Part shown: piece by piece, positions 1 to 64,000 of the stretch
Numbering within the stretch: the first letter of the stretch is position 1
Layout of the letters: each line of letters starts with the position of its first letter
Assembly: GCA_000092065.1 (NCBI GenBank)
Contig: CP000597.1
Strand: one strand, 5' to 3'
From: Ostreococcus lucimarinus
Taxonomy: Eukaryota
DNA: 64,000 bases
The notes under the pieces: model-generated
Database searches by the model: none
Seen by the model: the letters and a program-made list of their open reading frames with translations, nothing else
Told to the model about the DNA's origin: nothing
Made by a program: the position numbers and the translations under genes

Positions 1-761
1 GCGGCGACCGTGTGCCCGACCGCGGGCGACCACCCCTCGACGCGCGCACCGACGAGTAAATCCTCTTCGTCCTCTCCGCGCCGTTGATCCCTCGGTCCGC
101 TTCCGATTCGCCGCGCGCCTTTTGGCAACAAAAACGGCGACGCCAGCAACACGTACGCTATCCCCGCCAACGCCACGGGCACGCCGTACAGCCCGAGATC
201 AAACAGACCGATCTTCACCTCCCCCCCTCGCCCCGCGTGCTCGCGCGTCCACGTCTCCACCATTCCCTGCACCACTAAATTCGTCGACGTTCCGATGAGC
301 GTGCACGTGCCGCCGAGCACGCTCGCGAACGACAACGGAATCATCAACTGCTCCTTCGCCATTCCCGTGGCCTCGGCCCATCGCAGCACGATCGGTATCA
401 TCACCGCCACCACGGGCGTGTTATTCAAAAATCCACTCACGCACGCGATCGGCAGCATCAATCGCAACTGCGCCCCCGCCGGGGTTCGCGGCTTCCCCAG
501 CACCTTCCCCATGTACCAGTCCAGCCCCCCCGTCGCGCTGATCCCCGCCGCGACGACGAACAGCGCGCCGACCGTGAGCAATCCCTCGTTCGCGAACCCG
601 GCGAGGGATTCGGCGAGCGTGATGACGCCGCACAGGTTGAGCGTCGCGACGGCGAGCATCATCGTCCAGTCCGCGGCGACGTAGTCTCGCAGGAGCGCGA
701 CGAACGCGAGCGCGACGACGACGACGGTGACGGCGGCGTGGAAGTCCGCGGTGGCGCCCAT
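1..761 (-). CDS. DASS/SLC13 (CitMHS-type) anion permease with TrkA-C (RCK_C) domain, partial (3' part runs off window start)
   Basis: My own reverse-strand translation from ATG at 761..759: MGATADFHAAVTVVVVALAF...MLPIACVSGFLNNTPVVAVMIPIVLRWAEATGMAKEQLMIPLSFASVLGGTCTLIGTSTNLVVQG...LLVGARVEGWSPAVGHTV. The NNTP/TSTNL motifs and the following RCK_C-like stretch are typical of YbiR/ArsB/CitMHS permeases. It is absent from the ORF track because it has no stop inside the window. Confidence 0.5.
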   Translation of the reverse strand, partial: MGATADFHAAVTVVVVALAFVALLRDYVAADWTMMLAVATLNLCGVITLAESLAGFANEGLLTVGALFVVAAGISATGGLDWYMGKVLGKPRTPAGAQLRLMLPIACVSGFLNNTPVVAVMIPIVLRWAEATGMAKEQLMIPLSFASVLGGTCTLIGTSTNLVVQGMVETWTREHAGRGGEVKIGLFDLGLYGVPVALAGIAYVLLASPFLLPKGARRIGSGPRDQRRGEDEEDLLVGARVEGWSPAVGHTVA

Positions 762-849
762 CGCGGGCGTCGAGCCGCGCGACGAGACGCGCGACGCCGC
801 GCGCGACGCCGCGCGTCGTCAGAGAGTGACGCGGCGAGGAGGTCGAGAG

Positions 850-2531
850 ATGTCTCGCGCGCTCGTCGCGCTGAGCGCCGCGCTCGCGCTGAGCGCGCGA
901 CGCGTCGACGCGAACGATGTCGTCGACGACGCCGCGCGGACGCGAGACGCGCTGACGTCGCGATTGACGACGAAAACGGTGCGACTCGAACGATTCGCGA
1001 CGGATTTGGAATCTCTAGCGGCGAATGATTACGACGAGTACGCCGCGTCGAGCGGGTATTTCGCGCTCAATCGCACGACGAAGGACGCGCACATGTTTTA
1101 CACGTTTTTTGATGCGCGCTCGGGAGGCGCGGAGAGCGAGGACGCGATCCCAATCATTCTGTGGCTCACGGGCGGACCGGGATGTTCTTCGGAATTGGCA
1201 GCGTGCGTGTCGTCGGCGCGCGCGCGCGCACGCGCGATCTTTCGCGTCTTGAACGATACAGGAGAGGGACGCGACACTGACTGACCACCGTCTTCCACAC
1301 TAGTCTATACGAAAACGGACCGTTCGCGTTCGACGAAGACGACGCGACGAAATTGAAGCGACGCAAATACGCGTGGAACGACGCCGGAAGGTTGCTTTAC
1401 GTGGACTCGCCGGTGAACACGGGATTTTCGTATTCGAGCTCGCGGCGCGACGCGGCGAAGGACGAGACGACGGTGGCGAACGATTTGTTGGAGTTTTTGT
1501 ACGCCTTCATGTTGAGTAGACCGATGCTCGTGGATGCGCCGGTTTACGTCACGGGAGAATCGTACGCGGGGCACTATGTGCCGGCGTTCGCGAGGGCGAT
1601 TTTCGACGCCAACGCTCGAGACGATGGACCCGTGAGAATAAATCTTCAAGGCTTAGCCATCGGAAATGGGCTGACGGATCCCGCTATTCAGTACGCGGCG
1701 TACGCGGATTATTCGCTCGGGAACGACATCGTGAGCGCGGCGACGGTGAAGCAAACGGCGAAGAAATTACCGTCGTGCGTGGAGAAAATCAAGTCGTGCG
1801 CGAGCGGTAAAACGTCGAGCAAGGAAAATCGCGCCGAATGCTTGGACGCGGTGGATTCGTGCCAAGCCATTCCTGAGGCATTGCTCGAAGATGCCGCTGA
1901 ACGCAACGGTGGGAAGGCAATCAACGTGTACGACATACGTAAATCGTGCGACGCCGAGCTTTGTTACGATTTCAGCGCCGCGGAAGCGTTTTTGAACCGT
2001 AAAGACGTTCAAGAAGCGTTCGGGGTGAGTAAGAAATGGGAAATGTGCGACGCGAGCGTGCACCAAGATATGATGGGGGATTGGATGCACGACTACGAGA
2101 CGTTGATTCCAGACATGATCGAGGCCGGGATTCGCGTGATGATTTACGCCGGCGAGGATGATTTCATCTGCAACTGGCTCGGAAATCTTCGCTGGGTGAA
2201 GGCGATGCAATGGAACGGACGCGAAGCGTTCAACGCCGCACGTCCTGAGCCTTTCATCATCCAGGGTGCGGGTGACGGCGAAGACGACGTTGTGGGTGGC
2301 GACGTGCGCGAACACGGCGGTTTATCCTTCGTAAAGATCAGCGAAGCGGGACACATGGTACCTATGGATCAGCCACGAAACGCGCTGACAATGATTCAGC
2401 GCTTTGTGAACAACGAACCGATCGCGCGCGGTCGAGGTGGTGACGAGCCGAAACTCTCCGCTGCACCACGACGTTTCGGCCCCGTCGAAGACGACGTCGT
2501 TGGCCGCCTCGCTGTGGCGACTCAGAAATGA
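850..2531 (+). CDS. Serine carboxypeptidase (peptidase S10), two exons join(850..1202,1304..2531)
   Basis: Exon 1 has a signal peptide (MSRALVALSAALALSA) and WLTGGPGCSSELA (S10 WLNGGPGCSS motif). Exon 2 has LYENGPFAF...VTGESYAGHYVP (active-site GESYAG). The ~100-bp intron runs from a GTGCGT donor at 1203 to a TAG acceptor at 1303. Joining restores ...CSSELAALYENGPF. Confidence 0.8.
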
Positions 2532-2615
2532 ACTTTGAACGACTTGTAATGCAACGAACGATTGATTTGTACGATGACTGCGTAGTTGGTCAATTACAAC
2601 GGGGATATTCTAAAC

Positions 2616-4031
2616 CTATTTCAAAATTTTATCCAGCTTCGCTTGCCAGAGTTCTTGTCTCGCGCACACCGCCTTTGGGTTGCTCACTTGCAGCTTCGAG
2701 AATTCAGACGAGTTGTTCAAGTTGATCCACGCCGCCAAAATCGTGCTCTTTTTCTCCAAAGCTTTCTTCGCGTCGACGTCGGTCAACGAATACATCAAAG
2801 TATCCCAAAGTGCGACGTTGATTTCGCCCGACGTGAAGAATTCACGGAAGAACAAACCATTGACGTCTTCCTCCGTGACTTTTTTGCCTTTGCCCACCGG
2901 CGACGTTGGGCGAAACGCGCAATCGCCGAAAATATCATACGCGAGCTTGATCGTGCGGTTAAACGATGCCTGCATGTCTCCTGCATCTTGAGGCGTCATG
3001 TCCTTGTTTTCGCGCATCTCCTCGTTCAACCAGCTCTTGATTGGGATGAAGAAACCCTCCGGCGCCGTTCGCATCATAGCAAAGTACCGCAAAACCAACT
3101 CCCGATCGCGCATGCGCAGATGCGGCGTCTTCGATCGATAAACTTTCAACAAATTCTCGTTTTTGACCAATTCTTCCAGCAAGTCGGTGTACATCCCTTG
3201 GTAGATGCAGTTTCTCAACTCTTGTTCGTTCAACTGCGTCGCGCCCATGTTTAAGCGCTCAAACACTTCAAACACAAAATCCGGCTGCGACGATCGTGAG
3301 ATCGTGTGCACGTTCAGAGGGTAGTCTAAAATCGTCTCTTGAAATCGTTCGTGCAAGTCCGTGAACGTCAACCCGTTCAAGTCTTCGTAAACCTCCAACC
3401 CGGTCAGCCTGAACGGAGATCCATCCGGAAATTCACACTGAATAAAGCTCCAAATCGACGTCAAACGCTGCTTGCCATCCACCACCTCTAGCTTCCCACT
3501 CTGCGTCTCGTGAAAGAACATCGTCGGTACGGGAATGTTTAAGATCAAAGACTCTATGAGCTTACTCGCCGTGCGAACCGTCCACACGTATTCTCTCTGA
3601 TAACTCGGTCGCAAGTTCACCTTGCCGCGATTAATCTTGTCGATGACACTATTCACCGTGAAATCCGCTTTTTGTATTTGCAGCGCCGCGCGATCGACCT
3701 TGAACAACGTTTCCTCTAAATCTGCGAACAAGTCCTCGTCCACGTCGTCCTGCGCGCTGGATTTTCGCGAAAACGCCGCGTTTCGCGGCGTCGCCTCGCT
3801 CGCGCCCACGTGTTCCCACAGCGAATCATCATTCGCGTCCGCTACCGCGCTCGCGGCGTCGCCCAGGGACGTCTCATTCCAGAGTTCTTTGTCTTGTTCG
3901 TCCCCGAGCAAGGCGCGAGGCGTTTGAGGGCGCGAGCGCCGCGTCGTTCGCGCCGATGTCCCGCGAGAGTGATTCTGGCGGGAAAGTGGTTTCACCGGCG
4001 TCGCGCGCGCGCTGCGCGCGTAAACCATCAT
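2616..4031 (-). CDS. DUF262 domain protein (ParB/sulfiredoxin-fold, GmrSD N-terminal-like)
   Basis: RPSYQREYVWT and VVDGKQRLTSI (the DGQQR motif) are diagnostic of DUF262. A low-complexity N-terminal ~120 aa precedes the domain. Confidence 0.6.
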   Translation of the reverse strand: MMVYARSARATPVKPLSRQNHSRGTSARTTRRSRPQTPRALLGDEQDKELWNETSLGDAASAVADANDDSLWEHVGASEATPRNAAFSRKSSAQDDVDEDLFADLEETLFKVDRAALQIQKADFTVNSVIDKINRGKVNLRPSYQREYVWTVRTASKLIESLILNIPVPTMFFHETQSGKLEVVDGKQRLTSIWSFIQCEFPDGSPFRLTGLEVYEDLNGLTFTDLHERFQETILDYPLNVHTISRSSQPDFVFEVFERLNMGATQLNEQELRNCIYQGMYTDLLEELVKNENLLKVYRSKTPHLRMRDRELVLRYFAMMRTAPEGFFIPIKSWLNEEMRENKDMTPQDAGDMQASFNRTIKLAYDIFGDCAFRPTSPVGKGKKVTEEDVNGLFFREFFTSGEINVALWDTLMYSLTDVDAKKALEKKSTILAAWINLNNSSEFSKLQVSNPKAVCARQELWQAKLDKILK

Positions 4032-4248
4032 CGCGCGACGACTGAACGTTCAACACGCGAGTTTGTTCGTTCGCGAACCGCAGATCGTGACAGCAGATCG
4101 TCACGCGCGCGAAGGAGTGGCGAAACGTCGAAAGATTTCAAATCCTGACAAAAGAACGAAATCTTCTGGAGTCGGGCTTCGACGCGGACGATGGAGTGCG
4201 AGGGCGAGATGCCGGTGAATTTGGAGTGCTACGAATTATGGGCTAGAA

Positions 4249-5724
4249 TTAAGACGAACGACGCTCCAGGACGTCATCGTGGGCTAGAACTATGACTTTT
4301 GACGGACGACGACCGATCGAGACGGACGGCTCGCTGACGCCGAAGAGGACTTCGGAAAAGAGAGCCTCATCCACGCCATCGAGGGCGTCCATGTCGACGT
4401 CTTCGGGCCATTGCATGCGTCTGCGAAGTATGTCGAACCAGTTCGGGGCGAAGACGGCGGTGCGAGCGCGCTCAGACGTCTCCGCGGTGAGACGCGCTCG
4501 CTCGATGGCGTCGCGGAAATCGTGCAGGCGCGCGCGATAACGCTCCATCGCGACGATATCCTTTCGTCGGCGAGCCAACTGACCGTCGTAATAGTTTAAT
4601 AACGTTTGTTCACCTCCGTCGCGGGTGATAAGAGCGTTGACCTCGTGCGCCAGCTCGATGATGGTGCTCGCGGAGTCGATCGGATTGGCCATCAAATGCG
4701 GCGCATACGCGTACATCGTCATAGCGTCGTCCGCGTCCGACGTCACCGCGATCGAGAGCTCGAAACCGGGTGGAAAATTTTCCTTAGCGTACGCAAATAG
4801 CGAACGCAACACGCGAATCGACTCCTTGTACTCGTCGTCGTCGTACAAGAATTTCCCGTCTTCGTCGCCACCCCAGACGAGAGACAGCGACACCACGAAT
4901 TGATTGCACGCCTCTGGGCATCGTGATCGCCGAAAATCCAGCGCGGCGTCTACGATCAACTTTTCATTCCTTTCCATGAAGGCCACTTTATCGCTCAATC
5001 GCATGGGCATGACGATCGATCGCGGAAGCACCTCCGCCAGCGCCGATCGCGAGAGCGTTCGCTTGCTCCGCTCTCGCGCCGCCACCGTTGCCGCGAACGC
5101 CCGCACGCCCTCCGTTCGAGCCTCTAAAAACGAATACACTAACGTATCCTTATACATCTCCGGCTGATCCACGACCGCCGATCGCGCGTTCAACCACCCT
5201 TTCCCCCGCCGCTTGACGACGTTGCCCAACCGGTACCCGCCGCCGCGTTTATTCACCGGAATCTTCCAAAGCTCGCGCGCGTCCCGCACGACCAGCGCCC
5301 AAGCGCTCGCCGAACGCTCGACCGTGAAACTCGTGCTCTCGTACACCGGTCGAGGGTTCGCCAACCACGCGTCGACGTCGAATTCATCGGTTTCCGTCGC
5401 CTCGCTCGTCGTCGTCGCGTCAACACCCAAACGCGCCGCGTCAGGAACCGCGTCGCGGCGCACGTTCAGCCATCCCGCGTTCGAGACGCCGAGCGCGTGC
5501 GTTTCGCGCGGTGCGATCGGCGTCGTCGCGCGCGCCAGCGCGCACGCGCCGAGCGCACCGAGCGCGCCGAGTCCGACCGCGAGCGCCAACACCCTCGGCG
5601 TTCGCGCGCGCGCGTCGCTCGTGCGCGCGCCAAGTGACGCGCGTTCGACGTCGACGACGCGTTCGACGTCGCGCTCGAGCAGCGCGGCGTCTTCGCGCGG
5701 CGTCTCGGCGCGGGCGCCGGACAT
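4249..5724 (-). CDS. Hypothetical type II membrane protein (single N-terminal TM, large C-terminal domain)
   Basis: 491-aa ORF with a hydrophobic stretch LALAVGLGALGALGACALA near the N-terminus. The moderate-GC body reads as real coding sequence. I recognise no catalytic family. Confidence 0.35.
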   Translation of the reverse strand: MSGARAETPREDAALLERDVERVVDVERASLGARTSDARARTPRVLALAVGLGALGALGACALARATTPIAPRETHALGVSNAGWLNVRRDAVPDAARLGVDATTTSEATETDEFDVDAWLANPRPVYESTSFTVERSASAWALVVRDARELWKIPVNKRGGGYRLGNVVKRRGKGWLNARSAVVDQPEMYKDTLVYSFLEARTEGVRAFAATVAARERSKRTLSRSALAEVLPRSIVMPMRLSDKVAFMERNEKLIVDAALDFRRSRCPEACNQFVVSLSLVWGGDEDGKFLYDDDEYKESIRVLRSLFAYAKENFPPGFELSIAVTSDADDAMTMYAYAPHLMANPIDSASTIIELAHEVNALITRDGGEQTLLNYYDGQLARRRKDIVAMERYRARLHDFRDAIERARLTAETSERARTAVFAPNWFDILRRRMQWPEDVDMDALDGVDEALFSEVLFGVSEPSVSIGRRPSKVIVLAHDDVLERRSS

Positions 5725-5829
5725 GGGTTCGGTCGCCGCGCGGCGGCGTGTGCGGCGCTTGGGACGCGCGAGTCAAAGTGGAGCGCGCGCGTTGGTGTCT
5801 TAAAAGTATATGGATTCACGTCTAACGCT

Positions 5830-8340
5830 CTAGAGATTACACGCCTCGGCACCGCACGCTTGGACGACGCTTGGTCGCTCGGTGCCGACGCCGTCGAACG
5901 GGACGTCGCTCGAGGCAACGAAGACGACTTGTTCGGGCGCAGACGCGCACTTGGGTAAGAATTCCAGGACTTCGCCGATGATGGTGGTGTGCTCGTAACC
6001 AGCGCGTTTTAGCGCTTCGACCGCGGCGTCGGCGCTGGCGCTCGGGAGGGAGGCTAACATCCCGCCCGCGGTTTGCGGATCAAAGAGAAGAGGGTAACGC
6101 GCGGCGCCGGATACGGCGGCTGGATTTGCGATGGCACGCGCCAAGCGCACATTGGCCGGCTGAAGCGAGCTCGTAATGCCGATTTCGACGCACTCTAACG
6201 CCCCAGGAAGCACTGGGAGGGCGTCCATGTCGAGCACGCACGCGGCGCTGCTTCCTTTGCACATCTCCACCAGGTGACCGAGCACGCCGAATCCCGTGAC
6301 GTCGGTGCACGCCGTGGCGCCGTGTTCAAACAAGGTTCGAGCGGCGACCGCGCTGGGCTGTCTCATAGAATCCAAGGCATTGGACACCCACCGTCCCTGC
6401 GCTTTTGATCGCATGTCCGCCGCGAATAGCGTGCCGGTGCCGATGGGCTTGGTGATGATGATTTTGTGACCGGCTCGCATGCCGCCCTTCTTCATCAACT
6501 TTTCCCGCGGTGCGGCGCCGTGCACGGAGAATCCCAGCGATAACTCAGCGCCCTCGGAACTGTGACCGCCGGCCAATCCACATCCAGCGTCGCGTAAAAT
6601 ATCGCACGCACCCGCCATCATTTGATACAACGTCTCCTCCACTTGCGATTCCAATCCGTACGGCACCGTCGCGATTGCAAGCGCGGCGTGCGGGTCGGCA
6701 CCCATGGCCCAGCAGTCTCCGAGCGCGTGCACGGCGGCAATTTGGCCGAAAATGTAAGGGTCGTCCACGAAAGCGCGGAAATAGTCCACGGTCTGCACGC
6801 CAACCATGCCGTCGGGCACAGAAACTACGGCAGCGTCGTCGGGTTGATCGATTCCAACCTCGACGTTCGGGTTCGTCGGAATCGGCTCGAGGCGCTTCAT
6901 CACGCGCGACAGCGTCGTGGCGCCCACCTTGGCGCCACAGCCACCACATCGCATCGGCACCGCGCGAATGGCGGCCATGGTATCTGAGCCCGCGGCGAGC
7001 GCCACTGCGGGTTGCTCGACCTCCGCTTCCTTCATTTCTGGTATCTCTTGATACATTTTCATCCATTTACGGTCAATTTTGTCCTTCCATCGCCACAGGC
7101 GCTCGCCCACGGGGCCGAGACCGCCGAGGGCGAGGTTGCCGTAAGACAACACCGCAGACTTACCGCCGGTGGTGATTAAACCCAAAAATAATTTTTGCGG
7201 GGTGAAATCGACTAAAGGTTCCCCCAGCAACGCACGACGTAGGTTCTTGTCCAACGGAGGCCCTTGACGCACCGCGAAGACTCCCGCCTTTGGTCGCGGA
7301 TGTTTCAGCACGTTTGCAACGTCCCCGGCGGCGAAGATGTTCTTGTGCGACGTCGACTCGAGCGTGGGATTGACTTCGATGAAACCGTTTGCGTCCAACG
7401 CCAAGTTCGTGGACTCGCGCAACCATTTGGCCGCGCCCGCTTGCGTGCACCAAATGCACTCGTCGGCGGAGACGACGCGACCGCTCTCGAGCGTCAATTT
7501 CCCTTGCTCGGCGGTAACCACGCCGTCGCCTTCGATGACGTCCACCCCCGACTCGGCGAAAATATTTAGAAACGTCTTGCGCACCCGCTTAGCGTGCGAC
7601 GGCATCAACGTCCCGCGCGTCACGAGCGTGAACTTGGCCAAGTTTTCATCCATGCCGCGCCGTTTCAACTCCTCTCGCGTGCGATGTCGCATCGAAAGCG
7701 CGAGTTCGGCGCCCCCAGCGCCTCCTCCGACGATCACAACCTCGCAATGCTTCCCCGATTCAATCACGCGTCGCAGCATTGCCTCCCATCGCGCGTTAAA
7801 CCCACATATCGGCTTCACCGGCGTCGCGAACGCCTCCGCGCCTCGCACGTCGCCCGCGCGCGGCGCGATGCCCACGTCAACGCTCGCCACGTCGAATCGC
7901 ACCCCCGGCCTCCCACTCTTCACGATCACTCGCCCATCGTCGTGATCGATCCCGATCGCTTCATCGTGCACGATTCTGAATCCTCCGTTCCGGCACAGCG
8001 GTTCTAAATCCACGCGCGTCTCGTCGTCTTCGTAGTGTCCCGCGACGGCGCCCGGCAGCATGCCCGAGTACGGCGTGTGCAGGTCTTTCGCGATCAGCGT
8101 CACCCGCACTCCCGGCATCGGCGTCATCGCGAGCGATTTCAGCACGTACACGTGCGCGTGACCGCCTCCGACGAGCACCAGGTCCTTGATCGTCGGCGTC
8201 GCCGCGCGCGAGCCGCGCATGTCTGCCGACGACGAAATTGCACTTTTTGTCCCGCGCGTCCCGAAGCGTTTTCTTCGCGACGCGGCGACGAACGACGACG
8301 GGACTCGACGCGGAAGCGCGTGCGAGCGCGCGCTCGGCAT
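5830..8340 (-). CDS. Pyridine nucleotide-disulfide oxidoreductase (NADH dehydrogenase-like) fused to selenophosphate synthetase (SelD/SPS), Cys-type
   Basis: N-terminal half: DLVLVGGGHAHVY and VVIVGGGAGGAELA (two Rossmann GxGxxG motifs), IFAAGDVA. C-terminal half: AIRAVPMRCGGCGAKVG (SelD glycine-rich loop; Cys aligns with E. coli Cys17) plus AIR-synthase-like folds. Start may be 8340 or the internal Met near 8223. Confidence 0.8.
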   Translation of the reverse strand: MPSARSHALPRRVPSSFVAASRRKRFGTRGTKSAISSSADMRGSRAATPTIKDLVLVGGGHAHVYVLKSLAMTPMPGVRVTLIAKDLHTPYSGMLPGAVAGHYEDDETRVDLEPLCRNGGFRIVHDEAIGIDHDDGRVIVKSGRPGVRFDVASVDVGIAPRAGDVRGAEAFATPVKPICGFNARWEAMLRRVIESGKHCEVVIVGGGAGGAELALSMRHRTREELKRRGMDENLAKFTLVTRGTLMPSHAKRVRKTFLNIFAESGVDVIEGDGVVTAEQGKLTLESGRVVSADECIWCTQAGAAKWLRESTNLALDANGFIEVNPTLESTSHKNIFAAGDVANVLKHPRPKAGVFAVRQGPPLDKNLRRALLGEPLVDFTPQKLFLGLITTGGKSAVLSYGNLALGGLGPVGERLWRWKDKIDRKWMKMYQEIPEMKEAEVEQPAVALAAGSDTMAAIRAVPMRCGGCGAKVGATTLSRVMKRLEPIPTNPNVEVGIDQPDDAAVVSVPDGMVGVQTVDYFRAFVDDPYIFGQIAAVHALGDCWAMGADPHAALAIATVPYGLESQVEETLYQMMAGACDILRDAGCGLAGGHSSEGAELSLGFSVHGAAPREKLMKKGGMRAGHKIIITKPIGTGTLFAADMRSKAQGRWVSNALDSMRQPSAVAARTLFEHGATACTDVTGFGVLGHLVEMCKGSSAACVLDMDALPVLPGALECVEIGITSSLQPANVRLARAIANPAAVSGAARYPLLFDPQTAGGMLASLPSASADAAVEALKRAGYEHTTIIGEVLEFLPKCASAPEQVVFVASSDVPFDGVGTERPSVVQACGAEACNL

Positions 8341-8457
8341 GCACGCGCGACGGGCGCGAGTCGCGCCGCGCGCGCGTCGAGGTGTGCGGGGACGATCGCG
8401 CGATTCACGACGACGACGACGACGGACAAAGCGGCGCTGCGGGGTGTGACTACAAGA

Positions 8458-9573
8458 CTAGAAGCGACCGCCGCCGAAGATGCGACGTAAAATAAATCGA
8501 ATGATCTGCTGAAGGATGCGCGCGCCGAAGGTGGCGACGAATCTGACGAACGCTATTCGAGCGACTCGAGCGGCGCCGACGGCGAGCTCCACGAGCGGAT
8601 TCACGCCCACGACGGAACCGGGCGGTGGAGGCGCTCTCGCGCCGCGCGCGGCGCCCGCGCTCGTCGATTGTTGACGCCAAGGATCTTGCGCGCCGCCGCC
8701 GCGACCGACGACGCGTTCGGTGACGCTCTCGCTCACGACGCCGTTCGGCGCTCGAGATCGAACGACGCGCCGGATAACCGTCTCCCCTCGCGCGTTCACG
8801 TACGACGTCTCCGAGATCTCGTTCGCGACTTGTTCGCTGAACAACGTTTTGAATAAATCGTTCAAATCGTACGCGCTCATCCCGCGCCCGAACGCGAACC
8901 CTCCCGCGCCGAACCCCGGCGCGCCGAATCCCGGCGCGCCGAATCCCGGCGCCCGCCCTCGCGTCGCCGCTTCCCGCATCGCTCGCTCGAGCTCGCGTAT
9001 GAAACTCGACGAATCGTTCCCAAACATTTCCCTAAACACCCTCTCCGCGTCCTCGCGCGTGAAATCTCGCCTGTACTCGTACCCGTACCCTCCCGGCGTC
9101 TCGCCGCCGCGACGCGCGTTCGCCGCCCGCGCGCGTCTCGCGAAATCCTCCGCGCCGCCGCCGCGTCCTCCCCCTCCAGACGCCCTCGCGCGTCGCTCTC
9201 CCCCCCCCGGCGCGCTCAGCGCCTGATACGCCGCGCTTATCCTCTTGAATCGCGCCTCCGCGCGCGCCTTCGCGTCGCCCTGGTGCCGGTCCGGGTGCCA
9301 CTTCAGCGCCTCCCGTCGATACGCCCGCTTCACCTCGTCCGCGCTCGCGCCGCGCGCGACGCCGAGCAGCGCGTGCGGATCGTCCTCGATCGTCGACGCG
9401 GCGTACGCGCGCGCGGATTCGCGACGCCGCGCGTTTCCGTCGCGCCGTTGAAAATCATCCGTCGCGCCTCGCGTCGCCTCCCGGACGCGCGACGCGACGC
9501 GCGCGGCGTCCGACGCGCGCGCCGGACGCGCGCCGGACGCGCGCTTTCCGACGCGCGACGCGACGCGCCGCAT
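8458..9573 (-). CDS. J-domain (DnaJ-like) protein with Gly/Phe-rich region
   Basis: [36 protein letters not shown] (J domain with HPD), then [17 protein letters not shown]. The N-terminal ~60 aa is an Arg/Ser-rich leader. Confidence 0.65.
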
Positions 9574-9682
9574 CGCGAATCCGCGCGTCGCGGAGTGACG
9601 CGCGCTTTATCCATCGGTGTGAGAACGTGGTCGGCACTCATCGCCGCGCGCGCGTCGCCGCGCGTCGCGGTTCGAGCGCGCG

Positions 9683-11683
9683 ATGCGCGTCGCGACGTCC
9701 GCGACGTCCGCGCGCGCGCTCGGCGCGCCGTCCCTCGCGCGCGCCGTCCCTCGCGCGCCGCGAATCGCGCGCGCGAACCGCGCGCGATGGATGAAGCGCG
9801 CGCGCGCGACGACGACGACGCGCGACGACGCGACGAGAGACGACGACGACGCGCGCGCGGCGACGATTCACGTGCCGTCGCTCGTGCGGCGCATGCGAGC
9901 GATCGCGCGGCGCGGATGCGCGATCATTCGAGAGGTGACGGAGGGCGGCGACGTCGGCGCGCGGGACAAGGGCGGCGCGCAGCGGGCGGACGGGACGTAC
10001 GTGGCGGACGCGCAGACGGAGGCGGATCGACGCGTGGAGGCGATGGCGATCGGTGCGCTGCGAGCGTTTTCGAAGGATTTGAATCTGGTGGCGGAGGAGA
10101 GCTTCGAGTGCGCGGCGACGATCGAGGCGTACGCGGGGGCGGGGGAGTGGACGACGATCGCGGATCTGGAGGCGGAGGACGAGGACGAGGCGGACGAGAC
10201 GTGGGCGCCGGAACTGAGAAAACCGATCGCGGCGTCGAGGGTGGCGGTGTATTGCGATCCGTTGGATGGGACGAACGAGTACGCGGCGGGTGAGCGGGAG
10301 GCGATCACGGTGCTGTTGGGGGTGGCGGTGGACGGGACGCCGCGCGCGGGGGTCATCGGACAGCCGTTTCACGAGCGCGGGAAGAGCGAGGATTTGGGTC
10401 GGGTGGTTTGGGGAGGCGCCGGCGTCGGCGTGCACGGATTGGACATCGCCGAAGACGCGCTGGCGCCGCCCGTGCCGCCGCACGGCGCGCACGTGGTGGC
10501 GGTGAATAGGAATTTACGAGAAAACAGACAGGCGCCCGTGCTCGAGGCGTTGCAATCGCGCGTGGACGTCGTCATCAGCGCCACGGGATTTCATTATTTG
10601 ATGCTCCTGGAGCGGCGCGCGCACAGCGCTTTATTACTTAGGAAAGCGTCAAAGAAGTGGGACACGTGCGCGGGGGAGGCGCTGCTGCGTGCGACGGGAG
10701 GAATCGTCACCGACACCGTCGGTCGGCGGTACGACTACTCGTACAACTTGAACGCGTTGCCGAATCTGAGCGGCATGGCGGCGAGTTTAGACGTCGGCAT
10801 GCACTGCGAGATGACGGGAATCATTCGAGACGTCATCGAACCGCTCGGTGATTATCCGTACGACGTCGATGATCCCTCCATCAGACCGAGCGTGCTCGAC
10901 GGCGTGCAAACGCCCGCCGGCGGCTGGCGCGCCGTCACGGTGGACGTCGGCGGATGTCTCATCGAGCCTCGCGAACGCGTCGCTGACGTGTACGCGCGCA
11001 CCGCGCGCTCGATCGGTATCGATTACGTAACCAGCGAAACCGCGTCGCACGATTTCAAAGAGGCTTTCGCCAAGTTTCGCGGCTCGGATGAACCGAACGC
11101 CATGCGATACTACGACGACGGGAAATCGTTTTGGCGTAAAGTCATCGCGCACGTGTTATCGCGCGGCGGGGCTCGAGCTTCCGCGGATGACGCCGTCGTG
11201 GAAACGATGTTGACGAAGCTGTATGAATATTACGAGCACCCGAGCGCGTGGTACGTCGCGCACGGCGCCGTCGACGCCATCTCCCGACTCCGAAGATCCG
11301 GCGTCAAAGTCGCCGTGGCGTCGAATTGGGATTCCAGGTTACCTAAACTTTTGGAATCCCTCGATTTGGCGCGACATTTCGACGCCATCGTCGTCTCAGC
11401 CATCGAAGGGTGCGAAAAGCCATCCAAAGAGTTCTTCACGAAGTGTCTCAACGCCGTGGACGTCCCCGCGTCTGCGACTTTACACGTCGGCGACGACGAG
11501 CGAAACGACGTCTCCGGCGCCGTCGCCGCCGATTTCGCGTGCGCCGTCCTGTGGGCGCCGCCGCGTCCCGCCACCGCTTCCAGTCCCGCCCCCGCCCCGC
11601 GCGTGCGAGACTTCAACGAGCTCACCGACGCGATATTATCCGCCAACCGCGCGCACGTCACCCACAAACACTATTTTCAGTAA
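9683..11683 (+). CDS. Inositol monophosphatase/PAP-phosphatase-like domain fused to HAD-superfamily hydrolase
   Basis: VAVYCDPLDGTNEY (IMPase metal-binding motif) in the N-terminal half. The C-terminal half has HAD motifs: TVDVGGCLIEP (motif I DxDGxL), VAVASNWD, and HVGDDERNDVSGA (motif IV). Confidence 0.65.
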   Translation: MRVATSATSARALGAPSLARAVPRAPRIARANRARWMKRARATTTTRDDATRDDDDARAATIHVPSLVRRMRAIARRGCAIIREVTEGGDVGARDKGGAQRADGTYVADAQTEADRRVEAMAIGALRAFSKDLNLVAEESFECAATIEAYAGAGEWTTIADLEAEDEDEADETWAPELRKPIAASRVAVYCDPLDGTNEYAAGEREAITVLLGVAVDGTPRAGVIGQPFHERGKSEDLGRVVWGGAGVGVHGLDIAEDALAPPVPPHGAHVVAVNRNLRENRQAPVLEALQSRVDVVISATGFHYLMLLERRAHSALLLRKASKKWDTCAGEALLRATGGIVTDTVGRRYDYSYNLNALPNLSGMAASLDVGMHCEMTGIIRDVIEPLGDYPYDVDDPSIRPSVLDGVQTPAGGWRAVTVDVGGCLIEPRERVADVYARTARSIGIDYVTSETASHDFKEAFAKFRGSDEPNAMRYYDDGKSFWRKVIAHVLSRGGARASADDAVVETMLTKLYEYYEHPSAWYVAHGAVDAISRLRRSGVKVAVASNWDSRLPKLLESLDLARHFDAIVVSAIEGCEKPSKEFFTKCLNAVDVPASATLHVGDDERNDVSGAVAADFACAVLWAPPRPATASSPAPAPRVRDFNELTDAILSANRAHVTHKHYFQ

Positions 11684-12031
11684 CCGTCGCGCGAATCGAT
11701 TCGATCTCGCGATGTAACATCGAGCCCGCGCGTCCACATGGGACACCTTGACCCCTCACACGGCGTCGCGTCGTTCGCGCGGTCGTCATCGGCGCCCGTG
11801 AAACGTCTTTAGAACCACCCTCGTTCGCCGCGCGGGCTGGACCTCGCGTCGTCTCGCGTCGTCGGACGTCATCTTTCCCGCGTTCGGCGCGTTTGGCTTG
11901 AAATCTCATCGCGGCGGCGTTCGGGTTCGTCGCGCGCGCGAGTCGTCGTCGAACGTCGCGCGGCGAAGTCATCGATCGCCGTGGATTCGTTCGGAAGACT
12001 TCGCGTGCGCGCCGTTTGCGCGACGTAGACG

Positions 12032-13747
12032 ATGGAACCCGCGGGACGACGACGCCGGGACCGACGGGCGCCGAGCGCCGGGACGTCGCGGTCGGCGTCG
12101 CCGGCGAACGCGCCGTCGGGACGCGCTTCTTCAGATTTTACGCCGCAAACGCCGACGACGCGAGATCGCGAGAGCGCGCGCGCGGTGCCGACGGCAGCGG
12201 TTCAAGCGCAGACGCAACCACCGTTGCCACCGACGCCACCGCCGGACGCGAAGACGGGAGATGTGAAAATTTTGGGTCGGCGACATCGCGAGCGCGGCGG
12301 CGGCGGGCGAGGCGCGGGACGCGGGACGTCGCCGGGAGCGGTGGCGCGAGCGCCGGTGGCGGTCCCGGTCGCGAGCGATCACTCGGTGTCGCCCACGCAC
12401 GGCGCACACGTGCCGAGTCACGTACCGAGCCCGATGAGTTTGGACTCGCCGAGCGCGCGCGCGGCGCAAGGACGCGAAGTTATCGATTTGAGCGCGGAAA
12501 TGTACGAGGACGAACAGCCGTACGTGGAAATTTTGCACATTCCGAACAACAAGGTTGGATTGGTGATCGGACGCGACGGACGACACGTTGGATTCGTACA
12601 GAATCGCACGGGGACGCGGATATCGATCGCGAGAGATTCGTGGGATGGGTCTAGGCGACGCGTGGAAATCGAAGGACCGCCGGAGCGGTGCCGGGAGGCG
12701 GCGACGATGATTCAGCGACTGATCGCATCCGCGGATGATCGCGATCGGGAGATCAGTGAGGGCGCGATCAGGGCGTTGTTTGAGGGGTTGGAGGTCGCGG
12801 AAACCGCGGTGATGGCGGCGAACGTCGTCGCGAGTCAACGGGCGAGGGAAGAATTGGCGGACGACGCGGATGCGCAATTCGACGATTCGTCGGCGGATTT
12901 CGACGGTCGCGGTATGCCTGGCGCGCCGCGAGGTGCGCCACCGTCCGCGAGACAAGGACCGGCGACGGCGACGATGACGATTCCGCACACGAAAGTCGGG
13001 ATGATCATCGGTCGGGGCGGAGATAACGTCAAGTACATTCAGCAACAGACGCACGCGCGGATTCAGATTCAGACGGATGCGGAGACGCCCGAGGGCGCGC
13101 CCAATCGTATGGTTTACCTTCGCGGTCCCGTGGAAGCCTGCCGTCACGCCGCGCGATTGATCAACGATATGTGCATCGGTCGAGTGCTCATTCACGCGCC
13201 CGTGCCGCATCACGGAGCTTTGATGACGCCAGCCATGCCCGGAGAACCGCTCGATCGCGGCGATCGCGGCGCGGGGAAAGCCGTCGCGTCCGGGGGCGGT
13301 GGCGCGCCGCCGTACCCGAGCTCGAGATCGGCGTACGGACCGATGCAAATCGATTACTCCGCGATACCCGCGATGTACCCACCGCCGTATTTCGGGCAGC
13401 CTTACACGGGACTTTACAACGTCGGCGCGTACCCTCACGAGATGATGCCGTACTGGAACCAATACGCGACGTACTACGGTCAGCCGCCGATGATGACTCC
13501 GTACGATCTGGGCGGCAAGGAAGGACAGACGGTGTACTACGAACAACCCGCGACGCCACCGTTTCGTTACGGCGAGGAAATCGAGCGCGGCCAGGGTGAA
13601 AGCGAAGGCGAGGTCGAGGTCGAGGGCGAAGGCGTCGCCGAGCCCCAACCGCGCGCCGATTCGCCCTCGTCGCCCGAATCGAAAGACGCCGTCTCGGACT
13701 CCACGCGATCTCCGACGACGCCCAAACAACACCAGCGGCAAACATGA
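12032..13747 (+). CDS. KH-domain RNA-binding protein (two type-I KH domains, Pro/Tyr/Met-rich tail)
   Basis: ILHIPNNKVGLVIGRDGRHVGFVQNRTGTRISI and MTIPHTKVGMIIGRGGDNVKYIQQQTHARIQI are KH-fold GxxG loops. The C-terminus is low-complexity (PYFGQPYTGLY). The N-terminal ~100 aa are low-complexity, so the start is uncertain. Confidence 0.6.
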   Translation: MEPAGRRRRDRRAPSAGTSRSASPANAPSGRASSDFTPQTPTTRDRESARAVPTAAVQAQTQPPLPPTPPPDAKTGDVKILGRRHRERGGGGRGAGRGTSPGAVARAPVAVPVASDHSVSPTHGAHVPSHVPSPMSLDSPSARAAQGREVIDLSAEMYEDEQPYVEILHIPNNKVGLVIGRDGRHVGFVQNRTGTRISIARDSWDGSRRRVEIEGPPERCREAATMIQRLIASADDRDREISEGAIRALFEGLEVAETAVMAANVVASQRAREELADDADAQFDDSSADFDGRGMPGAPRGAPPSARQGPATATMTIPHTKVGMIIGRGGDNVKYIQQQTHARIQIQTDAETPEGAPNRMVYLRGPVEACRHAARLINDMCIGRVLIHAPVPHHGALMTPAMPGEPLDRGDRGAGKAVASGGGGAPPYPSSRSAYGPMQIDYSAIPAMYPPPYFGQPYTGLYNVGAYPHEMMPYWNQYATYYGQPPMMTPYDLGGKEGQTVYYEQPATPPFRYGEEIERGQGESEGEVEVEGEGVAEPQPRADSPSSPESKDAVSDSTRSPTTPKQHQRQT

Positions 13748-14188
13748 CGCGACGCGCGAGACGAACGAGCTCGACGAGACGCTCGCGAACGAATTTGACG
13801 AGACGCCGCGAACCGCGAACCGCGCCGAGCGCAGACTTCGCTCGCGCGCTACGCGCAATCAATCATCATTACACCGATCGCTCGCCAATCTCTCACACAC
13901 CTATCCAATCCATCGTTTAAAATCGCGTCGGTCACCGCCGCCGTCGCAGTCCCAGAACCCCTTTCCCCGCGCGTCGCGCCTCTCGCGTCACCGCGCTCGC
14001 CACCGCGTCCAGCTCCAACCTCGCCCGCTCGCTCCTCGACCGCGCCACCATCACCGCCGCGCTCACCACCGCGATCACCATCACGCACAGGATCGTCCTG
14101 CGTCATCGCGCGCGTCCGCGCGTCGGAGTCAGTCTCTCGTCTCGCGTCGCGCGCGCGCGCGTCGTCGTCGTCGTCGTCGCGCGCGCCT

Positions 14189-15457
14189 GTGTTTCCGTCG
14201 GAGCCATCGCGGGGTGTTCGGCAGGTCGAGCCCGCGCCCGCGCAGCGACTTGACGCTCGACATCGCGTGCTCGATGTGCGTCAGCGAATCGCTTCGACGC
14301 ATCGCGCGCGACGACGCGACGCGACGGCGCGACGCGACGGCGCGTCGCGAAGTGCGAACGCGGTCGAGCGGTCGACGGTCGAGGGCGACGCGCGCGGCAT
14401 CGCGCGACGCGCGCGCGACGGCGCGACGCGAGGACGCGCGCGCGACGGGGGGATGGCGACGGAGGCGGCGACGCGCGACGCGCGCGGCGCGGTGTTCAGG
14501 CGCGGCGCGAAGGCGACGCAGACGCCGGTGGATGGGGCGCTGAGCGAGGCGCAAAAAACGCGACGCGCGAGCGCGCTGGCGTCGCTGCGCGCGCACTGCG
14601 ACGCGACGCGAGGGCAGAAGAGCGCGGTGATGCCGTGCGCGATCTGGCGGGCGACGAAACGGCGCGCGGAGGTGGTGAGACACCGAGGAAGGCATTTTAC
14701 GCGATTCGGGTGCGCGCGCGGCGACGGCGTGTGGCTGAGCGCGGAGGAGTGCGCGTTTTTGGTGGAAACGGAGCGGTTGGCGCTGTTCTTCAGCGAGAAG
14801 GACGAGCGATGCGCGAGCGTGCGCGCGGTGTATCGCCTGATGGCGCGGGTGGGGGTGTCGCGGGAGGCGTACCTGGCGTACGCGCACGTGTGCCGGTTGG
14901 GATACGTGTGCCGACGGTTCGGGAGCGCGTGGACGATGGAGGCGAGGGCGAGCGATGCGGACTTGGTCGCGGCGACGGAGGGGTTGGGAATTTGGAAGCG
15001 CGCGCGAGAGGGCGAGGACGGTGCCGTGGACGACGATCGGGACGCGGTGAAGAGACGGAAAATCGCGCCGTCGACGCGCGAGATTAAAAAGACGCCGAGG
15101 CAGCGAGAATTACAGAGTCGGCGGTGGTGGTTCGCGTCTGGCGCGATCGAACACGAGTGGATCGGGCCGGAAATAGATGCGGCGATCGAGGCGAACGCAA
15201 AACCGCCGTATGCGATGACTTTGGAGTACGACGAGACGCCCGTGCGCGTGGCGCCGACGTTTCAGGTGTACCAACCGAATAGGAATTTTAGCAAAAAGTC
15301 ACCAGACCCGGTGAGTTTTTACCTGTACGTCGCGTCGGAGCGACCACCGAACGGGCGAGAGACGCGATCGCTCATAGAGCAAGCGAATGGGAAGCCAGTG
15401 CGCGTGGCGAGCTGTCGACAGTCGACGGTTATGATGTTTACGCTGTCAGACGCCTGA
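14189..15457 (+). CDS. tRNA-splicing endonuclease subunit Sen54-like
   Basis: GDGVWLSAEECAFLVETERLALFF resembles the Sen54 N-terminal LLPEEALYLVERGSLE block. C-terminal FQVYQPNRNFSKKSPDPVSFYLYVA resembles the Sen54 YDVYKPSTNFKKS...VV block. The true start is probably an internal Met near 14450. Confidence 0.45.
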   Translation: MFPSEPSRGVRQVEPAPAQRLDARHRVLDVRQRIASTHRARRRDATARRDGASRSANAVERSTVEGDARGIARRARDGATRGRARDGGMATEAATRDARGAVFRRGAKATQTPVDGALSEAQKTRRASALASLRAHCDATRGQKSAVMPCAIWRATKRRAEVVRHRGRHFTRFGCARGDGVWLSAEECAFLVETERLALFFSEKDERCASVRAVYRLMARVGVSREAYLAYAHVCRLGYVCRRFGSAWTMEARASDADLVAATEGLGIWKRAREGEDGAVDDDRDAVKRRKIAPSTREIKKTPRQRELQSRRWWFASGAIEHEWIGPEIDAAIEANAKPPYAMTLEYDETPVRVAPTFQVYQPNRNFSKKSPDPVSFYLYVASERPPNGRETRSLIEQANGKPVRVASCRQSTVMMFTLSDA

Positions 15458-15492
15458 AGACGAAATTGTAAAGTAAAATTCTGTTGGTAAAA

Positions 15493-17582
15493 TTACACCG
15501 GGACGAATCGACGCGGATCTTCGGCGACGAAACGAAACGCACGCGGGCCGTCGAGCGCGTGCGAACGCACGGGCGAACCGACGTACCAAAACACCCAGCC
15601 CTTGCGCTCGCCACGCAAAATCGCCGCCGTCTCCGCGCCGCCGTCGTCGTACACGATCCTCAAAGATTTCAACTCCTCCCGCGCGGAATCATGCGCGTCG
15701 GCTCTCGAGGTAGCGGGTCGCGCGCCAAAGTGACGCCGGTTCGCAACCGAGTACCCGCTCTCTACGAACGCATGGACTTCTTCCGCGAGAAAAATCAAAC
15801 GCGCCGCCGCGCCGCGCGCACTTAAATTACGTCGACCATCGGGCGCGCACGCGGCGACGTACGCCCTCGCGGGTTCCGCGTCTCGTAACACATCACCGAA
15901 TCGTAACAATGCGTTGAACGCGATTTCGACGCGCACAAATTCGTCGAGCGATCCCTCGCGGAATATTCCAGACAGAAATTCTTCCTCCGTCGCCGCGCCG
16001 ACGCGCCAAAGTTCGGTGAGGAATTCGGCGGCTCCGGCGATGGTTTCGTCGTCGCTCGAGTCGAGCAAAGCGATAACGCGACGACAAATGTCGTCCCGAA
16101 ATGGCATGGCGTCGCTCAAAGTGGCGTACATCGCCGCGTAACTTTTTTGACACACGGCTGTCGTCACGATTCGCTCCGCGTAAGCGTCAAAGACGGAGAC
16201 GCCTTCAATCGCGGTCAACATTTGACGCGTGGCACGTGGCGCGGTGTCCGGCGTCGAACGATTCAGCGCGGCGTTGAACGCGGCGACCGGATTGCTCACC
16301 GTCGTCGTCGTCGTCGCCTGCAACTTTCGCCAATCAGAGTCGTAATCGCGCGAATCGTCGCCGTCGACGGTCCATCGGTCCTCGTCCGTCTTTGGTAACA
16401 CGACAACCTTCTTCAGCCCACGTCGTTTCTCCACCCCCTTTGCAGTCGGGTCTTTGACACGCTCAAACGCCAAGAGGCAGCACTTTTCAAAACTCGCAAC
16501 GACGGATTCTTTCGCCGTCTTGATTCGGACGGGTAATCCGAATTCGTGATAACCGTCGCAGACGTGGCGGAGCAATGCCTCCTTGACGCCGGCGCCGCGG
16601 AATTCGGGAAGCACGCAGAGTCGATCCACTTGTGCAGTGGTGAACACAGTATCTGGAGAAGAAAACGGATACGCCACCGTCGCGGTTTCGTCGCTCTGCA
16701 AAGCGCTCATCGCGACGTAGCCGACGGCGACGCCGGAATCCGTCAATTCGAGCTCGTAATACACGCCGTGCGGCTGCGGCGGCGCGGCGACGTAGTGATG
16801 CGCCGAGTACCCCCCGGAACACCAGCGTTCGGGCGTGGACGCCTTCAATCGCGCGGTCACGCCTTCGCGCAGCGTCACGTTGAACCCGCGCGTTTCAACG
16901 AAGGCGCGAACGGCGTCGCTGACATCCGCGAGTTGCTCCGCCATGGACAGCGTCAAGCGCTGTATAGGATCGCCATCGATCACCAATCGTTCGCGAGCAC
17001 GCGCGATGAGTACGTCACCGTCGTCTTCGACGCGATCGGCGATGATGGCGATCGCGCGCGCGTGCTCTCGATGCCACGTTCTGCTCGCGCGCTCCTCTTC
17101 GTCTTCGTCTTCCTCCCCAGACCGCGCGCGTCGACTCGGATACAGCCTTCGCGCCGGGCAACGCGCGACCACCGCGTTAAACAACAGATTCGCCCTCAAG
17201 CACGACGCCTTCGTCGGCGCGGCACCGCGCGCGAGCGCGATGCCGACGTCTACGCCCTTCGGCAACGCGCTTCGAAACGCCGCAAACGTCTGCGTCGCCC
17301 GCGTCGTCCCCGTCCCTCCCAATCTCGCGCACACCACCACCACCCGCGTCGTCGACGTCCTCAAAACCTCCGCGCACACCGCTTCAACCATTTTCCTGCA
17401 CTCCCGCGCGCTCTTATGATCGCCTCGCCAGCGATACGTCCCGTCGCTCGTCTCCGCCGGTTTCGTCCTCGTCAGCGTCGTCGTCGTCGTCTCCCCGACC
17501 TCTGGAAACACGCGCGTCGCCCACGCCCGCGCCTCCGCCTGATCGCTCGCGCCGAAGCACACCACGTGCGCGCGCGGCGCCA
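15493..17582 (-). CDS. GNAT-family N-acetyltransferase domain protein with helical C-terminal domain
   Basis: VDRLCVLPEFRGAGVKEALLRHVCDGYHEFGLPVRI is a GNAT motif A (Q/RxxGxG/A). I trimmed the track ORF from 19161 to the Met at 17582 (GLERVMAPRAHVVCFG). The upstream 530 aa are Ser/Arg low-complexity and overlap the + strand gene at 18058. Confidence 0.5.
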
Positions 17583-18057
17583 TCACGCGTTCCAATCCAA
17601 CGCCGAATCGTCGTCGTCGTCGTCTCGCGCTTCGTCGTCGTCGCCGTCGTCGCCGTCGTCTCTTCTCCCCTCGCTCGCGCGCGCGCGAAAGCACTTCGCG
17701 AGGTGCGCGAGCCCTATCGTCCGGCACTCCTCGCTCCACGCCTGCGCGAGCTGCGCGCGCTCGCGCGCCGTGAGCGGCACGACGACGCGGCGTCGCGCTC
17801 GAACGGCGTCGCTGAATTCGCGTTCGAGTTCGAATTCGTCCTCGAATCGCGCCGCCGTTCGAGCGCGGCGCCCGCGTCGCGCCGCGCGCGTCGCGCGCGC
17901 TCTCGCGCGCGTCCCCGCGGGCGCGCTCGAGCGCGTCGCGGCGCGCATGCGCGGTCGCGCGCGTTTTAATGACGCTCGAAGCGGCGCGACGCTTCGAGGC
18001 GGTGACGCGAATCGTCACTCGACGTCGCGCGCGCGCCCGATCGCGCCGCGCGCGCAT

Positions 18058-21000
18058 GGACGACGCGCGCGATGCCCTCGACGCGCTCCTGACGGACGCG
18101 CGCGCGCAGCGAGCGCTCGCGGACGACGCGAGGTGCTTTCCCGAGTGTCGAGAATCGCGCGCGCGATCGAAATCGCTTCGCGAAATCGTCGCCGCGTGCG
18201 AAGCGCGACCGCGGTTGGGCGTCACGGACGCGCGAACGCGATTCAACGCGTCGCGCGCGACGGCGGACGCGACGCACGGCGCGCGAGACGACGACGACCT
18301 CGATGGGATGGACCTCGGCGACGGCGCGGGTGTTGGGAAGACGACGACGACGACGACGACGCGAGAGGTCGAGCGCGAGCGCGCGACGACGCGCGATGAG
18401 GACACGGGAACGAAATTGTGGATGACGTGCGATGGGATCGTGTTCGTGGTGACGGCGGAGGCGTCGATGGGCGAGCGCGGGGGGGGGCGGGAGGCGAAGG
18501 CGAAGGCGAACGCGCCGGCGACGAGCGAGGACGCGACGACGGGCGAAGAGAACGAAAAGACGACGCAATGGCCGGAACCGAAGCGGAGGAACGAAGGAGG
18601 GAGCGGCGATAAATCGTTGGTCGGCGCGGTGAAGGCGCTGAGAGGGACGCGGTTGGAGGGCGTGGTGGACGAGATCGCGTCCAACGTCGAGCGGTTGGGG
18701 GCGAGCGGAATTTTTGTGGTTTGCGAACGCGTGGGGGATTCGGATAACGTGCGCGCGTCCAAAATTCGCGATGCGCTCGTGAAATTGACGGGCGTGGTTG
18801 GGAACAACGTGTTTTGCGTGCCCGAGGGCGCTCGCGAGGGGCTGAGCGCGGTGGATGGGGGACACGTGGACGCTGAAACCGGCGGATGGTTTAGCGGATC
18901 GAGCGGGAAGAAGACGGTGGCGAAAGATTTCCAGCTTCGTTTAGATAATTGGCAATTAGAGTGGCGGAACAGTCGAGCGAAAAAACTCAGAAACGCTGAA
19001 TACGAAGCTATACGCCAGGAGACGCAGTTTTGGGCGATGTTTCTTCGCAAAGACGACGAGTGGCTCGCCGAGGAGCGCGAACGTGAGGAGGCGCGGAAAA
19101 AGGACAACGAAGCGGACGCAAAGGGCGATGAAGTGAGCGCCGACGGCGCCGAAACGTCCAAGATGGATAAAGTGGATAAAGAATCACTCGCGCGCGTCCA
19201 TGAAACGGCTTCGTTGCTGGCGATTCACAAATTCCTCAAGACGGCGATCGAGGGCGTGCCCATGGCTGGCATTCCCGGCGCCCCGGAGATGGCTTGGAAA
19301 CATTTTCAAAAATATCCCGAGCCCGAACGTGCACCGCTCATGAATGCCGTGTACTCACACAACGTCATTCAATACGCCGCGGCGCTCATGTTCGCTTGGC
19401 TGACGCCCGGACCCGTGGGCGCGCACGCGACGCATTTCATGAATCGCTTTCGTATTTCTCTCTTCTTCGCGTGTCTGTGCGGATCGTCGCCGTTAGATCC
19501 GACAGTGATCACCACCGCCATCGCGCTCGCGGCAGGGACGGATAAGGAAAATTTGCAGATGTCCCCTGTTATTCGTTTCATGAAAGACGACGTTGAGAGT
19601 GAGGTTTCGAGCGAGGACGAGGCGTCGGAGGACGAGGACGCGAAGCCGCGGATGGACATCGATGGCGTCGTGGATGTCAAATCGGCTTCGACATCGTCGC
19701 TCGATGAATCTTGGGGATCGCTCAATTCAATGTCGTCGTTAATGCAAGACGCTCTCGACCGCGCCGTCGCGGAAGGGAACGATCTCAAACGTCGAGCGTC
19801 AAAAATGCTGGTTGATTTCTTAAATTCTGGCAACCGAACCGTGCTGAAGAGTCGTCGACGAGCGATGAAAGCGGCGTGCGACGCAAAGGCTGACGCTATG
19901 CAACAAAAGAAAATGTCTTACGACGAAGCGGAGAAGATGGCGAAGAAGGTCTTCGATAGGGAGTTTTCTCGAGATGCAACAAAGCGCTTGACGACGCTCA
20001 TATTTGGACCGAAATACTTTGCGTCGGTCACGGCGGATATAACGCAAGTGATCAACTCTTCGTTTACGACGTACATCGCGATGTCGTCGATCGATATTTT
20101 CTTACCCATGGTCGAAGAACACGAAGAGAAGATGCGGTTGAAGAAGGCGGAAGAGGAAGAACAGGCGAAAGCCGCCGCCGCCGCCGCCGCCGCCGCCGCA
20201 ACAGCGGCGCTGACGACAAAGAATGGCTTCATTCACGTGACGCTCGAAGTCGAGAAAGATTGCGTGCGATGCACGCTCACCCCGACACCGTTACCGACGA
20301 CGGTTGAAAAGTTGTTAAGCACGTCCAAGATCATCAGTGAAAAGACTGTGGCGTTGACGGCGAGCACGGCCGAGGCGGTATCGTCGAGCGCTGAAGCCGT
20401 GTCCACGTGGGCGTCAAAAACCACGGACTCGGTGCGAAAAGAAACCAATCGCGGTCTAGAGCTCGCTCAAGAAAACGCCAAGGCGAGCATGGAAAGCGCA
20501 AAAAGTGGTTTGGAAAACGTCGGTGCGTTCTTTGACAGAACGAAGACGACACTGAATTCGACCATAACGTCGAGCGCGACCTCCATCACCACCGTCTTTT
20601 CGTCGTTGAAGACGGGCGGCGACGCGAGTGCGAGCGATGGTAAGGTTTCTATCGACGTTCGTTCACTTCCGGTTCAGCGTATTGCCGCCGCGCTGGAAAA
20701 CGAAGAAGTCGATCGCGTTATCGCTGACTCAAATTTGGTGCTCAAGATGCCCGCGGATTTGATCCTCTCCAAGGCGCTCGGTGATATTTACAAGGAAGTG
20801 CGAGCAGACGCCTCGGCGTTCGTCAAATACAAGGATGACGAGACCGTCTTGCGCGCTATCCAACGCCTGCTCGAGCTCGTCGTGGAAAGCGGTGACGAAG
20901 TCGCGATCAACGAGCTCATCAAACTCGGCGTCGTTCCGCGACCGAAATCCGCGGCGCAAGCCAAACTCGAGGCGTGGCGAGAAAATTTCCGCAAGCGTGA

Positions 21001-21241
21001 ATCTGAACCCGCGAGTGCGATAAAGGACGACGCAAAGTCTAGTGAAGCAGCTGAGACACCGCCTCCATCGACTGCTTCGAAAATCATCCCAGAAGCCTTG
21101 CGATCCGCGTTCGCCGCGCCGCTGACGCTCTTTTCGCGCGCGTCGGCGTCCGCGCCGTCCGTCGACGCCGTCGACGCCGCCCCGTCGCCCGACGCCAAGA
21201 TCGCCGTCGATGCCAAGGCCAAGGCGAGCGATTCGGCGTGA
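18058..21241 (+). CDS. Large hypothetical protein (coiled-coil and low-complexity, poly-Ala tract)
   Basis: The long ORF has moderate-GC coding-like composition from about 18400 onward. (GCC)n encodes AAAAAAAAA at about 20170-20205. No family recognised. Start assigned to MDDARDAL. Confidence 0.35.
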
Positions 21242-21388
21242 TCCTGTAAAACTGTGTTGTTATAGCATGTATAGCGTGTATGCAGTAATTTCATCGCGTC
21301 TGCGCGAAAACCCCAGATTTCAGTGTTGAGAGGGCCGATGTCCCCACGACGAAAGATCGCCACATCACGTCGCGCACACGCGTTCGCC

Positions 21389-23188
21389 ATGCCCACGGTG
21401 AACCTCAACCGCGATGAACTCTTCGCCAGACTCGGTAAGACGTACACCGAGGATGAATTCGACGAGCTGTGCTTCGAGTTCGGGATCGAACTCGACGAAG
21501 TGACTTCGGAAAGCGCGATGAAATCAAAGTTTTTAGGGCAAGACGGCGATAAAACGAGCGCGAACGCGGACGAGAGCGACGACGTGATATACAAGATTGA
21601 TATCCCGGCGAATCGTTACGATTTGCTGTGCTTGGAAGGGATCTCGCGCGCGTTGAATGTGTTTCGAGGGACGACGCCGACGCCGACGTTTCGAGCGCGC
21701 GAGCCGTCGAGCGGGACGCGGGAGCGGATGACGGTGAAGCCGAGCGCGATGTTGGTCAGACCGTTCGTCGTGTGCGCGGTACTTCGAGGGCTGAAGTTTA
21801 CCAAGGAGCGATACGAGAGTTTCATCGATTTGCAGGACAAGTTGCATCAGAATATTTGTCGACGCCGAAGCCTGGTGGCGATCGGGACGCACGACTTGGG
21901 GAAGATCAAGGGGCCGTTCACCTACGAAGCGCAGTTGCCGGAAGAGATCGAGTTTGTGCCGTTGAAGCAGGAGAAGTCGTTCAACGCTCGAGATTTAATG
22001 GAGTTTTACAAGGGAGATCAGAAATTGAAGCACTTTTTGCACATCATCGAGGACAGCGCCGTGTTTCCCGTGGTGAAGGATTCCGAGGGCACGGTGTTGT
22101 CGTTGCCGCCGATCATTAACGGTGCGAAATCGGCAATTTCTTTGGATACGACAGACGTCTTCATCGAGTGCACGGCGACGGATTTGAATAAGGCGAAGAT
22201 TGTGCTGAACACAATGGTGACAATGTTCAGTGAGTACTGTGCCGAGCCGTTCACTGTTGAGCCGGTGGACGTCGTCGATTGCACCGGCAAAGAGACGACA
22301 TACCCCGATTTTATGACTCGATTTGTCGACGCAGATGTTGATTACATCAATAAGCGCATCGGGACGTCGATCGATCGCCAAACGATGGCGGCCCTGTTGT
22401 GCCGAATGCAACTTCCGACCAAGCTCGGAGCGGACGAAACGACGCTTCGAGTGGAGGTTCCGCCGACGCGATCGGATATCTTGCACCCGTGCGATATCGC
22501 CGAGGACGTGGCGATCGCGCACGGATACAACAACATCGCGCGCACGGTGCCGAACACGTACACGATCGCATCCCAACAACCCATTAACAAGTTTTCAGAC
22601 GCTGTGCGAGGCGAGGTGGCTCGCAGCGGCTTTAGCGAAGTCTTGACATGGATTTTGTGCTCGCACGACGATAACTTTGCGAACGTGCTTAGAGAAGATG
22701 ACGGCAACAGCGCAGCAATCGTAGCTAACCCGTCGAGTTTGGATGTGCAAGTCGCTCGTAACAGCCTCTTGCCCGGCGCGCTGAAGGCGTTGGGGGCAAA
22801 CAAGGATGCGCCGTTGCCGGCAAAATTGTTCGAAGTTGGTGACGTGGTGGTGCTCGATCCCGAGGCGGACGTCGGCGCGCGCAACTCTCGAAGACTACTG
22901 GTTCTCTATAGCAACGTTCAAAGTGGTTTCGAGGTCGTTCAAGGCGTGTTGGATCGCGTCATGCAAGTTGTCGGCATCGCGAAGTTTGACGGCTCAGACT
23001 TTGGCTATCAGCTCCAAGAATCGAATGAGCCGACGTATTTCCCGGGCAGGCAGGCGCGCGTCATGCGGAATGGGAAGAAAATCGGCGTGTTCGGTATCGT
23101 CCATCCCGACGTCTGCGCGAAGTTTGACATCGTCAGCCCGACGAGCGTGCTCGAGCTAGAATTAGAGCCTCTCATGGCCAGTGTGTGA
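21389..23188 (+). CDS. FARSB: Phenylalanine--tRNA ligase beta subunit, eukaryotic cytosolic type
   Basis: MPTVNLNRDELFARLGKTYTEDEFDELCFEFGIELDE...NRYDLLCLEGISRAL...FIDLQDKLHQNICRRRSLVAIGTHDL...MFSEYC...FTVE matches the human FARSB N-terminus and B3/4 blocks almost residue for residue. Intronless. AATAAA overlaps the stop. Confidence 0.9.
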   Translation: MPTVNLNRDELFARLGKTYTEDEFDELCFEFGIELDEVTSESAMKSKFLGQDGDKTSANADESDDVIYKIDIPANRYDLLCLEGISRALNVFRGTTPTPTFRAREPSSGTRERMTVKPSAMLVRPFVVCAVLRGLKFTKERYESFIDLQDKLHQNICRRRSLVAIGTHDLGKIKGPFTYEAQLPEEIEFVPLKQEKSFNARDLMEFYKGDQKLKHFLHIIEDSAVFPVVKDSEGTVLSLPPIINGAKSAISLDTTDVFIECTATDLNKAKIVLNTMVTMFSEYCAEPFTVEPVDVVDCTGKETTYPDFMTRFVDADVDYINKRIGTSIDRQTMAALLCRMQLPTKLGADETTLRVEVPPTRSDILHPCDIAEDVAIAHGYNNIARTVPNTYTIASQQPINKFSDAVRGEVARSGFSEVLTWILCSHDDNFANVLREDDGNSAAIVANPSSLDVQVARNSLLPGALKALGANKDAPLPAKLFEVGDVVVLDPEADVGARNSRRLLVLYSNVQSGFEVVQGVLDRVMQVVGIAKFDGSDFGYQLQESNEPTYFPGRQARVMRNGKKIGVFGIVHPDVCAKFDIVSPTSVLELELEPLMASV

Positions 23189-23193
23189 ATAAA
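23188..23193 (+). terminator. Canonical AATAAA polyadenylation hexamer overlapping the FARSB stop codon
   Basis: tgAATAAAaaacg sits immediately at the stop and is followed by an AT-rich island at 23189-23250. Confidence 0.4.
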
Positions 23194-23252
23194 AAACGAT
23201 TCTCATTCTATTAAAGTAATACGCTTTTGCTATGATGGTATCTGATGTGCTA

Positions 23253-25526
23253 TCACTTTCTCTTACCCTTGCGCTTCATCTGCGTCGTTTTTTTCGCTGG
23301 AGGAGTCTTGCTACCGGAGAGATTGTACGAGCCCGGGGCGAGCGCCGGGGACTTGCTTCCAGTCACCGGCATGGCTCCTCCGATCCCGCCGAGCTGCATC
23401 GCGGCCCCACCCGAGGCTGGGGAGTAGCTGCCGATTTGTTGGAACTGCGCCATACTTTTCGCATCCTTCTTTCCAGGCATGCTAGAGCCTGGAATCCCCC
23501 CGCTCGGCGTGCGAGCGAGTCCACCCGCCGCTGACGAGGGCACGCCCGACCGCCCCGAGGCGACGCCGCCCATCGGTAGCATTGTTCCGAGTCGTTGACC
23601 ACCGGGCATGACACTACCGTTTCCGGTAACGCCGCCAACGGGACTATCATCCGCCAAACTAAGCGGCTGCTGCGTCGGTCCGCAGATTGACTGCACTTCT
23701 CGCCACGATCGATGCGGCGCGTTTCGACGACTCTTGTTCATCCCCAATCGCTCCATCTTTGCCGCTTTTCGAATCTTCAGGTGCTTGGCCATGACGGCGC
23801 ATGAACGATCGAAATGAATGCGAACGGTTTCGTCCTCCACCGGAAGCGCACGCGCCATAAGCGTCCGCGCGCTGCCTTTGTTGAGGTCGAGCGCGGCGAT
23901 GGCTCTTTGGTCTTGCTGCTGTTCGGCGACTTGCGTGAGATGGGAGAAACGCCAGCGGCAGTGATCGATGCGATGATACGTGCCCTTGATCGGTGTGCTC
24001 GCGGCGAACGCGTCGGTGATGAGGGCCCAGTTGGAACCAAATTCGTGCACGATGGCGCACAGCAGTTGGTCCTCCATGGGCGACCAAGACCGCATGGCAC
24101 CTGCGCGTCGCTTCTTCTTCGCGTCCTTGCGGCGTCTGTCGTCCATCGGTCCAGTGCGCTTGGGAATGGGTACACCGAAATCCATATCGACCTCGTGACC
24201 AGGAACACCGAATTGAATGTACTCTCCACGCTTGTTCTTGCGACGACGACCCTTGATGTCCACCATGTAACCCTCTTCGTCGAAGTAATGACCGCGAGCG
24301 GCGGCGGCGGCCAAAAACGCGCGGCGCTGCTCCATCGTCTCCCGATGCGCCTCTTCCTCGGCTTGGTAACGAGCCGCTTCGACGAGCGCGCGCGCGCGCT
24401 TGCGCTCGTTTTCTTCCCAACCTCGTAAACTGCGCTCGTATTCCGCAAACTTTTGAGCCTCGATTTGCATCGTTTCCCTGAAGGCGCGTTCGTTCAACAT
24501 CGGCACAGCGTCGTAAATCACCGGCATGAACTCTTCCACGAGCGGCGGCGTGGGAGGAGCCAACAGGTCCATGTCCAGATCCATACCGTCGATCTCTAGA
24601 GCCTCCGCCAACGCGATGCGATCAGCCTTGGCGTCACCGTCCGCGTCTTCGTCTTCGTCTTCGTCTTCGTCGTCCTTCTTCTTTGAACCTCGTCCGCGCT
24701 TCGGCGTCGCCTTTGGCGCCCCCTTGCTCTTCTTCGCCGCCTTCTTGGCCTCTTTCTCGCGCTCCTTCTGCTCTTTCGCCTCCTTCAGTTCGATAGCGTC
24801 CTTCACCAAATCGCGTTTCATCTCCACCATGGCTAGATACAGCTTATTCGACGCCCAAGAGTTGATGATTCGCATCCCCGCCGGCGGCGGCGGCGTCGAC
24901 GCGAGCGTCGCAGTCGGCGACAACTCAGCATCACCAGTCGGTGTCAACGTCGCTTGACGTCCCAACTTTTCGCCCGCATCACCCTCTTCACCCCCATCAT
25001 CCTCGTCGCTCTCCGTCTCCATCTTGATCTCTTCACCATCCGCCGAGCCGTTCTCGCTTCCTTCGTCCTCGTCCTCGACGAGCTCGCCCGCGTTCGGCAG
25101 CGGCCGCTCCTTCGCCCGCTCCCAAGCCTCGGCCCAGAACTCGGCGACGTCGGCGGCGATCATGGCGCACCGCGTCTTCCTCCGAGTCACCTCCTGCTCT
25201 TCTCGATCCTTCGGCGCGCCCTCGCACGAAGCCGCCAGATGCGACACCTGCCTCGACGTCTCCTGCTTCCAGTCGCGTTCGCTCGCAAAGTCCCGCGCCA
25301 ACCACGTCATCTCCATCATCACGTACTCCCAATGACTCTTCCTCCGGCTATCATCGTGCGTTTTCACGTTCGCCCGCGCGTCCAGCGCCTTTATCTTCTC
25401 CCGAATCGCCTTCGCTCGCGCGACGAGCATGTCCTCGTCTCGCAACCGCCGCCGTCGCGCCTCCCCCGTCTCGTCCGCCGTCTCGTCCACCGCCGACGTC
25501 GACGCCCCCCCGCGATCGCGCGCCAT
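23253..25526 (-). CDS. HSA + SANT/Myb domain chromatin protein (Eaf1/Vid21-like NuA4 platform; no ATPase domain)
   Basis: SHWEYVMMEMTWLARDFASERDWK is an HSA domain. WSPMEDQLLCAIVHEFGSNWALITDAF is a SANT domain. The protein also has acidic and lysine-rich stretches and a Gly/Ser-rich C-terminus. Confidence 0.6.
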   Translation of the reverse strand: MARDRGGASTSAVDETADETGEARRRRLRDEDMLVARAKAIREKIKALDARANVKTHDDSRRKSHWEYVMMEMTWLARDFASERDWKQETSRQVSHLAASCEGAPKDREEQEVTRRKTRCAMIAADVAEFWAEAWERAKERPLPNAGELVEDEDEGSENGSADGEEIKMETESDEDDGGEEGDAGEKLGRQATLTPTGDAELSPTATLASTPPPPAGMRIINSWASNKLYLAMVEMKRDLVKDAIELKEAKEQKEREKEAKKAAKKSKGAPKATPKRGRGSKKKDDEDEDEDEDADGDAKADRIALAEALEIDGMDLDMDLLAPPTPPLVEEFMPVIYDAVPMLNERAFRETMQIEAQKFAEYERSLRGWEENERKRARALVEAARYQAEEEAHRETMEQRRAFLAAAAARGHYFDEEGYMVDIKGRRRKNKRGEYIQFGVPGHEVDMDFGVPIPKRTGPMDDRRRKDAKKKRRAGAMRSWSPMEDQLLCAIVHEFGSNWALITDAFAASTPIKGTYHRIDHCRWRFSHLTQVAEQQQDQRAIAALDLNKGSARTLMARALPVEDETVRIHFDRSCAVMAKHLKIRKAAKMERLGMNKSRRNAPHRSWREVQSICGPTQQPLSLADDSPVGGVTGNGSVMPGGQRLGTMLPMGGVASGRSGVPSSAAGGLARTPSGGIPGSSMPGKKDAKSMAQFQQIGSYSPASGGAAMQLGGIGGAMPVTGSKSPALAPGSYNLSGSKTPPAKKTTQMKRKGKRK

Positions 25527-25984
25527 CGCGCTCGATCACCGTCGCGTCCTCCACCGAGCGCTACCGTCGCGAATCGCGCGTCCGCGTCAGTCTCTCGCTC
25601 GTCTCTCGCGTCTCGGCGTCTCTCGCTCGCGCGCCGTCTTCGCGCCGCCCCCCCCCCCCTCGCCCCTCACCGCGCGCGCGCGTCCCTCTCGCTCGCGCGT
25701 CGACGCGCGCGCTTTTCTATGCGTCACCGACGCCCTCGCGATGTCCCGCGACGTCCCGCGCGTCCGGCGCGACGCGATCGGATCGCGCGAATCGCCCTCG
25801 ATCGCGCGAACGCGCGCGATCCCTCGTCGGAATTCTCCCCCCTCGCGCGCTCGCGCGCGTGTTTCGCGCCTCGCGTCGCGCGCACCTCTTCGACGGCCCG
25901 CGCGCGCGCGTTTCGCCGCGCGATTCGCGCGCGTCGGGCGACGTGTGCGGCGCCGCGCGTCGAAACGCGTCGCCGAATTCGCCG

Positions 25985-26075
25985 AAATGACGGCGTCGTT
26001 TATGCATCGTATGCATAAACAGTACGGTGTATTATTACACAACACGGTGCCCTATATACGGTGCGCTTAAATACG
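25985..26075. promoter_or_regulatory. AT-rich island between divergent genes (Eaf1-like minus, YlxR-like plus) with near-perfect palindrome and TATA-like element
   Basis: TTTATGCATCGTATGCATAAA (two ATGCAT half-sites) and CCCTATATACGG lie within a ~75% GC context. Confidence 0.35.
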
Positions 26076-26577
26076 AGCGTCGGGATCATGAATCCGCGCG
26101 CGTCGTCCGTCGCCCGCAGAGCGCGCCCGCGCGTCGCGCGCGCATGCCGCCCTGCGCCGACGACGACGTCGCGGCGATCCTCGCCGTCGCGCGCGCCGAG
26201 CTCCGCGTCGCGACGACGCGCCGCGTCGCGTCCGCGGCGACGCGGCTTCGCGCGTGCGAGCGCGCCTCCGTCGACGCCGCGCGCGCGTGCGCCGCGCGCG
26301 CGACGGCGGTGCGCGCGAGCGCCGATCGCGCGACGCGCGCGACGCGCGACGCGCGACGCCGCGTCGCGGTCGTCGCGTCCGCGGCGACGCGCGCGCGGCT
26401 CGAGCGCGCGCTCGAGCGCGCGGCGGCGGCGCTCGAGCGCGCGCGAGCGCTCGAGCGCGCGTGCGATCGCGCCGTCGCGGCGACGCGCGCGAAGGCGCGA
26501 GGGACGGCGTGAGGGACGCGAAGACGCGTCGACGCGCGTCGCGCGCGCCGGCGTCGACGCGATTGCGTGTAATTTAA

Positions 26578-27480
26578 ATGTGCAACAATGAGTGCGCGAT
26601 TCATTCGCACACGTCGACGCGCGCGCGTCCGATGCGCGCGTCCGCGGCGCGCGGCGTCGCGTCGCGCGTCGCGCCGCGTCTCGCGCGTCGCGCGCGCGCT
26701 CGAGCGCCGAATCGACGCGCGCGCGCGCGATGCGGCGCGGCGTCGGACGACGACGCGACGCGCGCGGACGCGGCGGCGGCGCGCGCGCTCGCGGACGCGT
26801 GCGGCGGCGTGGACGCGCTGCTGACGCTCGCGGAGCGGACGTCGCCGAAGGACGCGGGCGCGGCGGTGGCGCTCGCGCGCGTGGCGCGCGCGGCGGCGGG
26901 AGACGAGGGCGACGACGTTCGAGGGCGGGCGGACGCGGTCGAGCGCGCGCACGCGGCGGCGACGACGCTGCGAACGTACGAGAGCGCGATCGCGAGCGCG
27001 GCGCGAGCGCAGAGGAATAGGGACGTGGCGAAACGGAAGACGCGACCGCGGGATCGGGCGTGCAATCAGCCGAAACCGCGACAGGGATGGACGAGGGCGG
27101 CGCTGCGCGAGCGAAACGCGAGGACGTGCGCGGCGTGCGAGAGGATCGCGGCGAAAGCGGACCTCTTTCGAGCGGTTCGAGTGAAGACGGCGAGCGGGGA
27201 GACGCGGGTGGTGGTCGGGGACGACGCGAGAGGGGTGAACGGGCGATCGGCGTACGTGTGCAAGACGCGCGCGTGCGCGGCGCGGGCGGCGAAGGGGAAG
27301 GCGATGCAACGCGCGTTGCGGTGCAACGTGGATCAAGGCGTGTACGACGCGCTCGCGAGGGAGGCGCGCGCGCTCGAGGAGGCGATGGGAGTGGATACTT
27401 CGGATTACGTCTTCTTACGACCCGAGGGTACGAGCGCGCGATGGAAAGCGCCGGGCGAATGGATTCCGCCGGACGCGTAG
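26578..27480 (+). CDS. YlxR/RnpM-like (DUF448) protein, probably organelle-targeted
   Basis: RTCAACERIAAKADLFRAVRV...GRSAYVCKTRACAARAAKGKAMQRALRCNV follows the DUF448 pattern (R-x-C-x-x-C ... GRGAYvC ... C). The extremely GC-rich N-terminal region makes the start uncertain (alternative Met at 26137). Confidence 0.4.
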   Translation: MCNNECAIHSHTSTRARPMRASAARGVASRVAPRLARRARARAPNRRARARCGAASDDDATRADAAAARALADACGGVDALLTLAERTSPKDAGAAVALARVARAAAGDEGDDVRGRADAVERAHAAATTLRTYESAIASAARAQRNRDVAKRKTRPRDRACNQPKPRQGWTRAALRERNARTCAACERIAAKADLFRAVRVKTASGETRVVVGDDARGVNGRSAYVCKTRACAARAAKGKAMQRALRCNVDQGVYDALAREARALEEAMGVDTSDYVFLRPEGTSARWKAPGEWIPPDA

Positions 27481-27585
27481 CGGAACCGCGCTGGTGTTAC
27501 AATGCTAGTAATCGATGCCCTATGTATTCTAATTTGCAACCGAGTGTAATTGTATCGTTTAACACGCCACCGACGCGCGCAAACT

Positions 27586-28797
27586 TCAACACGAAAGAAG
27601 GCGCTGCCGCCACTTGCGCTCGTACGTTCTCTTCGCGTGCGCGTACACGGCGAGCGACTTGCGCAGGTTGCGACGCAAATGCGCCATCATGTCTTCGTTC
27701 GCCACGTGCCTGTCGTAGAGGCGCTGCTGGTGCGCATCGAGCTCGGGCGCTTCGTTGTGCTGCGCAAAATTGGCTAAAAGCGTCGCGTTGAGCCGCGCAA
27801 AATCGGGTAAAGTTGTGAGCTTTTCTAAACCGTCGTCGAGTTTCTCCGTCAACAGAAATTTAAAGCACGGGTCGTCCAAATTCGCGATCGCCGCAGCGAC
27901 TTGAGCGTCTTTGTTCTCCCCACCGCCCGGTGCGAGGACGTGCAACCAATTATCACCGCCCAAGTAATCGTGCCACTCTACGAGGTTCATGGCGCACTCG
28001 CCCTTGTCCTTCATCGCCTTGTTCCACAGCCGACGATTTTCAGCCCCGGCCAAGCACGAGTACTTGTAGTGACTTAAAAACCGCTCGACTGGGTCTCTTA
28101 AGATTGTGATGTACGCACACGGGGCGTCAACGACCTCGCACAGTCCCATGCCGTAGGAGCCTTTGCTAAAAATCCGCGCCCCTGATTCATACATCTTCCG
28201 CAAACGATCCACGCCAAAGTACTCCGCGGGTTCGCCCGTGGCAAAGTGCCGCCGCGTCGCCGCGTAATTTTCTCTCGTCGTATCGACCAAAGGCCACGTG
28301 ATCCACTGCGCGATCGACTCATGATCGTGAGGAAATAATTCTTCGCCCAGGAACGCCTCCTGCTTCGGCTTACGATTCACCCTGCGTTCCACCTGTCGCA
28401 ACACCGAGTGAAAAAACGTCCCACCCGTCTTCGGCACGTGCAAAAAGTTGTAAAACAGCACTCGATTCGCGTGCGTCTGCTTCACCGACTTCGCCTTCCT
28501 CGGAATCTCGTAATATTTACTCAGATCACCGACGTTCAATTCCCGTCCGAACGCCTCGACTTCCTCGCGTTCCGCGAGCGCGCCGCCGCGTCGGTGCGCC
28601 CAATCCGCCCTCGCGCTCGCCCCGACGAGGCACGCCGCGACCGCGCACGCGCCGACGACCAGCCTCGCGCTCGCCGCGCCGCGCGTTCGATCGACCGCGA
28701 GCTTCGCCGCCGTCGTCTCCGCGTCGTCCGACGCGCGCTCGACGTCGCGAGACGCGCGCAGGAGCGGTTCGGCGTCGCCGCGCTCAACACCCATCGC
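27586..28797 (-). CDS. Golgi-type (type II membrane) PAPS sulfotransferase, Sulfotransfer_2/HS6ST-like
   Basis: FLHVPKTGGTFFHSVL matches the 5'-PSB motif. ILRDPVERFLSHYKY matches the 3'-PB motif RDPxxRxxSxY. An N-terminal TM (LVVGACAVAACLVGASA) follows the Met at about 28797. The track ORF extends to 29058. Confidence 0.6.
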   Translation of the reverse strand, partial: AMGVERGDAEPLLRASRDVERASDDAETTAAKLAVDRTRGAASARLVVGACAVAACLVGASARADWAHRRGGALAEREEVEAFGRELNVGDLSKYYEIPRKAKSVKQTHANRVLFYNFLHVPKTGGTFFHSVLRQVERRVNRKPKQEAFLGEELFPHDHESIAQWITWPLVDTTRENYAATRRHFATGEPAEYFGVDRLRKMYESGARIFSKGSYGMGLCEVVDAPCAYITILRDPVERFLSHYKYSCLAGAENRRLWNKAMKDKGECAMNLVEWHDYLGGDNWLHVLAPGGGENKDAQVAAAIANLDDPCFKFLLTEKLDDGLEKLTTLPDFARLNATLLANFAQHNEAPELDAHQQRLYDRHVANEDMMAHLRRNLRKSLAVYAHAKRTYERKWRQRLLSC

Positions 28798-29030
28798 GCT
28801 CGGCGCGCGACGACGACGACGACGACGCTCGGCGCGCGACGAAGCGTTCGCTCGCCGTCGTTCTCGAGTTTCGTTCGCGCGCGCGAGAGAGAGGCGAAGA
28901 GTGCGGCGCGCCGAAGAAAGACAGACAGGCGGGGTGTTGCGCAGAAATTGCGATCCGAGACGCGCGAGCGGCGCCGCGAGAGCGACGACGACGGACGAAG
29001 ACGCGCGATACGCCGGGAAGCGACGAGAAA

Positions 29031-29109
29031 ACGACGAGACTGGGATGAAAGAATACAAAGAATACAGTCAGGACGACGAGACTGGGATGAAAGAATACAA
29101 AGAATACAG
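29031..29109. repeat. Tandem direct repeat, 38-bp unit x2 (period 41), AT-rich
   Basis: acgacgagactgggatgaaagaatacaaagaatacagt appears twice, separated by cagg. It sits between the sulfotransferase 5' end and the DTW gene 3' end. Confidence 0.8.
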
Positions 29110-29967
29110 TTAGGACGGCGGCGGCGAGCGCAGGTCGCGCTCGCGCGCGAGAACGGCGCTCGGCGGGCGAGTCGGCGCGCCGCGCTCTCGCGCGCCGCGA
29201 TGGTACGCGGCCCTCTCGGCGTCGAGTTGATCGTCAACCATGGCGTCGAACGCCTGAGCGACGCGCTCGGCGCCGCAGTTTTCACCGTCGAGCGCGAGTA
29301 AGGCCTCGCCGACGCACTCCGCGGTGCTCAGGCACAAATCGTTGGGTTGCTTTCGGATGCGATAGTTTGACTTTCGCCGCGGCTCTATTTGAAACTTGCG
29401 CAAGCGCTGCAACCACGGCACGCGGTGATACATCGCTCGCGCGCGATGCCACGTGGAATCGAGCACGATCAAATTCTCCAACCGTCGCGTCGTCGCGTCC
29501 CGCGCGTGCGCCGCCAGGTCGACCGCCTCGTCGCACGGCCACAGCACCCCCCACCGCGCGGCGTCCTCCTCCGCGAACGGCGCCTTCACGTCCCGTCCTC
29601 GCACTCGAAGGTCATCGAACAGCACTCGCACCTCGCATTTATCCAGCGCGAGTTCGCAGACGATCGCGCTTCCCAGGGCGCGTCGAAACTCCGCGCGGTC
29701 TTGCAGGATGTAAATGTTGGTCGAGTTCGCGACTCTCCCGGCCCGACCGAGCGCGCGCGCGACCGAGCGACACGCGCACGCCACCAACGCGCGGCGACAT
29801 CGCGCGCACGTCGGTCGACGCGTCGTCGCGGCGTCGAGCGCGCGGATCGGCGCGCAGCGCGACGTCATTTGCCGCCGCCGTGTCCCGGTCGCTTCATCGG
29901 GACGCGCGTCGAGACGCGCGATGCGCGCGCGGGCGTCGACGTGGAACGTCGCGGCGATCAACAACAA
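29110..29967 (-). CDS. DTW-domain protein (tRNA-uridine aminocarboxypropyltransferase, DTWD/TapT-like)
   Basis: CARCRRALVACAC (CxxC), ILQDRAE, and LIVLDSTWHRARAMY (DTW motif). Likely start is the Met at about 29868. Confidence 0.55.
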   Translation of the reverse strand: MLLIAATFHVDARARIARLDARPDEATGTRRRQMTSRCAPIRALDAATTRRPTCARCRRALVACACRSVARALGRAGRVANSTNIYILQDRAEFRRALGSAIVCELALDKCEVRVLFDDLRVRGRDVKAPFAEEDAARWGVLWPCDEAVDLAAHARDATTRRLENLIVLDSTWHRARAMYHRVPWLQRLRKFQIEPRRKSNYRIRKQPNDLCLSTAECVGEALLALDGENCGAERVAQAFDAMVDDQLDAERAAYHRGARERGAPTRPPSAVLARERDLRSPPPS

Positions 29968-31570
29968 CCCGTTCGAGTACTACGCCAGCGCGCGCGGTCG
30001 CGGAGAGGCGTCGAGCGACGACGGCGGCGATGTTTATGAATCATTTCTGCTCGCGGTCGAGCGCGCGCTGTCGAGCGACGCCGGCGGCGCGTCCGACGCG
30101 ACGATGGCGCGCGCGCTCGGACCGGACGCGCTGGACGCGCTGCAGGCGAAGATCGCGGCGAGCGGCGCGGCGAAGGACGGAGAGGCGGCGGCGCGGGCGC
30201 GACGCGCGTACGAGGCGCGGTGCGGCGAGCGAACGTGCGGCGAGTTCCTGCGAGACGCGGAGATCGGCGCGAAACGCCTGTGCTCGATGCCGGACAGAGT
30301 GACGAACACGGTGAACGTGTTCGACGACGAAGGCGAGCGAAGGACGGTGCGAAGGCCGACGGTGATTAATTGTTACGACGAGACGCTGGAGGACGAAGGC
30401 GAGTGGTTTCGAGCGTGGATGGGGTACATGTTCGACGCGAAAGTACGCGCGACGCGGGGAGGCGAGGCGCGAGCGATGGTGGAGATGTTGGTGCCGATTA
30501 GACGGGCGAAGTATCCGGCGGTGAGCGAGGAGGAGGAGGCGCTGGGGATCCCTTTACAAATTTTCTATTTGGCGGCGTTCGACGCGGCGTTGGCGCGCGT
30601 GGCGACGACGGCGGCGGGCTCGTTTGAGGCTTGGCAGCGCATTCGCGCCGGTTTAGTCGATGCATTAGTGCGACATAAGGTGCCGCGAACGCTCGATGTG
30701 GTGGAGCATTGCTTACTGGGGTCATCGTCGTCGGACGTGAATTTGTCGGCGTGCTTTTTGCAGGAAGTCGGCGCTTCGTTCGCCGACGCGCTCGAGGCGC
30801 GAGAAAGCGTGCGGGACACGTACGAGATATATCGTCCAGAGGATCTGGACGTGAAGCGCGATCAAAACTCGATCGTGCTCGTGTCCAAGACGTTCACTCG
30901 AGGCGAGCGTGCGATCGAGAAGACGCGCGAGATTTTGGAGTCACTCGGCGACGGCGCCGCCAAATTCTCCAAGGGTGATTTTTGCGCCTTTCTCGTTCGC
31001 GGGGTGCTGTTTTGTTCGTTTCACGGCGATACGGATGGGTTACAAACTAAAGTAATCACCACCGCTACGCACGCGCACTGCGTCGCAAACGACGCGATCG
31101 ATGCGTGCGTCTTTGGCATGGACGCCAACACTCACGTTGCGCACAAGGACGGTAAAAAGCAAGGCGTCACAGATTTCATAGACTTCTTGGCCGCAGAAAC
31201 GACGTTTAGATCGTGCTGGACGATGGCCGAGATCGACGTCGAGCGCGACGCCTTCACGACGTTCAGCGCGCGCACCTTCCTTCAGGCGCAGCTCAACAAA
31301 GCTGTGCCGCTCGCCGAAATCGCGACGAGCGCGCTCACGGACCGCCATCCCAAAGACCACGTGTTGATTTACACCCGAACCGACGCCAACGCCGCCTCGC
31401 TTAACGCCACCACCAAGCCCACGCTCACTCGCATCAACGCCGTGGACTTCACCGCGCACCCCAAGCCCCCTAGTGTCCTCCCTTTCGACGCCGACGCGAC
31501 GTTTCCCAACGCTCGCTTCCCGAGCGATCACGCCTGCGTCGTCTTCAACTTCGACTTCTCCCTCGCGTGA
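29921..31570 (+). CDS. Endonuclease/exonuclease/phosphatase (EEP) family protein
   Basis: N-terminal STWNVAAINNNPFEY (the EEP WN motif). C-terminal FPSDHACVVFNFDF (SDHxPV motif). Start at ATG 29921; the track ORF starts further upstream in low-complexity sequence. Confidence 0.5.
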   Translation: MRARASTWNVAAINNNPFEYYASARGRGEASSDDGGDVYESFLLAVERALSSDAGGASDATMARALGPDALDALQAKIAASGAAKDGEAAARARRAYEARCGERTCGEFLRDAEIGAKRLCSMPDRVTNTVNVFDDEGERRTVRRPTVINCYDETLEDEGEWFRAWMGYMFDAKVRATRGGEARAMVEMLVPIRRAKYPAVSEEEEALGIPLQIFYLAAFDAALARVATTAAGSFEAWQRIRAGLVDALVRHKVPRTLDVVEHCLLGSSSSDVNLSACFLQEVGASFADALEARESVRDTYEIYRPEDLDVKRDQNSIVLVSKTFTRGERAIEKTREILESLGDGAAKFSKGDFCAFLVRGVLFCSFHGDTDGLQTKVITTATHAHCVANDAIDACVFGMDANTHVAHKDGKKQGVTDFIDFLAAETTFRSCWTMAEIDVERDAFTTFSARTFLQAQLNKAVPLAEIATSALTDRHPKDHVLIYTRTDANAASLNATTKPTLTRINAVDFTAHPKPPSVLPFDADATFPNARFPSDHACVVFNFDFSLA

Positions 31571-31800
31571 TCGTTTCCGCTTCGTTCTGTTCGCGCATTC
31601 GATGTCATAAATATTTATTCATCATCTGTGATTTTTCCAGATTTTTTCTCCCCGTTTTCGTCGTCGAGCGCGTCCTCGCCGCGTCGCCGCGCGGCGTTGG
31701 CCGAATCGCCAGCGCAATTCCCAATTCTCAATCGATCGTCATCATTCACCGCCGCGCGACCTCCATCGCGCCCGTCGCGCCCATCGCGCGAAGCGTGGCG

Positions 31801-33744
31801 ATGCGATTCACGAGGAATAAATCCTCCGCCGCCGACGCGTCGTCGTCGACGCAGAGCGATGAGAATTCGACGGCGATCAACGTCGGGCCGGTGCGCCTGA
31901 AACTCCCGATGAAGATTCGATTCGGAAACGACGCCGCCGAGCTCGAACGACGGCGACAGGCGAACAGCAACCCGCTGGCGAAGATTCGAGGCTCGATGGC
32001 GGGCGTCGGACGGTCGATCAAGGGCGTGGGGAATCTGCAGCAGACGCTCATGACGAACATGATGGTGAAGGTCATCGCGGGGGTGTCGGGAACGCTGAGC
32101 GGGTTGTTGCTCGCGGGATTGGCGTATAAGGTGGTGGGAGGATATCAAGATGAGATAAAAGAGGCGAGGCGGGAGGTGCAGCGGCAACACCAGGAGAGGA
32201 AGGCGCGATTGGCGCAGGTGAGACGATTGCTGAGCGGACCGCTGCGGGCGGCGGCGAAAGATTTGAGAAACAGATTGGAGTTTATATTAAAGGTGCCGCC
32301 GAGACGTTCGAGCGGGGAACCGCCGAAGATTCGGGCGAATTATTTTGCGGCGCATTATCCCGATAATCCCAACGAAGCGGTGAATTCGACATTGTTTCGG
32401 TTGTGTCGGTATTTGCACTGGGTCGAGCAGTTTCAACGCGGGGTGCAGTTGGAAGGCGTGAGCGAGCAGGACACGTGGCAGTTCGCGTTGGATCAACAGC
32501 TTGATCGCGTGGCGATGGAGTTGGAGGTGAGCAACGAGCGCTACGACGCAACTGTACCGACAGAGCGTTTGACTGAGGTTTTCGCGCTCATACACGTTCG
32601 TGAGGTGGAGAAGGAGAAGCGAGTCGAGGGCGACGGCGCTGACGACGGCGGAGACGAAGGTGAAAAGTTAGCGAGTAAACGGTCTATTTTTCGCCGAATC
32701 GATTCCTCATTGAATGAGAAAACGACGGCAATGGAACCTTTAGAGGCTGCGGATTCGGCACCGAAGCGTCGCGTCGGACTCCTCAGCGCAGAGCCTCAGG
32801 AACGTCTCAGTCGATTTCCGATGCGCTTGTTTCGCGACACGCAAGTCGCACTGGCGGAGGTTTTTGGTAAGCTCCACACACTTGAATCCGGCGCTGGTCA
32901 GCCTCAACATGAAGGTAAGGTAAACCCGCACATGTTGTACACAGAGTTCGTCATGAAACTCGAAGAGGCGCAAATGCTCTACGAGCGCACCGTGGAAGAA
33001 CAAGCCTCCGAAGGTCTCGTTGATGCAGCCACAGTCTTGGTCGCGCAGCAAGAAAATCTCCAAGCCGATCCGTGGTTTAGATGGATGCTTCCGCTGCAGC
33101 TTCAAATTCGACGCTTGGCCATGCTACAGTCCCAGACGTCCAAGCTGTTAACGAGGAAGGAGGCTCGCGAACTCCTCGCCGCGAGGGCACGTTTGCGCGG
33201 CGTCCTCGACGGCTTGAACGGTTTACTTGACGTGCTCGACAGACGATTGGACGATCCGTTGTTCAACAAGCCCAAACACAATTTAAAGCAAAAGCACTTG
33301 GCGACGGCTAAAATCGCAACGAAGAAGGTAAAGTTGGAGGCGTTGAAGCGCGAAAAGTCACTGGCGCGATGGAACAAGTTGAAACAAGCGATCCCTTACG
33401 TCGCAAAGTATCGCCGCCTTCCACCTCCACCTGCGAGCAAGAGATATATCCGTTTAGTGACAGGAGATGAGTTACTGGCGTTCGTTCGACGGTATAAAGC
33501 GAAAGCCGTGGCGGGCGTCGTCTCTGCGGTGAGCACCGCCGTCGTGAGCACTGTCATCTCGAAAGTTGTCCAGCATCAAAACAAGCGGCCAAAAGCGGTT
33601 GAAATCGTGAAAACCGAGAGCGAAAGCGCTGAAAGCGAAGGCACGACTAAGGAGAAAAAGACGAACGATGAAGCAATCGAAGGTGAATTCGCACCGCCCA
33701 CGAAGACGCGTCCTAGACTTCGCAATAGTGTGAAAGTCAAGTGA
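31801..33744 (+). CDS. Hypothetical membrane-anchored coiled-coil protein
   Basis: ORF with one predicted TM (VIAGVSGTLSGLLLAGLAYKVV) and long helical/charged segments. Starts at MRFTRNK. No recognised family. Confidence 0.35.
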   Translation: MRFTRNKSSAADASSSTQSDENSTAINVGPVRLKLPMKIRFGNDAAELERRRQANSNPLAKIRGSMAGVGRSIKGVGNLQQTLMTNMMVKVIAGVSGTLSGLLLAGLAYKVVGGYQDEIKEARREVQRQHQERKARLAQVRRLLSGPLRAAAKDLRNRLEFILKVPPRRSSGEPPKIRANYFAAHYPDNPNEAVNSTLFRLCRYLHWVEQFQRGVQLEGVSEQDTWQFALDQQLDRVAMELEVSNERYDATVPTERLTEVFALIHVREVEKEKRVEGDGADDGGDEGEKLASKRSIFRRIDSSLNEKTTAMEPLEAADSAPKRRVGLLSAEPQERLSRFPMRLFRDTQVALAEVFGKLHTLESGAGQPQHEGKVNPHMLYTEFVMKLEEAQMLYERTVEEQASEGLVDAATVLVAQQENLQADPWFRWMLPLQLQIRRLAMLQSQTSKLLTRKEARELLAARARLRGVLDGLNGLLDVLDRRLDDPLFNKPKHNLKQKHLATAKIATKKVKLEALKREKSLARWNKLKQAIPYVAKYRRLPPPPASKRYIRLVTGDELLAFVRRYKAKAVAGVVSAVSTAVVSTVISKVVQHQNKRPKAVEIVKTESESAESEGTTKEKKTNDEAIEGEFAPPTKTRPRLRNSVKVK

Positions 33745-33781
33745 AGTAGCGGCGACCCGCGCGAAATGTGTAATTAAAACG

Positions 33782-33990
33782 TAAAATCGTAAAGTCTTTG
33801 TCGCTCGTTTTCATCCTCCTTTAAGTTCTTCTAAAGTCTTCTTATTCGCAATCTTGGTCGCTCTGTTAATGGCTCCCGCGGCGTAGTATAAAATCGTAAA
33901 GTCTTTGTCGCTCGTTTTCATCCTCCTTTAAGTTCTTCTAAAGTCTTCTTATTCGCAATCTTGGTCGCTCTGTTAATGGCTCCCGCGGCG
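33782..33990. repeat. Perfect ~105-bp tandem duplication (x2) of the last 25 codons plus proximal 3'UTR of the EF-hand gene
   Basis: taaaatcgtaaagtctttgtcgctcgttttcatcctcctttaagttcttctaaagtcttcttattcgcaatcttggtcgctctgttaatggctcccgcggcgtagta occurs twice head to tail. The second copy encodes YYAAGAINRATKIANKKTLEELKGG*. Confidence 0.8.
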
Positions 33991-36362
33991 TAGTACCACT
34001 CGGCCCACTGTATGACGCCGTCGCCGTTCAAATCAGCCGCTTTGGCAATTTTCTGAACGGTCGCGTTGTGAGAGTCCCACAACTTGGCACCCGGAACGAG
34101 GGTTTCGATGAACATATCAATCGTCTTCGCGAACTGCTCTTGATTGAGGTAGGGGAACGGAAACTTTTCATCCGGATTGGACGCGTTGGCTTCAAACAAC
34201 GCGAAGACCTCTTTGTCGAAATCGATTGCAACCGCCGACCTTGTCTCCGCAGAACCTCCAGCGTTCAAACCAGTGCGAGAGCCGATGGCGAACACATCTT
34301 GCGCGAAAGCTTCGATCGCTGAAACGAGTGATTCGTTCAATGCATCCGTAACCGCCGGCCCTGCAGATTCCATCACAGTCGCTTCGGCTCTTCTACTCAA
34401 ACCCGTGTTGAGTCGATGACCGACGACGGTCACCTCAAAATCAGAAGCTACTTGAGCGACGAAAGCAAGAACAAAAGCGTAAACGTTGCCCATGATCTCT
34501 TGAACCGAAGGGATGTCAGCAAAGTCCTTGGTGATCTCCCTCAACGCTCGCGCGTCCGGACGGAAGCGGCTGAGGTCCTTGACGTCGCGCTTCGGCGCTT
34601 GGCGCACCAGCATTCGGATTCTTCGCCCGAGCATGTCGAGCTCAAAATCGGACAACACTGTAGATAAAATATCCACTATGAGTTCAAAACAGTTAATGTA
34701 CAGCAAACGCTCAATGTTATCGGGAATAGCCTTGACGTTGTACATGGGATCGCGAAGGAGGTAGTCGACAAATTCCGAAATCGCCTCTCGAGTCTGCTTT
34801 TGTGCCTTTTTTCTCGCAGCTCTGCTCGGGTCTTCATCACCGTCGATGCTCACACCCAAAATTTGACGTGCCTCCGAGGCTATGTTGCTAAAGTCGCCTC
34901 TACGAATTTCGTTCCCCATTTGCTGCAGGAGGTCGCGGGCGCTGGGTGTCTTCTTCGCGGCGTCGCCTTCGTCGAATGTCAAGGCGTCGTCGTCGAACGA
35001 CGCTGACACGTTTGCTCCGCTCGACGGACTGAGCACACGCATAGAAATGTTGAAACCCAAGTTACTCAACACGGGCTCTTTTCCTATCTCACCGAACAAG
35101 CCGGTGAGGAGGTTGATGTACGTGTCGCGCTCGATTCGTCGGGGAAGAAACACTGACGAGATGGCCATCGCTCGAGTGTCCATATATTCATCGACGCACA
35201 CTTCGATAAGTTGCTTCACCGCGCGCTGCGTCTCCAAACGATCCTCGTCGGAAAAGGAGATGTTTGCAAACGCCTCTCGAGTATCGTCGTCGTAAGGCTC
35301 TAACGCAAACTCCACGGTGAATCCTTTAATCTTTGCCTCCATCGTGAGCGCCTCGGATAACATACCCACCGCAACCTTGGCGACGTTTTCTTGGAGATGC
35401 GGGAACAGATTTGTCGGTGGCGGGGCTTTGAGCTCTTCGCGCGCAATCTTGCGGAGCGTTTGATTCGACAGATTCGGCACGATGTCTAAGTAGCCGTCGC
35501 CGCTCGCGACGAGCTTAGTCCTTCGCCCTTCCGCCATGCCATCCTCTTCGCTCGACACTTCAAAGACGAATTCCCGGTCGAAAAGTTGCAACTTGAACGT
35601 TTTTAACGTATCTTCGAACACGGTCCATCCCGTGAGCGCGCCGTTCGTGTAGAGCTTCCTTTCGAGCGGCCCGGGTAACAAGACGGGAATCCCGCTCGTT
35701 TCGCCGACGACGTCGCCGATAAACTTTGCGAGCTCCTGCTCCTTGATACCACTCTTTTCCGGAACGTGTCTGGCGTCCAGATAATCGCTCATGATCAGAG
35801 GATGCCCCAAAACGCTCGCTCCGACGAGGTTCTGTCGTAAGTTCTTCATCGCCGACGCGTACGCCGCCTTGCAAACCTCGCGATACACCTCGCTCTCCGC
35901 GAACTCCGGAACGAACGGAATATCGTACGCATCGTTAATAATCTTCGCGTAACGATCCAAAACCTTCGCCTCCGCGGATTTCTTCTTCCCTCTCGACGCC
36001 CTGGCCAGCGCCACCGCGGCGGCCCCTCCCGCGACCGCGACGCCCGCGCCCGCCGCCGCGCTCGCCCCCGCCCCGCGCGTCCCCTCCCGCGCTCGCGCTT
36101 CCGCCGCCGTCGACACCGACGCCACCATCTTCGTCCCATCGCGCGCGCGCGCCGGTCGCAATCCCTCCATCGCGTCCTTCGCCGTCCTCTTCGCGCCCTC
36201 GTCCGTCTTCTTCGCGTTCGCGTTCGCGTTCGCGTTCGCGTTCGCGCGTCCCGCGCCCCGCGCCGGTCGCCCTCGCCGATCGCGCGTCCGTCCGACCCGC
36301 GCGCGCGTCGTCGACCCGCGTCCGCCGGTCGTCGCGCGCGCGCGAGACGCTCGCGTCGCCAT
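33918..36362 (-). CDS. Hypothetical protein with C-terminal EF-hand
   Basis: AADLNGDGVIQWAEW is an EF-hand loop (DxNxDGxI). (GCGTTC)n near the N-terminus encodes NANANANANA. The rest is unclassified. Confidence 0.4.
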   Translation of the reverse strand: MATRASRARATTGGRGSTTRARVGRTRDRRGRPARGAGRANANANANANAKKTDEGAKRTAKDAMEGLRPARARDGTKMVASVSTAAEARAREGTRGAGASAAAGAGVAVAGGAAAVALARASRGKKKSAEAKVLDRYAKIINDAYDIPFVPEFAESEVYREVCKAAYASAMKNLRQNLVGASVLGHPLIMSDYLDARHVPEKSGIKEQELAKFIGDVVGETSGIPVLLPGPLERKLYTNGALTGWTVFEDTLKTFKLQLFDREFVFEVSSEEDGMAEGRRTKLVASGDGYLDIVPNLSNQTLRKIAREELKAPPPTNLFPHLQENVAKVAVGMLSEALTMEAKIKGFTVEFALEPYDDDTREAFANISFSDEDRLETQRAVKQLIEVCVDEYMDTRAMAISSVFLPRRIERDTYINLLTGLFGEIGKEPVLSNLGFNISMRVLSPSSGANVSASFDDDALTFDEGDAAKKTPSARDLLQQMGNEIRRGDFSNIASEARQILGVSIDGDEDPSRAARKKAQKQTREAISEFVDYLLRDPMYNVKAIPDNIERLLYINCFELIVDILSTVLSDFELDMLGRRIRMLVRQAPKRDVKDLSRFRPDARALREITKDFADIPSVQEIMGNVYAFVLAFVAQVASDFEVTVVGHRLNTGLSRRAEATVMESAGPAVTDALNESLVSAIEAFAQDVFAIGSRTGLNAGGSAETRSAVAIDFDKEVFALFEANASNPDEKFPFPYLNQEQFAKTIDMFIETLVPGAKLWDSHNATVQKIAKAADLNGDGVIQWAEWYYAAGAINRATKIANKKTLEELKGG

Positions 36363-36712
36363 CGCGTCCGCGCTCGCCCTTCGTTCGTGCGTTCGTTCGA
36401 GCGATTAATCGATCGATCGGGTCGATGAATCGATCGATTAATCGAGCGGGCGTTCGCGCGCGCGCGCGCTCGATCCGCCGTGTCGTCGCCGCGCGATCGC
36501 GCTCGATCCGCGCGCGCGCGATCGTCCTCGCGCGCGAACGTCTCGAGCTCGCCGCGCGTCCGCGCGGGGGGGAACGATCGCGCGCGACGCGGAAGAGGTC
36601 TGTGTTTTTAGGAGACGTCGATTTTCGACGCGCGACGCGCGCCGCGGAGACCGACGGCGAAACCGCGCGGGTTCGGAATGGATGACGTCGCGCTGTGTAA
36701 AACTGTGACTTT

Positions 36713-36826
36713 ACGAAACTTGAAAAGACTTGAAACGCGCGACGACTGGATAAAACTTGAAAAGACTTGAAACGCGCGACGACTGGATAAAACTTGAAAA
36801 GACTTGAAACGCGCGACGGGCCGCGC
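36713..36826. repeat. 37-bp tandem repeat x3 (aaacttgaaaagacttgaaacgcgcgacgactggata)
   Basis: Three near-perfect head-to-tail copies, upstream of the EF-hand gene start and downstream of the RCC1 gene. Confidence 0.8.
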
Positions 36827-36955
36827 CACCGTTTTGTAACCGCGCGCGGTCGTCGGTACGGCTGAAGTTTGTCGCGAGCGCGACGACCTCTTCCATGCAA
36901 ACGCACGACGATGGTATAGCGAGAAGGGCGGTGATTGCGAGGACGACGAGCGCGC

Positions 36956-38086
36956 TCACGTTTGAATAACGATGACTTGCGGCTGTTGCGGCGTAACGGC
37001 GACGGGAGCGCCGCGGGTGGGGATGCCGAGGCGCGCGCGGAGCTTGTCGTCGGCGCGGCGGCGCGACCTGACGCAGAGCCCGATGAGAGTCAAGATGATG
37101 ACGAACGCAATACAACCGACGGCAATACCGGCGATTTCAACGTCGCTCAACGTATCCGCGGAGCGCAACGGAACGATGGTGCCCGGAACGCCGCCGCCAC
37201 CCGAGGAGCCACCCGCGGAGACTGACGTCGTCGTCGTGATGCCCAAAACCTGGACGGGAATATTCGAGCTTGTAGTAGCGTTGTTTCCGAGCTGACCTTT
37301 GTCATTGTAACCCCAGCACTGCACCGTGTCGCCGGCGAGCGTGGCGCAATTGAAGTCGTAACCCGCGGAGACTGACGTCGCCGTCGTGATGTTGGAAACC
37401 TGGACGGGAATATTCGAGCTTGTAGTAGTGCCGTCTCCGAGCTGACTATTGACATTGACACCCCAGCACTGCACCGTGCCGTCGGCGAGCATGGCGCAAT
37501 TGTGGCTGCCACCCGCGGAGACCGACGTCGCCGTCGTGATGCCCGAAACCAGGACAGGAGTAAGTCGGTTTGTCTTAGTGCCGTCTCCGAGCCGACCGTC
37601 GAGATTGTAACCCCAGCACTGCACCGTGCCGTCGGCGAGCATGGCGCACGTGTGGGCGCCACCCGTGGAGACCGACGTCGCCGTCGTGATGCCCGAAACC
37701 AGGACAGGAGTAGGTCGGTGTGTAGTAGTGCCGTCTCCGAGCTGACCTTTGTCATTGTAACCCCAGCACTGCACCGTGCCGTCGGCGAGCGTGGCGCACG
37801 TGTGGCCGCCACCCGCGGAGACTGACGTCGCCGTCGTGATGCCCGAAACCAGGACGGGAGTAAGTCGGTTTGTAGTAGTGCCGTCTCCGAGCTGACCGTT
37901 GGCATTGTAACCCCAGCTCTGCACCGTGCCGTCGGCGAGCAGGGCGCACGTGTGGCTGCCACTCATGGAGCCACCCGCGGAGACTGACGTCGCCGTCGTG
38001 ATGCCCGAAACCAGGACGGGAGTAAGTCGGTATATAGTAGTGCCGTCAGCGAGCTGACCGTCGCCATTGCTACCCCAGCACTGCAC
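36956..38086 (-). CDS. RCC1-repeat (7-blade beta-propeller) protein with C-terminal transmembrane anchor
   Basis: Seven repeats of the RCC1 signature CWGxNxxGQLGDGTTTxRxTPVxV...SAGGxHTCA. The C-terminus has a hydrophobic helix IAGIAVGCIAFVIILTLIGLCV, then RSRRR. Blades are near-identical at the DNA level. Confidence 0.65.
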   Translation of the reverse strand: MQCWGSNGDGQLADGTTIYRLTPVLVSGITTATSVSAGGSMSGSHTCALLADGTVQSWGYNANGQLGDGTTTNRLTPVLVSGITTATSVSAGGGHTCATLADGTVQCWGYNDKGQLGDGTTTHRPTPVLVSGITTATSVSTGGAHTCAMLADGTVQCWGYNLDGRLGDGTKTNRLTPVLVSGITTATSVSAGGSHNCAMLADGTVQCWGVNVNSQLGDGTTTSSNIPVQVSNITTATSVSAGYDFNCATLAGDTVQCWGYNDKGQLGNNATTSSNIPVQVLGITTTTSVSAGGSSGGGGVPGTIVPLRSADTLSDVEIAGIAVGCIAFVIILTLIGLCVRSRRRADDKLRARLGIPTRGAPVAVTPQQPQVIVIQT

Positions 38087-38282
38087 CGTGCCGTCGGCGA
38101 GCGTGGCGCACGCGTGGTCGCCGTGTCTCGCGGAGACCGACGTCGCCGTCGTGATGTTGACAACCTGGACGGCGGTATGTCGCTCAACCTTCGACCCGTC
38201 TCCGAGCTAACCGTTGTCATTGATACCCCAGCAATACACCGCGCCGCCGATCTCGACGCACATGCGAGAGTAACCGTTACCC
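37250..38282. repeat. Near-identical ~150-bp coding tandem repeats (RCC1 blades), including an extra upstream blade at 38087-38282
   Basis: Repeated tggggttacaatgacaaaggtcagctcggagacggcactac...accacggcgacgtcagtctccgcgggtgg units on the plus strand. The upstream copy carries ggttagctcggagac (TAG where the other units have CAG). Confidence 0.7.
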
Positions 38283-38803
38283 ATCGCGCGCGATTCGAAA
38301 ACCCTTCGATCGCCCGCTCGCCCGCGGCTCGTCCGCGCCGCGCGCGTCGCCCGTCGCGCACCGCCCGGGTCTCTCGCGCCGCGCGCGTCGCGATCGGTTC
38401 CTCTCGCACCGACGGTCGCGCGCGCGAGTCCGGCGACGGCGCGCGCGCGACGCGACGCGACGGCGAAAACTCAAAACCCAACGCGGGCGTCCGAGTCCGA
38501 GTCGACGCCCCGTCGACGCGTCGTGTCTGACGCGTAAAATGTTAGAAATCTGAAGAGTAAAATATGACGTATAGCTTTCCCTAGTTAACCTATAATTGTA
38601 ATCATCATCACTCATCGACGCACTAGGCCCGATTGCTCACGATCATATAAGGTATAGCTCGCAAAAACGGGCCTTTTCTGAAACTCGATTTTTGCTAGGG
38701 TTTAGCGACTCCGGTTTTCCGACGGAGGAATTGCGTGCGGGTAGTTCGCATCGTCGGTACTCGTCGACGCCACTCGTCGTTGCGCGAGTTGATCGATATA
38801 CTC

Positions 38804-39085
38804 ATGGGCGCGTGCTTCGGGCGATTCATGGGAGAGACCCAGGCGGAAGAATGGGAACGAAAGCAACGAAAGCTCGAGAAGAAACGAGCCAAGGATGAAC
38901 AGTGCAAACGGGACAACGAAATTTTAAAGGCTGTCTTCAAGGAGGAGGTTCGGGACCTCATCGGTGGCATTCCGGTGCTTCAAAACTTCATCGAGCGACG
39001 GTCGGGGCGAAAAATTACGGCTCGCACAAAAGATGAGAAGATGCGTGACCATGAGGCAGCGCAACGTATAGGGAAGCCCGTTTAA
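38804..39085 (+). CDS. Small hypothetical protein (93 aa) with N-terminal MGAC acylation-like motif, in a lower-GC island
   Basis: MGACFGRFMGETQAEEWERKQRKLEKKRAKDEQCKRDNEILKAVFKEEV... lies in a locally AT-richer region, 38550-39090, which is unusual for this contig. Confidence 0.25.
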   Translation: MGACFGRFMGETQAEEWERKQRKLEKKRAKDEQCKRDNEILKAVFKEEVRDLIGGIPVLQNFIERRSGRKITARTKDEKMRDHEAAQRIGKPV

Positions 39086-39861
39086 GGCCCGCGGCCTAAC
39101 TGACCGCCAGTAGCTCGCATAAAACGTGACGTGTGATCGCGCGGGGTCGGGTCGAATCCGACGACGCGACGCGCGCGCGAGGCTCGATCGCGCGATTTCT
39201 TCGAAAAAGCGCGCGTTCGGGCGAAAGCGTTCCCCATCGCCGCGCCCCGCGCGCGATAAAAAGAGCAGCATAGGGTTAGGGTTCGGCGACGCCGGCGATC
39301 CGACGATCGCGCGCCGCCGGGCGACGCACGCGCGCGCGCGCGCGCGCGCGGCGTCGACGTCGGGCGCGCGCGGTCGAGGCGCGCGCGATCGGATCGCGAC
39401 GAGGTACGGGCGCGCGTGAAGGGACACCTTCGGTGACGCGAGCGTCGAATCGCGATCGCGAACACGCGCCGCGCGGGTCGACGTTCGTTCGACGCGCGCG
39501 GTGCGGCGGAAAATCGGACGACGCGCGACGACCACCGGGCGAAAATCCCCGGGCGCTGCGGCAGAGAGTGTCGGGTCGCGATGACCAGGACCTGGACGCG
39601 CTCGCGCGCGGGAAACCGCGAGCGGGACGTCGAGTAACTCGCCGAGGCACAGTCATGTGTCCACCGCGGAGACAACGCGGGAACTCAACGGGGTTTACTC
39701 TGAACGCTGACGCCCTCCCCAGTCGTGACGATGCGAACAGGACGCGCGAGAAAACGCGAGGGAACGCGCGAAACGCGGCGTTTGTGAACGCCCGCACTCG
39801 ACGAAAGAATTGTTTTTCGGCGAGAGGCAAACTAATTAACGCTCTAAACGCTTCGACGGAG

Positions 39862-40932
39862 CTACTCGGAGACGGCGCCGTCTTCGTCTTCGTCTTCGTC
39901 TTCGTCTTCGCCGTCTTCGACTCGATCGTCGCCGATTTTTACGCCGTGGCGCGATAAAATATCGATCGCGCACTCGGTCCATATTTGTTTTTTGTCGCCG
40001 TCGCTCACGAAGGCGAACAAGACGTCGTCGACGAGCTCGAACTCGTCCTCCGCGGCGCGCGCGTAGGCGAGCGCGCCGTCGAAGATGACGTCCAGCGCGC
40101 TCGCGCGTCTTCGAGCGCGAGCCTCGTTCGCGGCGGTTTCGTCGCTCAACTCTCTCACGACGAGCTTATCTATGATTCTACGCGCCAGTTTTTCAAATTC
40201 CGCCTTCAACGACGCCTCGACGGCGAGTCGATGCGCCTCGTACAGCGTCCTCGCGCGCGCCTCCCCTCCGCGCAATCTCGACACGTCGTCCCGACCCATG
40301 GGATCGCCCACCAAGTCCCGTCGAAACGCTTCGTCGTACGAACGCGCGTACGTCTTCACGCGTTCGGCGCACAACGCCTGAAACGCCGCCTCCGCCTCGT
40401 CGTCCAACAATCGCTCCTTCCGAAACCGCGCCTCGCGTTCATCCCTTCGCCGTCGTTCGCTCGCCTCCGACTCCCTCGCCCTCAACGCTCGCGCCCTCCG
40501 CGCGTCCGCGTCCGCCTCGTCTTCCCCCCGCGCCGCCCTTCGTCTCTTCTCCCCCTCCCTCTTCTCCTCCGCCGCGCGTCGCCGCAGCGCGTCGAACGCC
40601 GCGCGTCGCTCCGAGTGCGTCTTCAGCGCGCGAAACCGCGCGTCGCGCCGCATCTTCATCAGCGCGCGCTCCCAGCGCGCGTCCGCGAGTCCGTCGCCCA
40701 GCCGCGCGCGCACCATCGCCTCGAACGCCTCGACGTCCGCGCGCTTTTCCGTCGTCGCGCGTCGCCACTGCGCGTCGAAATTCGACGATTCGTCGTCGCG
40801 CGTCCCGTCGGTCGCGTCGTCGTCGTACGCGTCCGGGTCGAGGACGACGCCCGCGGCGTCGGCCGCCGTCGCCATCGCCGCGGCGCGGAGTGGCGCGCGT
40901 CGCCGCCTCGTCACTGACACCCATACCCACAC
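39862..40932 (-). CDS. FF-domain-like helical protein (PRP40/TCERG1-like C-terminal region)
   Basis: Repeated blocks of the form F..L...........W......l..D.RF..L (FDAQWRRATTEKRADVEAFEAMVRARLGD...DARWERALMKMRRDARFRAL) and an acidic (GAAGAC)n tail. Weak call; it may be the terminal exon of a larger gene. Confidence 0.3.
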   Translation of the reverse strand: MWVWVSVTRRRRAPLRAAAMATAADAAGVVLDPDAYDDDATDGTRDDESSNFDAQWRRATTEKRADVEAFEAMVRARLGDGLADARWERALMKMRRDARFRALKTHSERRAAFDALRRRAAEEKREGEKRRRAARGEDEADADARRARALRARESEASERRRRDEREARFRKERLLDDEAEAAFQALCAERVKTYARSYDEAFRRDLVGDPMGRDDVSRLRGGEARARTLYEAHRLAVEASLKAEFEKLARRIIDKLVVRELSDETAANEARARRRASALDVIFDGALAYARAAEDEFELVDDVLFAFVSDGDKKQIWTECAIDILSRHGVKIGDDRVEDGEDEDEDEDEDGAVSE

Positions 40933-41119
40933 GTCCGAACACTCTCGATTTATTTATCGGCCCAACATCAAAAAAGCGTCGCTGGATCACGTACGCCGGT
41001 GCGCGCGAACGCGATGAAGGATTCAGGTCAACTCGCTTTTCCCGCGCGCGCGCACACGACGACGCGCGGCGATGTCGCCGCCCGACGCGCGCGCGGGCGC
41101 GCGCCTGCGCGTCGCCACC

Positions 41120-43618
41120 ATGTTCACCGGCGCCGGCGCGATCGACTACGGGTGCGTCGCGCGCGACGCGCGACGGCGCGACGGCGCGGGAAACGCGCGA
41201 AACGCAAAACCGAACGCCGAACGAACGCGAACGACGACGACGACGGATTCGACGCGCGACGACGACGACGACGACGCGCGACGACGCGAGATCGGGACGA
41301 CAAGGGGAGGATGGCGCGCGAAGACGCGAAGGCGCGCGCGACGGGAGCCCCGGGAGGACGAACGCGCGACTGACGAGACGCGAATTCGGGACGCGCGCGC
41401 GACCAGGCTGACGCGGGCGGGGCACGAGGTGACGCTGCAGTGCGAACGCGACGAGCGCGCGCGGGCGGTGCTGGACGCGCGATTTCAGGGCGTGCGACGG
41501 GCGAGGGAAGCGAGCGAGATCGAGGCGCTGCCGAGGGACGTGGACGTGCTGGTGTGCGGATTGATGACGAGGGAGTACGAGGGGTCGTGGCGAGAGTCGT
41601 GGACGAGAGACGGCGCGGCGGGGGCGCTGAAACACGCGCTGAGGCTGGGGGCGAGCGCGCGCGTGCCGTGGTTGGTGATCGAAGCGAGAGGGAAGATATT
41701 AGATCGTGGAGTCGATGGGAGCGAGGCGCCGTTGATTCATGAGTTTGTGAGCGAGCTGGAGCGAGCGGGGTACGCGTGGGCGCATCGCACGGTGGCGGCG
41801 GCGGCGTTCGGGGTGCCGGATGTCGCCGCGCGGGTGTTGCTCGTCGCCAGTAGATGCGGGGATCCGAGAGATGTGTTATTGACAGAAGACGCGGGGGCGT
41901 TGAAAGTCGATGCGAGGGATCCCGCGGATGAGCACACGTTTGTGTTTAATCGGCACCCCGAACGAGGGTTGTGCGCGTACGCCGACGTGTGCGAAGGATT
42001 TCATCCCGAGCCTGAGGCGTGCATGCTCACCGCCGCGGGTGGTTTGATGCCGCTCACCGTGCATGACGCTGAAAGATTGCAAGGATTGCCTCCGGGATGG
42101 ACGATGACGACGAGACCGAGCGTTCAAGGAAGTCAAGGGGAGGAGCTCACGGCGCGTTGGGACGCTTTGGCGAAGACGTACGGATGCGTCCCAAGTTCAT
42201 ATTGGCTGGGAACTCGGTTAGCGGACCCGTATGCTTTGAAATTTTCTGCCGATGCGGTTCCATTTAGAGAGTCTGTGCCGCACGCTTGGCCGGGGGCGGC
42301 GTACAACGTTGGACACGGGCGTGCGAGCGCCTTGTGCTCGCCGTTTGTCCGTGAAATCACGGAGTTGCCGTGTCTCGGCACGTTTATTTCCACGTCCTTT
42401 TTCGAAGGCGGTCCGCTGGTGCCGAAAGAGACCGCCGTGGCGTGCGCGCGCGTGCTTAGAGAGTCTGGCTGGGAGGTCCCTCCCCAGCTAGAGGCTTTGG
42501 AAAACGGCGAGGGAGAGATCGCCGTCGTCGAGCCGCGGGTGAAGAACGAACAGGCGCCTGCGGTCGAGCCACTGACGATAGCGACTCCGGCGGCACGGGC
42601 GCAGACCTCTCGCTACGATGAGTTTGTTTCAGCGCCACCGGCTTTGGTCGAACGCACGTTGCCTTTGATAAAGACGAAGAGCGGACATTTAATCGTCGAC
42701 CAAGACGAGGTGAAACGTTCGTCCAATTTTCCCATCGACATCGAGGCGAAGCGGTACAAGAGAAGCATCACGCCATCGTCGGCGGATATCGAGCCTGGAT
42801 CGCCAGGATCAACTCCGGGAACCATGACGTTCATCGCCGGCGTCGGTTTAGCTGCGCCAAGACGAAACCAGCTCGTTTGGGCCAAGCTCCCAGGTCATCC
42901 ATTTTGGCCGGGATTGCGAGCGGATTTGGACAAGGACTTCATCCCAGCGGATGCTCTCGCGATGGCGAGAGAAAACGAAGTACTCGTCGTGTTCTTTGGA
43001 GAAAATTCATTCGGTTGGCTGCGGGCGGAGCATTGCTTAGATTTTACCGAGCACTACGCATCGAAGAGTCGGGATCCGGCGAGGAACAAGGCGCGCTTCC
43101 AAGCGGCGGTGAAGCAAGCGAACGAGGAGCTGCAAATACGAGAGACGTTGCACGAGCGCGATAGATTACGTAAAATGGCGACGCAAAGTACTGCGCATAA
43201 GTTCCGTTCGCGCGGTGGCTCACCCATGCCCGAATTGAAGGGTTGTACGTGCAAGTCGTGCACGAGCATCTCCGCCGACGGTTCGGAATCGCCCAAGTGC
43301 ATACGTGTAGAAGCCGCCGAGAAGGCTAGTCGAGGTCACACAGGCGCCAAGCTTACGATTCAAGGTAGAACTATCATCGGTAAGCAAATTTTGGTGTTTT
43401 GGCCTCTCGACCGAGCGTCATATCCGGGTAAAATAGTCGATTACGATCCCGTCGAGCTTAGACATTGCGTCGAGTATGCCGAAGACGGCGTTAAAGAATT
43501 CTTGTCGCTGTGGAAGGAAGATGTAACATTACCGCCGGGTGAAAGACTCGGCCCGACTCTTCCAGAAGCAGATGAAGCTGGTGCTGATTTGTTGCTGGGA
43601 CTCACGGCGAGAGGATAA
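41120..43618 (+). CDS. C5-DNA-methyltransferase-like domain (degenerate catalytic motifs) + PWWP + Tudor-like domain; probable intron 41152..41406
   Basis: Kozak gccaccATG at 41120. MFTGAGAIDYG matches MTase motif I (FxGxGG). Splicing from GTGCGT at 41152 to the AG at 41406 joins IDYG-G-LTRAGHEVTLQCERDERARAV, the expected motif I-II spacing. Motif IV reads DVLVCGLMTRE instead of GGPPCQGFS (no PC dipeptide). Motif VI reads LVIEARG instead of ENV. Motif VIII-like: FGVPDVAARVLLVASR. PWWP: LVWAKLPGHPFWPG. C-terminal ILVFWPLDRASYPGKIVDYDPVELRHCVEYAEDGVKEFLSL is Tudor/chromo-barrel-like. Confidence 0.55.
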   Translation: MFTGAGAIDYGCVARDARRRDGAGNARNAKPNAERTRTTTTTDSTRDDDDDDARRREIGTTRGGWRAKTRRRARREPREDERATDETRIRDARATRLTRAGHEVTLQCERDERARAVLDARFQGVRRAREASEIEALPRDVDVLVCGLMTREYEGSWRESWTRDGAAGALKHALRLGASARVPWLVIEARGKILDRGVDGSEAPLIHEFVSELERAGYAWAHRTVAAAAFGVPDVAARVLLVASRCGDPRDVLLTEDAGALKVDARDPADEHTFVFNRHPERGLCAYADVCEGFHPEPEACMLTAAGGLMPLTVHDAERLQGLPPGWTMTTRPSVQGSQGEELTARWDALAKTYGCVPSSYWLGTRLADPYALKFSADAVPFRESVPHAWPGAAYNVGHGRASALCSPFVREITELPCLGTFISTSFFEGGPLVPKETAVACARVLRESGWEVPPQLEALENGEGEIAVVEPRVKNEQAPAVEPLTIATPAARAQTSRYDEFVSAPPALVERTLPLIKTKSGHLIVDQDEVKRSSNFPIDIEAKRYKRSITPSSADIEPGSPGSTPGTMTFIAGVGLAAPRRNQLVWAKLPGHPFWPGLRADLDKDFIPADALAMARENEVLVVFFGENSFGWLRAEHCLDFTEHYASKSRDPARNKARFQAAVKQANEELQIRETLHERDRLRKMATQSTAHKFRSRGGSPMPELKGCTCKSCTSISADGSESPKCIRVEAAEKASRGHTGAKLTIQGRTIIGKQILVFWPLDRASYPGKIVDYDPVELRHCVEYAEDGVKEFLSLWKEDVTLPPGERLGPTLPEADEAGADLLLGLTARG

Positions 43619-43702
43619 TGATATAGCCGCACGTCACGAACGATACGATCCGAAGATTTTTGTGATAACAAAGCCTGTCTGTACTAAAAGCTTACTTCGC
43701 CG

Positions 43703-45058
43703 CTAAGCTGACGCGGATTCGAAGGTATCGTATATCGAGTCGCTCGATTCGACGTGCTTGAGCGTTTCGTTTACTGTTGTGAAGTGCTCGATTTCGTCGC
43801 TCTGATCGAACGCGGCTGCGCGTTTGACGGAGCTCTCGCTCAATTCAAATGTGTCCAATCGAGAAAGAAACGACGGTGACAAAGAGGTATCGTTCGTCGA
43901 TGGCGACACGATATCATCGGAGACGTGATTCAAGTACGATCGCGTCGCCTTCTGTACGTCCGCTGTGGCTCGCGTCACGCGATCCATGGCATCTATCATC
44001 ACTTTGGCCATCGCGCGACCCTCCTCCGTGGAGACGTCGACAGAGTTGAAAGCCACCATGTTCTCGGGCCTGAGAATCGATGCATTCATAATTTCAGCCA
44101 TATTCTTGCGCATGTCAATAAGCTCGTCTTCGTACTCGCGCGTCACTCGCATTCGCTCCTCGTGCTCAGCCACGAGCTGCTCGCTCAAGTCCCGAATCTT
44201 TGTCTCGTACAAGCGCGTTGACCTCGGCGATGTTGCGCCGCGAAGTCGCTCGATTTCCCTTGCCCGCTCCTCGCTAATCTCATTGATCTTCTCTAATTCC
44301 CATCGAAGTTCTGTAATAGTTTCCCAATCATCGATCGTCATCGTCGCCGGCCGCCCGTCGATCGGCTCGTTCGACTTGCGCTTCTGCTTGGTTTCTCTCG
44401 CGTTTGGCTCGCGCTTCTGCTCAATTTCACTCGCGCTCGCCAAACTCGCTCGACTCGCCTTTCTGCTCGATTTCTTCGCCGCCGTCTCCATCTCCCGTTG
44501 CGCTAGTCGCACCGCGCGCGCGCGCGTCTCCTCGCTCTGACAATACGCCACCGCCCCGGGTCCCAACTTTCTCGCAAACGAAATCGCCGTCGCCGCGCCG
44601 CTCGCCGCATTCGCTCGCACTTCGCACGTCCAATACATCACCGCCAACGCATCAAACGTCGCCTGAAACTCCCCTCGCTCGACACCATCGACCGATATCG
44701 CATTTGCCGGCACCCGCTCTCTCGCTAAAATCCCTCGCAGCGTCTGAAACGGGTGTTTCATCGCCGCGGCGCCGCCGCGCGTCGACGCGCTCGTCCCCGC
44801 TCGCGACGTCCCCGTCAACGCCTCGAACGATTCCGGCCACGCGCGCGCGGCGCACGCCAACGCTCCGACACTACGTTTTAGATCACTCCACACCAGCGCG
44901 CTCGTATCGCTCTCGCCCCCACGCGTCGCGCGCACGGCGTCGACGCTTCGCCGCGCGAACTCGAGCAGTTCAGATTTCCCAACCTCAATCCCCGTCTCCG
45001 TCGTCCGCGCGCGCGTCGACGCGCTGTTCGACGCGCCGTTCGATGCGACGTCGCGCAT
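43703..45058 (-). CDS. Hypothetical coiled-coil protein
   Basis: 451-aa ORF with a heptad-rich charged central region (ELRWELEKINEISEERAREIERLRG). No recognised domain. Confidence 0.35.
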   Translation of the reverse strand: MRDVASNGASNSASTRARTTETGIEVGKSELLEFARRSVDAVRATRGGESDTSALVWSDLKRSVGALACAARAWPESFEALTGTSRAGTSASTRGGAAAMKHPFQTLRGILARERVPANAISVDGVERGEFQATFDALAVMYWTCEVRANAASGAATAISFARKLGPGAVAYCQSEETRARAVRLAQREMETAAKKSSRKASRASLASASEIEQKREPNARETKQKRKSNEPIDGRPATMTIDDWETITELRWELEKINEISEERAREIERLRGATSPRSTRLYETKIRDLSEQLVAEHEERMRVTREYEDELIDMRKNMAEIMNASILRPENMVAFNSVDVSTEEGRAMAKVMIDAMDRVTRATADVQKATRSYLNHVSDDIVSPSTNDTSLSPSFLSRLDTFELSESSVKRAAAFDQSDEIEHFTTVNETLKHVESSDSIYDTFESASA

Positions 45059-45275
45059 ACTTTCGATCCGCGCGCTTCGAGCGCCCGAAATCGCCGCGCG
45101 CGCGTCACCGAGTGCGGATTTAACCGGTTTTCGCTTGAAAAAGATGCCATCTAATCTCGGCGATCGCCATCACATCGCGACGTCGCTCGCGCGCGCGACG
45201 CCTGTCGCGCCCCCGCGCGTCGCGATCGCGAAGAAATCGTAAGTTCGCGCTCGTCGACGGTGAGATCGGGACGAC

Positions 45276-48200
45276 ATGGAGTACGTCGACGCGTCAACGC
45301 TGCGAAAACTGTCGACGTCGGGTGACATCATCATCGTCGACGCGAGCTGGGCGATCGCGAACGACGTCGAGCGCGCGCGCGCGGCGCACGAGAGCGAGCG
45401 CATCCCGAACGCGACGTTTTATGATCACGACGAGGTGTGCGACCTGTCGTCGCCGCTGCCGCAGGCGTTCCCGCCGCGGGAAGCGTTCGCGCGAGGCGTC
45501 GGCGGCGGACTCGGGGCGACGAAGACGCGAGACGTGGCGATATACGCGAAAAACGGCGCGTCTTGCGCGGCGGAGGCGTGTGCGTTCGCGTTCTTGGAAT
45601 ATGGACATCGAGGACGGGTGATGGTGCTCAAGGGAGGGATGGAGGCGTGGAAGGCGGAAGGCTACGAGACGGAGGTCGGGGCGGAGACGATGCGCGAGCG
45701 GGCGACGGTGGAGTACGACGAAGACGGATCGAACGGAACGCGCGAGGGGAAGAAATCGGGATTCGTCGACGCGAAAGATTTGTTGACGAACTTGAGCACG
45801 CAGCGGTTGCAAGTGCTGGATTGCCGACAGTCGGAGGTGTTCGCGGGAGGGGCGAGAGACGCGGCGTACGTTCGGATTCAGGATCGAGCGATTCAGTTCG
45901 AGGGCTTCCGCGAAGGGCACATTCCGGGGGCGAAGAATTTACCGTACACGCGGTTGTTCGACGTCGCGGACGAAAACTTGCGAGAAATATTCGAGGGCGC
46001 GGGGTTGGACCTGTCCATGCCCGTGGCCGTGGTCGGTTCGGGGGGCGTCGACGCGGCGCCGATGGTGGCGTCAGCGCTCACGCGCGCCGGGTGCGCCGAC
46101 GCCGTGGTGCTAAAGAACGGTATGTGTGCGTGGTGCACGGCGCAAGGGAGCTCGTATCCGATGTCCATCGCTAGCACTTCTCCGCACGCTTCGCACAACG
46201 AAAAGCGCCTGATCGTTTGGGCGGTGACTCGATCGCGCGGCACCGCGCTCGAACGCTCGTTCTCTATGCACTCCGAGGCGATGGTCATGCACGAGTTACT
46301 CACGGAGCCGTGCTTGAAGGAGAATAATCCGGAAAATTACGCCAAGATTGTCAGTGGACAATCTGAACATCATGTCGCGAGCAGTGGATGCAGCTATGCG
46401 ACGATGTTAGAGGTGATGACGGCGGATTACTCCGCGCAAGGACGTCCATTCTTCTTCTCCAAAGAGCTGTCGTGTTACTTTGACTTGAAGCAAATGAAGT
46501 CGAGCTGGTTAAAACGGTTCACGCACGTGGTGTTGATTCGACAACCGACGGAAACGATAGAGTCATTTTATCGCGTCTCCATTGAACACAAGGAAGGGAG
46601 CTGCTATTATGATCCATCTGAGGCTGGATTTGCGGAAGCTTTTGGTATCGTAAACGCGTTGAAGCGTATCAATGCCAAGGTTATGGTCGTCGACGCTGAC
46701 GCGGATTTGCTGTCGCGACCAGAGGAGACGCTCCAAGAGATGTGTTCGCTGGCAAACGTGAACTTTGAGAGTTCGATGTTGTCATGGAAGCCCGCAGAGT
46801 TGTCAACGTGGATCAAATTTCGCGGTTGGCACGACGATGCGGCGAGATCGAGCGAGTTCAAAGCTGTCGACAAGGCACCGATGCAAAACGTACCGCCGGA
46901 ACTCTGCGTCGATGCGGCGAAGCAACAACCGTATTACGACGCCATAGGGTGGGAGCGCAAAGAAACTTCCAAGCGTTGGCCGTTCTTACGCCAGCTCACG
47001 AATCCGACGCATCGGTTCTCCGTCGTCGTGTGCGCATCGGATGAAGGCGCTATGGATATGTTCCCTCGTCTTGCCGCCGCGCGTCTGAGCGGCGTCAACT
47101 TGTACGAGTTCAAGCCGAGCGAAGTTGATCAGGCGATGAATAAATGCCCGTATATTTTCGACGACCCGATCGTTCTAGTGGGCGCACACGGACCCACGCT
47201 GCACATGGCCGAGGCACTGCGCGAGCGTGCGCAGAAGGACGGAACTTTGTGCATCGTACGCATAGTTCTCGTCGACGCTTCGGCGCATCGCGTTCGACCC
47301 GAAGGATTCGAGCACAGCTGGGTCCCAGAAGATTCGCTCAAGGATCAAACCAGCATGGACGAAGTTTTACAGAGTATTTTAGTCGACATCGAAACGGCAC
47401 AAAGCAAAAGTGCGAAGGAGATGGCGGATGTGAACGCGTTAGCCTCGACGACGACGTCGGCGGCGACGCACTGGCGCTCGGGTTTGGCGACGGCGTTGCA
47501 AGACGCTCGCTCCGACAAACCTTGCGTTACAGATGCGACGAGTACGTACACGATGAAAGAAGTGTACTCGCGTGCGTATCACGTCGCAGATATGCTCACC
47601 GAACGCGGTGCGCTGAACTCTCGTGTGGGTTTGTTTGTGCAAGCCTCCGCGGCGTCGGTGTGGTGCGCCATGGGTTCACTCTTGTGTGAATCTGTGTTTT
47701 GCGAAATCCCCGCGTGGTATCGCGACACCGACCTCGAACGCGTGTTGCGTTTGAACGAGTCGAAAGTCATAATAACTTCTCGTGATCTCGTGCAGTTCGT
47801 ACCCACCGCGTACAGAGACTTGGTCGTGGTCGTCGAGGACATGGAGTACGACGTCGACTTGAGCGGCGAGCTTCATCCGGCGCTGACGCGTCCTGACACT
47901 CCCGATGCCCCCGGGTTCTCCGTACTCACCAGTGGCACTACTGGTGTGAGTAAAATTCTGTGCTGTCCACAATCCGCGCTGACGGACTCGCAATCGGTCA
48001 TTGGGCCACACATGCGTGGCGACGATGTCATGGGGAGCTTTTGGGTCTATTATTACTTCTTCATTCCGCTCCTCGCTGGTCGCACGCTGAGCGTCATCCC
48101 GAACGATTTCTTCCTCAAGCCCCGAGAGTTGATTTCGTATGTGCGAAGTCAAAAAATGACCATGCTTTACCTCAGTCCGAGTATCCTGGAGAGCTGTTTG

Positions 48201-51200
48201 TTGCACTGCACGCCGCAAGAGTTCTCCGAAGGGATGCAAGACGTGCACACAATTTTATTGACCGGTGAACGCGTGCGAAGAGAGACTCGTATGCTTCTCG
48301 CCGAGCGTCTCACCCGTACGCGTTTGATTGACGTGTACAGCACGAACGAAACGGGTGATTTGGCGATATCTGATTACGGTGGAGCGTTCTTCCTGCGTGA
48401 GGGCACGCAAGCGCGCGTGTTGACGGATGACGGCAAGCCAGCTGTTCGCGGCACCGTCGGCCAGCTTCACGTTAAAAAGAGTGGTTTGCTCGTTGGCTTC
48501 TACACGGATAACGGTTACGCGAAGATCGAAAGCGAGTGGTATCCAACTGGCGATCTCGTTCGTTGGTTAGGTCGCAACAGGTTGACTTTTGAATCTCGTC
48601 AAAAGTCGGCATACGTCAAGATTCGTGGCTTCAAGGTTTCGCCGGTCATGGTACAAGACGTCATGCTCAAGATGCCAGTGATTAAACAGGCCATCGTGAG
48701 CACGATCGGACAGTCTGACATTGACCAGCAACTCGTCGCTGCTATCTCCTTCAACAACGGTGCGCGAGCGAAGGAGAGCGAATTGCGGGCACACATGGCA
48801 GCGCACGTGCCGCACTACATGATTCCGTCGACGTTTTACGACCTCGGCAACAAAGTGTCCACAGCTACCTCTGGTAAAGTGGTCAAGCTTGATGTCGATA
48901 GGCTGGACAAAATCACCGATAGTAACGAAGTGCAACTGACTACAAAGCAAAATGAGGTCGTGGAGGTGTGGCGCCAAGTGTTAGATCAACCGGAGAAGAA
49001 CTTCGCGGCGACGGAGAGCTTTTTCGACTACGGCGGAAGCTTGAAATTTGTTGAGCTTGCGGCGGCACTTTCGAAGAAATGGGGGGTGAGTTTGACGGTT
49101 CCCGAAGTCATCGCCAAGCCGACGCTGGCTGAGATGGCCCTACTTATGGAAGATTATAAAAACGCCAAGTTTGAGCCCGAGGTCGAAGTCGCAAAGTATG
49201 ACTTTTCCGAGTTCAAGCGAGCGCCAAAGAAGAATACTGCGGCGGGCAAGAAGAATATTCTCCTTACCGGCGCTACTGGTTTTCTTGGTGCGTACTTGCT
49301 TCAAGAACTCGCCGCAAGCGATGAAATTGATCAGATTTACGCTATCGTGCGCGCAAAAGACAAGTTTGCGGCGCAAAATCGCGTGCTCGATGTCTTCCGT
49401 AAGCGCGGGCTCACGTTTACCGATCAAATAACGCAAAAGACAACGTTCATGTGTGGTGACATGTCAATGCCGTTGTACGACATACCCGAAGCCACGCTCG
49501 CGCCAGTTTTGGAAGTGATTGACGTTGTCATCAGCGGTGGCGCGGAAGTCAATATGGTGAAGTCTTATTCAGCGTTAGAAAAGGTAAACGTCGGAGGAAC
49601 GTTCAACGGGCTCGAGATCGCGTCGCGCGCCGGCGCTAGACACGTTCTCATTTCCACGCAGTATCCGCTTCCGGGTGAAGTTTCAACGGGATACCGACGA
49701 AGTAAAGAGGTCGCGGAGATGCTATGCGAGCGCGCGCAGAAAGAAGTTGGCGTTGAGTCGGCCGTTTTATTGTTTGGTGACATCGGTATTTCTCGTGCCG
49801 TCGGTTCGCTCGCGCCCGACGATGACTACATCGTCATCTTCCTCCGCGCCTGCCTCGCGACAGGTTTCTTCCCACGTACCGAGTGGGCTGTTAGTATCTT
49901 GTGCGTCGATGATTGCGTGAAGATGCTCACGTCAATCTCATTATCCGGCCAAGTCGATCGTTATGCGTTTGACGGCGTCGCGCGTGAAGTAAAGGGTAAA
50001 CTGATGCCGTTTTCTCAACTTTACGAATGGCTCTCCAAGGAGTACGCGTTGCAGCTGTGCAGCTACGATGGCTGGCTCAATGCAGTTAAGGCTGGCGCCG
50101 CCGAAGGCAACACGATCCTTCAGCGCGCGCTCCTGACGATTGATTCCATGGAAGTCGAACTCAGAGCGGAGGGTGAGCACTTCAACTCGCAGGCGGCGTC
50201 AGATGCGCTCTTCTCCGTGGACGAAGCGTGGGGTAAGAACCTCGTCGGTGCGCTAATTCTCGAACTCTACAGCGAACTTCAAAATGACGACAAAGACACC
50301 ACCATCGGCTTCGCCGCGTTGGCGCAAGGCGAAGATTTGGTTCCGTTCAAGTATCGCCTCCCAGACATGACCCCGACGTCTGTCGAGGTGAAGGTCGAGT
50401 ACTGCGGCTTGTGCGGAAGTGATGATCACTTGATCGTGGGTGACTATGGTGAATATGCGGTGTGGCCGCAAGTTTGCGGACACGAAGTCGTGGGTACGGT
50501 CACCCAAGTTGGCACGGCGGTGACGACGCTAAAAGCCGGTCAACGCGTTGGCGTCGGCTGGCAGAGCTCGTCTTGCCACGATTGCGAGTGGTGCGCGCGA
50601 GGCGATGAGCAGCTGTGCTCTAGTGTCGGTTGTACATGCTGCGAAGGTAACAAAGGTGGTTTCGCCGATCGCATGCGCTTAAACGACTCGCAATTCTGCT
50701 ACAAAATCCCAGACGCGCTGTCTTCCGCGGAAGTCGCGCCGTTGCTATGCGGTGGCCAAACCGTTTGGACGCCTTTGAACGAGCAAACGAAGTCTAGCGA
50801 TCGCGTCGGCATTCTCGGCCTCGGTGGACTCGGTCACATGGCCATCAAGTTCGCCAAGGCGCTCGGTCGAGAAGTCACCGCGATTTCGTCTTCGGCGTCG
50901 AAGCGCGCCGACGCCCTGTCGCACGGCGCGTCGCGCTTTTTGGTGCACACCAACCAAGAAGAGATGGATGCCGCCGCCTCATCGCTCGACTTCATCCTAG
51001 TCACCATCGCCACGAATAAAGAGGTGGACTTCGCGAAGTTTTTCCCCTTGTTACGCCCGCGTGGGACGATTTGTTTCGTCGGCATGTGCCCTCCCATCCA
51101 AGCCGACGTCTTCACTCTCGGCTTCACCATGAACAACATCACAACGAGTAACACCGGGGGCAAAAAGGACATGGTTCAAATGCTCGAATTCTGCGCCCGA

Positions 51201-51374
51201 CACAAGATCGGCGCCTCCGTCGCCGTGAGTCCGCTCAGCGAGATCAACACCGCCATCACGGCTTTGCGCACGGGCGAATCCCACTTCCGACACGTCCTCG
51301 TCAACGACGTCTCGAGCGGTAGTCAACACCGTCGCATGGCCAGCGCCTTCGGCAGCGGCTTCCCTTCCCGTTAA
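45276..51374 (+). CDS. Intronless 2032-aa megaenzyme: 2x rhodanese-like – PAPS-type sulfotransferase – AMP-binding adenylation – carrier protein – thioester reductase (SDR) – Zn-dependent alcohol dehydrogenase (MDR)
   Basis: Rhodanese folds at about aa 1-290 (IIIVDASW...; second active-site loop reads VAVVGSGGVDAAP, so the catalytic Cys is missing). Sulfotransferase: LIVWAVTRSRGTALERSF (5'-PSB) and VVLIRQPTETIESFY (3'-PB). Adenylation: FSVLTSGTTGVSKILCC (A3), YSTNETG (A5), YPTGDLVRW (A7), VKIRGFKV (A8), GKVVKLDVDRL (A10 Lys). Carrier: FFDYGGSLKFVELAAAL (Ser attachment). Reductase: ILLTGATGFLGAYLLQEL. ADH: GLCGSDDHLIVGDYG...CGHEVVGTVTQVG and ILGLGGLGHMAIKFAKALG. Confidence 0.85.
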   Translation: MEYVDASTLRKLSTSGDIIIVDASWAIANDVERARAAHESERIPNATFYDHDEVCDLSSPLPQAFPPREAFARGVGGGLGATKTRDVAIYAKNGASCAAEACAFAFLEYGHRGRVMVLKGGMEAWKAEGYETEVGAETMRERATVEYDEDGSNGTREGKKSGFVDAKDLLTNLSTQRLQVLDCRQSEVFAGGARDAAYVRIQDRAIQFEGFREGHIPGAKNLPYTRLFDVADENLREIFEGAGLDLSMPVAVVGSGGVDAAPMVASALTRAGCADAVVLKNGMCAWCTAQGSSYPMSIASTSPHASHNEKRLIVWAVTRSRGTALERSFSMHSEAMVMHELLTEPCLKENNPENYAKIVSGQSEHHVASSGCSYATMLEVMTADYSAQGRPFFFSKELSCYFDLKQMKSSWLKRFTHVVLIRQPTETIESFYRVSIEHKEGSCYYDPSEAGFAEAFGIVNALKRINAKVMVVDADADLLSRPEETLQEMCSLANVNFESSMLSWKPAELSTWIKFRGWHDDAARSSEFKAVDKAPMQNVPPELCVDAAKQQPYYDAIGWERKETSKRWPFLRQLTNPTHRFSVVVCASDEGAMDMFPRLAAARLSGVNLYEFKPSEVDQAMNKCPYIFDDPIVLVGAHGPTLHMAEALRERAQKDGTLCIVRIVLVDASAHRVRPEGFEHSWVPEDSLKDQTSMDEVLQSILVDIETAQSKSAKEMADVNALASTTTSAATHWRSGLATALQDARSDKPCVTDATSTYTMKEVYSRAYHVADMLTERGALNSRVGLFVQASAASVWCAMGSLLCESVFCEIPAWYRDTDLERVLRLNESKVIITSRDLVQFVPTAYRDLVVVVEDMEYDVDLSGELHPALTRPDTPDAPGFSVLTSGTTGVSKILCCPQSALTDSQSVIGPHMRGDDVMGSFWVYYYFFIPLLAGRTLSVIPNDFFLKPRELISYVRSQKMTMLYLSPSILESCLLHCTPQEFSEGMQDVHTILLTGERVRRETRMLLAERLTRTRLIDVYSTNETGDLAISDYGGAFFLREGTQARVLTDDGKPAVRGTVGQLHVKKSGLLVGFYTDNGYAKIESEWYPTGDLVRWLGRNRLTFESRQKSAYVKIRGFKVSPVMVQDVMLKMPVIKQAIVSTIGQSDIDQQLVAAISFNNGARAKESELRAHMAAHVPHYMIPSTFYDLGNKVSTATSGKVVKLDVDRLDKITDSNEVQLTTKQNEVVEVWRQVLDQPEKNFAATESFFDYGGSLKFVELAAALSKKWGVSLTVPEVIAKPTLAEMALLMEDYKNAKFEPEVEVAKYDFSEFKRAPKKNTAAGKKNILLTGATGFLGAYLLQELAASDEIDQIYAIVRAKDKFAAQNRVLDVFRKRGLTFTDQITQKTTFMCGDMSMPLYDIPEATLAPVLEVIDVVISGGAEVNMVKSYSALEKVNVGGTFNGLEIASRAGARHVLISTQYPLPGEVSTGYRRSKEVAEMLCERAQKEVGVESAVLLFGDIGISRAVGSLAPDDDYIVIFLRACLATGFFPRTEWAVSILCVDDCVKMLTSISLSGQVDRYAFDGVAREVKGKLMPFSQLYEWLSKEYALQLCSYDGWLNAVKAGAAEGNTILQRALLTIDSMEVELRAEGEHFNSQAASDALFSVDEAWGKNLVGALILELYSELQNDDKDTTIGFAALAQGEDLVPFKYRLPDMTPTSVEVKVEYCGLCGSDDHLIVGDYGEYAVWPQVCGHEVVGTVTQVGTAVTTLKAGQRVGVGWQSSSCHDCEWCARGDEQLCSSVGCTCCEGNKGGFADRMRLNDSQFCYKIPDALSSAEVAPLLCGGQTVWTPLNEQTKSSDRVGILGLGGLGHMAIKFAKALGREVTAISSSASKRADALSHGASRFLVHTNQEEMDAAASSLDFILVTIATNKEVDFAKFFPLLRPRGTICFVGMCPPIQADVFTLGFTMNNITTSNTGGKKDMVQMLEFCARHKIGASVAVSPLSEINTAITALRTGESHFRHVLVNDVSSGSQHRRMASAFGSGFPSR

Positions 51375-51527
51375 ATCGCGTCATCATCGCACACGTTATT
51401 AATCCACACCTATCGCAGCCCATCGCCGCCGCCCTCCGTCGCGAACGCGTCCCGCTGGAAAATCTCCGGCTGCACTCCACAACCGATCGCGCACCTCACA
51501 TCGCGCCTCGCGCGCGCGTTCGCCGCG

Positions 51528-53192
51528 ATGGCGCCCGAGGACGCGCACGCAAACGACCATTCCGCCGCACGTTCGCAATCTGCCGAACGCGCCCGCGCGC
51601 CCGCGAACGCCGCACCCAAACGCACGAAAAGCAACAAAGGACTGAAGCTGATCAACAAACTCGCGCGAGACGCCGTGGACGACGCCGCCGGTGCGCTCAC
51701 GCGCGGGTTCAGCTTCACCAAACAACGGATTACTAAGCAAATGAAGCGCCTGAACGTCGGACGGGCGAGTCGGCGCACGAAACAAATGCGAAGACTGTGG
51801 ACAAAGGTGCACCGCGGCAACCGGTTGGGGACGGCGGACGGCGACGTGCTGACGAATCATCTCGGATTGTGCCTCCAGTTGGCGTTCACGGCGCAAAGTA
51901 GGGGTGCAAGTGGTGACGCTAGCGGTGGTGGTGAGGCGGCGGAGGAAACGGTGAAGCGGGAAGTGTATGCGGTGAAGAAGATGGAGATGGCGAACGGGGA
52001 GCTGCTGCCGAATTTCTCGTACACGGTGGAGGCGCCGAAGAAGTTCGAGGAGTTGAGGTTGTTGTGGGGAATGGATGCGCACTCGTACAGGAGTGCGTTC
52101 GCGATTCCGGATGTAAGGACGGTTTGTGATGACGTACAGACTCAGAACGGCGAGATCCGCGGGAACATGCGCACGGAAACTGGGAAGTTGGAGGCGACGT
52201 CGACGTCGTTGCGGGTGATTTCGCAGGCGCTCGCGAGCGGCAAGTCGAGGAGTTGGTTCTTTTGTAGCGAAGACGGCACACTGCTGGTGAAGACGTGCAA
52301 CGTAGCGGAAAAACGGACGCTACTGAAAATGTTGCCTGAATACACTGAGTACGTGAGAGAAAACAGCACGGTGAGCATGCTGCCGCAATTTTATGGATTG
52401 TACACGATTAAATTCAACGGCACGCGGCCGTTGTCCTTCATCGTAATGAATTATTGGTTCGCGTCGACGAAAATCATTCAGAAGAGGTTTGATCTCAAAG
52501 GTAGCACGTTCGGTCGGCGCGCAAGCGCGCGCGAGCTCGCCAAGGGCTCGGTGTGTATTTATAAAGACAACGATTTTCGCGAGGAGGACGCCGTGCACAC
52601 GCGACATTCGCAAAATATTTGCGACGTATTGAAGAAGGACAGCGAGTTTCTTGCCAAGAGAAATCTCATAGACTATTCACTAGTATTCGGCGAGTACCAA
52701 GCGGTGACGCCAACAGATATTTTCGAGGCTAACAAGGCGTTTGAAGAGTTTGAGACGGATCATGCGGATTGGAAGGACCAGCGCGCCGCCGCCGTCGCCG
52801 TCGCCGAATCCGACGAAGGCAAGAGCGACACGAATAGCTTGGCGGACAGCGATGCCGTATCCGAAAAAAGCGAAGAGTTCTTGATGTTGGAAAAAGCCTC
52901 GATGTTCACTCCATTCTTGCACGACGTCGCGCGCTTGAACCAGTTGCGCATGGTGAACAAACCCAAGGGCGCGGTGTTTTGCGGCATCATCGACATCTTG
53001 ACTGAGTGGGGACCGAGGAAGAAGTTGGAGCGATTTTTCACCAGCCAAATTTGCTGCGGTCGGGACGTTTCGTGTCAACGACCCGATGTCTACGCGAAGC
53101 GATTCAGCGCTTTCATGAATCAGAATGTCTTCCTCCCCGCGATTGAGCGCGCAACTGCAGACGACGTCGGGTTCACGCTCGCGGAGCGCTGA
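51528..53192 (+). CDS. Phosphatidylinositol phosphate kinase (PIP5K/PIP4K-type catalytic domain)
   Basis: GKSRSWFFCSEDGTLLVKTCNVAEKRTLLKMLPEYTEYVRENSTVSMLPQFYGLYTIKFNG, FIVMNYWF, IQKRFDLKGSTFGRRAS, KDNDF, DYSLVFGEY, and GIIDILTEW are the canonical PIPK blocks. Confidence 0.75.
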   Translation: MAPEDAHANDHSAARSQSAERARAPANAAPKRTKSNKGLKLINKLARDAVDDAAGALTRGFSFTKQRITKQMKRLNVGRASRRTKQMRRLWTKVHRGNRLGTADGDVLTNHLGLCLQLAFTAQSRGASGDASGGGEAAEETVKREVYAVKKMEMANGELLPNFSYTVEAPKKFEELRLLWGMDAHSYRSAFAIPDVRTVCDDVQTQNGEIRGNMRTETGKLEATSTSLRVISQALASGKSRSWFFCSEDGTLLVKTCNVAEKRTLLKMLPEYTEYVRENSTVSMLPQFYGLYTIKFNGTRPLSFIVMNYWFASTKIIQKRFDLKGSTFGRRASARELAKGSVCIYKDNDFREEDAVHTRHSQNICDVLKKDSEFLAKRNLIDYSLVFGEYQAVTPTDIFEANKAFEEFETDHADWKDQRAAAVAVAESDEGKSDTNSLADSDAVSEKSEEFLMLEKASMFTPFLHDVARLNQLRMVNKPKGAVFCGIIDILTEWGPRKKLERFFTSQICCGRDVSCQRPDVYAKRFSAFMNQNVFLPAIERATADDVGFTLAER

Positions 53193-53856
53193 GAGTAACG
53201 CCATGTTTCGGAAAATCGAACTCGGCATCGTGTGACGACCATACCGCACAACGCCGACCACCCAAAATGCCGAAAGACAATCGCGGCCTAAGCGGCGTTC
53301 GCGCCACGGCCGTCTTCCTACTGCTCCGCGCGTGGTACTGCGAAGCCGCGCGTCCGCTGCGTCCGTACGAAGCGCCGCTGGTCGCGCCTTTCGTCGCGCC
53401 GGAGGCGTTGATCAAATGGCAACCCGCGGAGTGGTCCATCGCGCTCGCCCCGTCGTCCGAAGATCCATACGTTCCATCGACGAACGCCGACGACGCCATC
53501 GTCGCCGAATCACTCGATCTCACCGACGAATCGCTCGATCTCACCGACGTTTCGCGCGTCTCCCACGGCCACGCGGCGCGTCTCTGGCGCGCGTTCGCGA
53601 ATCGCGCCCGCGACGTCTCCATCGAACCCATCGCCGCCGCGGTCGCCATCAAGCGCGAGGGTTGGACCGGCGGCTCGATACAATCTTCCGCTTCGTTCGC
53701 CGTCGTCGACGACGCGCGCGATTGAGCGCGTCGTCTCTTAATACCTCTCCGGCGACGCTTCGTCTTTTAATACCTCAGAAGTGCTTCGTCGCGAACCGTC
53801 ACCGACACTCATCGACGCTTCGTCGCGACGCCGGCGCCGTCTTCGTCGCGATCGGC

Positions 53857-54498
53857 ATGCGGCGTCGCGACAGAGACGTCCCGCGCGACGAGAATCCGCG
53901 GCGCGTCATCGACGCGCACTTCGGACGACGCGACGACGACGACGCGCCGCCGCTCCTGGACTCGAGCGAACAGCGCGACGCGCTCCGCGCCTTCGACGAC
54001 GCGATCGCGACGCATCGACGGCGCGCGAGCGCGCTGCTGGGCGCGAGCGGACTCGCGATCGGCGTGGGATGGTTTTGGGGACGGTGCGCGCTCGGCGCGC
54101 TCGGCGGCGGCGACGTGTGGGCGCGGTGCCCGGCGCACCGAAGCGTGTACGGCGAACGCGCGTCGGCCGAGGCGCTGGTGCTCGCGTGCGACGCGCTCGC
54201 GGGCGGGACGTTCGCGCTGTCCGGGGCGGGATGTTGGCGGTTGCGCGTCGGCGACGACGCCGGCGACGCGGCGGCGAGACGCGCGGGACGCGCGGCGACG
54301 CGTTTGGGCGCCGTCGCGGGGGGGCTGTGGGTCGTCGCGGCGATCGCGGCGTCGTCGTCGAGCGGCGCGACGACGTTGCAGGCGGCGGTACCGGTGGTGT
54401 ACGCGTGGCTGTGCGCGTCGGTGGCGTCGGCGACGGCGGAGCAGACGCGAACGATTCGGCGACTGCGAGCTTCGACGTACGCGCACAAAAAGGTGTGA
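53857..54498 (+). CDS. Hypothetical small multi-pass membrane protein
   Basis: The C-terminal 213 aa of ORF 53332..54498 hold 3-4 hydrophobic helices (LGASGLAIGVGWFWGRCALGALGG, AVAGGLWVVAAIAA, AAVPVVYAWLCASVA). The upstream part is Arg-rich low-complexity. Weak call. Confidence 0.25.
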   Translation: MRRRDRDVPRDENPRRVIDAHFGRRDDDDAPPLLDSSEQRDALRAFDDAIATHRRRASALLGASGLAIGVGWFWGRCALGALGGGDVWARCPAHRSVYGERASAEALVLACDALAGGTFALSGAGCWRLRVGDDAGDAAARRAGRAATRLGAVAGGLWVVAAIAASSSSGATTLQAAVPVVYAWLCASVASATAEQTRTIRRLRASTYAHKKV

Positions 54499-54575
54499 GC
54501 CGGCGGAGCGTGCGCGCGTAGAATGATAGAACGTAGATTGTAGAACGATTGACTAAGTGGTGAGCGTTATCGCGT

Positions 54576-55649
54576 TCACGCGAACCCGCCGCCGGGGTTG
54601 GAGAGCAAGCGTTCGACGGCGGCGTGGACGTTGCCGCCCGTCGCCTGCAAGGCGCGAATGTTTTCCTCTTGCGAGAAAAATCCCATGTCGTTCAATTGCG
54701 AGAGTTGCGAAGCGTACACTTCTTCGGGTGGACCCGCCGGTGCGACGGGAGGCGCGAACATCGATCCCCCGAGACCGCCGCCCAATCCACCGCCCGGCAT
54801 CGCGTCGCCGAACAACTGTTGCATTTGCGCCATCGCGCGCAAATTTTCAGGATTCATCATTTGGCGAAGAAATTCCGGATTGGAGAGCGTCTCGCGCATT
54901 TGCGGGTTCGCCTCCATCATTTGACGCGCCTGGGGGTGCATGTTCAGCATGGACTCTAGCATTTGCGGGTTCGACATCACGCTATCCATCGCCGCGCGCA
55001 TTTGCGGATTTTGCATCATCTCCGCCATTTGCTCAATCTGCGAAGCCCCAGCGCCGCCGCCGATACCGCCCATGGAAAATCCCCCGCCCGCGGGCGGCAT
55101 CGCGGCGCCGCCGCCGCCCGCGCCGCCGCCCGCGCCGCCCCACGGGTTCGGCAAAGGCTCATCGGGATTCACCGTCCTCGTCGCCGTCGGCGCCGCGGCG
55201 TCCATATCGCGTTCCGCCGCGCGTTCCATCGGCGCTTGCACATCCGTGTACATCCTTCGCAGCGCGTTAAATCCACCCGGCATCATTTCAATGTTCGACA
55301 TCGCGCGATCGTTATTCCGCATCTGTTCCGCCATCAAAGACGGATTCGTCATCGTATTCATCATCCGCCTCAACGTCTCCGGATCCGTCAACGCGCTCGC
55401 GAGTTCCGGATTCGCCGCCATCGCCTCCCGCATCCCGGGCTGACTCTCCATCATCTCCCTCAACGTCTCCGGCCGCTCGCTCAACAGCGCCTCCATCTGC
55501 GACCGCACGAATGGATTATTCATCAAATCGAGCGCCCCCGAACCGCCGAGCGCCGCGCCGCCGCCGCCGAATCCCCCGAACGGCGCGTCGCTCGCCGTCG
55601 CCGTCCCTCGACCGCCGATCGCCGTCGCCGCCGTCGCCGCCGCGGTCGC

Positions 55650-55700
<51 letters not shown>

Positions 55701-55946
55701 CGTCACGACGTGCACCACGCTCTCGTTCGCGCATCCGCACGCCGCCAGCGTCGCCTCGTCCCTGAGCACGCGCCCCTTAAAGATCAACCGCACGTTCGCG
55801 CTCGCGTCGATCGTCGCGTCGCTCTCGGCGAGTCGCGCGGCGACGCGCGCGCGCGCGTCGCGCACGGTGAGCGTCGTCGCGTCGACGTCCTCGAGCGTGA
55901 TTTTCGCGCCGTTCGCGCGCTTGAAGTGGAGCGCGATCGTCGACAT
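54576..55946 (-). CDS. Ubiquilin (UBL – STI1 repeats – UBA)
   Basis: N-terminal ubiquitin-like fold (ITLEDVDATTLTVRDARARVAA...RLIFKGRVLRDEATL), then poly-Thr/Ala encoded by (ACG/GCG)n. Methionine-rich STI1 repeats follow (NPQMRAAMDSVMSNPQMLESMLNMHPQARQMMEANPQMRE). C-terminal UBA: EEVYASQLSQLNDMGFFSQEENIRALQATGGNVHAAVERLL. Confidence 0.8.
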
Positions 55947-56588
55947 GAGGCGCGGTCGAGCGCGTCGCGGTCGCGTCGACGCGTGCGCGCGTCGCGGTGC
56001 GCGGCGACGGCGACGCGCGCGCGCGCGACGCGACGGGGCGATGCGCGGGGTCCTACAGGCAAACAGTGAGAATGCAAATACGAGTCCAGTGGGCTTCGTA
56101 GAGTAATGATGGTGCGAACTCGAGATATAGATACACGGTGTTTGACTTTGATGGTATACGTGTCGAATGTCCGGTAACGTGTGTTTATGTTATCGCGCGC
56201 GCGCGCGACGACGCGCGCCGTCGGCGCGGTAAATCGCGACGCTCGGCGCGCGACGACGGACGACGGACGACGGCGATGTCGATCACCGCGCTCACGAACA
56301 CGGTACGCATCGATTCGCGCGACGCGGCGAGCGAACGGCGCGCGCGTCGCGACGCGCGGACGCGACGCCGCGCGACGTCGCGCGTTACCCTAGGGCTTCG
56401 CGACGACGCGATGACGACGGCGCGCGGCGCGGACGCGGCGCGCGGAAGGGCGGCGCGGGACGCGCGCGCGGCGGGAAAAATTATTGCGGACGCGGCGACG
56501 GGCGATGGGCGACGGCGACGGCGAATCGAGGACGCGCGAGAGGCTGGAACGCACGACTGACGACTGAGGGTACGGCGACGCGACGCAG

Positions 56589-57433
56589 GTGTCCGCGCTC
56601 TCGTTGAGCTCGCGTGGGAACGCTCGCGGGACGTTCCGGGTGCGCGCGGTGCGACCGACGAAGAGTTTCTCTTCGGCGGTCGTCGCGTCGGATGATGAAC
56701 GATTGCGATTGCACAACTTGAGCCCGCTCAAGGGGTCGCGTCGCGAGAAGAAGCGCATCGGTCGCGGTTACGGCGCGGGTCAAGGTGGCTCTTGCGGCGA
56801 CGGGTAAGTGGTTTTTTTGTTTTTGTGCGCGCGCTGAATCGCGCGCGCGACCTCGTTCGGACATCGCGAGACAACAGTGGATTGTTTTTGCGTGCGCGAC
56901 CTGTCGGGCAAACGCGGAACATCGCGGGACAACTGTGGTTTTTTTGTGCGCGCGACCTCGTCCTGACATCGCGAGACTGACGTACGCCCAAAATCCGGGA
57001 ACTTAGCATGCGCGGTCAACGCGCAAGGAGCGGCCCTGGCGTGCGCCCCGGCTTTGAGGGCGGGCAAACACCCATGTACCGCCGCTTCCCCAAACTCAAG
57101 GGCATCGCCGGCGGCATGGGCGCCGGCAAACCGAAGTTTGTCACTGTGAACGTCGGCGACCTCGAGGCGGCCGTCCAAGCGAAGAAACTCGACGCGAGCG
57201 CCGAGATCACGATCGAAGCGCTCAAGAGCGCCGGCGTGATCAAAGCGACTGGCTACTACAGAAACTTGCCGTTGAAGGTTTTGGGTGAGGGCGAGGTGTC
57301 GGGCTTGAAGGTGAAGGCGGCCTCCTTTTCTCAAAGCGCCTCGGAGAAGCTCACCGCGGCTGGCGGTGCGGCGGAAGTTTTGCCGGCGAAGGAAAAGTGG
57401 AGTCGTCAGGCTGCCGCCGCGGCCAAGGCGTAA
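56589..57433 (+). CDS. rplO: Organellar (bacterial-type) ribosomal protein uL15, join(56589..56805,57007..57433)
   Basis: Exon 1: transit-peptide-like [23 protein letters not shown], then [34 protein letters not shown]. Exon 2: (M)[28 protein letters not shown]. Together they match the bacterial uL15 N-terminus (L..L.P..GS.K..KRVGRG.GSG.GKT.GRG.KGQKSRSG..VR.GFEGGQ.PLYRR.PK). The intron runs from GTAAGT at 56806 to a TAG acceptor at 57006. Confidence 0.75.
56810..56995. repeat. Degenerate tandem repeats (~55-60 bp) inside the uL15 intron
   Basis: Three copies of TTTTTGTGCGCGCGACCTCGTYCKGACATCGCGAGAC-like units. Confidence 0.5.
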
Positions 57434-57537
57434 ACGTCTTCGTACGTTTCGTCGAGGTCGAACAATCATTCATCCTGTAGAACTGAGTCGGGCTTAACCC
57501 GCGCGCATTCAATTACAACAACCTAAAAATATCTCAA

Positions 57538-58077
57538 CTACCGACCGTCCAAAACGCTCGCGTCCACGCCGTCGAGGTTCATCTTATTGCGCACCGCCTG
57601 CGCGGGCACGCCCATCTTCAGCATCTTGAAGTAAATGGAGTACTTCGGATCGCTCGCGCGCGCGTTCGTCTCCGGCGTCGCCGCCGTCGCCGCCTCCGCC
57701 GTCGCCGCCTCCGCCGTCGCCGTCGCCGCCGTCGCCGCCGCCGCCGTCGCCGTCGCCGCCTCCGCCGTCGCCGCGTCCGCCGCGTCCGCCGCGTCCGCGC
57801 CCCGACCGTCGTCCTCGCGCGTCGCCGCCTCCGCCGTCGTCGTCGTCGTCGTCGCCGTCCCCGCCTCGAGCGCGCGCTCCAACAGCGCCGTCCTCGCCTC
57901 CGCCTCTCGCAGCGCGCGCGCCGCCGCGCCCAGCTTCGCCTCCGCGCTCGCGCACAGCGCGTCGAGCGTCGTCGCCGTCCGCGCCGCCCGCGCGTTCAGC
58001 GCGCTCGCCATCGCCTGGTCGTTCGCCGCGGGCAAGCGCGCGCGAAGTCTCGCCAGCGCGTCGCCCATGCGTCGGTC
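57538..58077 (-). CDS. WASH complex subunit 3 (CCDC53)-like small coiled-coil protein
   Basis: N-terminal coiled coil. C-terminal SDPKYSIYFKMLKMGVPAQAVRNKMNLDGVDASVLD resembles the conserved CCDC53 C-terminal box (KYFKMLKMGVP..AV..KM). An internal Ala/Thr-rich tract is encoded by (GCG/ACG)n. Start assigned to MGDALARL. Confidence 0.35.
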   Translation of the reverse strand, partial: DRRMGDALARLRARLPAANDQAMASALNARAARTATTLDALCASAEAKLGAAARALREAEARTALLERALEAGTATTTTTTAEAATREDDGRGADAADAADAATAEAATATAAAATAATATAEAATAEAATAATPETNARASDPKYSIYFKMLKMGVPAQAVRNKMNLDGVDASVLDGR

Positions 58078-58132
58078 GTCGCGCGCGCGTCGCGACGTGC
58101 GGACGACGCGCGCGTTCGAATTCAAACGCGCG

Positions 58133-58195
58133 CGGCATCGCTCGACGCGCGCGGCATCGCTCGACGCGCGCGGCATCGCTCGACGCGCCGTCTTC
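58133..58195. repeat. 21-bp tandem repeat x3 (gcgcgcggcatcgctcgacgc) in the divergent promoter between the WASHC3-like and Nse2-like genes
   Basis: Three perfect or near-perfect adjacent copies lie between the two divergent start codons (58077 minus, 58238 plus). Confidence 0.7.
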
Positions 58196-58237
58196 GCGCC
58201 GACGCGCGCGTCGGCGGGCGCCATAATACACGTCGCG

Positions 58238-58930
58238 ATGTCGGCGTCGCCGCGATTGAGCGCGGTGCGGCTCGCGGCGAGCGTCGAGGCGCGCATCGAC
58301 GAGACGCGCGAATCGATCGAACACGTGCGAATCGCGTGCGAAGCGGCGACGGAGGCGGCGCGGATCGCCGAACGGGACGCGAGAGGGTCGTCGAAGGCGC
58401 TGCGAGCGAAGGTGGAGGCGCTGTGCGAGCTGAAGCGGGAGAAGCTGGCGCGGGTGGACGCGCTGGAGGCGCTGCGGCGAGAGTACGAGTGCGCGGCGAC
58501 GACGGAGTTTAATTTTGAGGAATACCTGACGAAGAAGACGAAACATTACGCGAGTAAGCGTCGACAAGAGTTGGAATACTTGATAGCGTTCGATGAGGCG
58601 GTGCGGGGGGTGGATGGGGACGATTTGGACGCGGATTTGGTGTTGGACGAAGAAGACGGGACGGCGGGGGCGAGAAACGCGAAGTGTCCGCTGACGGCGA
58701 AACGGATCGAGGCGATCGATGAGCCGGTGGAGGATAAGATGGGATTCATCTACGAGAAGGACGCGATCATGAGGTACATCGGGTCGAAAAAATCGGTGGA
58801 TTGCCCAGAGGCGGGGACGAGGCACAAGGTGAGTAAGGCGGATCTCAAGCCTTCGCGGACGGCGCTCAAGATGAAACAAAGAGCCGAGGGACTGGACGAG
58901 GACGATTCCGGGCAGTTACTGTCGCCGTGA
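58238..58930 (+). CDS. SP-RING (zf-Nse) E3 SUMO ligase Nse2/Mms21-like
   Basis: C-terminal KCPLTAKRIEAIDEPVEDKMGFIYEKDAIMRYIGSKKSVDCPEAGTRHKVSKADLKP follows the Nse2 SP-RING pattern (CPLT...P...C.H.FEKDAI..........CP..GC). A helical N-terminal region matches the Nse2 architecture. The track ORF upstream of 58238 is Ala/Val low-complexity. Confidence 0.55.
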   Translation: MSASPRLSAVRLAASVEARIDETRESIEHVRIACEAATEAARIAERDARGSSKALRAKVEALCELKREKLARVDALEALRREYECAATTEFNFEEYLTKKTKHYASKRRQELEYLIAFDEAVRGVDGDDLDADLVLDEEDGTAGARNAKCPLTAKRIEAIDEPVEDKMGFIYEKDAIMRYIGSKKSVDCPEAGTRHKVSKADLKPSRTALKMKQRAEGLDEDDSGQLLSP

Positions 58931-59048
58931 GCGAGCGCGCGAGCGAGCGAGCACGAAACGATGTACGACCGATCGCGCGACCACATAGGAGAGGAAAAAT
59001 ATGTTATTAGATGTGATTATTACCGAGAACAGAAAAATTCACGCCCCA

Positions 59049-60632
59049 CTAATAAAGACCGATCACCTTCCACCAAAGACCGCCGAAGACGAGCCAGATG
59101 AGAACGTTGGCGACGCCACAGATGGCGCCGATGCGGAAGTAATCCTTAAGCTCGACGAAGCCGGCGCCGAAGTAGCACGCGGATTGCCCCGAGGCGTAGT
59201 GCGTGATGCCGCCGAAGAGGTTGGTGTGGAAAGCCATGGTGAGGCCGACCAATATGGGCGGCGCGCCGGCAGCCATCATCATCGCCATGAACGCCGTGGA
59301 AAGCGCGGCGACTTGCGCGGTTTGAGACGCGAACAAGTAGTGAATGGAAAAGTAGCAACCGTGGAGCAAAAGCATGACTTGCGGCCACGCCAAGTTGGCC
59401 GCCGTCAATGCGCCGGCGACGGTGGTGGAGAGATAATCGATGAAACCCAGGGCGTTGAGCTGACCAGACATACCGATCAAGACGGCGAACCACAACAACG
59501 TATCCCAAGCGCCCTTTTCGTTCAAGCACTCGGCCCAGGAAATGACGCCGGAGATGAGTTGAAGGGACATCCCGAACATGGCGGCGACGACGGGCGCGAT
59601 GCCAAAGGGTTGGAAAATCCACATGAACACCGTGATGCTCATCGTAGCGACGACCATGAGCTCATCTTGAGACAAAGGACCGAGTTCTTTCAGCTTTGCC
59701 GCCGCCTCCGCGGGAGCGTCGGGCGTGCTTTGCACCTCCGGTGGGTACAACTTGTACACCAAGAGCGGGGTGACGAGCAAACCGATGATCGCCGGGACGC
59801 ACGCCGCCTTGAACCACGTGATCCACGGCGAAGCGACGATGATGCCGAGAGAAGCCGCGAGCTTGAGACTCAACAAGTTTTGAGCCGCCGCGGTCATGCA
59901 CATCGCGCTCGAGTGTCCGCTCGATTGCAGTTGCGTTTGCACCAAAAACGCCCCGAGCTTGCGCGACGTCGGCCCCGGCTCTGACCCCGCCTGCTTGGCG
60001 AGGGACGTGATGATGGGCAAGTACACCCCACCCGCGCGCGCCGTCGTGGACGGCATCGCGGGCGCGAGCAAAGCCTCAGAGATGGTCAGACCGTAAGACA
60101 GACCGAGCGTAGACTTGCCGAGCGCGCGCACGAACATCGTCGCCACGCGGTCGCCCAACCCCGTGCGCACGAAACCGCGCGCGAAGAAGAACGCGAGCAC
60201 GATGAGCCAAATCACATCATTCGTCATCGCTCCGAACGCCGCTTGAAAGCTCAGCGTCTTCGTCACCACCGCCGTGGTCAACCCGACGAACGCCCACGCC
60301 CCCACCGGCAACGGCCCCAACACGAGCCCGCAAATCGTCGACAAAAAAATGCTCAACAGCGCCCACGCCTGCGGCACGACCGCCTCCGGTCGCGGCACAA
60401 TAAAGTTCACCACCAACCCCACGCCCACGGACGCGGCGAGCGGGACCAAATTCGCTCCCTTCCACACGAACGGCGTCGCCGCCGCGCTCGCGTTCGCCGC
60501 GCGCGCCGCGCCCGCGACCACCGCCTCTCGCCGTCGCGCTCGCGTCGCGCCCGCCGCGCCTCGCGCGCTCGCGCACGTCGCACACGCGCACGCGCGCGCG
60601 TGCGCGTCTCCGCGCGTCGTCGGCAGCGCCAT
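59049..60632 (-). CDS. Plastidic 2-oxoglutarate/malate (dicarboxylate) translocator DiT, DASS family
   Basis: FVWKGANLVPLAASVGVGLVVNFIVP..., SEALLAPAMPSTTARAGGVYLPIITSL, HTNLFGGITHYASGQSACYFGAGFV, and IWLVFGGLWWKVIGLY are DiT1/DiT2 hallmark blocks. Start assigned to MALPTTRGD, a transit-peptide-like leader. The track ORF is over-extended to 61352. Confidence 0.75.
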   Translation of the reverse strand: MALPTTRGDAHARACACATCASARGAAGATRARRREAVVAGAARAANASAAATPFVWKGANLVPLAASVGVGLVVNFIVPRPEAVVPQAWALLSIFLSTICGLVLGPLPVGAWAFVGLTTAVVTKTLSFQAAFGAMTNDVIWLIVLAFFFARGFVRTGLGDRVATMFVRALGKSTLGLSYGLTISEALLAPAMPSTTARAGGVYLPIITSLAKQAGSEPGPTSRKLGAFLVQTQLQSSGHSSAMCMTAAAQNLLSLKLAASLGIIVASPWITWFKAACVPAIIGLLVTPLLVYKLYPPEVQSTPDAPAEAAAKLKELGPLSQDELMVVATMSITVFMWIFQPFGIAPVVAAMFGMSLQLISGVISWAECLNEKGAWDTLLWFAVLIGMSGQLNALGFIDYLSTTVAGALTAANLAWPQVMLLLHGCYFSIHYLFASQTAQVAALSTAFMAMMMAAGAPPILVGLTMAFHTNLFGGITHYASGQSACYFGAGFVELKDYFRIGAICGVANVLIWLVFGGLWWKVIGLY

Positions 60633-61647
60633 CGTCGTCGCCGTCGTCGTCGTTCGCGCGCGTCGTCCCGTCGTCGTCGTCGTCGTTCGCGCGCGTCGTC
60701 CCTTCGTCGCGCCGTCGCGCGCGCGCGCGTCGACGCGCGCGCCGATCGCTCTCGCGCTCATCACCGCGCGCATCGTTCGCGTCGAGCGTCGCGCGCGCGC
60801 GTGTGCGGCGTCGCGCGCGTCGAGGTCGTTAGGGCAAATCGAGGCCCCCTCGGAGATAAATGCCGGGAATCGCGTATTCGACGCGTTCGAACGCCGTGTA
60901 TATATATCCGAATGTCCGAATTCATACATCACCGCGCACTGAATGCCCACACGAAGGCGCGCCGACGTCGCCCGCCCCCGCGCCGCGCGCGCGCGCGTCG
61001 CCACACGTCGACGCCCGTCGACATGTTCACGCTCGCGACGCGCCCGACGACGACGCGCGCGACGCGCGTCCCGACCGCGAGCCGACGCCGCTCGACCGCC
61101 GTCGCGCTGACGATGCGCGCGTCGACGACGCCGAACGCGCTCGCGCTCGGCGACACGCCGCGCCGAGTCGCGCTGCAGCGCCGACGGATGACGACGACGA
61201 CGGCGGCGGCGCCGCGAGGCGTCGTCGCGGCGACGGAGGTGCGCGCGCGCGAGCGATGCGATCGACAAAAATTTGCGCGAGCGATCGGGGAGGCGCGGGA
61301 GGCGCGGAGACGCGCGCGGCGCGCGGGGGGGGGCGAGACGACGCGCGAACAAACCCTGGATGGGGTTTCGAGGCGTCGCGCGCGATGGCGCGATGGCGCG
61401 GTGACGCGCGCGGGGGGGGCGACGCGGACGCGCGCGCGCGGTGGAGAAGAAACGAGCGCATCGCGCGGGCGATGCGGGGGACGACGCGCGCGCGAGGAAG
61501 GGGTGGGAGGCGCGAGAGAACGAGAAGGCGATAGGGTTGGCGCTCGGCGGCGAGGACGGCGAGGACGCGGGCGCGAGGGGCGCGCGCGCGATGGACGCGC
61601 GTGGGATATGGAGTACTGACGATGTGTTGATGTTTTACCGCGCGTAG

Positions 61648-62001
61648 GTTGAAGCCGAGAAGAAGGAGGCGGTGTGCTACTTGCGAGGCGTGCGCATGTC
61701 GGCGTCGAAGATTCGTCGCGTGTTGGACGTCATTCGCGGGAAGAGCTACGAGGAGTGCTTGATCATGCTTGAATTCATGCCGTACCGCTCGTGCGAACCG
61801 ATTCTTAACGCGCTGTTCTCTTGCGCGTCGAACGCGAAGAACAACATGGGGATGAACAAGGCGAAGCTGTACGTCTCGGAGTGCTACGCGGACGGCGGGG
61901 CGACGATGAAGCGTTTCCGCCCGCGCGCGCAAGGGCGTCCGTTCTCCATCCGTAAGCGCACGGCGAGCATCACGCTTAAGATGGCTGAGCGTGAAGATTG
62001 A
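61648..62001 (+). CDS. rplV: Organellar (bacterial-type) ribosomal protein uL22, terminal exon; the 5' exon with start codon is not located
   Basis: VEAEKKEAVCYLRGVRMSASKIRRVLDVIRGKSYEECLIMLEFMPYRSCEPILNALFSCASNAKNN...ATMKRFRPRAQGRPFSIRKRTASITL matches bacterial uL22 (ARYLRMSPRKVRLVADLIRGK...MKRIMPRAKGRA..I.KRTSHIT). An in-frame TAG immediately upstream is preceded by a T-rich tract (ttgatgttttaccgcgcgTAG), which I read as a 3' splice site. Confidence 0.7.
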   Translation, partial: VEAEKKEAVCYLRGVRMSASKIRRVLDVIRGKSYEECLIMLEFMPYRSCEPILNALFSCASNAKNNMGMNKAKLYVSECYADGGATMKRFRPRAQGRPFSIRKRTASITLKMAERED

Positions 62002-62304
62002 GCGAACACACATTTATTTGGCATGAGACGTTAGTAGGCTTAGCAACGAACACACCTTAAAATCCGCGAGCGCGCTCGCGTTGTAACGCACGACGCGCGT
62101 TCATTGAATCGATCGAACGAATCACCGAATCGCCGCACCTCCGACGCCATCGCCCGAGCACGCTTCCGCGCGCGCAACCGTCTACATATTTCATTACATC
62201 ACGACGCCGCGCGACGCGCTCGCGCGCCGACGACGCGTCCTCGCCCGCGCCGCTCCGTCGCGTCGCGTCGATCGCCGCCCGACGTCCCGGCGCCGTCCTC
62301 GCGC

Positions 62305-62475
62305 CTACCGCGCGCCCTTCGCCTTGGCCTCGCGTCGCTCGATCGCGACGTCCATCTCGTCCTTTCGCACCTTCATCACGGTGTACCAGTACGCCGCCCC
62401 GCAAAACGTCAACAGCGCCCCCGCGATCGCGGCGTTCCCCGTCGCGCGCGCCGCGTGTCGCTCGCTGAACGCCAT
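62305..62475 (-). CDS. Small single-TM protein (56 aa), hypothetical
   Basis: MAFSERHAARATGNAAIAGALLTFCGAAYWYTVMKVRKDEMDVAIERREAKAKGAR is the C-terminal portion of a longer Arg-rich track ORF. It has one hydrophobic helix followed by a charged tail. Weak call. Confidence 0.25.
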   Translation of the reverse strand: MAFSERHAARATGNAAIAGALLTFCGAAYWYTVMKVRKDEMDVAIERREAKAKGAR

Positions 62476-63364
62476 CTCGCGCGCGCGCGTCGAGCGATGC
62501 TTCGCGCGTGTCGACGCGCCGCGCGCCGCGGACGCCGTCGCGCGACGCGAGCGACCGTCGCGCGCGTGGGAGTGGCGCGAACCGGGCTTCGTTCGTCGGA
62601 CGGCGAACGTCAGTCGTCGTCGCGCGGCGCGACGCGCGGCGCGACGCGCGGAGGCGATCGTTCGACGCGAAAAAATGTTTCGGTGCGTTCGACGCGCGCG
62701 AGGGCGCGTCGAGGACGTCGCGCGAGGTGGACGAGGGGTGAATGCGGCGACGCGCGAACGCATCCGCGCCGCCGGACGACGCGCGAATGAACGGCGTGAC
62801 GACCACACATGCCGCCCCAGTCAGACGACGTTTCGGCGTACGTGGTGATTGGTTTAAGTATACAGTCATGCACGCATGATCGGACCGTTCGTTCGCGACG
62901 TCGGCGCGGAAGGGGCGCGAGGATGGAGAGGTGGAGATGGAGGCGGCGACGACGCGGCGGCGCGGCGGCGCGGCGCGTTTTTCGTTCGTTCGTTCGTTCG
63001 TCATCTGAGCTCGGGAACGCGCGATGCGCGTCGTGAAGAATCGCGAGGAAGATCGAACGCTATTAACCCAGCTCGCTTTGAGCCTCGGCTTTGAAGAGAC
63101 TTGTTCCAAACTACACGACAATTGTCTGAGCGAAATTCGCGCCGACCCGCGCGCGGGAACGAGGAAGATGACGAACGGACGAATGAATGCATCGATGAAC
63201 GCGGGAGATGAGACGGGATGAAGTTTGTTTGTTTCGCGCACTGACGTTGGATTCGGTCGTCGCGAATTCGCGAAATCGCAGAGAACGAACGCGCTCGGAG
63301 ACGCAGAGGCGGGTGGACGTTTGTTTGGTTAAATGAGGTGCGTCTCGGACGTTCTTGTGTTTTC

Positions 63365-63540
63365 TCTCTTCTTCGCCGAAAAGCGAATCGTTACGGAAAT
63401 GAGGACCTCTCTTTCCCCAATTGATCGAAGATGAAAAGCATATAGAAGGCCGGTGCCACCGGCTATACTTGCCAGTATTATCTGATCCGTCAACGATTCG
63501 CCGAACGCATTCGGCGAAGAATGGTTTTTCTTTTTTCTGT
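63365..63540 (+). ncRNA. Candidate small structured RNA in an AT-richer island, ending in a T-tract (Pol III-like terminator)
   Basis: Long-range complementarity: cttcgccgaa (63371-63380) with ttcggcgaag (63511-63520), and gcgaatcg (63383-63390) with cgattcgc (63495-63502). Local hairpins: ggccggtgccaccggc and ttcgccgaacgcattcggcgaa. The element ends with tggtttttcttttttctg. Identity unknown. Confidence 0.3.
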
Positions 63541-64000
63541 GACCGAACGAGGGACGACGCGGACGACGACGCGGGCGCGACGAGCGCGCCCAAAGATTCT
63601 CTGGGGCGTCGCGCGAGTGGAGATGAGGAAATTGATGGTCCGTGTTTACGAATTACGGTGATGAGACAACAAACATCGGGTGTGACAACCCAGTTCCGAT
63701 CTGTTTACGTTCTCGAAGGCCCCCATTGGTCGATGCGTCGTCATCGTCGTCCACGTTATTCGCGTTTTCACATCACTCGTTTGTTTGCTTCGCTAAGTTG
63801 GGCACTTTACTCCGTCAGTGTTTCTTTGCCCCGTTCCCTAGAAGCTAGAACGATAGGTCGGCCCGTTGAATCGAAGCTTCGGGTTCGGTCGCGCAACTGG
63901 TTTCTCGCTATGTTTATTCGCTGCTTACCGCGGGTAAATACATTGAGGCCAGACATCTATCGATGCATTTACGATGACCATTTCGTCGCGCGGGATCGCC

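What the first reader, a model, noticed from the sequence alone, without database searches (positions are those of the whole stretch)
5830..8340. FAD/NAD(P) pyridine nucleotide-disulfide oxidoreductase fused to Cys-type selenophosphate synthetase
The N-terminal ~440 aa carry two Rossmann dinucleotide-binding motifs (LVLVGGGHAHVY and VVIVGGGAGGAEL) typical of NDH-2/Ndi1-like flavoproteins. The C-terminal ~390 aa are a SelD/SPS fold whose glycine-rich loop, RCGGCGAKVG, uses Cys, not Sec. The oxidoreductase is positioned to deliver reduced selenium (or sulfur) species directly to SelD. This is a rare architecture, and the Cys form avoids the Sec-decoding requirement. The N-terminal 40 aa are Arg/Ser-rich, possibly an organellar leader.
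Basis: partly seen in the sequence, partly recalled or inferred. Interest (0 to 1): 0.55.

Follow-up and report, generated by a model that had tools for sequence, protein, structure and literature searches.

The report
Known flavoprotein–selenophosphate synthetase fusion gene
This is a marine green picoalga's gene for the enzyme that activates selenium (selenophosphate synthetase), joined to an NADH-dehydrogenase-like flavoprotein; the fusion is real, but it is common and has been described since 2008, so the finding is ordinary.

Summary
One uninterrupted 836-codon ORF on the minus strand (5830-8340) encodes an NDH-2-like FAD/NAD(P)H flavoprotein (residues 53-430) joined to a complete bacterial-type Cys-SelD (464-792).

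NCBIfam has a model for this N-domain, TIGR03169 "Nterm_to_SelD". It scores 436 bits (cut-off 310), and selD TIGR00476 scores 298 bits (cut-off 125).

The architecture is not rare. All 120 best database homologues share it, and at least 578 stretches in bacterial species genomes encode it. It is described in Zhang 2008, Mariotti 2015 and Liang 2019, including the Ostreococcus case, the CxxC signature (here C465/C468), the bacterial origin and the selenium-reductant idea.

The window is eukaryotic nuclear DNA, probably from a Micromonas-like alga.

The Arg/Ser-rich 40-residue "leader" is undecided. M41 aligns with the bacterial start Met, and the non-coding frame upstream is just as Arg-rich.

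Things I did not find in the papers searched:
- 49 of the 80 closest bacterial fusions sit beside selenoneine genes (senB/senA), so they are SenC-type.
- The NDH-2 quinone motif AQxAxQ is replaced by an invariant GVFAVR.
- Mamiellophyceae-like proteins carry a C-terminal tail that usually ends in a flexible CxxxxC.

Verdict: already known, low interest.

The parts
5830..8340 (-). Whole ORF: 836 codons plus TAG stop (5830-5832). Flavoprotein-SelD fusion gene, single exon.
   Evidence: The identical protein is found on independent metagenome contigs.
8221..8340 (-). Codons 1-40: Ser/Arg/Ala-rich N-terminal extension. Either a transit peptide or translated 5' UTR; undecided.
   Evidence: Poorly conserved against the 82%-identical sister species. 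pLDDT is below 50. GC2 is 0.72, against a maximum of 0.65 in the gene body. Among 14 population copies there are 0 synonymous and 2 non-synonymous variants.
8218..8220 (-). M41: alternative start codon, equivalent to the start Met of the bacterial homologues.
   Evidence: Invariant column in alignment A1. The 796-aa and 794-aa gene calls start here.
7051..8184 (-). NDH-2-like FAD/NAD(P)H flavoprotein domain (residues 53-430; TIGR03169 'Nterm_to_SelD').
   Evidence: TIGR03169 scores 435.8 bits against a cut-off of 310, over the full profile. Pfam Pyr_redox_2 matches. Foldseek gives TM 0.86 to C. thermarum NDH-2.
8146..8181 (-). First Rossmann motif, LVLVGGGHAHVY (residues 54-65); presumed FAD-binding.
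   Evidence: G58, G59, G60, H61 and H63 are invariant in 49 fusions. It aligns with the FAD GxGxxG of NDH-2.
7702..7740 (-). Second Rossmann motif, VVIVGGGAGGAEL (residues 201-213); presumed NAD(P)H-binding.
   Evidence: It aligns with the NADH GxGxxG of NDH-2.
7261..7302 (-). HPRPKAGVFAVRQG (residues 347-360): occupies the place of the NDH-2 quinone motif AQxAxQ. Both Gln are replaced (V354, R358), and there is a cluster of invariant basic residues (R349, K351, R358).
   Evidence: Alignment to 4nwz; invariance in A2.
6952..7050 (-). Inter-domain linker (residues 431-463).
   Evidence: It lies between the TIGR03169 and TIGR00476 matches. pLDDT is low at 440-448 and 461-470. The frame is continuous.
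5965..6951 (-). Selenophosphate synthetase (SelD) domain, residues 464-792 (AIRS plus AIRS_C).
   Evidence: TIGR00476 scores 297.5 bits against a cut-off of 125. E. coli SelD matches at 6.4e-50 and A. aeolicus SelD at 3e-40. Foldseek TM is 0.76-0.87.
6922..6951 (-). Gly-rich catalytic loop R-C465-G-G-C468-G-A-K471-V-G. C468 is the Cys/Sec position and K471 the catalytic Lys. C465 completes the fusion-specific CxxC.
   Evidence: Alignment to E. coli SelD residues 14-20. The loop is invariant in 49 fusions. CxxCGAK is present in 141 of 148 retrieved homologues. Both Cys are TGT codons. The CxxC signature is described in PMC2398784.
5833..5964 (-). Clade-specific C-terminal extension (residues 793-836), absent from bacterial fusions. 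Residues 793-820 are modelled as packed; the last ~12 are flexible.
   Evidence: Alignments A1 and A2 and the tail listing. pLDDT is about 92 for residues 801-820, 64 for 821-830 and 36 for 831-836.
5839..5856 (-). C829-G-A-E-A-C834: a CxxxxC pair in the flexible C-terminal tail.
   Evidence: Conserved in the Micromonas-like clade and in most of the 62-66%-identity clade; missing in three of those clusters.

Best explanation
This is the nuclear gene for the selenophosphate synthetase of a Mamiellophyceae-like marine picoalga. It is the known bacterial-type 'NADH-dehydrogenase-like/SelD' fusion, called Ndh-SelD, NADH-SPS or SPS clade I.

Shown here:
- A single ORF joins an NDH-2-fold flavoprotein domain, with two dinucleotide-binding motifs, to a complete Cys-type SelD.
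- The SelD keeps the catalytic Cys/Lys loop and the four metal/ATP-binding aspartates.
- The extra Cys465 gives the CxxC signature seen in the 49 aligned fusions and in 141 of 148 retrieved homologues.

Inferred from established knowledge of SelD and of Mamiellophyceae selenoproteomes:
- The C-domain makes selenophosphate from reduced selenium and ATP. This feeds selenocysteine synthesis on tRNA-Sec for the alga's large selenoproteome.

Inferred mechanism of the N-domain (my estimate is about 50% likely):
- NAD(P)H reduces FAD.
- The flavin then reduces an oxidised or thiol-bound selenium species at the flexible C465-x-x-C468 loop. This could be a selenotrisulfide or selenenylsulfide, Se(0), or a selenite-derived species. 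The product is selenide, generated in the kinase active site.
- The flavin acceptor is not a quinone. The NDH-2 quinone motif is replaced by an invariant basic motif, and the domain has no invariant redox cysteine of its own.
- The fusion would therefore be a self-contained reductase-kinase that does not release toxic free selenide.

The gene came from bacteria. There, more than half of the closest relatives serve selenoneine (sen) clusters as SenC.
For: Identity:
- TIGR03169 scores 436 bits (cut-off 310) and TIGR00476 scores 298 bits (cut-off 125).
- E. coli SelD matches at 6e-50, against human SPS1 at 2e-15, so the SelD is bacterial-type.
- the catalytic residues and CxxC are invariant.
- the AF2 model has pLDDT 85 and pTM 0.83; the N-half has the NDH-2 fold (TM 0.86) and the C-half the SelD fold.

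Prior description:
- PMC2398784: the Ndh-SelD fusion, the CxxC motif, and its presence in Ostreococcus.
- PMC2432076: the reductant hypothesis.
- PMC4561486: all NADH-SPS fusions are Cys-type, occur in genomes with selenoproteins, and reached protists by HGT.
- PMC6627142: SPS clade I = Pyr_redox_2 + AIRS + AIRS_C in most Viridiplantae; Mamiellophyceae have the full Sec machinery.
- PMC2375036: Ostreococcus has 26-29 selenoproteins, and SPS2 is not among them.

Eukaryotic context:
- HSA, PWWP, RCC1, PIP5K, ubiquilin, Sen54.

Non-quinone acceptor:
- AQxAxQ is replaced by GVFAVR.
- no invariant Cys in the N-domain.

Coupling of the halves:
- The fusion is kept at 50-54% identity between algae and proteobacteria.
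- Bacterial copies sit beside a putative selenate ABC importer in 23 of 80 loci, and beside senB or senA in 49 of 80. This fits an enzyme that starts from imported oxidised selenium.
Against: - I found no biochemical test of the flavoprotein domain in the papers searched.
- Sen-cluster SenC was assayed only with sodium selenide plus DTT, so a reductase role is untested. I also did not establish that the assayed V. paradoxus SenC is the fused form.
- The model contains no FAD and I had no coordinates, so I could not measure the distance from the flavin to the CxxC loop. That loop has low confidence.
- The window holds no Sec-machinery, tRNA-Sec or SECIS element, so use for Sec in this particular organism rests on literature for the lineage.
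- I could not confirm the organism by name.
- Asn87 of E. coli SelD is His538 in all fusions; the effect is unknown.
Confidence: 0.85

Rival explanations
1. The N-domain is a true NDH-2. It would be a membrane-associated NAD(P)H:quinone oxidoreductase whose fusion only tethers SelD to a membrane or links it to the quinone pool, with no direct selenium chemistry.
For: The best sequence and fold matches are bacterial NDH-2 enzymes. A long Trp/Lys-rich helix (415-430) lies where NDH-2 has its C-terminal amphipathic anchor.
Against: The quinone motif AQxAxQ is not kept: both Gln are replaced by invariant V354 and R358. The invariant residues of helix 415-430 (W416, K419, D423, M427) are a mix of charged and hydrophobic residues spaced 3-4 apart, which I read as one helix face. 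That suggests a specific interface rather than a generic membrane anchor. pTM 0.83 suggests a fixed two-domain body.
Confidence: 0.1
2. The N-domain works like sulfide:quinone reductase or flavocytochrome c, in the oxidative direction. It would convert selenide (or sulfide) into a cysteine-bound perselenide (Se0) that is handed to SelD.
For: SQR and FCSD flavoproteins are detectable relatives (3hyv at 4e-06, 3vrd, 1fcd; TM about 0.75). An SQR structure with bound selenide exists in the PDB (3sz0).
Against: No cysteine is invariant in the N-domain across 49 fusions, and C116 is below 90%. The catalytic Cys pair that SQR chemistry needs is therefore absent. The quinone motif is also not kept. 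NDH-2 is the closer fold (0.86 against 0.75).
Confidence: 0.07
3. The flavoprotein only keeps SelD's own C465/C468 pair reduced, as a built-in disulfide reductase against oxidative inactivation in oxygenic or aerobic hosts. It would not reduce selenium itself.
For: The CxxC motif was found in all fusions and is rare in unfused SelD (PMC2398784). The fusion is enriched in aerobic marine and aquatic organisms.
Against: This is not exclusive with selenium reduction, because a Cys-S-Se-S-Cys adduct and a disulfide are reduced by the same chemistry. Bacterial copies co-localise with a putative selenate importer, which points to substrate supply.
Confidence: 0.2
4. In the alga the enzyme (also) acts as a SenC. 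It would supply selenophosphate to a selenosugar/selenoneine pathway rather than only to selenocysteine synthesis.
For: 49 of the 80 closest bacterial fusions have senB and/or senA within 6 kb. They give the same NCBIfam pattern as the algal protein.
Against: No SenA, SenB or EgtD relative is found in the window. Eukaryotic fusions form their own clade (NJ tree). Mamiellophyceae have a complete Sec machinery that needs an SPS. I found no report of sen genes in algae.
Confidence: 0.08
5. The two halves are separate genes, or the fusion is an assembly or annotation artefact.
For: None found.
Against: The frame is continuous through the linker. The same ORF is present on many independent contigs. 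Full-length collinear alignment to bacterial fusions shows a conserved junction.
Confidence: 0.01

Closest known systems
Ndh-SelD / NADH-SPS fusion (SPS clade I; NCBIfam TIGR03169 + TIGR00476), as described by Zhang et al. 2008, Mariotti et al. 2015 and Liang et al. 2019
   Same: Same domain order, same CxxC-GAK loop, Cys-type and bacterial-like SelD. It occurs in green picoalgae (Ostreococcus is explicitly cited). It passes both NCBIfam cut-offs.
   Different: Nothing essential. This copy and its Mamiellophyceae-like relatives add a ~44-residue C-terminal extension, usually ending in CxxxxC, and possibly a ~40-residue N-terminal extension.
SenC, the selenophosphate synthetase of bacterial senABC selenoneine clusters (Kayrouz et al., preprint 10.1101/2022.04.13.486033)
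   Same: The closest bacterial homologues (50-54% identity) lie next to senB or senA and have the same two-domain architecture and the same NCBIfam score pattern. The chemistry is the same: selenide plus ATP gives selenophosphate.
   Different: No sen genes lie near the algal gene. The algal clade is separate in the NJ tree. The expected downstream user in the alga is Sec synthesis. The SenC papers I read treat it as a plain 'selD homolog' and do not mention the flavoprotein domain.
E. coli / Aquifex aeolicus SelD (PDB 3u0o, 2yye)
   Same: Same fold and same catalytic residues (Cys17, Lys20, Asp51, Asp68, Asp91, Asp227 equivalents).
   Different: These are unfused. E. coli has G14 where the fusion has C465, so it lacks the CxxC. 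Asn87 is replaced by invariant His538 in the fusions.
Type II NADH:quinone oxidoreductase (NDH-2; C. thermarum 4nwz, S. aureus 5na1, yeast Ndi1)
   Same: Two-Rossmann flavoprotein fold (TM 0.86) and the TPxxxxLPG-type and GD motifs.
   Different: About 20% identity. The quinone-binding AQxAxQ motif is replaced by GVFAVR within an invariant HPRPKAGVFAVRQG. The domain is followed by SelD rather than ending in a membrane anchor.
NCBIfam TIGR04369 'oxidoreductase/SelD-related fusion protein (fusion_not_SelD)'
   Same: Same two-domain layout; full-length alignment at E 6e-133.
   Different: It scores 444 bits against a cut-off of 700, so it is not a member. The SenB-linked proteobacterial fusions also score below the cut-off, at about 460.
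High-molecular-weight thioredoxin reductase with a C-terminal redox tail (comparison from my own knowledge, not tested here)
   Same: A pyridine-nucleotide flavoprotein carrying a flexible C-terminal tail with a Cys pair (here C829xxxxC834). Such a tail could shuttle electrons or selenium.
   Different: No N-terminal CxxxxC redox centre, no dimerisation domain and a different flavoprotein subfamily. The tail Cys pair is missing in three related clusters.

Membership tests
Ndh-SelD fusion (SPS clade I) | N-terminal TIGR03169-type pyridine nucleotide-disulfide oxidoreductase domain | tested here: met
   435.8 bits against a cut-off of 310; profile positions 1-365 of 365 at residues 53-430.
Ndh-SelD fusion (SPS clade I) | C-terminal SelD domain in the same polypeptide | tested here: met
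   TIGR00476 scores 297.5 bits against a cut-off of 125 at residues 464-767. It is a single ORF with no stop.
Ndh-SelD fusion (SPS clade I) | CxxC motif in the SelD active-site loop, with Cys rather than Sec | tested here: met
   C465-G-G-C468, both TGT codons. Invariant in 49 fusions. The signature is described in PMC2398784.
Selenophosphate synthetase (SelD/SPS2), functional enzyme | Catalytic Cys/Sec and Lys in the Gly-rich N-terminal loop, plus four metal/ATP-binding Asp | tested here: met
   C468, K471, D502, D519, D542 and D680 align with E. coli C17, K20, D51, D68, D91 and D227. All are invariant.
Selenophosphate synthetase (SelD/SPS2), functional enzyme | ATP-dependent formation of selenophosphate from reduced selenium | not testable with these tools
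   Needs an enzyme assay. Shown for V. paradoxus SenC in the literature; I did not establish whether that protein is the fused form.
Selenophosphate synthetase (SelD/SPS2), functional enzyme | Co-occurrence with a selenium-using pathway in the same genome (tRNA-Sec/PSTK/SepSecS/EFSec/SBP2, SelU, or sen genes) | tested here: inconclusive
   None are found in the 64-kb window. The whole genome was not available. The literature says Mamiellophyceae have the full Sec machinery.
Type II NADH:quinone oxidoreductase (NDH-2) | Two GxGxxG dinucleotide-binding motifs and the NDH-2 fold | tested here: met
   Motifs at residues 54-65 and 201-213. TM 0.86 to 5kmp and 0.85 to 5na1.
Type II NADH:quinone oxidoreductase (NDH-2) | Quinone-binding AQxAxQ motif (motif definition from my own knowledge) | tested here: not met
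   The C. thermarum sequence TAQIAIQHG aligns with KAGVFAVRQG. Both Gln are replaced by invariant V354 and R358.
Type II NADH:quinone oxidoreductase (NDH-2) | C-terminal amphipathic membrane anchor | tested here: inconclusive
   Helix 410-431 occupies that place, but it has an invariant mixed charged/hydrophobic set of residues and is followed by SelD.
Sulfide:quinone reductase / flavocytochrome c sulfide dehydrogenase | Conserved catalytic cysteines next to the flavin | tested here: not met
   No invariant Cys anywhere in residues 41-463 across 49 fusions.
Class I disulfide reductases (GR, TrxR, LipDH, MerA) | Redox-active CxxxxC in the FAD domain and a C-terminal dimerisation domain | tested here: not met
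   There is no such Cys pair. Pfam finds only Pyr_redox_2 and no Pyr_redox_dim. NCBIfam scores for these families are 18-26 bits, against cut-offs above 400.
NCBIfam TIGR04369 (fusion_not_SelD) | Whole-protein score at or above the curated cut-off of 700 bits | tested here: not met
   444.5 bits.
SenC (selenoneine cluster selenophosphate synthetase) | Encoded next to senB and senA | tested here: not met
   HMMs built from 44 SenB, 24 SenA and 15 EgtD neighbours find nothing in the six-frame window. The rest of the genome was not testable.
SenC (selenoneine cluster selenophosphate synthetase) | Same sequence family as the sen-linked fused selD genes | tested here: met
   50-54% identity over about 89% of the length. 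The NCBIfam pattern is identical.

The most novel reading that the evidence does not exclude
The flavoprotein half is not a quinone reductase. It would be a dedicated NAD(P)H:selenium reductase whose acceptor site (invariant HPRPKAGVFAVRQG in place of AQxAxQ) acts on selenium held by the SelD CxxC loop. In Mamiellophyceae it would be assisted by a TrxR-like flexible C-terminal CxxxxC arm. The same fused enzyme would be the unrecognised form of SenC in most selenoneine clusters. One enzyme type would then carry oxidised marine selenium into both selenoproteins (picoalgae) and selenoneine (bacteria, and conceivably algae).
Probability: 0.25. Interest if true: 0.5.

Novelty: already known. Interest (0 to 1): 0.18.

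Why it matters
As posed, the finding adds nothing new. The fusion, its CxxC signature, its presence in green picoalgae, its bacterial origin and the 'built-in selenium reductant' idea are all in the literature, and NCBIfam has a dedicated model for the N-domain.

What stays open is the biochemistry of the flavoprotein half; I found no experimental test of it in the papers searched.

Three observations here sharpen that question:
- the quinone motif is lost;
- more than half of the closest bacterial relatives are SenC-type and often sit next to a putative selenate importer;
- the algal clade has an extra Cys-pair tail.

If the domain proves to be a selenium reductase, it would explain how abundant marine microbes turn selenite or selenate into selenophosphate without releasing free selenide. 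That would bear on the marine origin of selenoneine.

Tried and rejected
- **tRNA-Sec and SECIS in the window.** ARAGORN and Rfam (gathering thresholds) found nothing on the whole window. In 64 kb this says little.
- **Sec-machinery and sen genes in the window.** Pfam and NCBIfam scans of about 30 window ORFs found none.
- **SenA, SenB and related genes in the window.** HMMs built from the bacterial neighbours (SenB, SenA, EgtD, selenate-binding protein, permease, MerA-like) found no hit in the six-frame window, apart from a trivial flavoprotein match to the gene itself.
- **Naming the organism.** Cluster members and encoding contigs carry only metagenome names. The AlphaFold-DB fold library that would have given species names was unavailable. 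'Micromonas-like' therefore remains an inference.
- **Leader tests.** Codon-position GC, cross-species conservation, population variants and AF2 confidence all fit either a fast-evolving transit peptide or a translated 5' UTR. None decides it.
- **Literature on the flavoprotein domain or on selenoneine in algae.** Nothing found. One search was too loose and uninformative.
- **SQR-like and class I disulfide reductase readings.** Rejected, because the N-domain has no invariant cysteine.
- **TIGR04369 membership.** Rejected on score.
- **CaaX or PTS1 reading of the C-terminal CNL.** Considered and dropped. The Cys is at position -3, and the sister clade continues past the Cys pair.


Full report
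**Observation**

The minus strand of the window carries one uninterrupted ORF at 5830..8340: 836 codons, ATG start, TAG stop. All quoted motifs are present:
- LVLVGGGHAHVY at residues 54-65
- VVIVGGGAGGAEL at residues 201-213
- RCGGCGAKVG at residues 464-473

Both loop cysteines are TGT codons, so the enzyme is Cys-type and not Sec-type.

Domain evidence:
- Pfam finds Pyr_redox_2 (52-360), AIRS (501-609) and AIRS_C (622-792).
- NCBIfam TIGR03169, literally named 'Nterm_to_SelD', scores 435.8 bits (cut-off 310) over its whole length at residues 53-430.
- NCBIfam selD equivalog TIGR00476 scores 297.5 bits (cut-off 125) at residues 464-767.
- The related model TIGR04369 'fusion_not_SelD' scores 444 bits, below its 700-bit cut-off.

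The same protein, called from M1 (836 aa) or from M41 (796 aa), is on record from many marine metagenome contigs. The ORF is therefore not an artefact.

**Whose gene it is**

Other ORFs in the window carry eukaryotic nuclear domains:
- HSA, PWWP and KH
- RCC1 repeats
- PIP5K
- ubiquilin
- Sen54
- PheRS beta

The DNA is about 62% G+C, gene-dense and apparently intron-poor. It has no tRNA and no Rfam hit. The local gene order is Inositol_P/HAD, DnaJ, SelD fusion, 491-aa unknown, GmrSD_N, Peptidase_S10. That order is conserved on contigs of a sister species whose fusion protein is 82% identical. The nearest named eukaryotic homologue is from Prasinoderma coloniale, at 56% identity. I infer a Mamiellophyceae-like picoalga, probably Micromonas. 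No tool returned a species name, and the AFDB fold library that might have done so was unavailable.

**The SelD half**

The best solved relatives are bacterial: E. coli SelD at 6.4e-50 and A. aeolicus SelD at 3e-40. Human SPS1 and a trypanosomatid SPS reach only about 1e-15, so the SelD is of bacterial type.

From the printed alignment to E. coli SelD, the equivalences are:

| This protein | E. coli SelD |
|---|---|
| C468 | Cys17 (the Cys/Sec position) |
| K471 | Lys20 |
| D502 | Asp51 |
| D519 | Asp68 |
| D542 | Asp91 |
| D680 | Asp227 |

All of these are invariant in 49 fusion proteins.

Two positions separate fused from unfused SelDs:
- C465 aligns with Gly14 of E. coli and creates the CxxC motif.
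- His538 replaces Asn87.

CxxCGAK is present in 141 of 148 retrieved homologues.

**The flavoprotein half**

By sequence and by fold it is closest to bacterial type II NADH dehydrogenases. The AF2 model has pLDDT 85 and pTM 0.83.

| Structure | Foldseek TM |
|---|---|
| C. thermarum NDH-2 | 0.86 |
| S. aureus NDH-2 | 0.85 |
| FSP1 | 0.77 |
| SQR | ~0.75 |
| yeast Ndi1 | ~0.65 |

It is not an NDH-2 proper. In the alignment to C. thermarum NDH-2, the quinone motif AQxAxQ (TAQIAIQHG) faces KAGVFAVRQG. Both glutamines are replaced, by V354 and R358. These residues lie inside the motif HPRPKAGVFAVRQG, most of whose positions are invariant in all 49 fusions and which includes three basic residues.

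No cysteine is invariant anywhere in the N-domain. This excludes the catalytic-cysteine chemistry of SQR/FCSD and of class I disulfide reductases.

At the end of the second Rossmann strand, NDH-2 has an acidic residue (INVEAAP) where this protein has TLVTRGT. That would allow NADPH use; this is an inference only.

**How common it is, and what is already published**

- All 120 best hits in the 5.8-billion-protein collection have the same three Pfam domains.
These include Marinobacter, Halomonas, Polaromonas, Limnohabitans and many Rhodospirillaceae and Burkholderiales.

The literature already describes this fusion:
- Zhang et al. 2008 (PMC2398784) described 'Ndh-SelD' fusions. They noted them in Ostreococcus, reported the CxxC motif in all of them, and found that they make up about 40% of Cys-SelDs in ocean metagenomes.
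- Zhang et al. 2008 (PMC2432076) proposed that the oxidoreductase reduces a selenium compound for SelD.
- Mariotti et al. 2015 (PMC4561486) found NADH-SPS to be the commonest SPS fusion in bacteria and protists. It is always Cys-type, always occurs in genomes with selenoproteins, and was transmitted to protists by horizontal transfer.
- Liang et al. 2019 (PMC6627142) defined SPS clade I (Pyr_redox_2 + AIRS + AIRS_C) as the form of most Viridiplantae.
- Mamiellophyceae have the complete Sec machinery and large selenoproteomes. Ostreococcus has 26-29 selenoproteins, and SPS2 is not one of them.

'Rare architecture' is therefore wrong. The mechanistic suggestion is the published, still untested, hypothesis.

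**The N-terminal 40 residues**

They are Ser/Arg/Ala-rich with a single acidic residue, and AF2 models them as disordered.

Against reading them as a leader, or at least not in favour:
- M41 aligns with the initiator Met of every bacterial homologue and is retained in all ten eukaryotic sequences of alignment A1, amid otherwise variable residues.
- Gene callers pick M1 or M41 for identical DNA.
- The reading frame stays open and equally Arg-rich for about 40 codons upstream of the first ATG in this and the sister species. The composition may therefore just reflect GC-rich DNA.
- GC2 of the extension (0.72) exceeds that of every 40-codon window of the gene body, whose maximum is 0.65.

In favour of a leader:
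- The only ATGs between the upstream DnaJ stop and M41 are M1 and M41, both in frame.
- Other eukaryotic lineages, including apparently lower-GC ones, also have 40-100-residue extensions.
- Among 14 population copies, the extension is about ten times more variable than the body (0 synonymous, 2 non-synonymous) but less variable than the 100 nt upstream, which has 13 variable sites.

This cannot be settled without transcript or protein data. Dual initiation is possible.

**Bacterial context (beyond the brief)**

I clustered the ORFs within 6 kb of the 80 closest bacterial fusions and named the recurrent families with NCBIfam:

| Neighbouring family | Loci (of 80) |
|---|---|
| SenB, selenosugar synthase (TIGR04348) | 44 |
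| SenA, selenoneine synthase (NF041186) | 24 |
| SenA or SenB | 49 |
| Putative selenate ABC substrate-binding protein (TIGR04553) | 23 |
| ATPase of that transporter | 22 |
| Permease of that transporter | 19 |
| EgtD | 15 |
| MerA/Lpd-like 720-aa flavoprotein | 11 |

No selA, selB or selU family recurs.

More than half of the closest bacterial relatives are thus the SenC of selenoneine clusters. They give the same NCBIfam pattern as the algal protein. The SenC papers I could read call it a 'selD homolog', assay it with sodium selenide plus DTT, and never mention a flavoprotein domain. A search for SenC plus flavin found nothing relevant.

In a quick NJ tree the eukaryotic fusions form one clade outside the sampled proteobacterial radiation. 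HMMs of SenA, SenB and EgtD find nothing in the window. There is therefore no evidence that the alga makes selenoneine; the question needs the whole genome.

**Clade-specific additions**

The Micromonas-like sequences and the 62-66%-identity clade (probably Ostreococcus/Bathycoccus-like, my inference) extend about 44 residues beyond the bacterial C-terminus.
- Residues 793-820 (including APEQVVFV) are modelled confidently.
- The last dozen residues are flexible. They carry C829-x4-C834, which is conserved in both clades except in three clusters.
- Eukaryotic sequences also have C298, and usually C295, in ECIWCTQAG where bacteria have EILWVTAAG.

A flexible Cys-pair tail on a pyridine-nucleotide flavoprotein recalls the C-terminal redox arm of large thioredoxin reductases. 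That comparison is from memory and is a lead, not a test.

**Most likely mechanism**

Shown: a complete Cys-SelD is fused to an NDH-2-fold flavoprotein with two dinucleotide sites.

From established SelD biochemistry: the C-domain phosphorylates reduced selenium with ATP to give selenophosphate. In this lineage that product is needed by SepSecS for Sec-tRNA.

Inferred, with about 50% confidence:
- NAD(P)H reduces FAD.
- The flavin reduces selenium bound to or near the mobile C465-x-x-C468 loop, not a quinone. The bound form could be a selenotrisulfide, a selenenylsulfide or Se(0).
- Selenide is therefore generated inside the kinase site.
- The basic HPRPK...R motif may bind an anionic selenium species.
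- The algal C-terminal Cys pair may help the transfer.

Rivals:
- a genuine quinone-linked NDH-2 (disfavoured by the lost quinone motif);
- an SQR-like oxidative route to perselenide (disfavoured by the absence of conserved cysteines);
- a self-repair reductase for the CxxC disulfide (compatible with, and hard to separate from, the main model);
- a SenC role in the alga (no evidence).

**Verdict**

This is a standard member of the known Ndh-SelD / SPS clade I family. Novelty: already known. Interest is low (0.18). The residual value lies in the uncharacterised flavoprotein domain, its link to sen clusters, and the algal Cys-pair tail.

Noticed in passing
L017-L096 (80 bacterial loci), ±6 kb around the fusion gene: 49 of the 80 closest bacterial Ndh-SelD fusions sit next to the selenoneine genes senB (44 loci) and/or senA (24 loci). 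They are often joined by egtD (15) and a putative selenate ABC importer (23). The fused enzyme is therefore the SenC of many sen clusters, a point not made in the SenC papers I read.
   Followed up: yes
window 5833-5964 (-), residues 793-836; CxxxxC at 5839-5856: There is a C-terminal extension absent from bacterial fusions. It ends in a flexible C829-x4-C834 pair, conserved in Micromonas-like and most Ostreococcus/Bathycoccus-like homologues but lost in three clusters. It is reminiscent of the redox tail of large thioredoxin reductases.
   Followed up: partly
window 7261-7302 (-), residues 347-360: HPRPKAGVFAVRQG replaces the NDH-2 quinone motif AQxAxQ. Both Gln are gone, and three basic residues are invariant. 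This suggests a non-quinone, possibly anionic, acceptor.
   Followed up: partly
window 6715-6738 (-), residue H538: Asn87 of E. coli SelD (also Asn in A. aeolicus SelD) is an invariant His in all 49 fused SelDs. It is a second fusion-specific active-site-region signature besides CxxC.
   Followed up: partly
window 7435-7461 (-), residues 294-302: A eukaryote-only cysteine pair, C295-I-W-C298, lies in a beta-strand of the flavoprotein domain. Bacterial fusions have EILWV at this place.
   Followed up: no
window 4249-5724 (-): A 491-aa ORF lies immediately downstream of the fusion gene on the same strand. It has no Pfam or NCBIfam match, but it is conserved in position in the sister species.
   Followed up: partly
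window 45276-51374 (+): A 2032-aa ORF combines two rhodanese domains, a sulfotransferase domain, an adenylation domain, a carrier domain, a terminal reductase and a zinc alcohol dehydrogenase. This is an unusual NRPS-like megaenzyme with sulfur-transfer modules.
   Followed up: no
window 2616-4031 (-): A GmrSD_N (DUF262, restriction-endonuclease-type) domain protein sits in a eukaryotic nuclear context. It is also present at the syntenic place in the sister species.
   Followed up: no
window 9683-11683 (+): A 666-aa fusion of an inositol-monophosphatase-family domain with a HAD hydrolase domain, conserved in the sister species.
   Followed up: no
window 59049-61352 (-) and 27586-29058 (-): A sodium:sulfate symporter family transporter with a long N-terminal extension, and a weak sulfotransferase-like ORF. 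These are sulfur or oxyanion handling genes in the same window, not adjacent to the fusion gene.
   Followed up: no
e.g. L063:4576-6735 (-), 11 bacterial loci: A 720-aa MerA/dihydrolipoyl-dehydrogenase-like flavoprotein with a ~230-residue N-terminal extension recurs near the bacterial fused selD genes.
   Followed up: no
window-wide, e.g. 15493-19161 (-) vs 17969-21241 (+): Long overlapping antisense ORFs are frequent because of the high G+C content. ORF length alone is not evidence of a gene in this window.
   Followed up: no

Follow-up and report, generated by a model that had tools for sequence, protein, structure and literature searches.

Can a predicted DNA methyltransferase of Ostreococcus lucimarinus CCE9901 be an enzyme at all, and is its gene model correct? 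In the window analysed here (64,000 nucleotides of contig CP000597.1), the ORF at 41072-43618 (+) encodes 848 amino acids and is a 100% match to the RefSeq protein XP_001422099.1. A sequence-only reading had described this locus as a probably dead DNMT-like domain fused to PWWP and Tudor-like readers, with a cryptic in-frame intron. The gene has already been catalogued as 'Chlorophyta DNMT6-like' (Funabiki et al. 2023, PMC10538959); our literature search found no report of its dead active site or its retained intron.

The gene has two exons and an intron that is translated in the RefSeq model

The gene is nuclear and consists of two exons separated by an intron, with a product of 763 residues after splicing (Table 1). 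In the sequence-only reading the gene started at 41120. The motifs and splice sites quoted there were found as described, but the ORF starts upstream, at 41072 (MSPPDARAGARLRVAT...): the 'RLRVAT' strand of motif I lies N-terminal of Met17 and is kept in all orthologues. Exon 1 with its own ATG is conserved in the orthologous loci L001, L003, L005 and L014 and is 100% identical across 8 O. lucimarinus haplotypes. Over the 2212 nt of exon 2, the same haplotypes showed 3 synonymous variants, no nonsynonymous variant and no indel; in O. mediterraneus, alignment of the protein P0176 with genomic locus L014 was unbroken through exon 2 (residues 24-762).

Table 1. Coordinates of the gene and of its encoded domains and motifs in the window (residue numbers refer to the unspliced ORF)
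Feature	Position	Strand	Description
Exon 1	41072..41151	+	Met1 to first two bases of Gly27 codon; encodes beta-1 strand and motif I (RLRVATMFTGAGAIDYG)
Spliceosomal intron, phase 2	41152..41406	+	255 nt; GTGCGT...CTGAC (at -37)...CAG; 72% GC, 3.5% T
Exon 2 (single)	41407..43618	+	Last base of Gly27 codon to stop codon 43616-43618
Degenerate C5 cytosine-methyltransferase-like domain	41102..42502	+	Residues 11-27 and 113-477, split by the intron
Motif I, FTGAGA	41123..41140	+	Partly preserved F-x-G-x-G loop (motif scans); MFTGAGAIDYG is residues 17-27
Motif IV position, DVLVCGLMTREYEGSWRESW	41543..41602	+	L-M-T166 in place of F-P-C (alignments, motif scans)
Motif VI position, PWLVIEARG	41666..41692	+	ENV replaced by E-A-R; IEARG is residues 203-207
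Motif VIII position, FGVPDVAARVLLVAS	41807..41851	+	Q-x-R-x-R replaced by D-V-A-A-R; aligned to M.HaeIII YGVAQDRKRVFYIG
Motif IX/X region, HDAERLQGLPPGWT ... YGCVP	42062..42205	+	Motif X Asn replaced by Cys in the clade
PWWP domain, PFWP variant	42869..43132	+	Residues 600-687; Pfam 50.6 bits, E=2.9e-13
Cys cluster, G-C-x-C-x-x-C-(x12)-C	43241..43300	+	C725, C727, C730, C743; nearly invariant columns
RDM15/PDS5C-type Tudor domain	43379..43525	+	Residues 770-818; PDB 7de9_A, E=2.4e-12
C-terminal motif, AGADLL[LM]GL	43577..43603	+	G837, A838, L841, L844 nearly invariant

The donor (gg/GTGCGT) and the acceptor (...ACCAG/) lie exactly where a GC-rich in-frame intron of ~255 bp had been proposed. 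Its length equals 85 codons with zero in-frame stops. Only an extreme scarcity of T keeps the intron of the reference haplotype free of stops, and its length is a multiple of three; it is therefore read through by ORF-based and RefSeq models, which thereby gain 85 spurious residues, inserted in XP_001422099.1 between motif I and motif II.

Judged by comparison of sequences, five independent lines of evidence agree that this segment is a genuine phase-2 GT-AG intron. The site is conserved: in five Ostreococcus lineages one and the same codon is interrupted by an intron (255, 193, 346, 222 and 202 nt). The orthologous introns are unreadable, with stops or a frameshift in all four lineages other than that of the window. 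Within O. lucimarinus the length varies by indels (255, 254 or 253 nt among the eight haplotypes), and variable columns made up 22 of 256 in the intron (4 of them indels), whereas exon 2 had only synonymous changes, in 3 of its 2212 columns; the GT, CTGAC branch-point and AG signals were conserved and the flanking 46-47 nt showed no variation. The O. mediterraneus protein A0A7S0KK65 (P0176), which probably derives from transcript data, reads ...MDYG/LTQAGHE... and so joins the exons at the point where L014 has its 202-nt intron. Orthologues from Micromonas-type algae and Bathycoccus are contiguous at this site, with no interruption.

It is highly improbable that the 255 bases are translated, as XP_001422099.1 has it, giving an unspliced protein with an 85-residue low-complexity loop. 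In the reference and three further haplotypes the segment can be read in frame without a stop, and no O. lucimarinus cDNA was found: two exon-junction scans of the JGI metagenome collection returned 0 matches, and the exact spliced protein was absent from the protein collection searched. However, frameshifts or a TAG make the segment unreadable in the other 4 of the 8 haplotypes, beside exons that are invariant in the protein they encode; read-through is impossible in the other four Ostreococcus lineages; the splice signals and their flanks are conserved; and the segment is missing from the O. mediterraneus protein. The RefSeq model of this segment was rejected on these data.

Splicing changes how the protein is recognized. 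The PF00145 score is 17 bits for the unspliced protein, below the Pfam gathering cutoff of 22 bits, and 35 bits (E=1.3e-8) for the spliced one. This match is better than chance, as are those of the PWWP and Tudor domains (Table 1). Because of the 85 translated intron residues in XP_001422099.1 (UniProt A4S9N8), the methylase falls below the Pfam cutoff, leaving 'PWWP domain-containing' as the protein's only label. The published DNMT phylogeny used residues 113-298 only, which are encoded after the retained intron (Funabiki et al., PMC10538959). Shuffles at this composition put the chance of an in-frame, stop-free intron at ~0.52 x 1/3 = ~17%. Ostreococcus introns that are very T-poor and GC-rich would thus escape ORF logic about one time in six, and other gene models may share this defect.

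The methyltransferase-like domain has lost its catalytic motifs

Over its N-terminal ~390 residues, the spliced protein shows homology to the chlorophyte 'DNMT6-like' group of C5 cytosine DNA methyltransferases. Spliced orthologues matched PF00145 with 41-54 bits over profile positions 2-166. A search with a profile of the clade matched 3144 proteins, mostly canonical methylases with PC and ENV, across profile positions 1-350, and 103 of the best 150 matches carried PC plus ENV. In a Foldseek search of the PDB, the top 33 matches were all C5 methylases (M.HhaI, E=5.6e-5), with a query model of poor quality (mean pLDDT 50, TM 0.2-0.3).

The motif I string MFTGAGAIDYG is present as had been claimed, but other Ostreococcus orthologues have Y, L or R instead of its Phe. 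The Glu of motif II (Glu125) is present; the Asp position of motif III varies among orthologues (E or H). At motif IV, the sequence-only reading had noted CGLMTREYEGS without a Pro-Cys dipeptide. This string occupies ORF residues 162-172, and its L-M-T166 aligns with F-P-C of active paralogues, which places Thr166 at the position of the catalytic Cys. The motif IV loop has no conserved Cys in any clade member, and no Pro-Cys motif occurs in any reading frame or orthologue, so a different frame restoring PCQ, which the sequence-only reading had allowed for, was not found. Instead, the clade has a motif of its own here, [ED]-[GW]-S-W-R-E-S-W (E-T-G-W-R-E-S-W in Bathycoccus, in which the loop carries a 21-residue insert).

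The remaining motifs are similarly degenerate. The replacement of ENV by IEARG was seen in the alignment as E-A-R at motif VI; across the clade this position reads E-[AG]-[RSP], and V-D-C in Bathycoccus. Motif VIII reads P-D-V-A-A-R-V versus the canonical P-Q-R-R-R-R-V, with Gln and the first Arg lost, and motif X reads G-C-V-P versus the canonical G-N-A-V. With the catalytic Cys replaced by Thr166 and ENV, QxRxR and the GN of motif X degenerate throughout the clade, the proposal of a dead DNMT-like domain is supported: the protein is almost certainly unable to methylate DNA itself. FTGAGA and Glu125 belong to a predicted SAM pocket, in which the motif I Phe and motif III Asp positions vary between orthologues.

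The catalytic losses are shared by one conserved clade beside predicted active paralogues

The catalytic losses are common to a single clade comprising Ostreococcus, Micromonas-type algae and Bathycoccus, which received 100% bootstrap support in our NJ tree; that tree does not fix the position of the clade. In the tree of Funabiki et al. (2023, PMC10538959), the dead clade is supported by 99.7/100, and XP_001422099, listed as 'Other DNMT6-like' in the source data, is sister to active chlorophyte members (96.2/97); no DNMT3 was recorded for O. lucimarinus. By this tree and by its methylase-PWWP-Tudor architecture, the protein belongs to the chlorophyte DNMT6-like clade. Neighbouring clades retain PC, ENV, QRRRR and, in part, GN; in most Mamiellales paralogues with otherwise canonical motifs, the Asn of motif X is L or R (GLAV, GRAV or GLAC). 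The activity of such motif-retaining Mamiellales paralogues, including those called active here, is assumed from their sequences.

The search for active paralogues in the same genome identified XP_001417930, predicted to be active (FSGVGG and GFPCNDCS), and the DNMT5 XP_001417393. In O. mediterraneus, a predicted active paralogue (P0224) comes from the transcriptome, and the dead copy P0176 is apparently from the same data set. Identity to the Micromonas-type orthologue was highest in the dead domain (53%), followed by the PWWP (46%) and Tudor (42%) domains. At the sequence level, the catalytic losses trace to a single event that predates the divergence of Ostreococcus, Micromonas-type algae and Bathycoccus, and the gene has since been under purifying selection beside paralogues of the same architecture with canonical motifs.

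The C-terminal half carries a PWWP domain and an RDM15-type Tudor domain

The PWWP string quoted by the sequence-only reading, LVWAKLPGHPFWPG, corresponds to ORF residues 601-614. The domain scored well above the PF00855 gathering cutoff of 25.6 bits (Table 1), and its fold matched the PWWP domains of HRP3, HDGF2 and LEDGF (TMt ~0.7, rmsd ~2 A), so this assignment is secure. By alignment with NSD3/NSD2, the putative cage would consist of H609, W612 and F642, with His in place of the usual Tyr/Phe as the first aromatic residue.

Structure prediction likewise showed that the proposed C-terminal Tudor/chromo-barrel-like domain is a genuine Tudor domain. Its best match in both sequence and structure is Arabidopsis RDM15/PDS5C (7DE9; Foldseek TMt 0.87, rmsd 1.2 A, 36% identity). 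The aromatic cage is kept, W777, Y784 and Y802 aligning with W616, Y623 and Y641 of RDM15, and RDM15 Asp643 and Glu647 are kept as D805 and E809. The position of RDM15 Asp645, however, is taken by Val807 after a one-residue insertion, and this Val is nearly invariant in the clade, whereas active paralogues retain Y-D-D-G-D at the acid pair. In RDM15, a reader of H3K4me1, Asp643 and Asp645 coordinate the monomethyl-ammonium group and give monomethyl specificity (PMC8184781). The host protein differs as well, being a DNMT relative rather than a cohesin cofactor. With Val807 in place of Asp645, any histone mark named for this putative reader is a candidate.

Between the two domains lies a Cys cluster that is possibly a zinc knuckle. 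The same position reads CGxCxxC in paralogues of sub-clade B and CxxCxxC in others; pLDDT of the structure model is low here. The conserved AGADLL[LM]GL at the C-terminus, where the Bathycoccus sequence also ends in a D-L-L-L-S-L tail, may be an interaction motif.

The protein resembles inactive DNMT partners but is of different origin

The closest known relatives are the 'Chlorophyta DNMT6-like' C5 methyltransferases, such as O. lucimarinus XP_001417930 and O. mediterraneus A0A7S0KJG8 (Funabiki et al. 2023, eLife, PMC10538959). They share its domain order: an N-terminal methylase, usually a PWWP-like domain, a Cys cluster, and then a Tudor domain of the PTM/DIR17 or RDM15 type. Active members keep FSGIGG, GFPC[NVQ]D[CL]S, ENV and P[QH]xRRR, all of which the clade of the window protein has lost. 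We found no mention of this loss in Funabiki et al. (PMC10538959), whose main text has 0 occurrences of 'catalytically inactive'. A methylase followed by a PWWP domain was described earlier for O. tauri XP_003084095 and XP_003079195, 'putative DNA methyltransferases' with a C-terminal PWWP, and the arrangement was noted as confined to Ostreococcus, Micromonas and Chlorella (Alvarez-Venegas and Avramova 2012, PMC3457860). That study treated both proteins as putative enzymes, with catalytic motifs, Tudor domain and intron outside its analysis. The window protein has the same order, and one of the two is probably its O. tauri orthologue.

The sequence-only reading had called the protein 'DNMT3L-style'. 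Mammalian DNMT3L and the inactive DNMT3B3 are a paralogue and an isoform of active C5 methylases that have lost catalytic residues and act as non-catalytic partners; DNMT3B3 retains its PWWP domain and contacts the nucleosome. The comparison holds as an analogy, with a degenerate paralogue beside an active one (XP_001417930) in one genome, and the DNMT3A2-DNMT3B3-nucleosome structure 6pa7 was among the Foldseek matches of our low-confidence N-terminal model. It does not hold as a family assignment: in the published tree, the protein originates in the DNMT6-like clade, not in DNMT3/DRM (PMC10538959). Its readers are C-terminal of the methylase, whereas those of DNMT3 are N-terminal (PMC3457860); it has a Tudor domain where DNMT3 proteins have ADD; and, unlike DNMT3L, it keeps reader domains. 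Within the green lineage, Arabidopsis DRM3, a DNMT paralogue whose catalytic motifs are mutated, is needed for normal methylation. It differs in belonging to the DNMT3/DRM clade, in which the DRMs have rearranged motifs and UBA domains, without PWWP or Tudor.

Possible function and alternatives

By analogy with DNMT3L or DNMT3B3, we infer that the protein functions as a non-catalytic chromatin-reading partner, most likely as a subunit. Its PWWP and Tudor domains would dock it on nucleosomes marked by methyl-lysine, probably of a gene-body type such as H3K36me or H3K4me, and the dead methylase fold would bind DNA, the active DNMT6-like paralogue XP_001417930, or both. Cytosine methylation would then be targeted, stimulated or restrained, as with DNMT3L, DNMT3B3 and DRM3 in animals and plants.

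The alternative closest to this proposal is that the protein is a chromatin reader or DNA-binding factor of its own, with no link to DNA methylation, its dead fold now serving as a scaffold or a DNA-binding module, for instance in repair, cohesion or transcription. Plant Tudor domains of the RDM15 type do sit on repair and cohesin proteins (PDS5C, MSH6), residues of the SAM pocket drift at motifs I and III although the dead domain as a whole is highly conserved, and the association with an active enzyme is a predicted one. We nevertheless consider this unlikely: the only genomes seen to have the gene also carry active paralogues of the same domain order and DNMT5, and, to our knowledge, every catalytically dead C5-methylase paralogue (DNMT3L, DNMT3B3, DRM3) works inside a methylation pathway. 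It is very unlikely that the protein is still an enzyme, with a different nucleophile or substrate (RNA, or a different base or atom). DNMT2, a C5-methylase fold with a changed substrate, provides a precedent, the domain is strongly constrained, and F/Y-x-G-x-G, Glu125 and, outside Bathycoccus, Glu204 are retained; but all C5 methyltransferases known to us, DNMT2 included, require the motif IV Cys, for which the clade's loop conserves no substitute Cys. Bathycoccus in addition lacks the ENV Glu (VDC) and has the enlarged loop, and some Ostreococcus orthologues have Arg or Leu where motif I should offer its adenine-stacking Phe.

Least probable of all is a pseudogene decaying after duplication of a DNMT gene. 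The loss of catalytic motifs and a long branch in both trees (our NJ tree and that of Funabiki et al.) would fit decay, but an intact frame with many invariant residues is seen in Ostreococcus, Micromonas-type algae and Bathycoccus alike, conservation extends to clade-specific motifs such as SWRESW, variation among the eight haplotypes is exclusively synonymous in exon 2, and the O. mediterraneus product is apparently transcript-derived. This reading was rejected as contradicted by the conservation data. The best explanation overall is therefore a dead DNMT6-like protein with a hidden intron and reader domains, serving as a non-catalytic chromatin-reading partner, and we regard it as probable.

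A protein catalogued as a DNMT-type protein of O. lucimarinus is thus almost certainly incapable of DNA methylation. Ostreococcus, Micromonas-type algae and Bathycoccus have all retained this dead paralogue, with two putative histone readers attached and with the dead domain as its most conserved part. More tentatively, and with some doubt, we suggest that Mamiellales picoalgae independently evolved a factor like DNMT3L or DNMT3B3, in which the readers would bind gene-body marks and the dead fold would recruit or restrain a DNMT6-like enzyme or DNMT5. If true, this would be a third independent 'inactive DNMT partner', after DNMT3L/DNMT3B3 and DRM3, and a candidate link between histone marks and methylation by DNMT5 or DNMT6-like enzymes in minimal genomes; such a factor would contribute to the unusual pattern of nucleosome-linker methylation in these genomes.

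Gene model and intron

The gene under study is an ORF of 848 codons whose translation is identical to RefSeq XP_001422099.1, GenBank ABP00416.1 and UniProt A4S9N8, labelled 'predicted protein' or 'PWWP domain-containing protein' of O. lucimarinus CCE9901; residues are numbered by this ORF. The public gene model is uninterrupted, and the window belongs to the nuclear genome of O. lucimarinus. All strings quoted in an earlier, sequence-only reading were located in the ORF. Without splicing, Pfam detected the PWWP domain (E=2.9e-13) and a sub-threshold C5-methylase match (17 bits, cutoff 22 bits) covering motifs VI-VIII only; an NCBIfam search gave nothing useful. The spliced 763-aa sequence has no exact entry in the protein collection.

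The sequence-only reading had placed an in-frame intron of about 255 bp in this ORF. Five concordant lines of evidence (relatives, intron position, the O. mediterraneus orthologue P0176, haplotypes and Pfam score) established that it is real. Its boundaries are gg/GTGCGT and CAG/g, with CTGAC at -37, and it is in phase 2. Excision fuses ...MFTGAGAIDYG to LTRAGHEVTLQCE...; Micromonas-type homologues are uninterrupted across the junction (...FSGCGVLDYGLTQAGHE...), where the Bathycoccus prasinos orthologue reads ...FCGCGAFDFGLAQAGHE.... Four orthologous loci from other Ostreococcus lineages (L001, L003, L005 and L014) each have motif I on a distinct first exon that supplies its own start codon, and a GT[GA]CG...[CT]AG intron after the identical Gly codon. 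P0176 (UniProt A0A7S0KK65, 762 aa), taken as transcript-derived because a sister entry in the same accession block is labelled an MMETSP transcript, reads ...ALTGAGAMDYGLTQAGHE... at the junction; compared with genomic L014 (exon 1, 100%; exon 2, 99.6%), it skips the 202-nt intron exactly. After splicing, the PF00145 score of the window protein was 35 bits (E=1.3e-8), with coverage now of motifs I-III. No O. lucimarinus cDNA was found, and two degenerate spliced-junction patterns gave 0 matches in JGI metagenome and metatranscriptome contigs, an uninformative result.

Introns at the conserved position in Ostreococcus
Locus	Length	Reading
Window	255 nt	readable: in frame, stop-free
L001	193 nt	unreadable: frameshift and stops
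L003	346 nt	unreadable: frameshift and stops
L005	222 nt	unreadable: in frame, two stops
L014	202 nt	unreadable: frameshift

We compared eight O. lucimarinus haplotypes, the window and seven metagenomic contigs. Exon 1 was identical in all eight, and exon 2 varied at 3 of 2212 nt, all synonymous, with no indels. In the intron (255, 254 or 253 nt), 22 of 256 columns were variable, four of them indel columns, all within intron positions 47-208; half of the haplotypes (4/8) carried a frameshift or TAG inside it. SNPs and 1-nt indels clustered in the middle of the intron when the seven contigs (L007-L013), which include TARA and coastal metagenomes, were set against the window. No variation was seen in its first 46 or last 47 nt, so splice signals may reach unusually far into the intron, or some other constraint may act on its ends.

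That the intron can be read through in the reference genome is a compositional accident: of its 255 nt, only 9 are T. Shuffled versions were stop-free in 52% of cases; as one length in three is in frame, the combined chance is about 17%. A single stop occurs in one of its three plus-strand frames and none in the other two, and three spurious long ORFs, one antisense and two in the remaining plus-strand frames, cross the 5' end of the gene and the intron; T-poor, GC-rich sequence therefore defeats ORF-based gene calling here.

Coordinates of features in the window (residues of the unspliced ORF)
Feature	Position	Strand	Residues or length
ORF under study	41072-43618	+	848 aa
Intron	41152-41406	+	255 nt
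Variable middle of intron	41198-41359
Spurious ORF	40439-41635	-
Spurious ORF	40890-41411	+
Spurious ORF	40999-41373	+
PWWP domain			600-687
Cysteine cluster	43241-43300	+	724-743
Tudor domain			770-818
C-terminal motif	43577-43603	+	836-844
Arg/Glu-rich neighbour	39862-40932	-	356 aa
Multidomain enzyme	45276-51374	+	2032 aa
ORF, no Pfam match at E<=1e-3	43703-45058	-	451 aa
ORF, no Pfam match at E<=1e-3	33918-36362	-	814 aa
ORF, no Pfam match at E<=1e-3	31567-33744	+	725 aa
ORF, no Pfam match at E<=1e-3	29714-31570	+	618 aa

A methylase domain without its active site

A profile of the N-terminal domain matched 3144 of 1.84 billion representative proteins at E<=1e-3; among the best 150 matches, 103 have both the PC motif and ENV. 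Many of these are stand-alone methylases of ~400 aa, aligned over profile positions 1-350, with PF00145 scores of 110-160 bits versus 17-54 bits for members of the degenerate-motif group (hereafter the dead clade). PDB sequence searches with dead-clade profiles returned nothing beyond marginal matches (E=0.004-0.009) to M.HaeIII over motifs I-II and VIII, so homology was established via Pfam, this census and the active paralogues.

The window protein was aligned with four relatives bearing canonical motifs (P0224, P0087, P0239 and P0253).

Methylase motifs in active relatives and in the window protein
Motif	Active relatives	Window protein
I	FSGIGG	FTGAGA
II	Glu	Glu125, kept
IV	G-F-P-C-N-D-C-S	G-L-M-T-R-E-Y-E, then E-G-S-W-R-E-S-W
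VI	L-L-E-N-V	V-I-E-A-R
VIII	P-Q/H-x-R-R-R-V	P-D-V-A-A-R-V
X	G-N-A-V (G-L/R-A in most Mamiellales paralogues)	G-C-V-P

The stretch following motif IV reads [ED]-[GW]-S-W-R-E-S-W throughout the clade and E-T-G-W-R-E-S-W in Bathycoccus, where the motif IV loop also has a 21-residue insert and ENV is replaced by V-D-C. Across the dead clade, the alignment contains no conserved cysteine anywhere in the motif IV loop. As expected from the sequence-only reading, the PC dipeptide is absent and ENV has become E-A-R. The N-terminal domain was shown to be homologous to C5 methylases, but its active site has been taken apart, with loss of every residue class required by the mechanism. In other Ostreococcus species, the adenine-stacking motif I Phe gives way to Tyr, Leu or Arg, which suggests that the cofactor pocket is also relaxed. 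A different frame or hidden exon restoring the PC motif was rejected: P0176 and exon 2 are collinear from residue 24 through the C-terminus, and PC is absent from every orthologue.

The structure model of the unspliced 486-aa N-terminus was poor (mean pLDDT 50). The best PDB fold matches of this low-confidence model were all C5 methylases (M.HhaI, M.HaeIII, DNMT2, MET1, ZMET2, DNMT5 and DNMT3A), which we regard as supportive of a methylase fold only.

The reader half

The C-terminal structure model was good within domains (pLDDT 80-92), and both readers proposed earlier were recovered. The PWWP model superposes on the PWWP domains of HRP3, HDGF2 and LEDGF (TMt about 0.7, rmsd about 2 Å), and alignment to NSD2 and NSD3 places putative cage positions at His609, Trp612 and Phe642. 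The Tudor-like domain proved to be of the RDM15/PDS5C type: its best match is the Arabidopsis RDM15/PDS5C Tudor (PDB 7DE9; profile E=2.4e-12), on which the model superposes with TMt 0.87, rmsd 1.2 Å and 36% identity. RDM15 reads H3K4me1 with a cage of W616, Y623 and Y641 and acids D643 and D645, and uses E647 and Q654 for H3R2 (PMC8184781). W777, Y784, Y802, D805 and E809 are present in the window Tudor, so a methyl-lysine cage of one specificity or another is likely. The position of D645 is occupied by Val807, after a one-residue insertion, whereas active paralogues retain Y-D-D-G-D.

Between the two readers lie four nearly invariant cysteines (725, 727, 730 and 743; G-C-x-C-x-x-C ... C), a stretch modelled with low confidence. 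In sub-clade B paralogues (P0024, P0029 and P0060) it reads C-G-x-C-x-x-C, similar to one half of a CXXC zinc finger. The extreme C-terminus bears an acidic-leucine motif, A-G-A-D-L-L-[LM]-G-L, not seen in the aligned active paralogues, that may serve for docking. Within the dead clade it is common to the Ostreococcus and Micromonas-type sequences; the Bathycoccus terminus is a related D-L-L-L-S-L.

The dead clade and its paralogues

In an NJ tree of trimmed sequences, all degenerate-motif sequences formed a single group (100% bootstrap) with three branches: Ostreococcus-type, Micromonas-type and B. prasinos (CAL6438946.1). They amount to only about ten of the best 150 representatives at the 50%-identity level. 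Rooting of the group was weak (62%) and probably affected by its long branch, so placement was taken from a published ML tree, in which XP_001422099 and Micromonas XP_003064391 together form a long branch (99.7/100) that is sister (96.2/97) to other chlorophyte DNMT6-like proteins; only residues 113-298 of XP_001422099, encoded 3' of the retained intron, were used there (PMC10538959). The description 'DNMT3L-style' in the sequence-only reading holds as an analogy but not as family membership. Loss of the active site had one ancient origin and has been followed by purifying selection.

For O. lucimarinus, Funabiki et al. (2023) assign XP_001422099 and XP_001417930 to 'Other DNMT6-like', beside DNMT5 XP_001417393 (PMC10538959). 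XP_001417930 has FSGVGG and GFPCNDCS; therefore the genome contains a canonical-motif paralogue, of the kind the sequence-only reading had proposed to look for. Within the window, tblastn with proteins P0029, P0031 and P0013 matched the dead-DNMT gene alone, and an active paralogue there was rejected. In O. mediterraneus, the active copy P0224 comes from a transcriptome, and P0176 apparently from the same data set.

Canonical-motif paralogues have the same architecture as the window protein: the methylase is followed in most cases by a PWWP-like domain, then by a cysteine cluster, which reads CGxCxxC in sub-clade B, and a Tudor of the PTM/DIR17 type. The family extends to Tetradesmus and Klebsormidium; a domain search detected neither PWWP nor Tudor in the Klebsormidium member. 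A C-terminal PWWP had been noted in a previous survey for two 'putative DNA methyltransferases' of O. tauri (PMC3457860). Most Mamiellales DNMT6-like paralogues with otherwise canonical motifs (P0024-P0086, P0224) have G-L-A-V, G-R-A-V or G-L-A-C at motif X, and their catalytic competence is assumed; P0087 and non-Mamiellales chlorophyte members keep the canonical G-N.

Neighbouring genes

Just downstream, a single ORF encodes a multidomain enzyme with Rhodanese (x2), Sulfotransfer_5, AMP-binding, PP-binding, NAD_binding_4 (reductase), ADH_N and ADH_zinc_N domains. The enzyme's domain content is that of an NRPS/carboxylate-reductase-like assembly line to which sulfur-transfer domains are fused, and its gene keeps this place in other Ostreococcus loci (L001-L004), where it is syntenic. 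The 451-aa ORF adjoining the dead-DNMT gene is syntenic in all Ostreococcus loci examined. The divergent upstream neighbour has one weak FF domain (23.9 bits), and its start codon is uncertain because same-species metagenomic gene calls alternate between 337 and 356 aa.

Discussion

The gene and its family had been catalogued (PMC3457860, PMC10538959). Full-text literature searches found no report of the catalytic degeneracy of the dead clade, the RDM15-type nature of the Tudor domain or the retained intron. For the reference model, removal of 41152-41406 is a clear correction. The observation in the sequence-only reading and nearly all of its interpretation hold.

Conservation relative to the Micromonas type is highest in the dead methylase domain (53% identity versus 46% for PWWP and 42% for Tudor), so this domain does something. 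The protein coexists with an active paralogue and DNMT5 and has two reader folds. DNMT3L, DNMT3B3 and DRM3 are precedents for non-catalytic DNMT partners, and on their model the protein is most likely a non-catalytic chromatin-reading subunit: PWWP and Tudor would dock it on marked nucleosomes, and the methylase fold would hold DNA, an active DNMT, or both.

A reader or scaffold acting independently of methylation is an unlikely alternative that still deserves consideration. Residual or altered enzymatic activity is improbable: Glu125 is kept, but the motif IV cysteine is lost clade-wide. That the 255 bases are a coding insert is very doubtful; they are readable in the reference, but half of the haplotypes break the frame. 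A pseudogene, to which a lost active site might point, is the least credible alternative given purifying selection on the clade.

A non-catalytic chromatin-reading subunit would make the protein a candidate for an independently evolved dead-DNMT partner. Mamiellales lack DNMT1 and depend on DNMT5, which is associated with heavy methylation of nucleosome linkers; in this setting, a dead DNMT that carries reader domains could plausibly act in targeting or as a boundary factor.

Follow-up and report, generated by a model that had tools for sequence, protein, structure and literature searches.

A putative carboxylate-reducing fusion enzyme with a sulfotransferase domain in Ostreococcus, and its operon counterpart in bacteria

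Results

The window analysed here, a stretch of 64,000 nt from the marine picoalga Ostreococcus lucimarinus, contains a 6.1-kb open reading frame (ORF) that runs without interruption from ATG to stop (45276..51374, + strand, as for all features below) and encodes one polypeptide of 2032 aa with the layout Rhd-Rhd-ST-alpha/beta-A-T-R-ADH. Pfam matches above the gathering score fall, in order, to Rhodanese (twice), Sulfotransfer_5, AMP-binding, PP-binding, NAD_binding_4, ADH_N and ADH_zinc_N, and NCBIfam matches to a 3-mercaptopyruvate-sulfurtransferase-like N-terminus, a thioester reductase and an Ahr-like aldehyde reductase are consistent with them. A preliminary description of the locus had named two rhodanese domains, a sulfotransferase (ST), an adenylation (A) domain, a carrier (T) domain, a thioester reductase (R) domain and a Zn-dependent alcohol dehydrogenase (ADH). 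Profile and structure searches agree with each of these calls, but the list was incomplete, as it omitted an alpha/beta domain between ST and A.

We note that the reference annotation, XP_001422100.1, covers only aa 1625-2032 (the last 408 residues), which could be taken to mean that the long ORF results from an error of assembly or annotation, or that it comprises several genes with separate expression. Such a reading has to contend with 6.1 kb that lack stops, with identical or orthologous full-length ORFs on many independent contigs (the 2032-aa protein is a 100% match to cluster P0001, present on 12 contigs) and in Bathycoccus, with an inter-domain order that is kept and an ST-A-T-R portion that is fused in bacteria, and with a 2044-aa peptide from the transcriptome of O. 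mediterraneus (MMETSP0929) that aligns with the ORF from end to end and covers all domains; we give it almost no credence. The ORF is a real gene, since full-length copies of the protein are encoded on many independent contigs and the transcriptome peptide matches it end to end. The same peptide supports one transcript for the whole fusion.

The GC content of the ORF (0.564) is lower than that of the window (0.620), as had been remarked earlier, but its GC3 (0.68) lies within the range of neighbouring ORFs (0.65-0.82). The intronless state of the gene had also been put forward as compatible with horizontal acquisition or strong constraint; the flanking genes that we checked (PWWP, an unnamed 451-aa ORF, PIP5K, ubiquilin and RCC1) are, however, long uninterrupted ORFs with full-length domain matches too, and this state is therefore not distinctive. 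As arguments for horizontal transfer, neither GC content nor the lack of introns carries much weight; an ancient bacterium-alga transfer is plausible, given the bacterial homologues described below.

The two rhodanese matches span aa 3-288. Domain 1 (aa 3-140; 45282..45695) aligns with mouse and human 3-mercaptopyruvate sulfurtransferase (MST) as the N-domain of an MST/TST (3-mercaptopyruvate/thiosulfate sulfurtransferase) tandem, a domain that is normally non-catalytic. In domain 2 (aa 166-288; 45771..46139; aligned to MST 5wqk), the catalytic Cys of mouse MST is replaced by Gly254 (VGSGGVDA versus TCGSGVTA; loop VVGSGGVDA, nt 46029-46055), in keeping with an earlier remark that this Cys is lacking, and on this account domain 2 is predicted to be catalytically dead in O. 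lucimarinus. The tandem thus shares a two-domain fold with MST (80 bits to the MST model, 280 alignable residues) but, with Gly for Cys, would be no sulfurtransferase. At the same position Cys is kept in the distant alga P0137 (CATGRTS) and Ala is found in Bathycoccus. In Ostreococcus the tandem probably serves as an appendage with a structural or an anion-binding/regulatory function.

The ST domain (aa ~305-560; 46188..46955) has a low Sulfotransfer_5 score (28.1 bits against a cut-off of 23.2); its model has a sulfotransferase fold, with the PAPS motifs in the right secondary-structure context. The PKSGTT-like 5'-phosphosulfate loop, W315-AVTRSRGTALERS (nt 46218-46259), has the order strand (E16-21 of the model), loop, helix (H26-35) across WAVTRSRGTALERS (315-328), and its R, S, T and A are invariant across homologues. 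The 3'-phosphate motif, R422...S430 (nt 46527-46565), aligns with the CurM ST motif LVRHPYSVIES, and its R422 and S430, 8 residues apart, are likewise invariant. Both motifs are unchanged from Ostreococcus to Pseudomonas, Halomonas and Rhodobacter. An invariant pair, H339-E340, is a candidate for the catalytic base, and FRGWHDDA occupies residues 515-522. The alpha/beta domain that follows (aa ~570-715; 46983..47420) is flavodoxin/CheY-like, unannotated and folded in the model. We also observe that it accompanies the ST domain in stand-alone paralogues.

The A domain (aa 741-1215; 47496..48920; Pfam AMP-binding, 92 bits) has the core motifs A3 (LTSGTTGVSK, 884-893), A5 (DVYSTNETGDLA, 1019-1030, with YSTNE), A7 (YPTGD), A8 (KIRGFKV) and A10 (Lys1201), all conserved in 14 family members, together with a shortened A4 motif, GSFWVYYYFFIPLLAG (920-935). 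The specificity code that we extracted (PheA numbering 235/236/239/278/299/301/322/330/331/517), F(W)-W(V)-Y-Y-L-T-V-D-L-K, is approximate because a 6-residue deletion leaves the A4 register uncertain by one residue. This deletion removes the segment that normally bears Asp235. W923, Y926, Y965 and D1028 line the predicted pocket; W923 and D1028 (position 330/331) are invariant in 14/14 family members, and further pocket aromatics are Y926 (239) and Y965 (278) in the algae and W299 in bacteria.

The T domain (aa 1227-1288; 48954..49139; PP-binding, 37.7 bits) has the predicted attachment site Ser1255 in a GGSL motif that is atypical when set against GG(H/D)SL but invariant in 14 sequences; phosphopantetheinylation is predicted. 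The R domain (aa 1327-1660; 49254..50255) matches NAD_binding_4 at 114 bits and TIGR01746 at 153 bits, the latter under its cut-off of 213. It contains the Rossmann motif LLTGATGFLG (1329-1338; GATGFLG, 1332-1338) and the catalytic pair Y1473-x3-K1477, and its closest solved structure is the R domain of MxaA (4u7w). The C-terminal Zn-dependent medium-chain ADH (aa 1678-2010; 50307..51305) is of the cinnamyl-alcohol-dehydrogenase (CAD)/Ahr type, with catalytic (C1713, H1736, E1737) and structural (C1767/C1770/C1773/C1781) Zn ligands, the nucleotide motif GLGGLGH...ISSSxxKR and relatives in the PDB that include 6c49, 7bu2 and sinapyl/cinnamyl ADHs. Since it scores 318 bits against the Ahr model, under the equivalog cut-off of 470, it appears to be a member of the subgroup rather than Ahr itself.

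A scan of GTDB species representatives revealed an ST-A-T-R gene in 14 bacterial species (intact in 13). Each of the 13 intact loci has a separate Zn-ADH gene directly after the ST-A-T-R gene, and its product is 45-48% identical to the algal ADH domain over its full length (39% for Halomonas). APS (adenylylsulfate) kinase, which makes PAPS, is encoded in 10 of the 14 loci, directly after the ADH in seven, and all 14 contain a gene for an EamA-family transporter, a putative exporter; the Halomonas operon includes a PPTase gene. Eleven of the 14 clusters encode a Rieske oxygenase whose best match is carnitine monooxygenase CntA (E 2e-68), with stachydrine demethylase as the second, as well as a methyltransferase and a member of the enolase superfamily from the group that contains cis-3-hydroxyproline dehydratase / hydroxyproline-betaine epimerase. 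No lipid genes were found among the operon partners. Operons with ST-A-T-R, ADH and APS kinase occur in Pseudomonas veronii, P. gessardii, P. flavescens and P. baltica, in Halomonas caseinilytica (WP_064702634.1) and in a Rhodobacter MAG (MDJ0627474.1). The bacterial ST-A-T-R proteins are annotated merely as 'SDR family oxidoreductase'.

The operon proteins are true homologues of the algal fusion (identity 30-36% for ST, 24-38% for A-T-R and 39-48% for ADH) and share its pocket signature, W...NE(T/A)GD, and its GGSL. They differ in that rhodanese is lacking, ADH is a separate gene and additional genes supply tailoring enzymes (a methyltransferase, a 2OG oxygenase, a CntA-like Rieske enzyme and a member of the enolase superfamily).

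Among algae, the full architecture is common to all Ostreococcus clades, Bathycoccus (32% identity) and one other high-GC alga. The A-T-R-ADH portion is well kept in Bathycoccus (47-73%); its ST motifs are degenerate (25% identity, PNSHTD in place of TRSRGT). The ADH of P0137 has lost its Zn ligands. Because of these two losses, not every algal lineage would be expected to run all of the steps proposed below.

Discussion

The domains of the fusion can be identified, their cofactor and catalytic motifs are intact and conserved across the family, and bacteria have an equivalent operon. On balance we favour the view that the fusion is a single-polypeptide NRPS-like enzyme that would reduce a small carboxylic acid to the matching primary alcohol and deliver this alcohol as its O-sulfate ester. 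The A domain would use ATP to adenylate the acid, which would then be joined by a thioester bond to the phosphopantetheine arm of Ser1255; the R domain, with NADPH, would release it reductively as an aldehyde; the fused ADH, probably also with NADPH, would reduce the aldehyde to the alcohol; and the N-terminal ST would move sulfate from PAPS onto a hydroxyl, most simply that of the new primary alcohol. If the acid is cationic, the product would be a zwitterion resembling choline-O-sulfate. We infer the order of these steps (sulfation last), which cofactors are used, to what class the substrate belongs and what physiological role the enzyme has. The presence of ST-A-T-R, ADH, APS kinase and EamA transporter genes together in bacterial loci supports the order acid, aldehyde, alcohol, sulfate ester, and bacteria thus appear to encode the same pathway as an operon, which lends Rosetta-stone support to the algal fusion. 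Three proposals of the preliminary description are upheld by these findings: the carboxylic-acid-reductase logic of A-T-R, the role of the ADH as second reductase, and the place of a PAPS-type ST in the same pathway. All three are backed independently by the bacterial operons, in which the genes for ST-A-T-R, ADH and APS kinase lie side by side.

The closest sequence match and the top structural match of the ST domain are the CurM/OLS sulfotransferases, whose substrates are carrier-bound beta-hydroxyacyl groups, and sulfation could therefore precede reduction. The A domain might then load a hydroxy acid, for instance a beta-hydroxy onium acid such as carnitine, whose hydroxyl the ST would sulfate on the carrier before R and ADH release the sulfated aldehyde and alcohol; or the sulfate might leave in an elimination or alkyl transfer, in which case the end product could be something other than a sulfate ester. 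CurM/OLS, in which sulfate is the leaving group for decarboxylative alkene formation, is organised as ACP-ST-TE, whereas the algal ST is N-terminal, TE is absent and release would be reductive. We regard sulfation of a carrier-bound intermediate as fairly unlikely.

As to the substrate, the preliminary description had allowed for a fatty acid. On that reading the A domain would activate a fatty or hydroxy-fatty acid, which R and ADH would turn into a fatty alcohol and the ST into an alkyl sulfate or sulfolipid. A-T-R with NAD_binding_4 is indeed also the architecture of fatty-acid-reducing CARs, and there are weak NCBIfam matches to long-chain fatty-acid CoA ligases (85 bits, far under cut-off). 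However, the nearer relatives of the A domain are the amino-acid A domains of NRPSs (TycA, 5u89), and the match to CAR or FadD9 is weak and confined to the R part; the pocket combines an invariant Asp with bulky aromatics; and the genes that accompany ST-A-T-R in the bacterial operons encode an EamA transporter, APS kinase, a Rieske oxygenase like CntA and an enolase of the proline-betaine type. A fatty-acid substrate and a sulfolipid-type product thus run against both pocket and partners, and we consider them quite improbable. The pocket, which lacks Asp235, has an invariant Trp and Asp and is Tyr-rich, and the bacterial operon partners together suggest that the substrate is most likely a small, polar and positively charged acid. 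It could be a betaine or sulfonium acid, for instance glycine betaine, DMSP, beta-alanine betaine, carnitine or gamma-butyrobetaine, or else an omega-amino acid. The betaine-related genes of the operons could nevertheless be catabolic neighbours outside the same pathway.

The fusion is an uncharacterised variant of the NRPS-like carboxylate reductases; our literature search, in line with the preliminary description, found neither a characterised enzyme with this domain layout nor a publication describing the fusion. ATRR-type reductases of fungi, nematodes and diatoms, with the order A-T-R1-R2, convert glycine betaine to choline and Trp to tryptophanol (PMC11050029; PMC13194791). As in these, one polypeptide would carry out adenylation, thiolation and two successive two-electron reductions from acid to primary alcohol. 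The pocket of the fungal glycine-betaine reductase ATRR also lacks Asp235 and is an aromatic cage with an acidic residue (F201/W204/W270/E304 as given in the text of that report; 10.1101/559534), which the algal and bacterial pockets appear to resemble in a comparison by description only. The algal enzyme differs in that its second reductase is a Zn MDR of the CAD/Ahr type, not a second SDR-type R domain, and in its additional ST, dead rhodanese and flavodoxin-like domains; close kinship in sequence was not detectable, as no fungal ATRR was among the homologue-search matches. It has the A-T-R logic of the CARs of Nocardia and Segniliparus and of Lys2, and is predicted to share their dependence on phosphopantetheine and their use of NADPH to reduce the thioester to the aldehyde, but CARs go no further than the aldehyde and lack a fused ADH or ST. 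Kinship to them is weak (only the R part matches 5msc, E 1.6e-11; the score with the Lys2 model is 135 bits, its cut-off being 1030), and the fusion would thus work like a CAR while lying outside the characterised Nocardia-type CAR and Lys2 clades.

A further reading is that ST and rhodanese are non-catalytic, leaving a four-electron carboxylate reductase, functionally like fungal ATRR, whose product would be an alcohol, such as choline (made from glycine betaine) or, for the head group of the lipid PDPT, 3-dimethylsulfoniopropanol (made from DMSP). The dead rhodanese would fit, as would Bathycoccus, where A-T-R-ADH is kept and the ST is degenerate. In O. tauri, moreover, PDPT is a major lipid outside the plastid (PMC8018280), and we found no described route to its head group in the literature. 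Against this stand the strict retention of the PAPS motifs in all Ostreococcus clades, P0137 and bacteria, the ST identity among Ostreococcus species (68-78%, as high as for the A domain) and the co-located APS kinase, and we judge a purely reductive role improbable.

Returning to the reduction-and-sulfation pathway that we favour, one speculative and rather unlikely elaboration is that Ostreococcus (and, in reduced form, Bathycoccus) acts on an abundant onium osmolyte acid, either DMSP or glycine betaine, reducing it and sulfating the alcohol to give 3-dimethylsulfoniopropyl sulfate or a metabolite that resembles choline-O-sulfate. If true, picophytoplankton of global abundance would have a biosynthetic route that was not known before. 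On this reading the alcohol, either free or activated by sulfate, could also supply the missing precursor for the sulfonium head group of PDPT. More generally, the fusion enzyme probably makes a sulfated metabolite in very abundant ocean algae.

Results

A single reading frame encodes the megaenzyme

We find that one ATG-to-stop reading frame spans positions 45276-51374 (+) of the window and encodes 2032 aa with no interruption. Pfam matches, all above gathering score, place two Rhodanese domains at aa 3-288, Sulfotransfer_5 at aa 387-557 (28 bits), AMP-binding at aa 744-1076, PP-binding at aa 1227-1288, NAD_binding_4 from aa 1330, ADH_N at aa 1700-1813 and ADH_zinc_N at aa 1851-1974. NCBIfam models give a concordant picture: an N-terminus like 3-mercaptopyruvate sulfurtransferase (MST), a middle part like models of NRPS adenylation and thioester reductases, and a C-terminus nearest Ahr, an aldehyde reductase dependent on NADPH, at 318 bits and short of its equivalog cut-off. 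These matches bear out the domain order claimed in the preliminary description. The catalytic Cys it reported missing from the second rhodanese is indeed absent: TCGSGVTA of mouse MST is aligned with VGSGGVDA, in which Gly254 occupies the Cys position.

A cluster of 220 members found on 12 contigs has as its representative a 2032-aa protein identical to this one. That cluster also includes the 'predicted protein' XP_001422100.1 / A4S9P0 (O. lucimarinus CCE9901), whose 408 aa are an exact substring of the frame from residue 1625 (50148-51374 (+), aa 1625-2032). This match assigns the window to O. lucimarinus and shows that the public gene model covers the alcohol dehydrogenase (ADH) part only and misses 1624 upstream residues. 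A 2044-aa peptide from the MMETSP0929 transcriptome, belonging to an O. mediterraneus cluster, aligns with the frame end to end at 68% identity. This is direct support for one full-length transcript in a sister species, a check that the preliminary description had called for. For family alignments, the megaenzyme cluster P0001 served as proxy for the window protein; three differences were noticed (V/A, D/N and L/I), none within motifs.

The preliminary description had also drawn attention to the low GC content and lack of introns. The GC content of the frame is lower than that of the window (0.564 versus 0.620), but this is not distinctive, as its GC3 of 0.68 lies inside the spread of neighbouring ORFs (0.65-0.82). 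The flanking genes checked are long uninterrupted ORFs too, and thus neither GC content nor the absence of introns sets this gene apart. GC3 is 0.81 in the rhodanese part (45276-46160), 0.62-0.67 in the core running from the sulfotransferase to the thioester reductase (46161-50300) and 0.72 in the ADH, a pattern that is compatible with a composite origin (a host-like N-terminus and an acquired core) and yet remains within neighbour-gene variation. Base composition was not accepted as evidence for horizontal transfer, given that GC3 of the whole frame is within the neighbour range and only the rhodanese part is higher.

The flanks hold ordinary nuclear and housekeeping genes (RCC1, FF-domain, PWWP, PIP5K, ubiquilin and an Nse2 zinc finger), and we accordingly rejected a pathway gene cluster in the alga. 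The only sulfur-related neighbour, approximately 7.7 kb downstream, is a 767-aa ORF at 59049-61352 (-) with a full-length Na_sulph_symp domain (DASS/SLC13, sodium:sulfate symporter family); it is conceivably related to the megaenzyme, and its position may be coincidence. We also note mirror-image pairs of long ORFs on opposite strands, typical of GC-rich DNA, such as 57584-58879 (-) and 57635-58930 (+); GC3 (0.86 versus 0.65) and a zf-Nse match mark the + strand ORF as the real gene of this pair.

Catalytic motifs and the sulfotransferase

The adenylation (A) domain retains intact A3, A5, A7 and A8 motifs together with the A10 lysine, K1201. The carrier (T) domain carries GGSL, which is atypical but invariant in the family, with Ser1255 as the predicted attachment site. 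In the thioester reductase (R) domain, whose nearest solved structure is the MxaA reductase domain, we find GATGFLG and Y1473-x3-K1477. The ADH has the catalytic Zn ligands C1713, H1736 and E1737, a four-Cys structural site and GLGGLGH...ISSSxxKR, a motif typical of enzymes of the cinnamyl-alcohol-dehydrogenase type; its best solved relatives are the bacterial ADHs 6c49 and 7bu2 and plant sinapyl/cinnamyl ADHs.

Assignment of the sulfotransferase (ST) does not depend solely on its low Pfam score, because an alignment to CurM, an AlphaFold model and conserved motifs agree with it. The CurM sulfotransferase is the sole PDB sequence match, and the alignment covers the 3'-phosphate-binding motif (R422...S430 against LVRHPYSVIES). 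In the AlphaFold model of aa 296-745 (pLDDT 79, pTM 0.82), WAVTRSRGTALERS (315-328) is predicted to lie on a strand-loop-helix, as expected of a 5'-phosphosulfate-binding loop. The 5' and 3' PAPS motifs, the invariant pair His-Glu (339-340) and (K/R)GWH(D/E)DA are kept in every Ostreococcus clade, in P0137 (a homologue from another high-GC alga) and in the bacterial homologues.

CurM/OLS domains are both the nearest sequence match and the top structural match of the ST, and such sulfotransferases act on carrier-bound beta-hydroxyacyl intermediates. It is therefore possible that the megaenzyme sulfates a carrier-bound hydroxy acid, or that sulfate serves as a leaving group, although the protein has no thioesterase and sulfotransferases acting on free substrates score nearly as well as CurM/OLS. 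Separately, we observed three metagenomic bacterial proteins of approximately 1000 aa (P0358, P0372 and P0404) with the order A-T-ST and Sulfotransfer_3/Sulfotransfer_1 domains, an alternative coupling of a carrier-bound acid to a sulfotransferase. Stand-alone Sulfotransfer_5 proteins of approximately 230-260 aa (L016-L081), with the motifs W-x-x-P-R-S-R-S-T-A and KGWHDDA as in the megaenzyme, are common in actinomycetes (Nonomuraea, Herbidospora, Dactylosporangium, Kibdelosporangium) and Rubrobacter.

Bacterial operons pair an ST-A-T-R gene with a separate ADH gene

An exhaustive HMMER search queried with the first 732 aa recovered bacterial homologues of approximately 1340-1450 aa, arranged as Sulfotransfer_5, linker, A, T and R, in Pseudomonas sp., Halomonas caseinilytica and a Rhodobacter MAG, where they are annotated merely as 'SDR family oxidoreductase' or 'acyl-CoA synthetase'. 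Scanning GTDB at one genome per species gave 14 ST-A-T-R loci, for which neighbouring genes were counted by tblastn. A separate Zn-ADH gene (approximately 335 aa) lies directly downstream in 13/13 loci whose ST-A-T-R gene is intact. All 14 loci encode an EamA-family transporter, and adenylylsulfate (APS) kinase, which produces PAPS, is found at 10 of the 14, in seven of them immediately after the ADH. The Halomonas locus has a phosphopantetheinyl transferase in addition. Full-length identity between the algal ADH domain and the operon ADHs is 45-48% in most cases (39% for that of Halomonas), and they have idiosyncratic stretches in common. The algal fusion thus matches the bacterial operon, and we therefore propose that both serve the same pathway, namely adenylation, thiolation and reduction of an acid, a second reduction by the ADH and PAPS-dependent sulfation. 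The gene content of the operons supports the sequence of acid, aldehyde, alcohol and sulfation put forward in the preliminary description.

A five-gene block present at 11/14 loci encodes a methyltransferase, a 2OG-Fe(II) oxygenase, a 3-hydroxyisobutyrate-dehydrogenase-like reductase, an enolase-superfamily enzyme and a Rieske oxygenase. The closest relative of the Rieske protein is carnitine monooxygenase CntA, matched over its full length (6y8j, E 2e-68); stachydrine demethylase comes next, and among NCBIfam models GbcA, glycine betaine monooxygenase, ranks first. The enolase-superfamily protein groups with cis-3-hydroxy-L-proline dehydratase and hydroxyproline-betaine epimerase. Halomonas and Rhodobacter have a variant with an SHMT-like enzyme, a sarcosine/pipecolate-oxidase-like flavoprotein and a methyltransferase. 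The Pseudomonas cluster (L003-L014, for example L009:2708-17209), which combines the five-gene block with LysR, EamA, ST-A-T-R, Zn-ADH, APS kinase and sometimes an FAD/NAD(P)-binding protein, is conserved and apparently undescribed, and it probably makes an exported sulfated small molecule. At one locus, L006 of Pseudomonas kairouanensis, ST-A-T-R (approximately 10001-13700) appears disrupted or largely deleted, with an N-terminal match only and several short ORFs; this locus is without the ADH, APS kinase and five-gene block and retains EamA, LysR and the FAD/NAD protein.

The adenylation pocket and the likely substrate

The fatty-acid substrate envisaged earlier is not borne out, as CAR and FadD9 are more distant from the A domain than are the amino-acid A domains of NRPSs (TycA, 5u89). 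Relative to TycA and twelve canonical A domains, the family has a 6-residue deletion that removes the Asp235 segment. Positions 235/236 correspond to F922/W923 or to W923/V924, depending on register. The remaining pocket positions are Y926 (239), Y965 (278), L994/T996 (299/301), V1020 (322), D1028 (330(331)) and K1201 (517). The Trp, the Asp of NE(T/A)GD and the Lys are invariant in 14/14 family members; the bacterial proteins and P0137 have Trp at 299, and Ostreococcus has Tyr at 239 and 278.

The fungal NRPS-like enzyme ATRR reduces glycine betaine to choline, and its pocket is described as an aromatic cage of F201/W204/W270 together with E304 (10.1101/559534). Judged against that published description, the predicted megaenzyme pocket would be similar in its aromatic walls, its single buried acidic residue and its lack of an alpha-amino anchor. 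Taken together, pocket and operon partners point to a small, polar, positively charged acid, which may be a betaine or other onium acid or an amino acid. We ranked sulfonate acids low (cysteate to cysteinolate, sulfolactate to DHPS), as the invariant pocket Asp argues against an anionic substrate. The lipids of O. tauri include the sulfonium lipid PDPT, which carries the alcohol counterpart of DMSP as its head group (PMC8018280); speculatively, a DMSP-reducing activity of the megaenzyme would supply this head group.

Spread and decay among algae

Seven more clusters, one of them from O. mediterraneus, contain the same eight Pfam families (2024-2099 aa, 67-78% identity). Through the exhaustive HMMER search that recovered the bacterial homologues, this architecture was also recognised in Bathycoccus prasinos (CAL6311780.1; 2011-2042 aa, 32% identity) and in P0137, a 2142-aa protein of an uncultured, GC-rich (70%) metagenome alga. 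A profile search with the A-T region gave no further eukaryotic lineages and one additional fragment with the pocket signature (P0329), and this search did not re-list the family members themselves, probably on account of a word prefilter.

Bathycoccus and Ostreococcus are 73% identical in the ADH, 56% in R, 48% in A and 25% in the ST; the Bathycoccus ST, with PNSHTD as its PAPS loop, is less like that of Ostreococcus than the bacterial STs are. Conservation in P0137 is highest in the ST (50%); there the rhodanese retains a canonical CATGRTS loop and the ADH has lost its Zn ligands, GGQ replacing GHE. Per-domain identities thus show A-T-R as the constant core across lineages. The ancestral megaenzyme probably had an active rhodanese, and the rhodanese module of Ostreococcus is, judged by its residues, dead yet kept. 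Mamiellophyceae also encode stand-alone paralogues (P0317-P0327, P0142; approximately 530-660 aa) of the form (Rhodanese)-Sulfotransfer_5-flavodoxin-like, 43-50% identical to aa 296-745 of the megaenzyme; one is annotated 'P-loop containing nucleoside triphosphate hydrolase [Ostreococcus tauri]'.

Discussion

The megaenzyme joins the carboxylic acid reduction of CARs, a second reduction of the ATRR type and the sulfation of a PAPS sulfotransferase, but whereas ATRR has a second reductase domain, here the second reduction would fall to an unrelated Zn-ADH. By sequence or domain type it lies outside the CAR, Lys2 and ATRR clades. Our literature searches found no publication describing this architecture, in keeping with the earlier statement that no characterised enzyme is known to have such a domain order, and nothing specific on sulfated metabolites in Mamiellophyceae or choline-O-sulfate in picoprasinophytes; an algal genome-mining survey only counts two 'Other(A)' genes in O. 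tauri.

Ostreococcus and Bathycoccus rank with the most abundant eukaryotic phytoplankton, and phytoplankton and bacteria trade heavily in small organosulfur and onium metabolites. The reference genome of O. lucimarinus presents as a 408-aa alcohol dehydrogenase what is a conserved, expressed and uncharacterised megaenzyme. Because the algal domain fusion and the bacterial operon agree, this is a clean Rosetta-stone case. Among assembly-line-type carboxylate reductases, the megaenzyme would be the first to be joined to both its aldehyde reductase and a PAPS sulfotransferase, and hence a compact acid-to-alkyl-sulfate catalyst. Its predicted product class, a sulfated alcohol derived from a small, probably cationic, acid, would tie these algae to an uncharacterised gene cluster of Pseudomonas, Halomonas and Rhodobacter.
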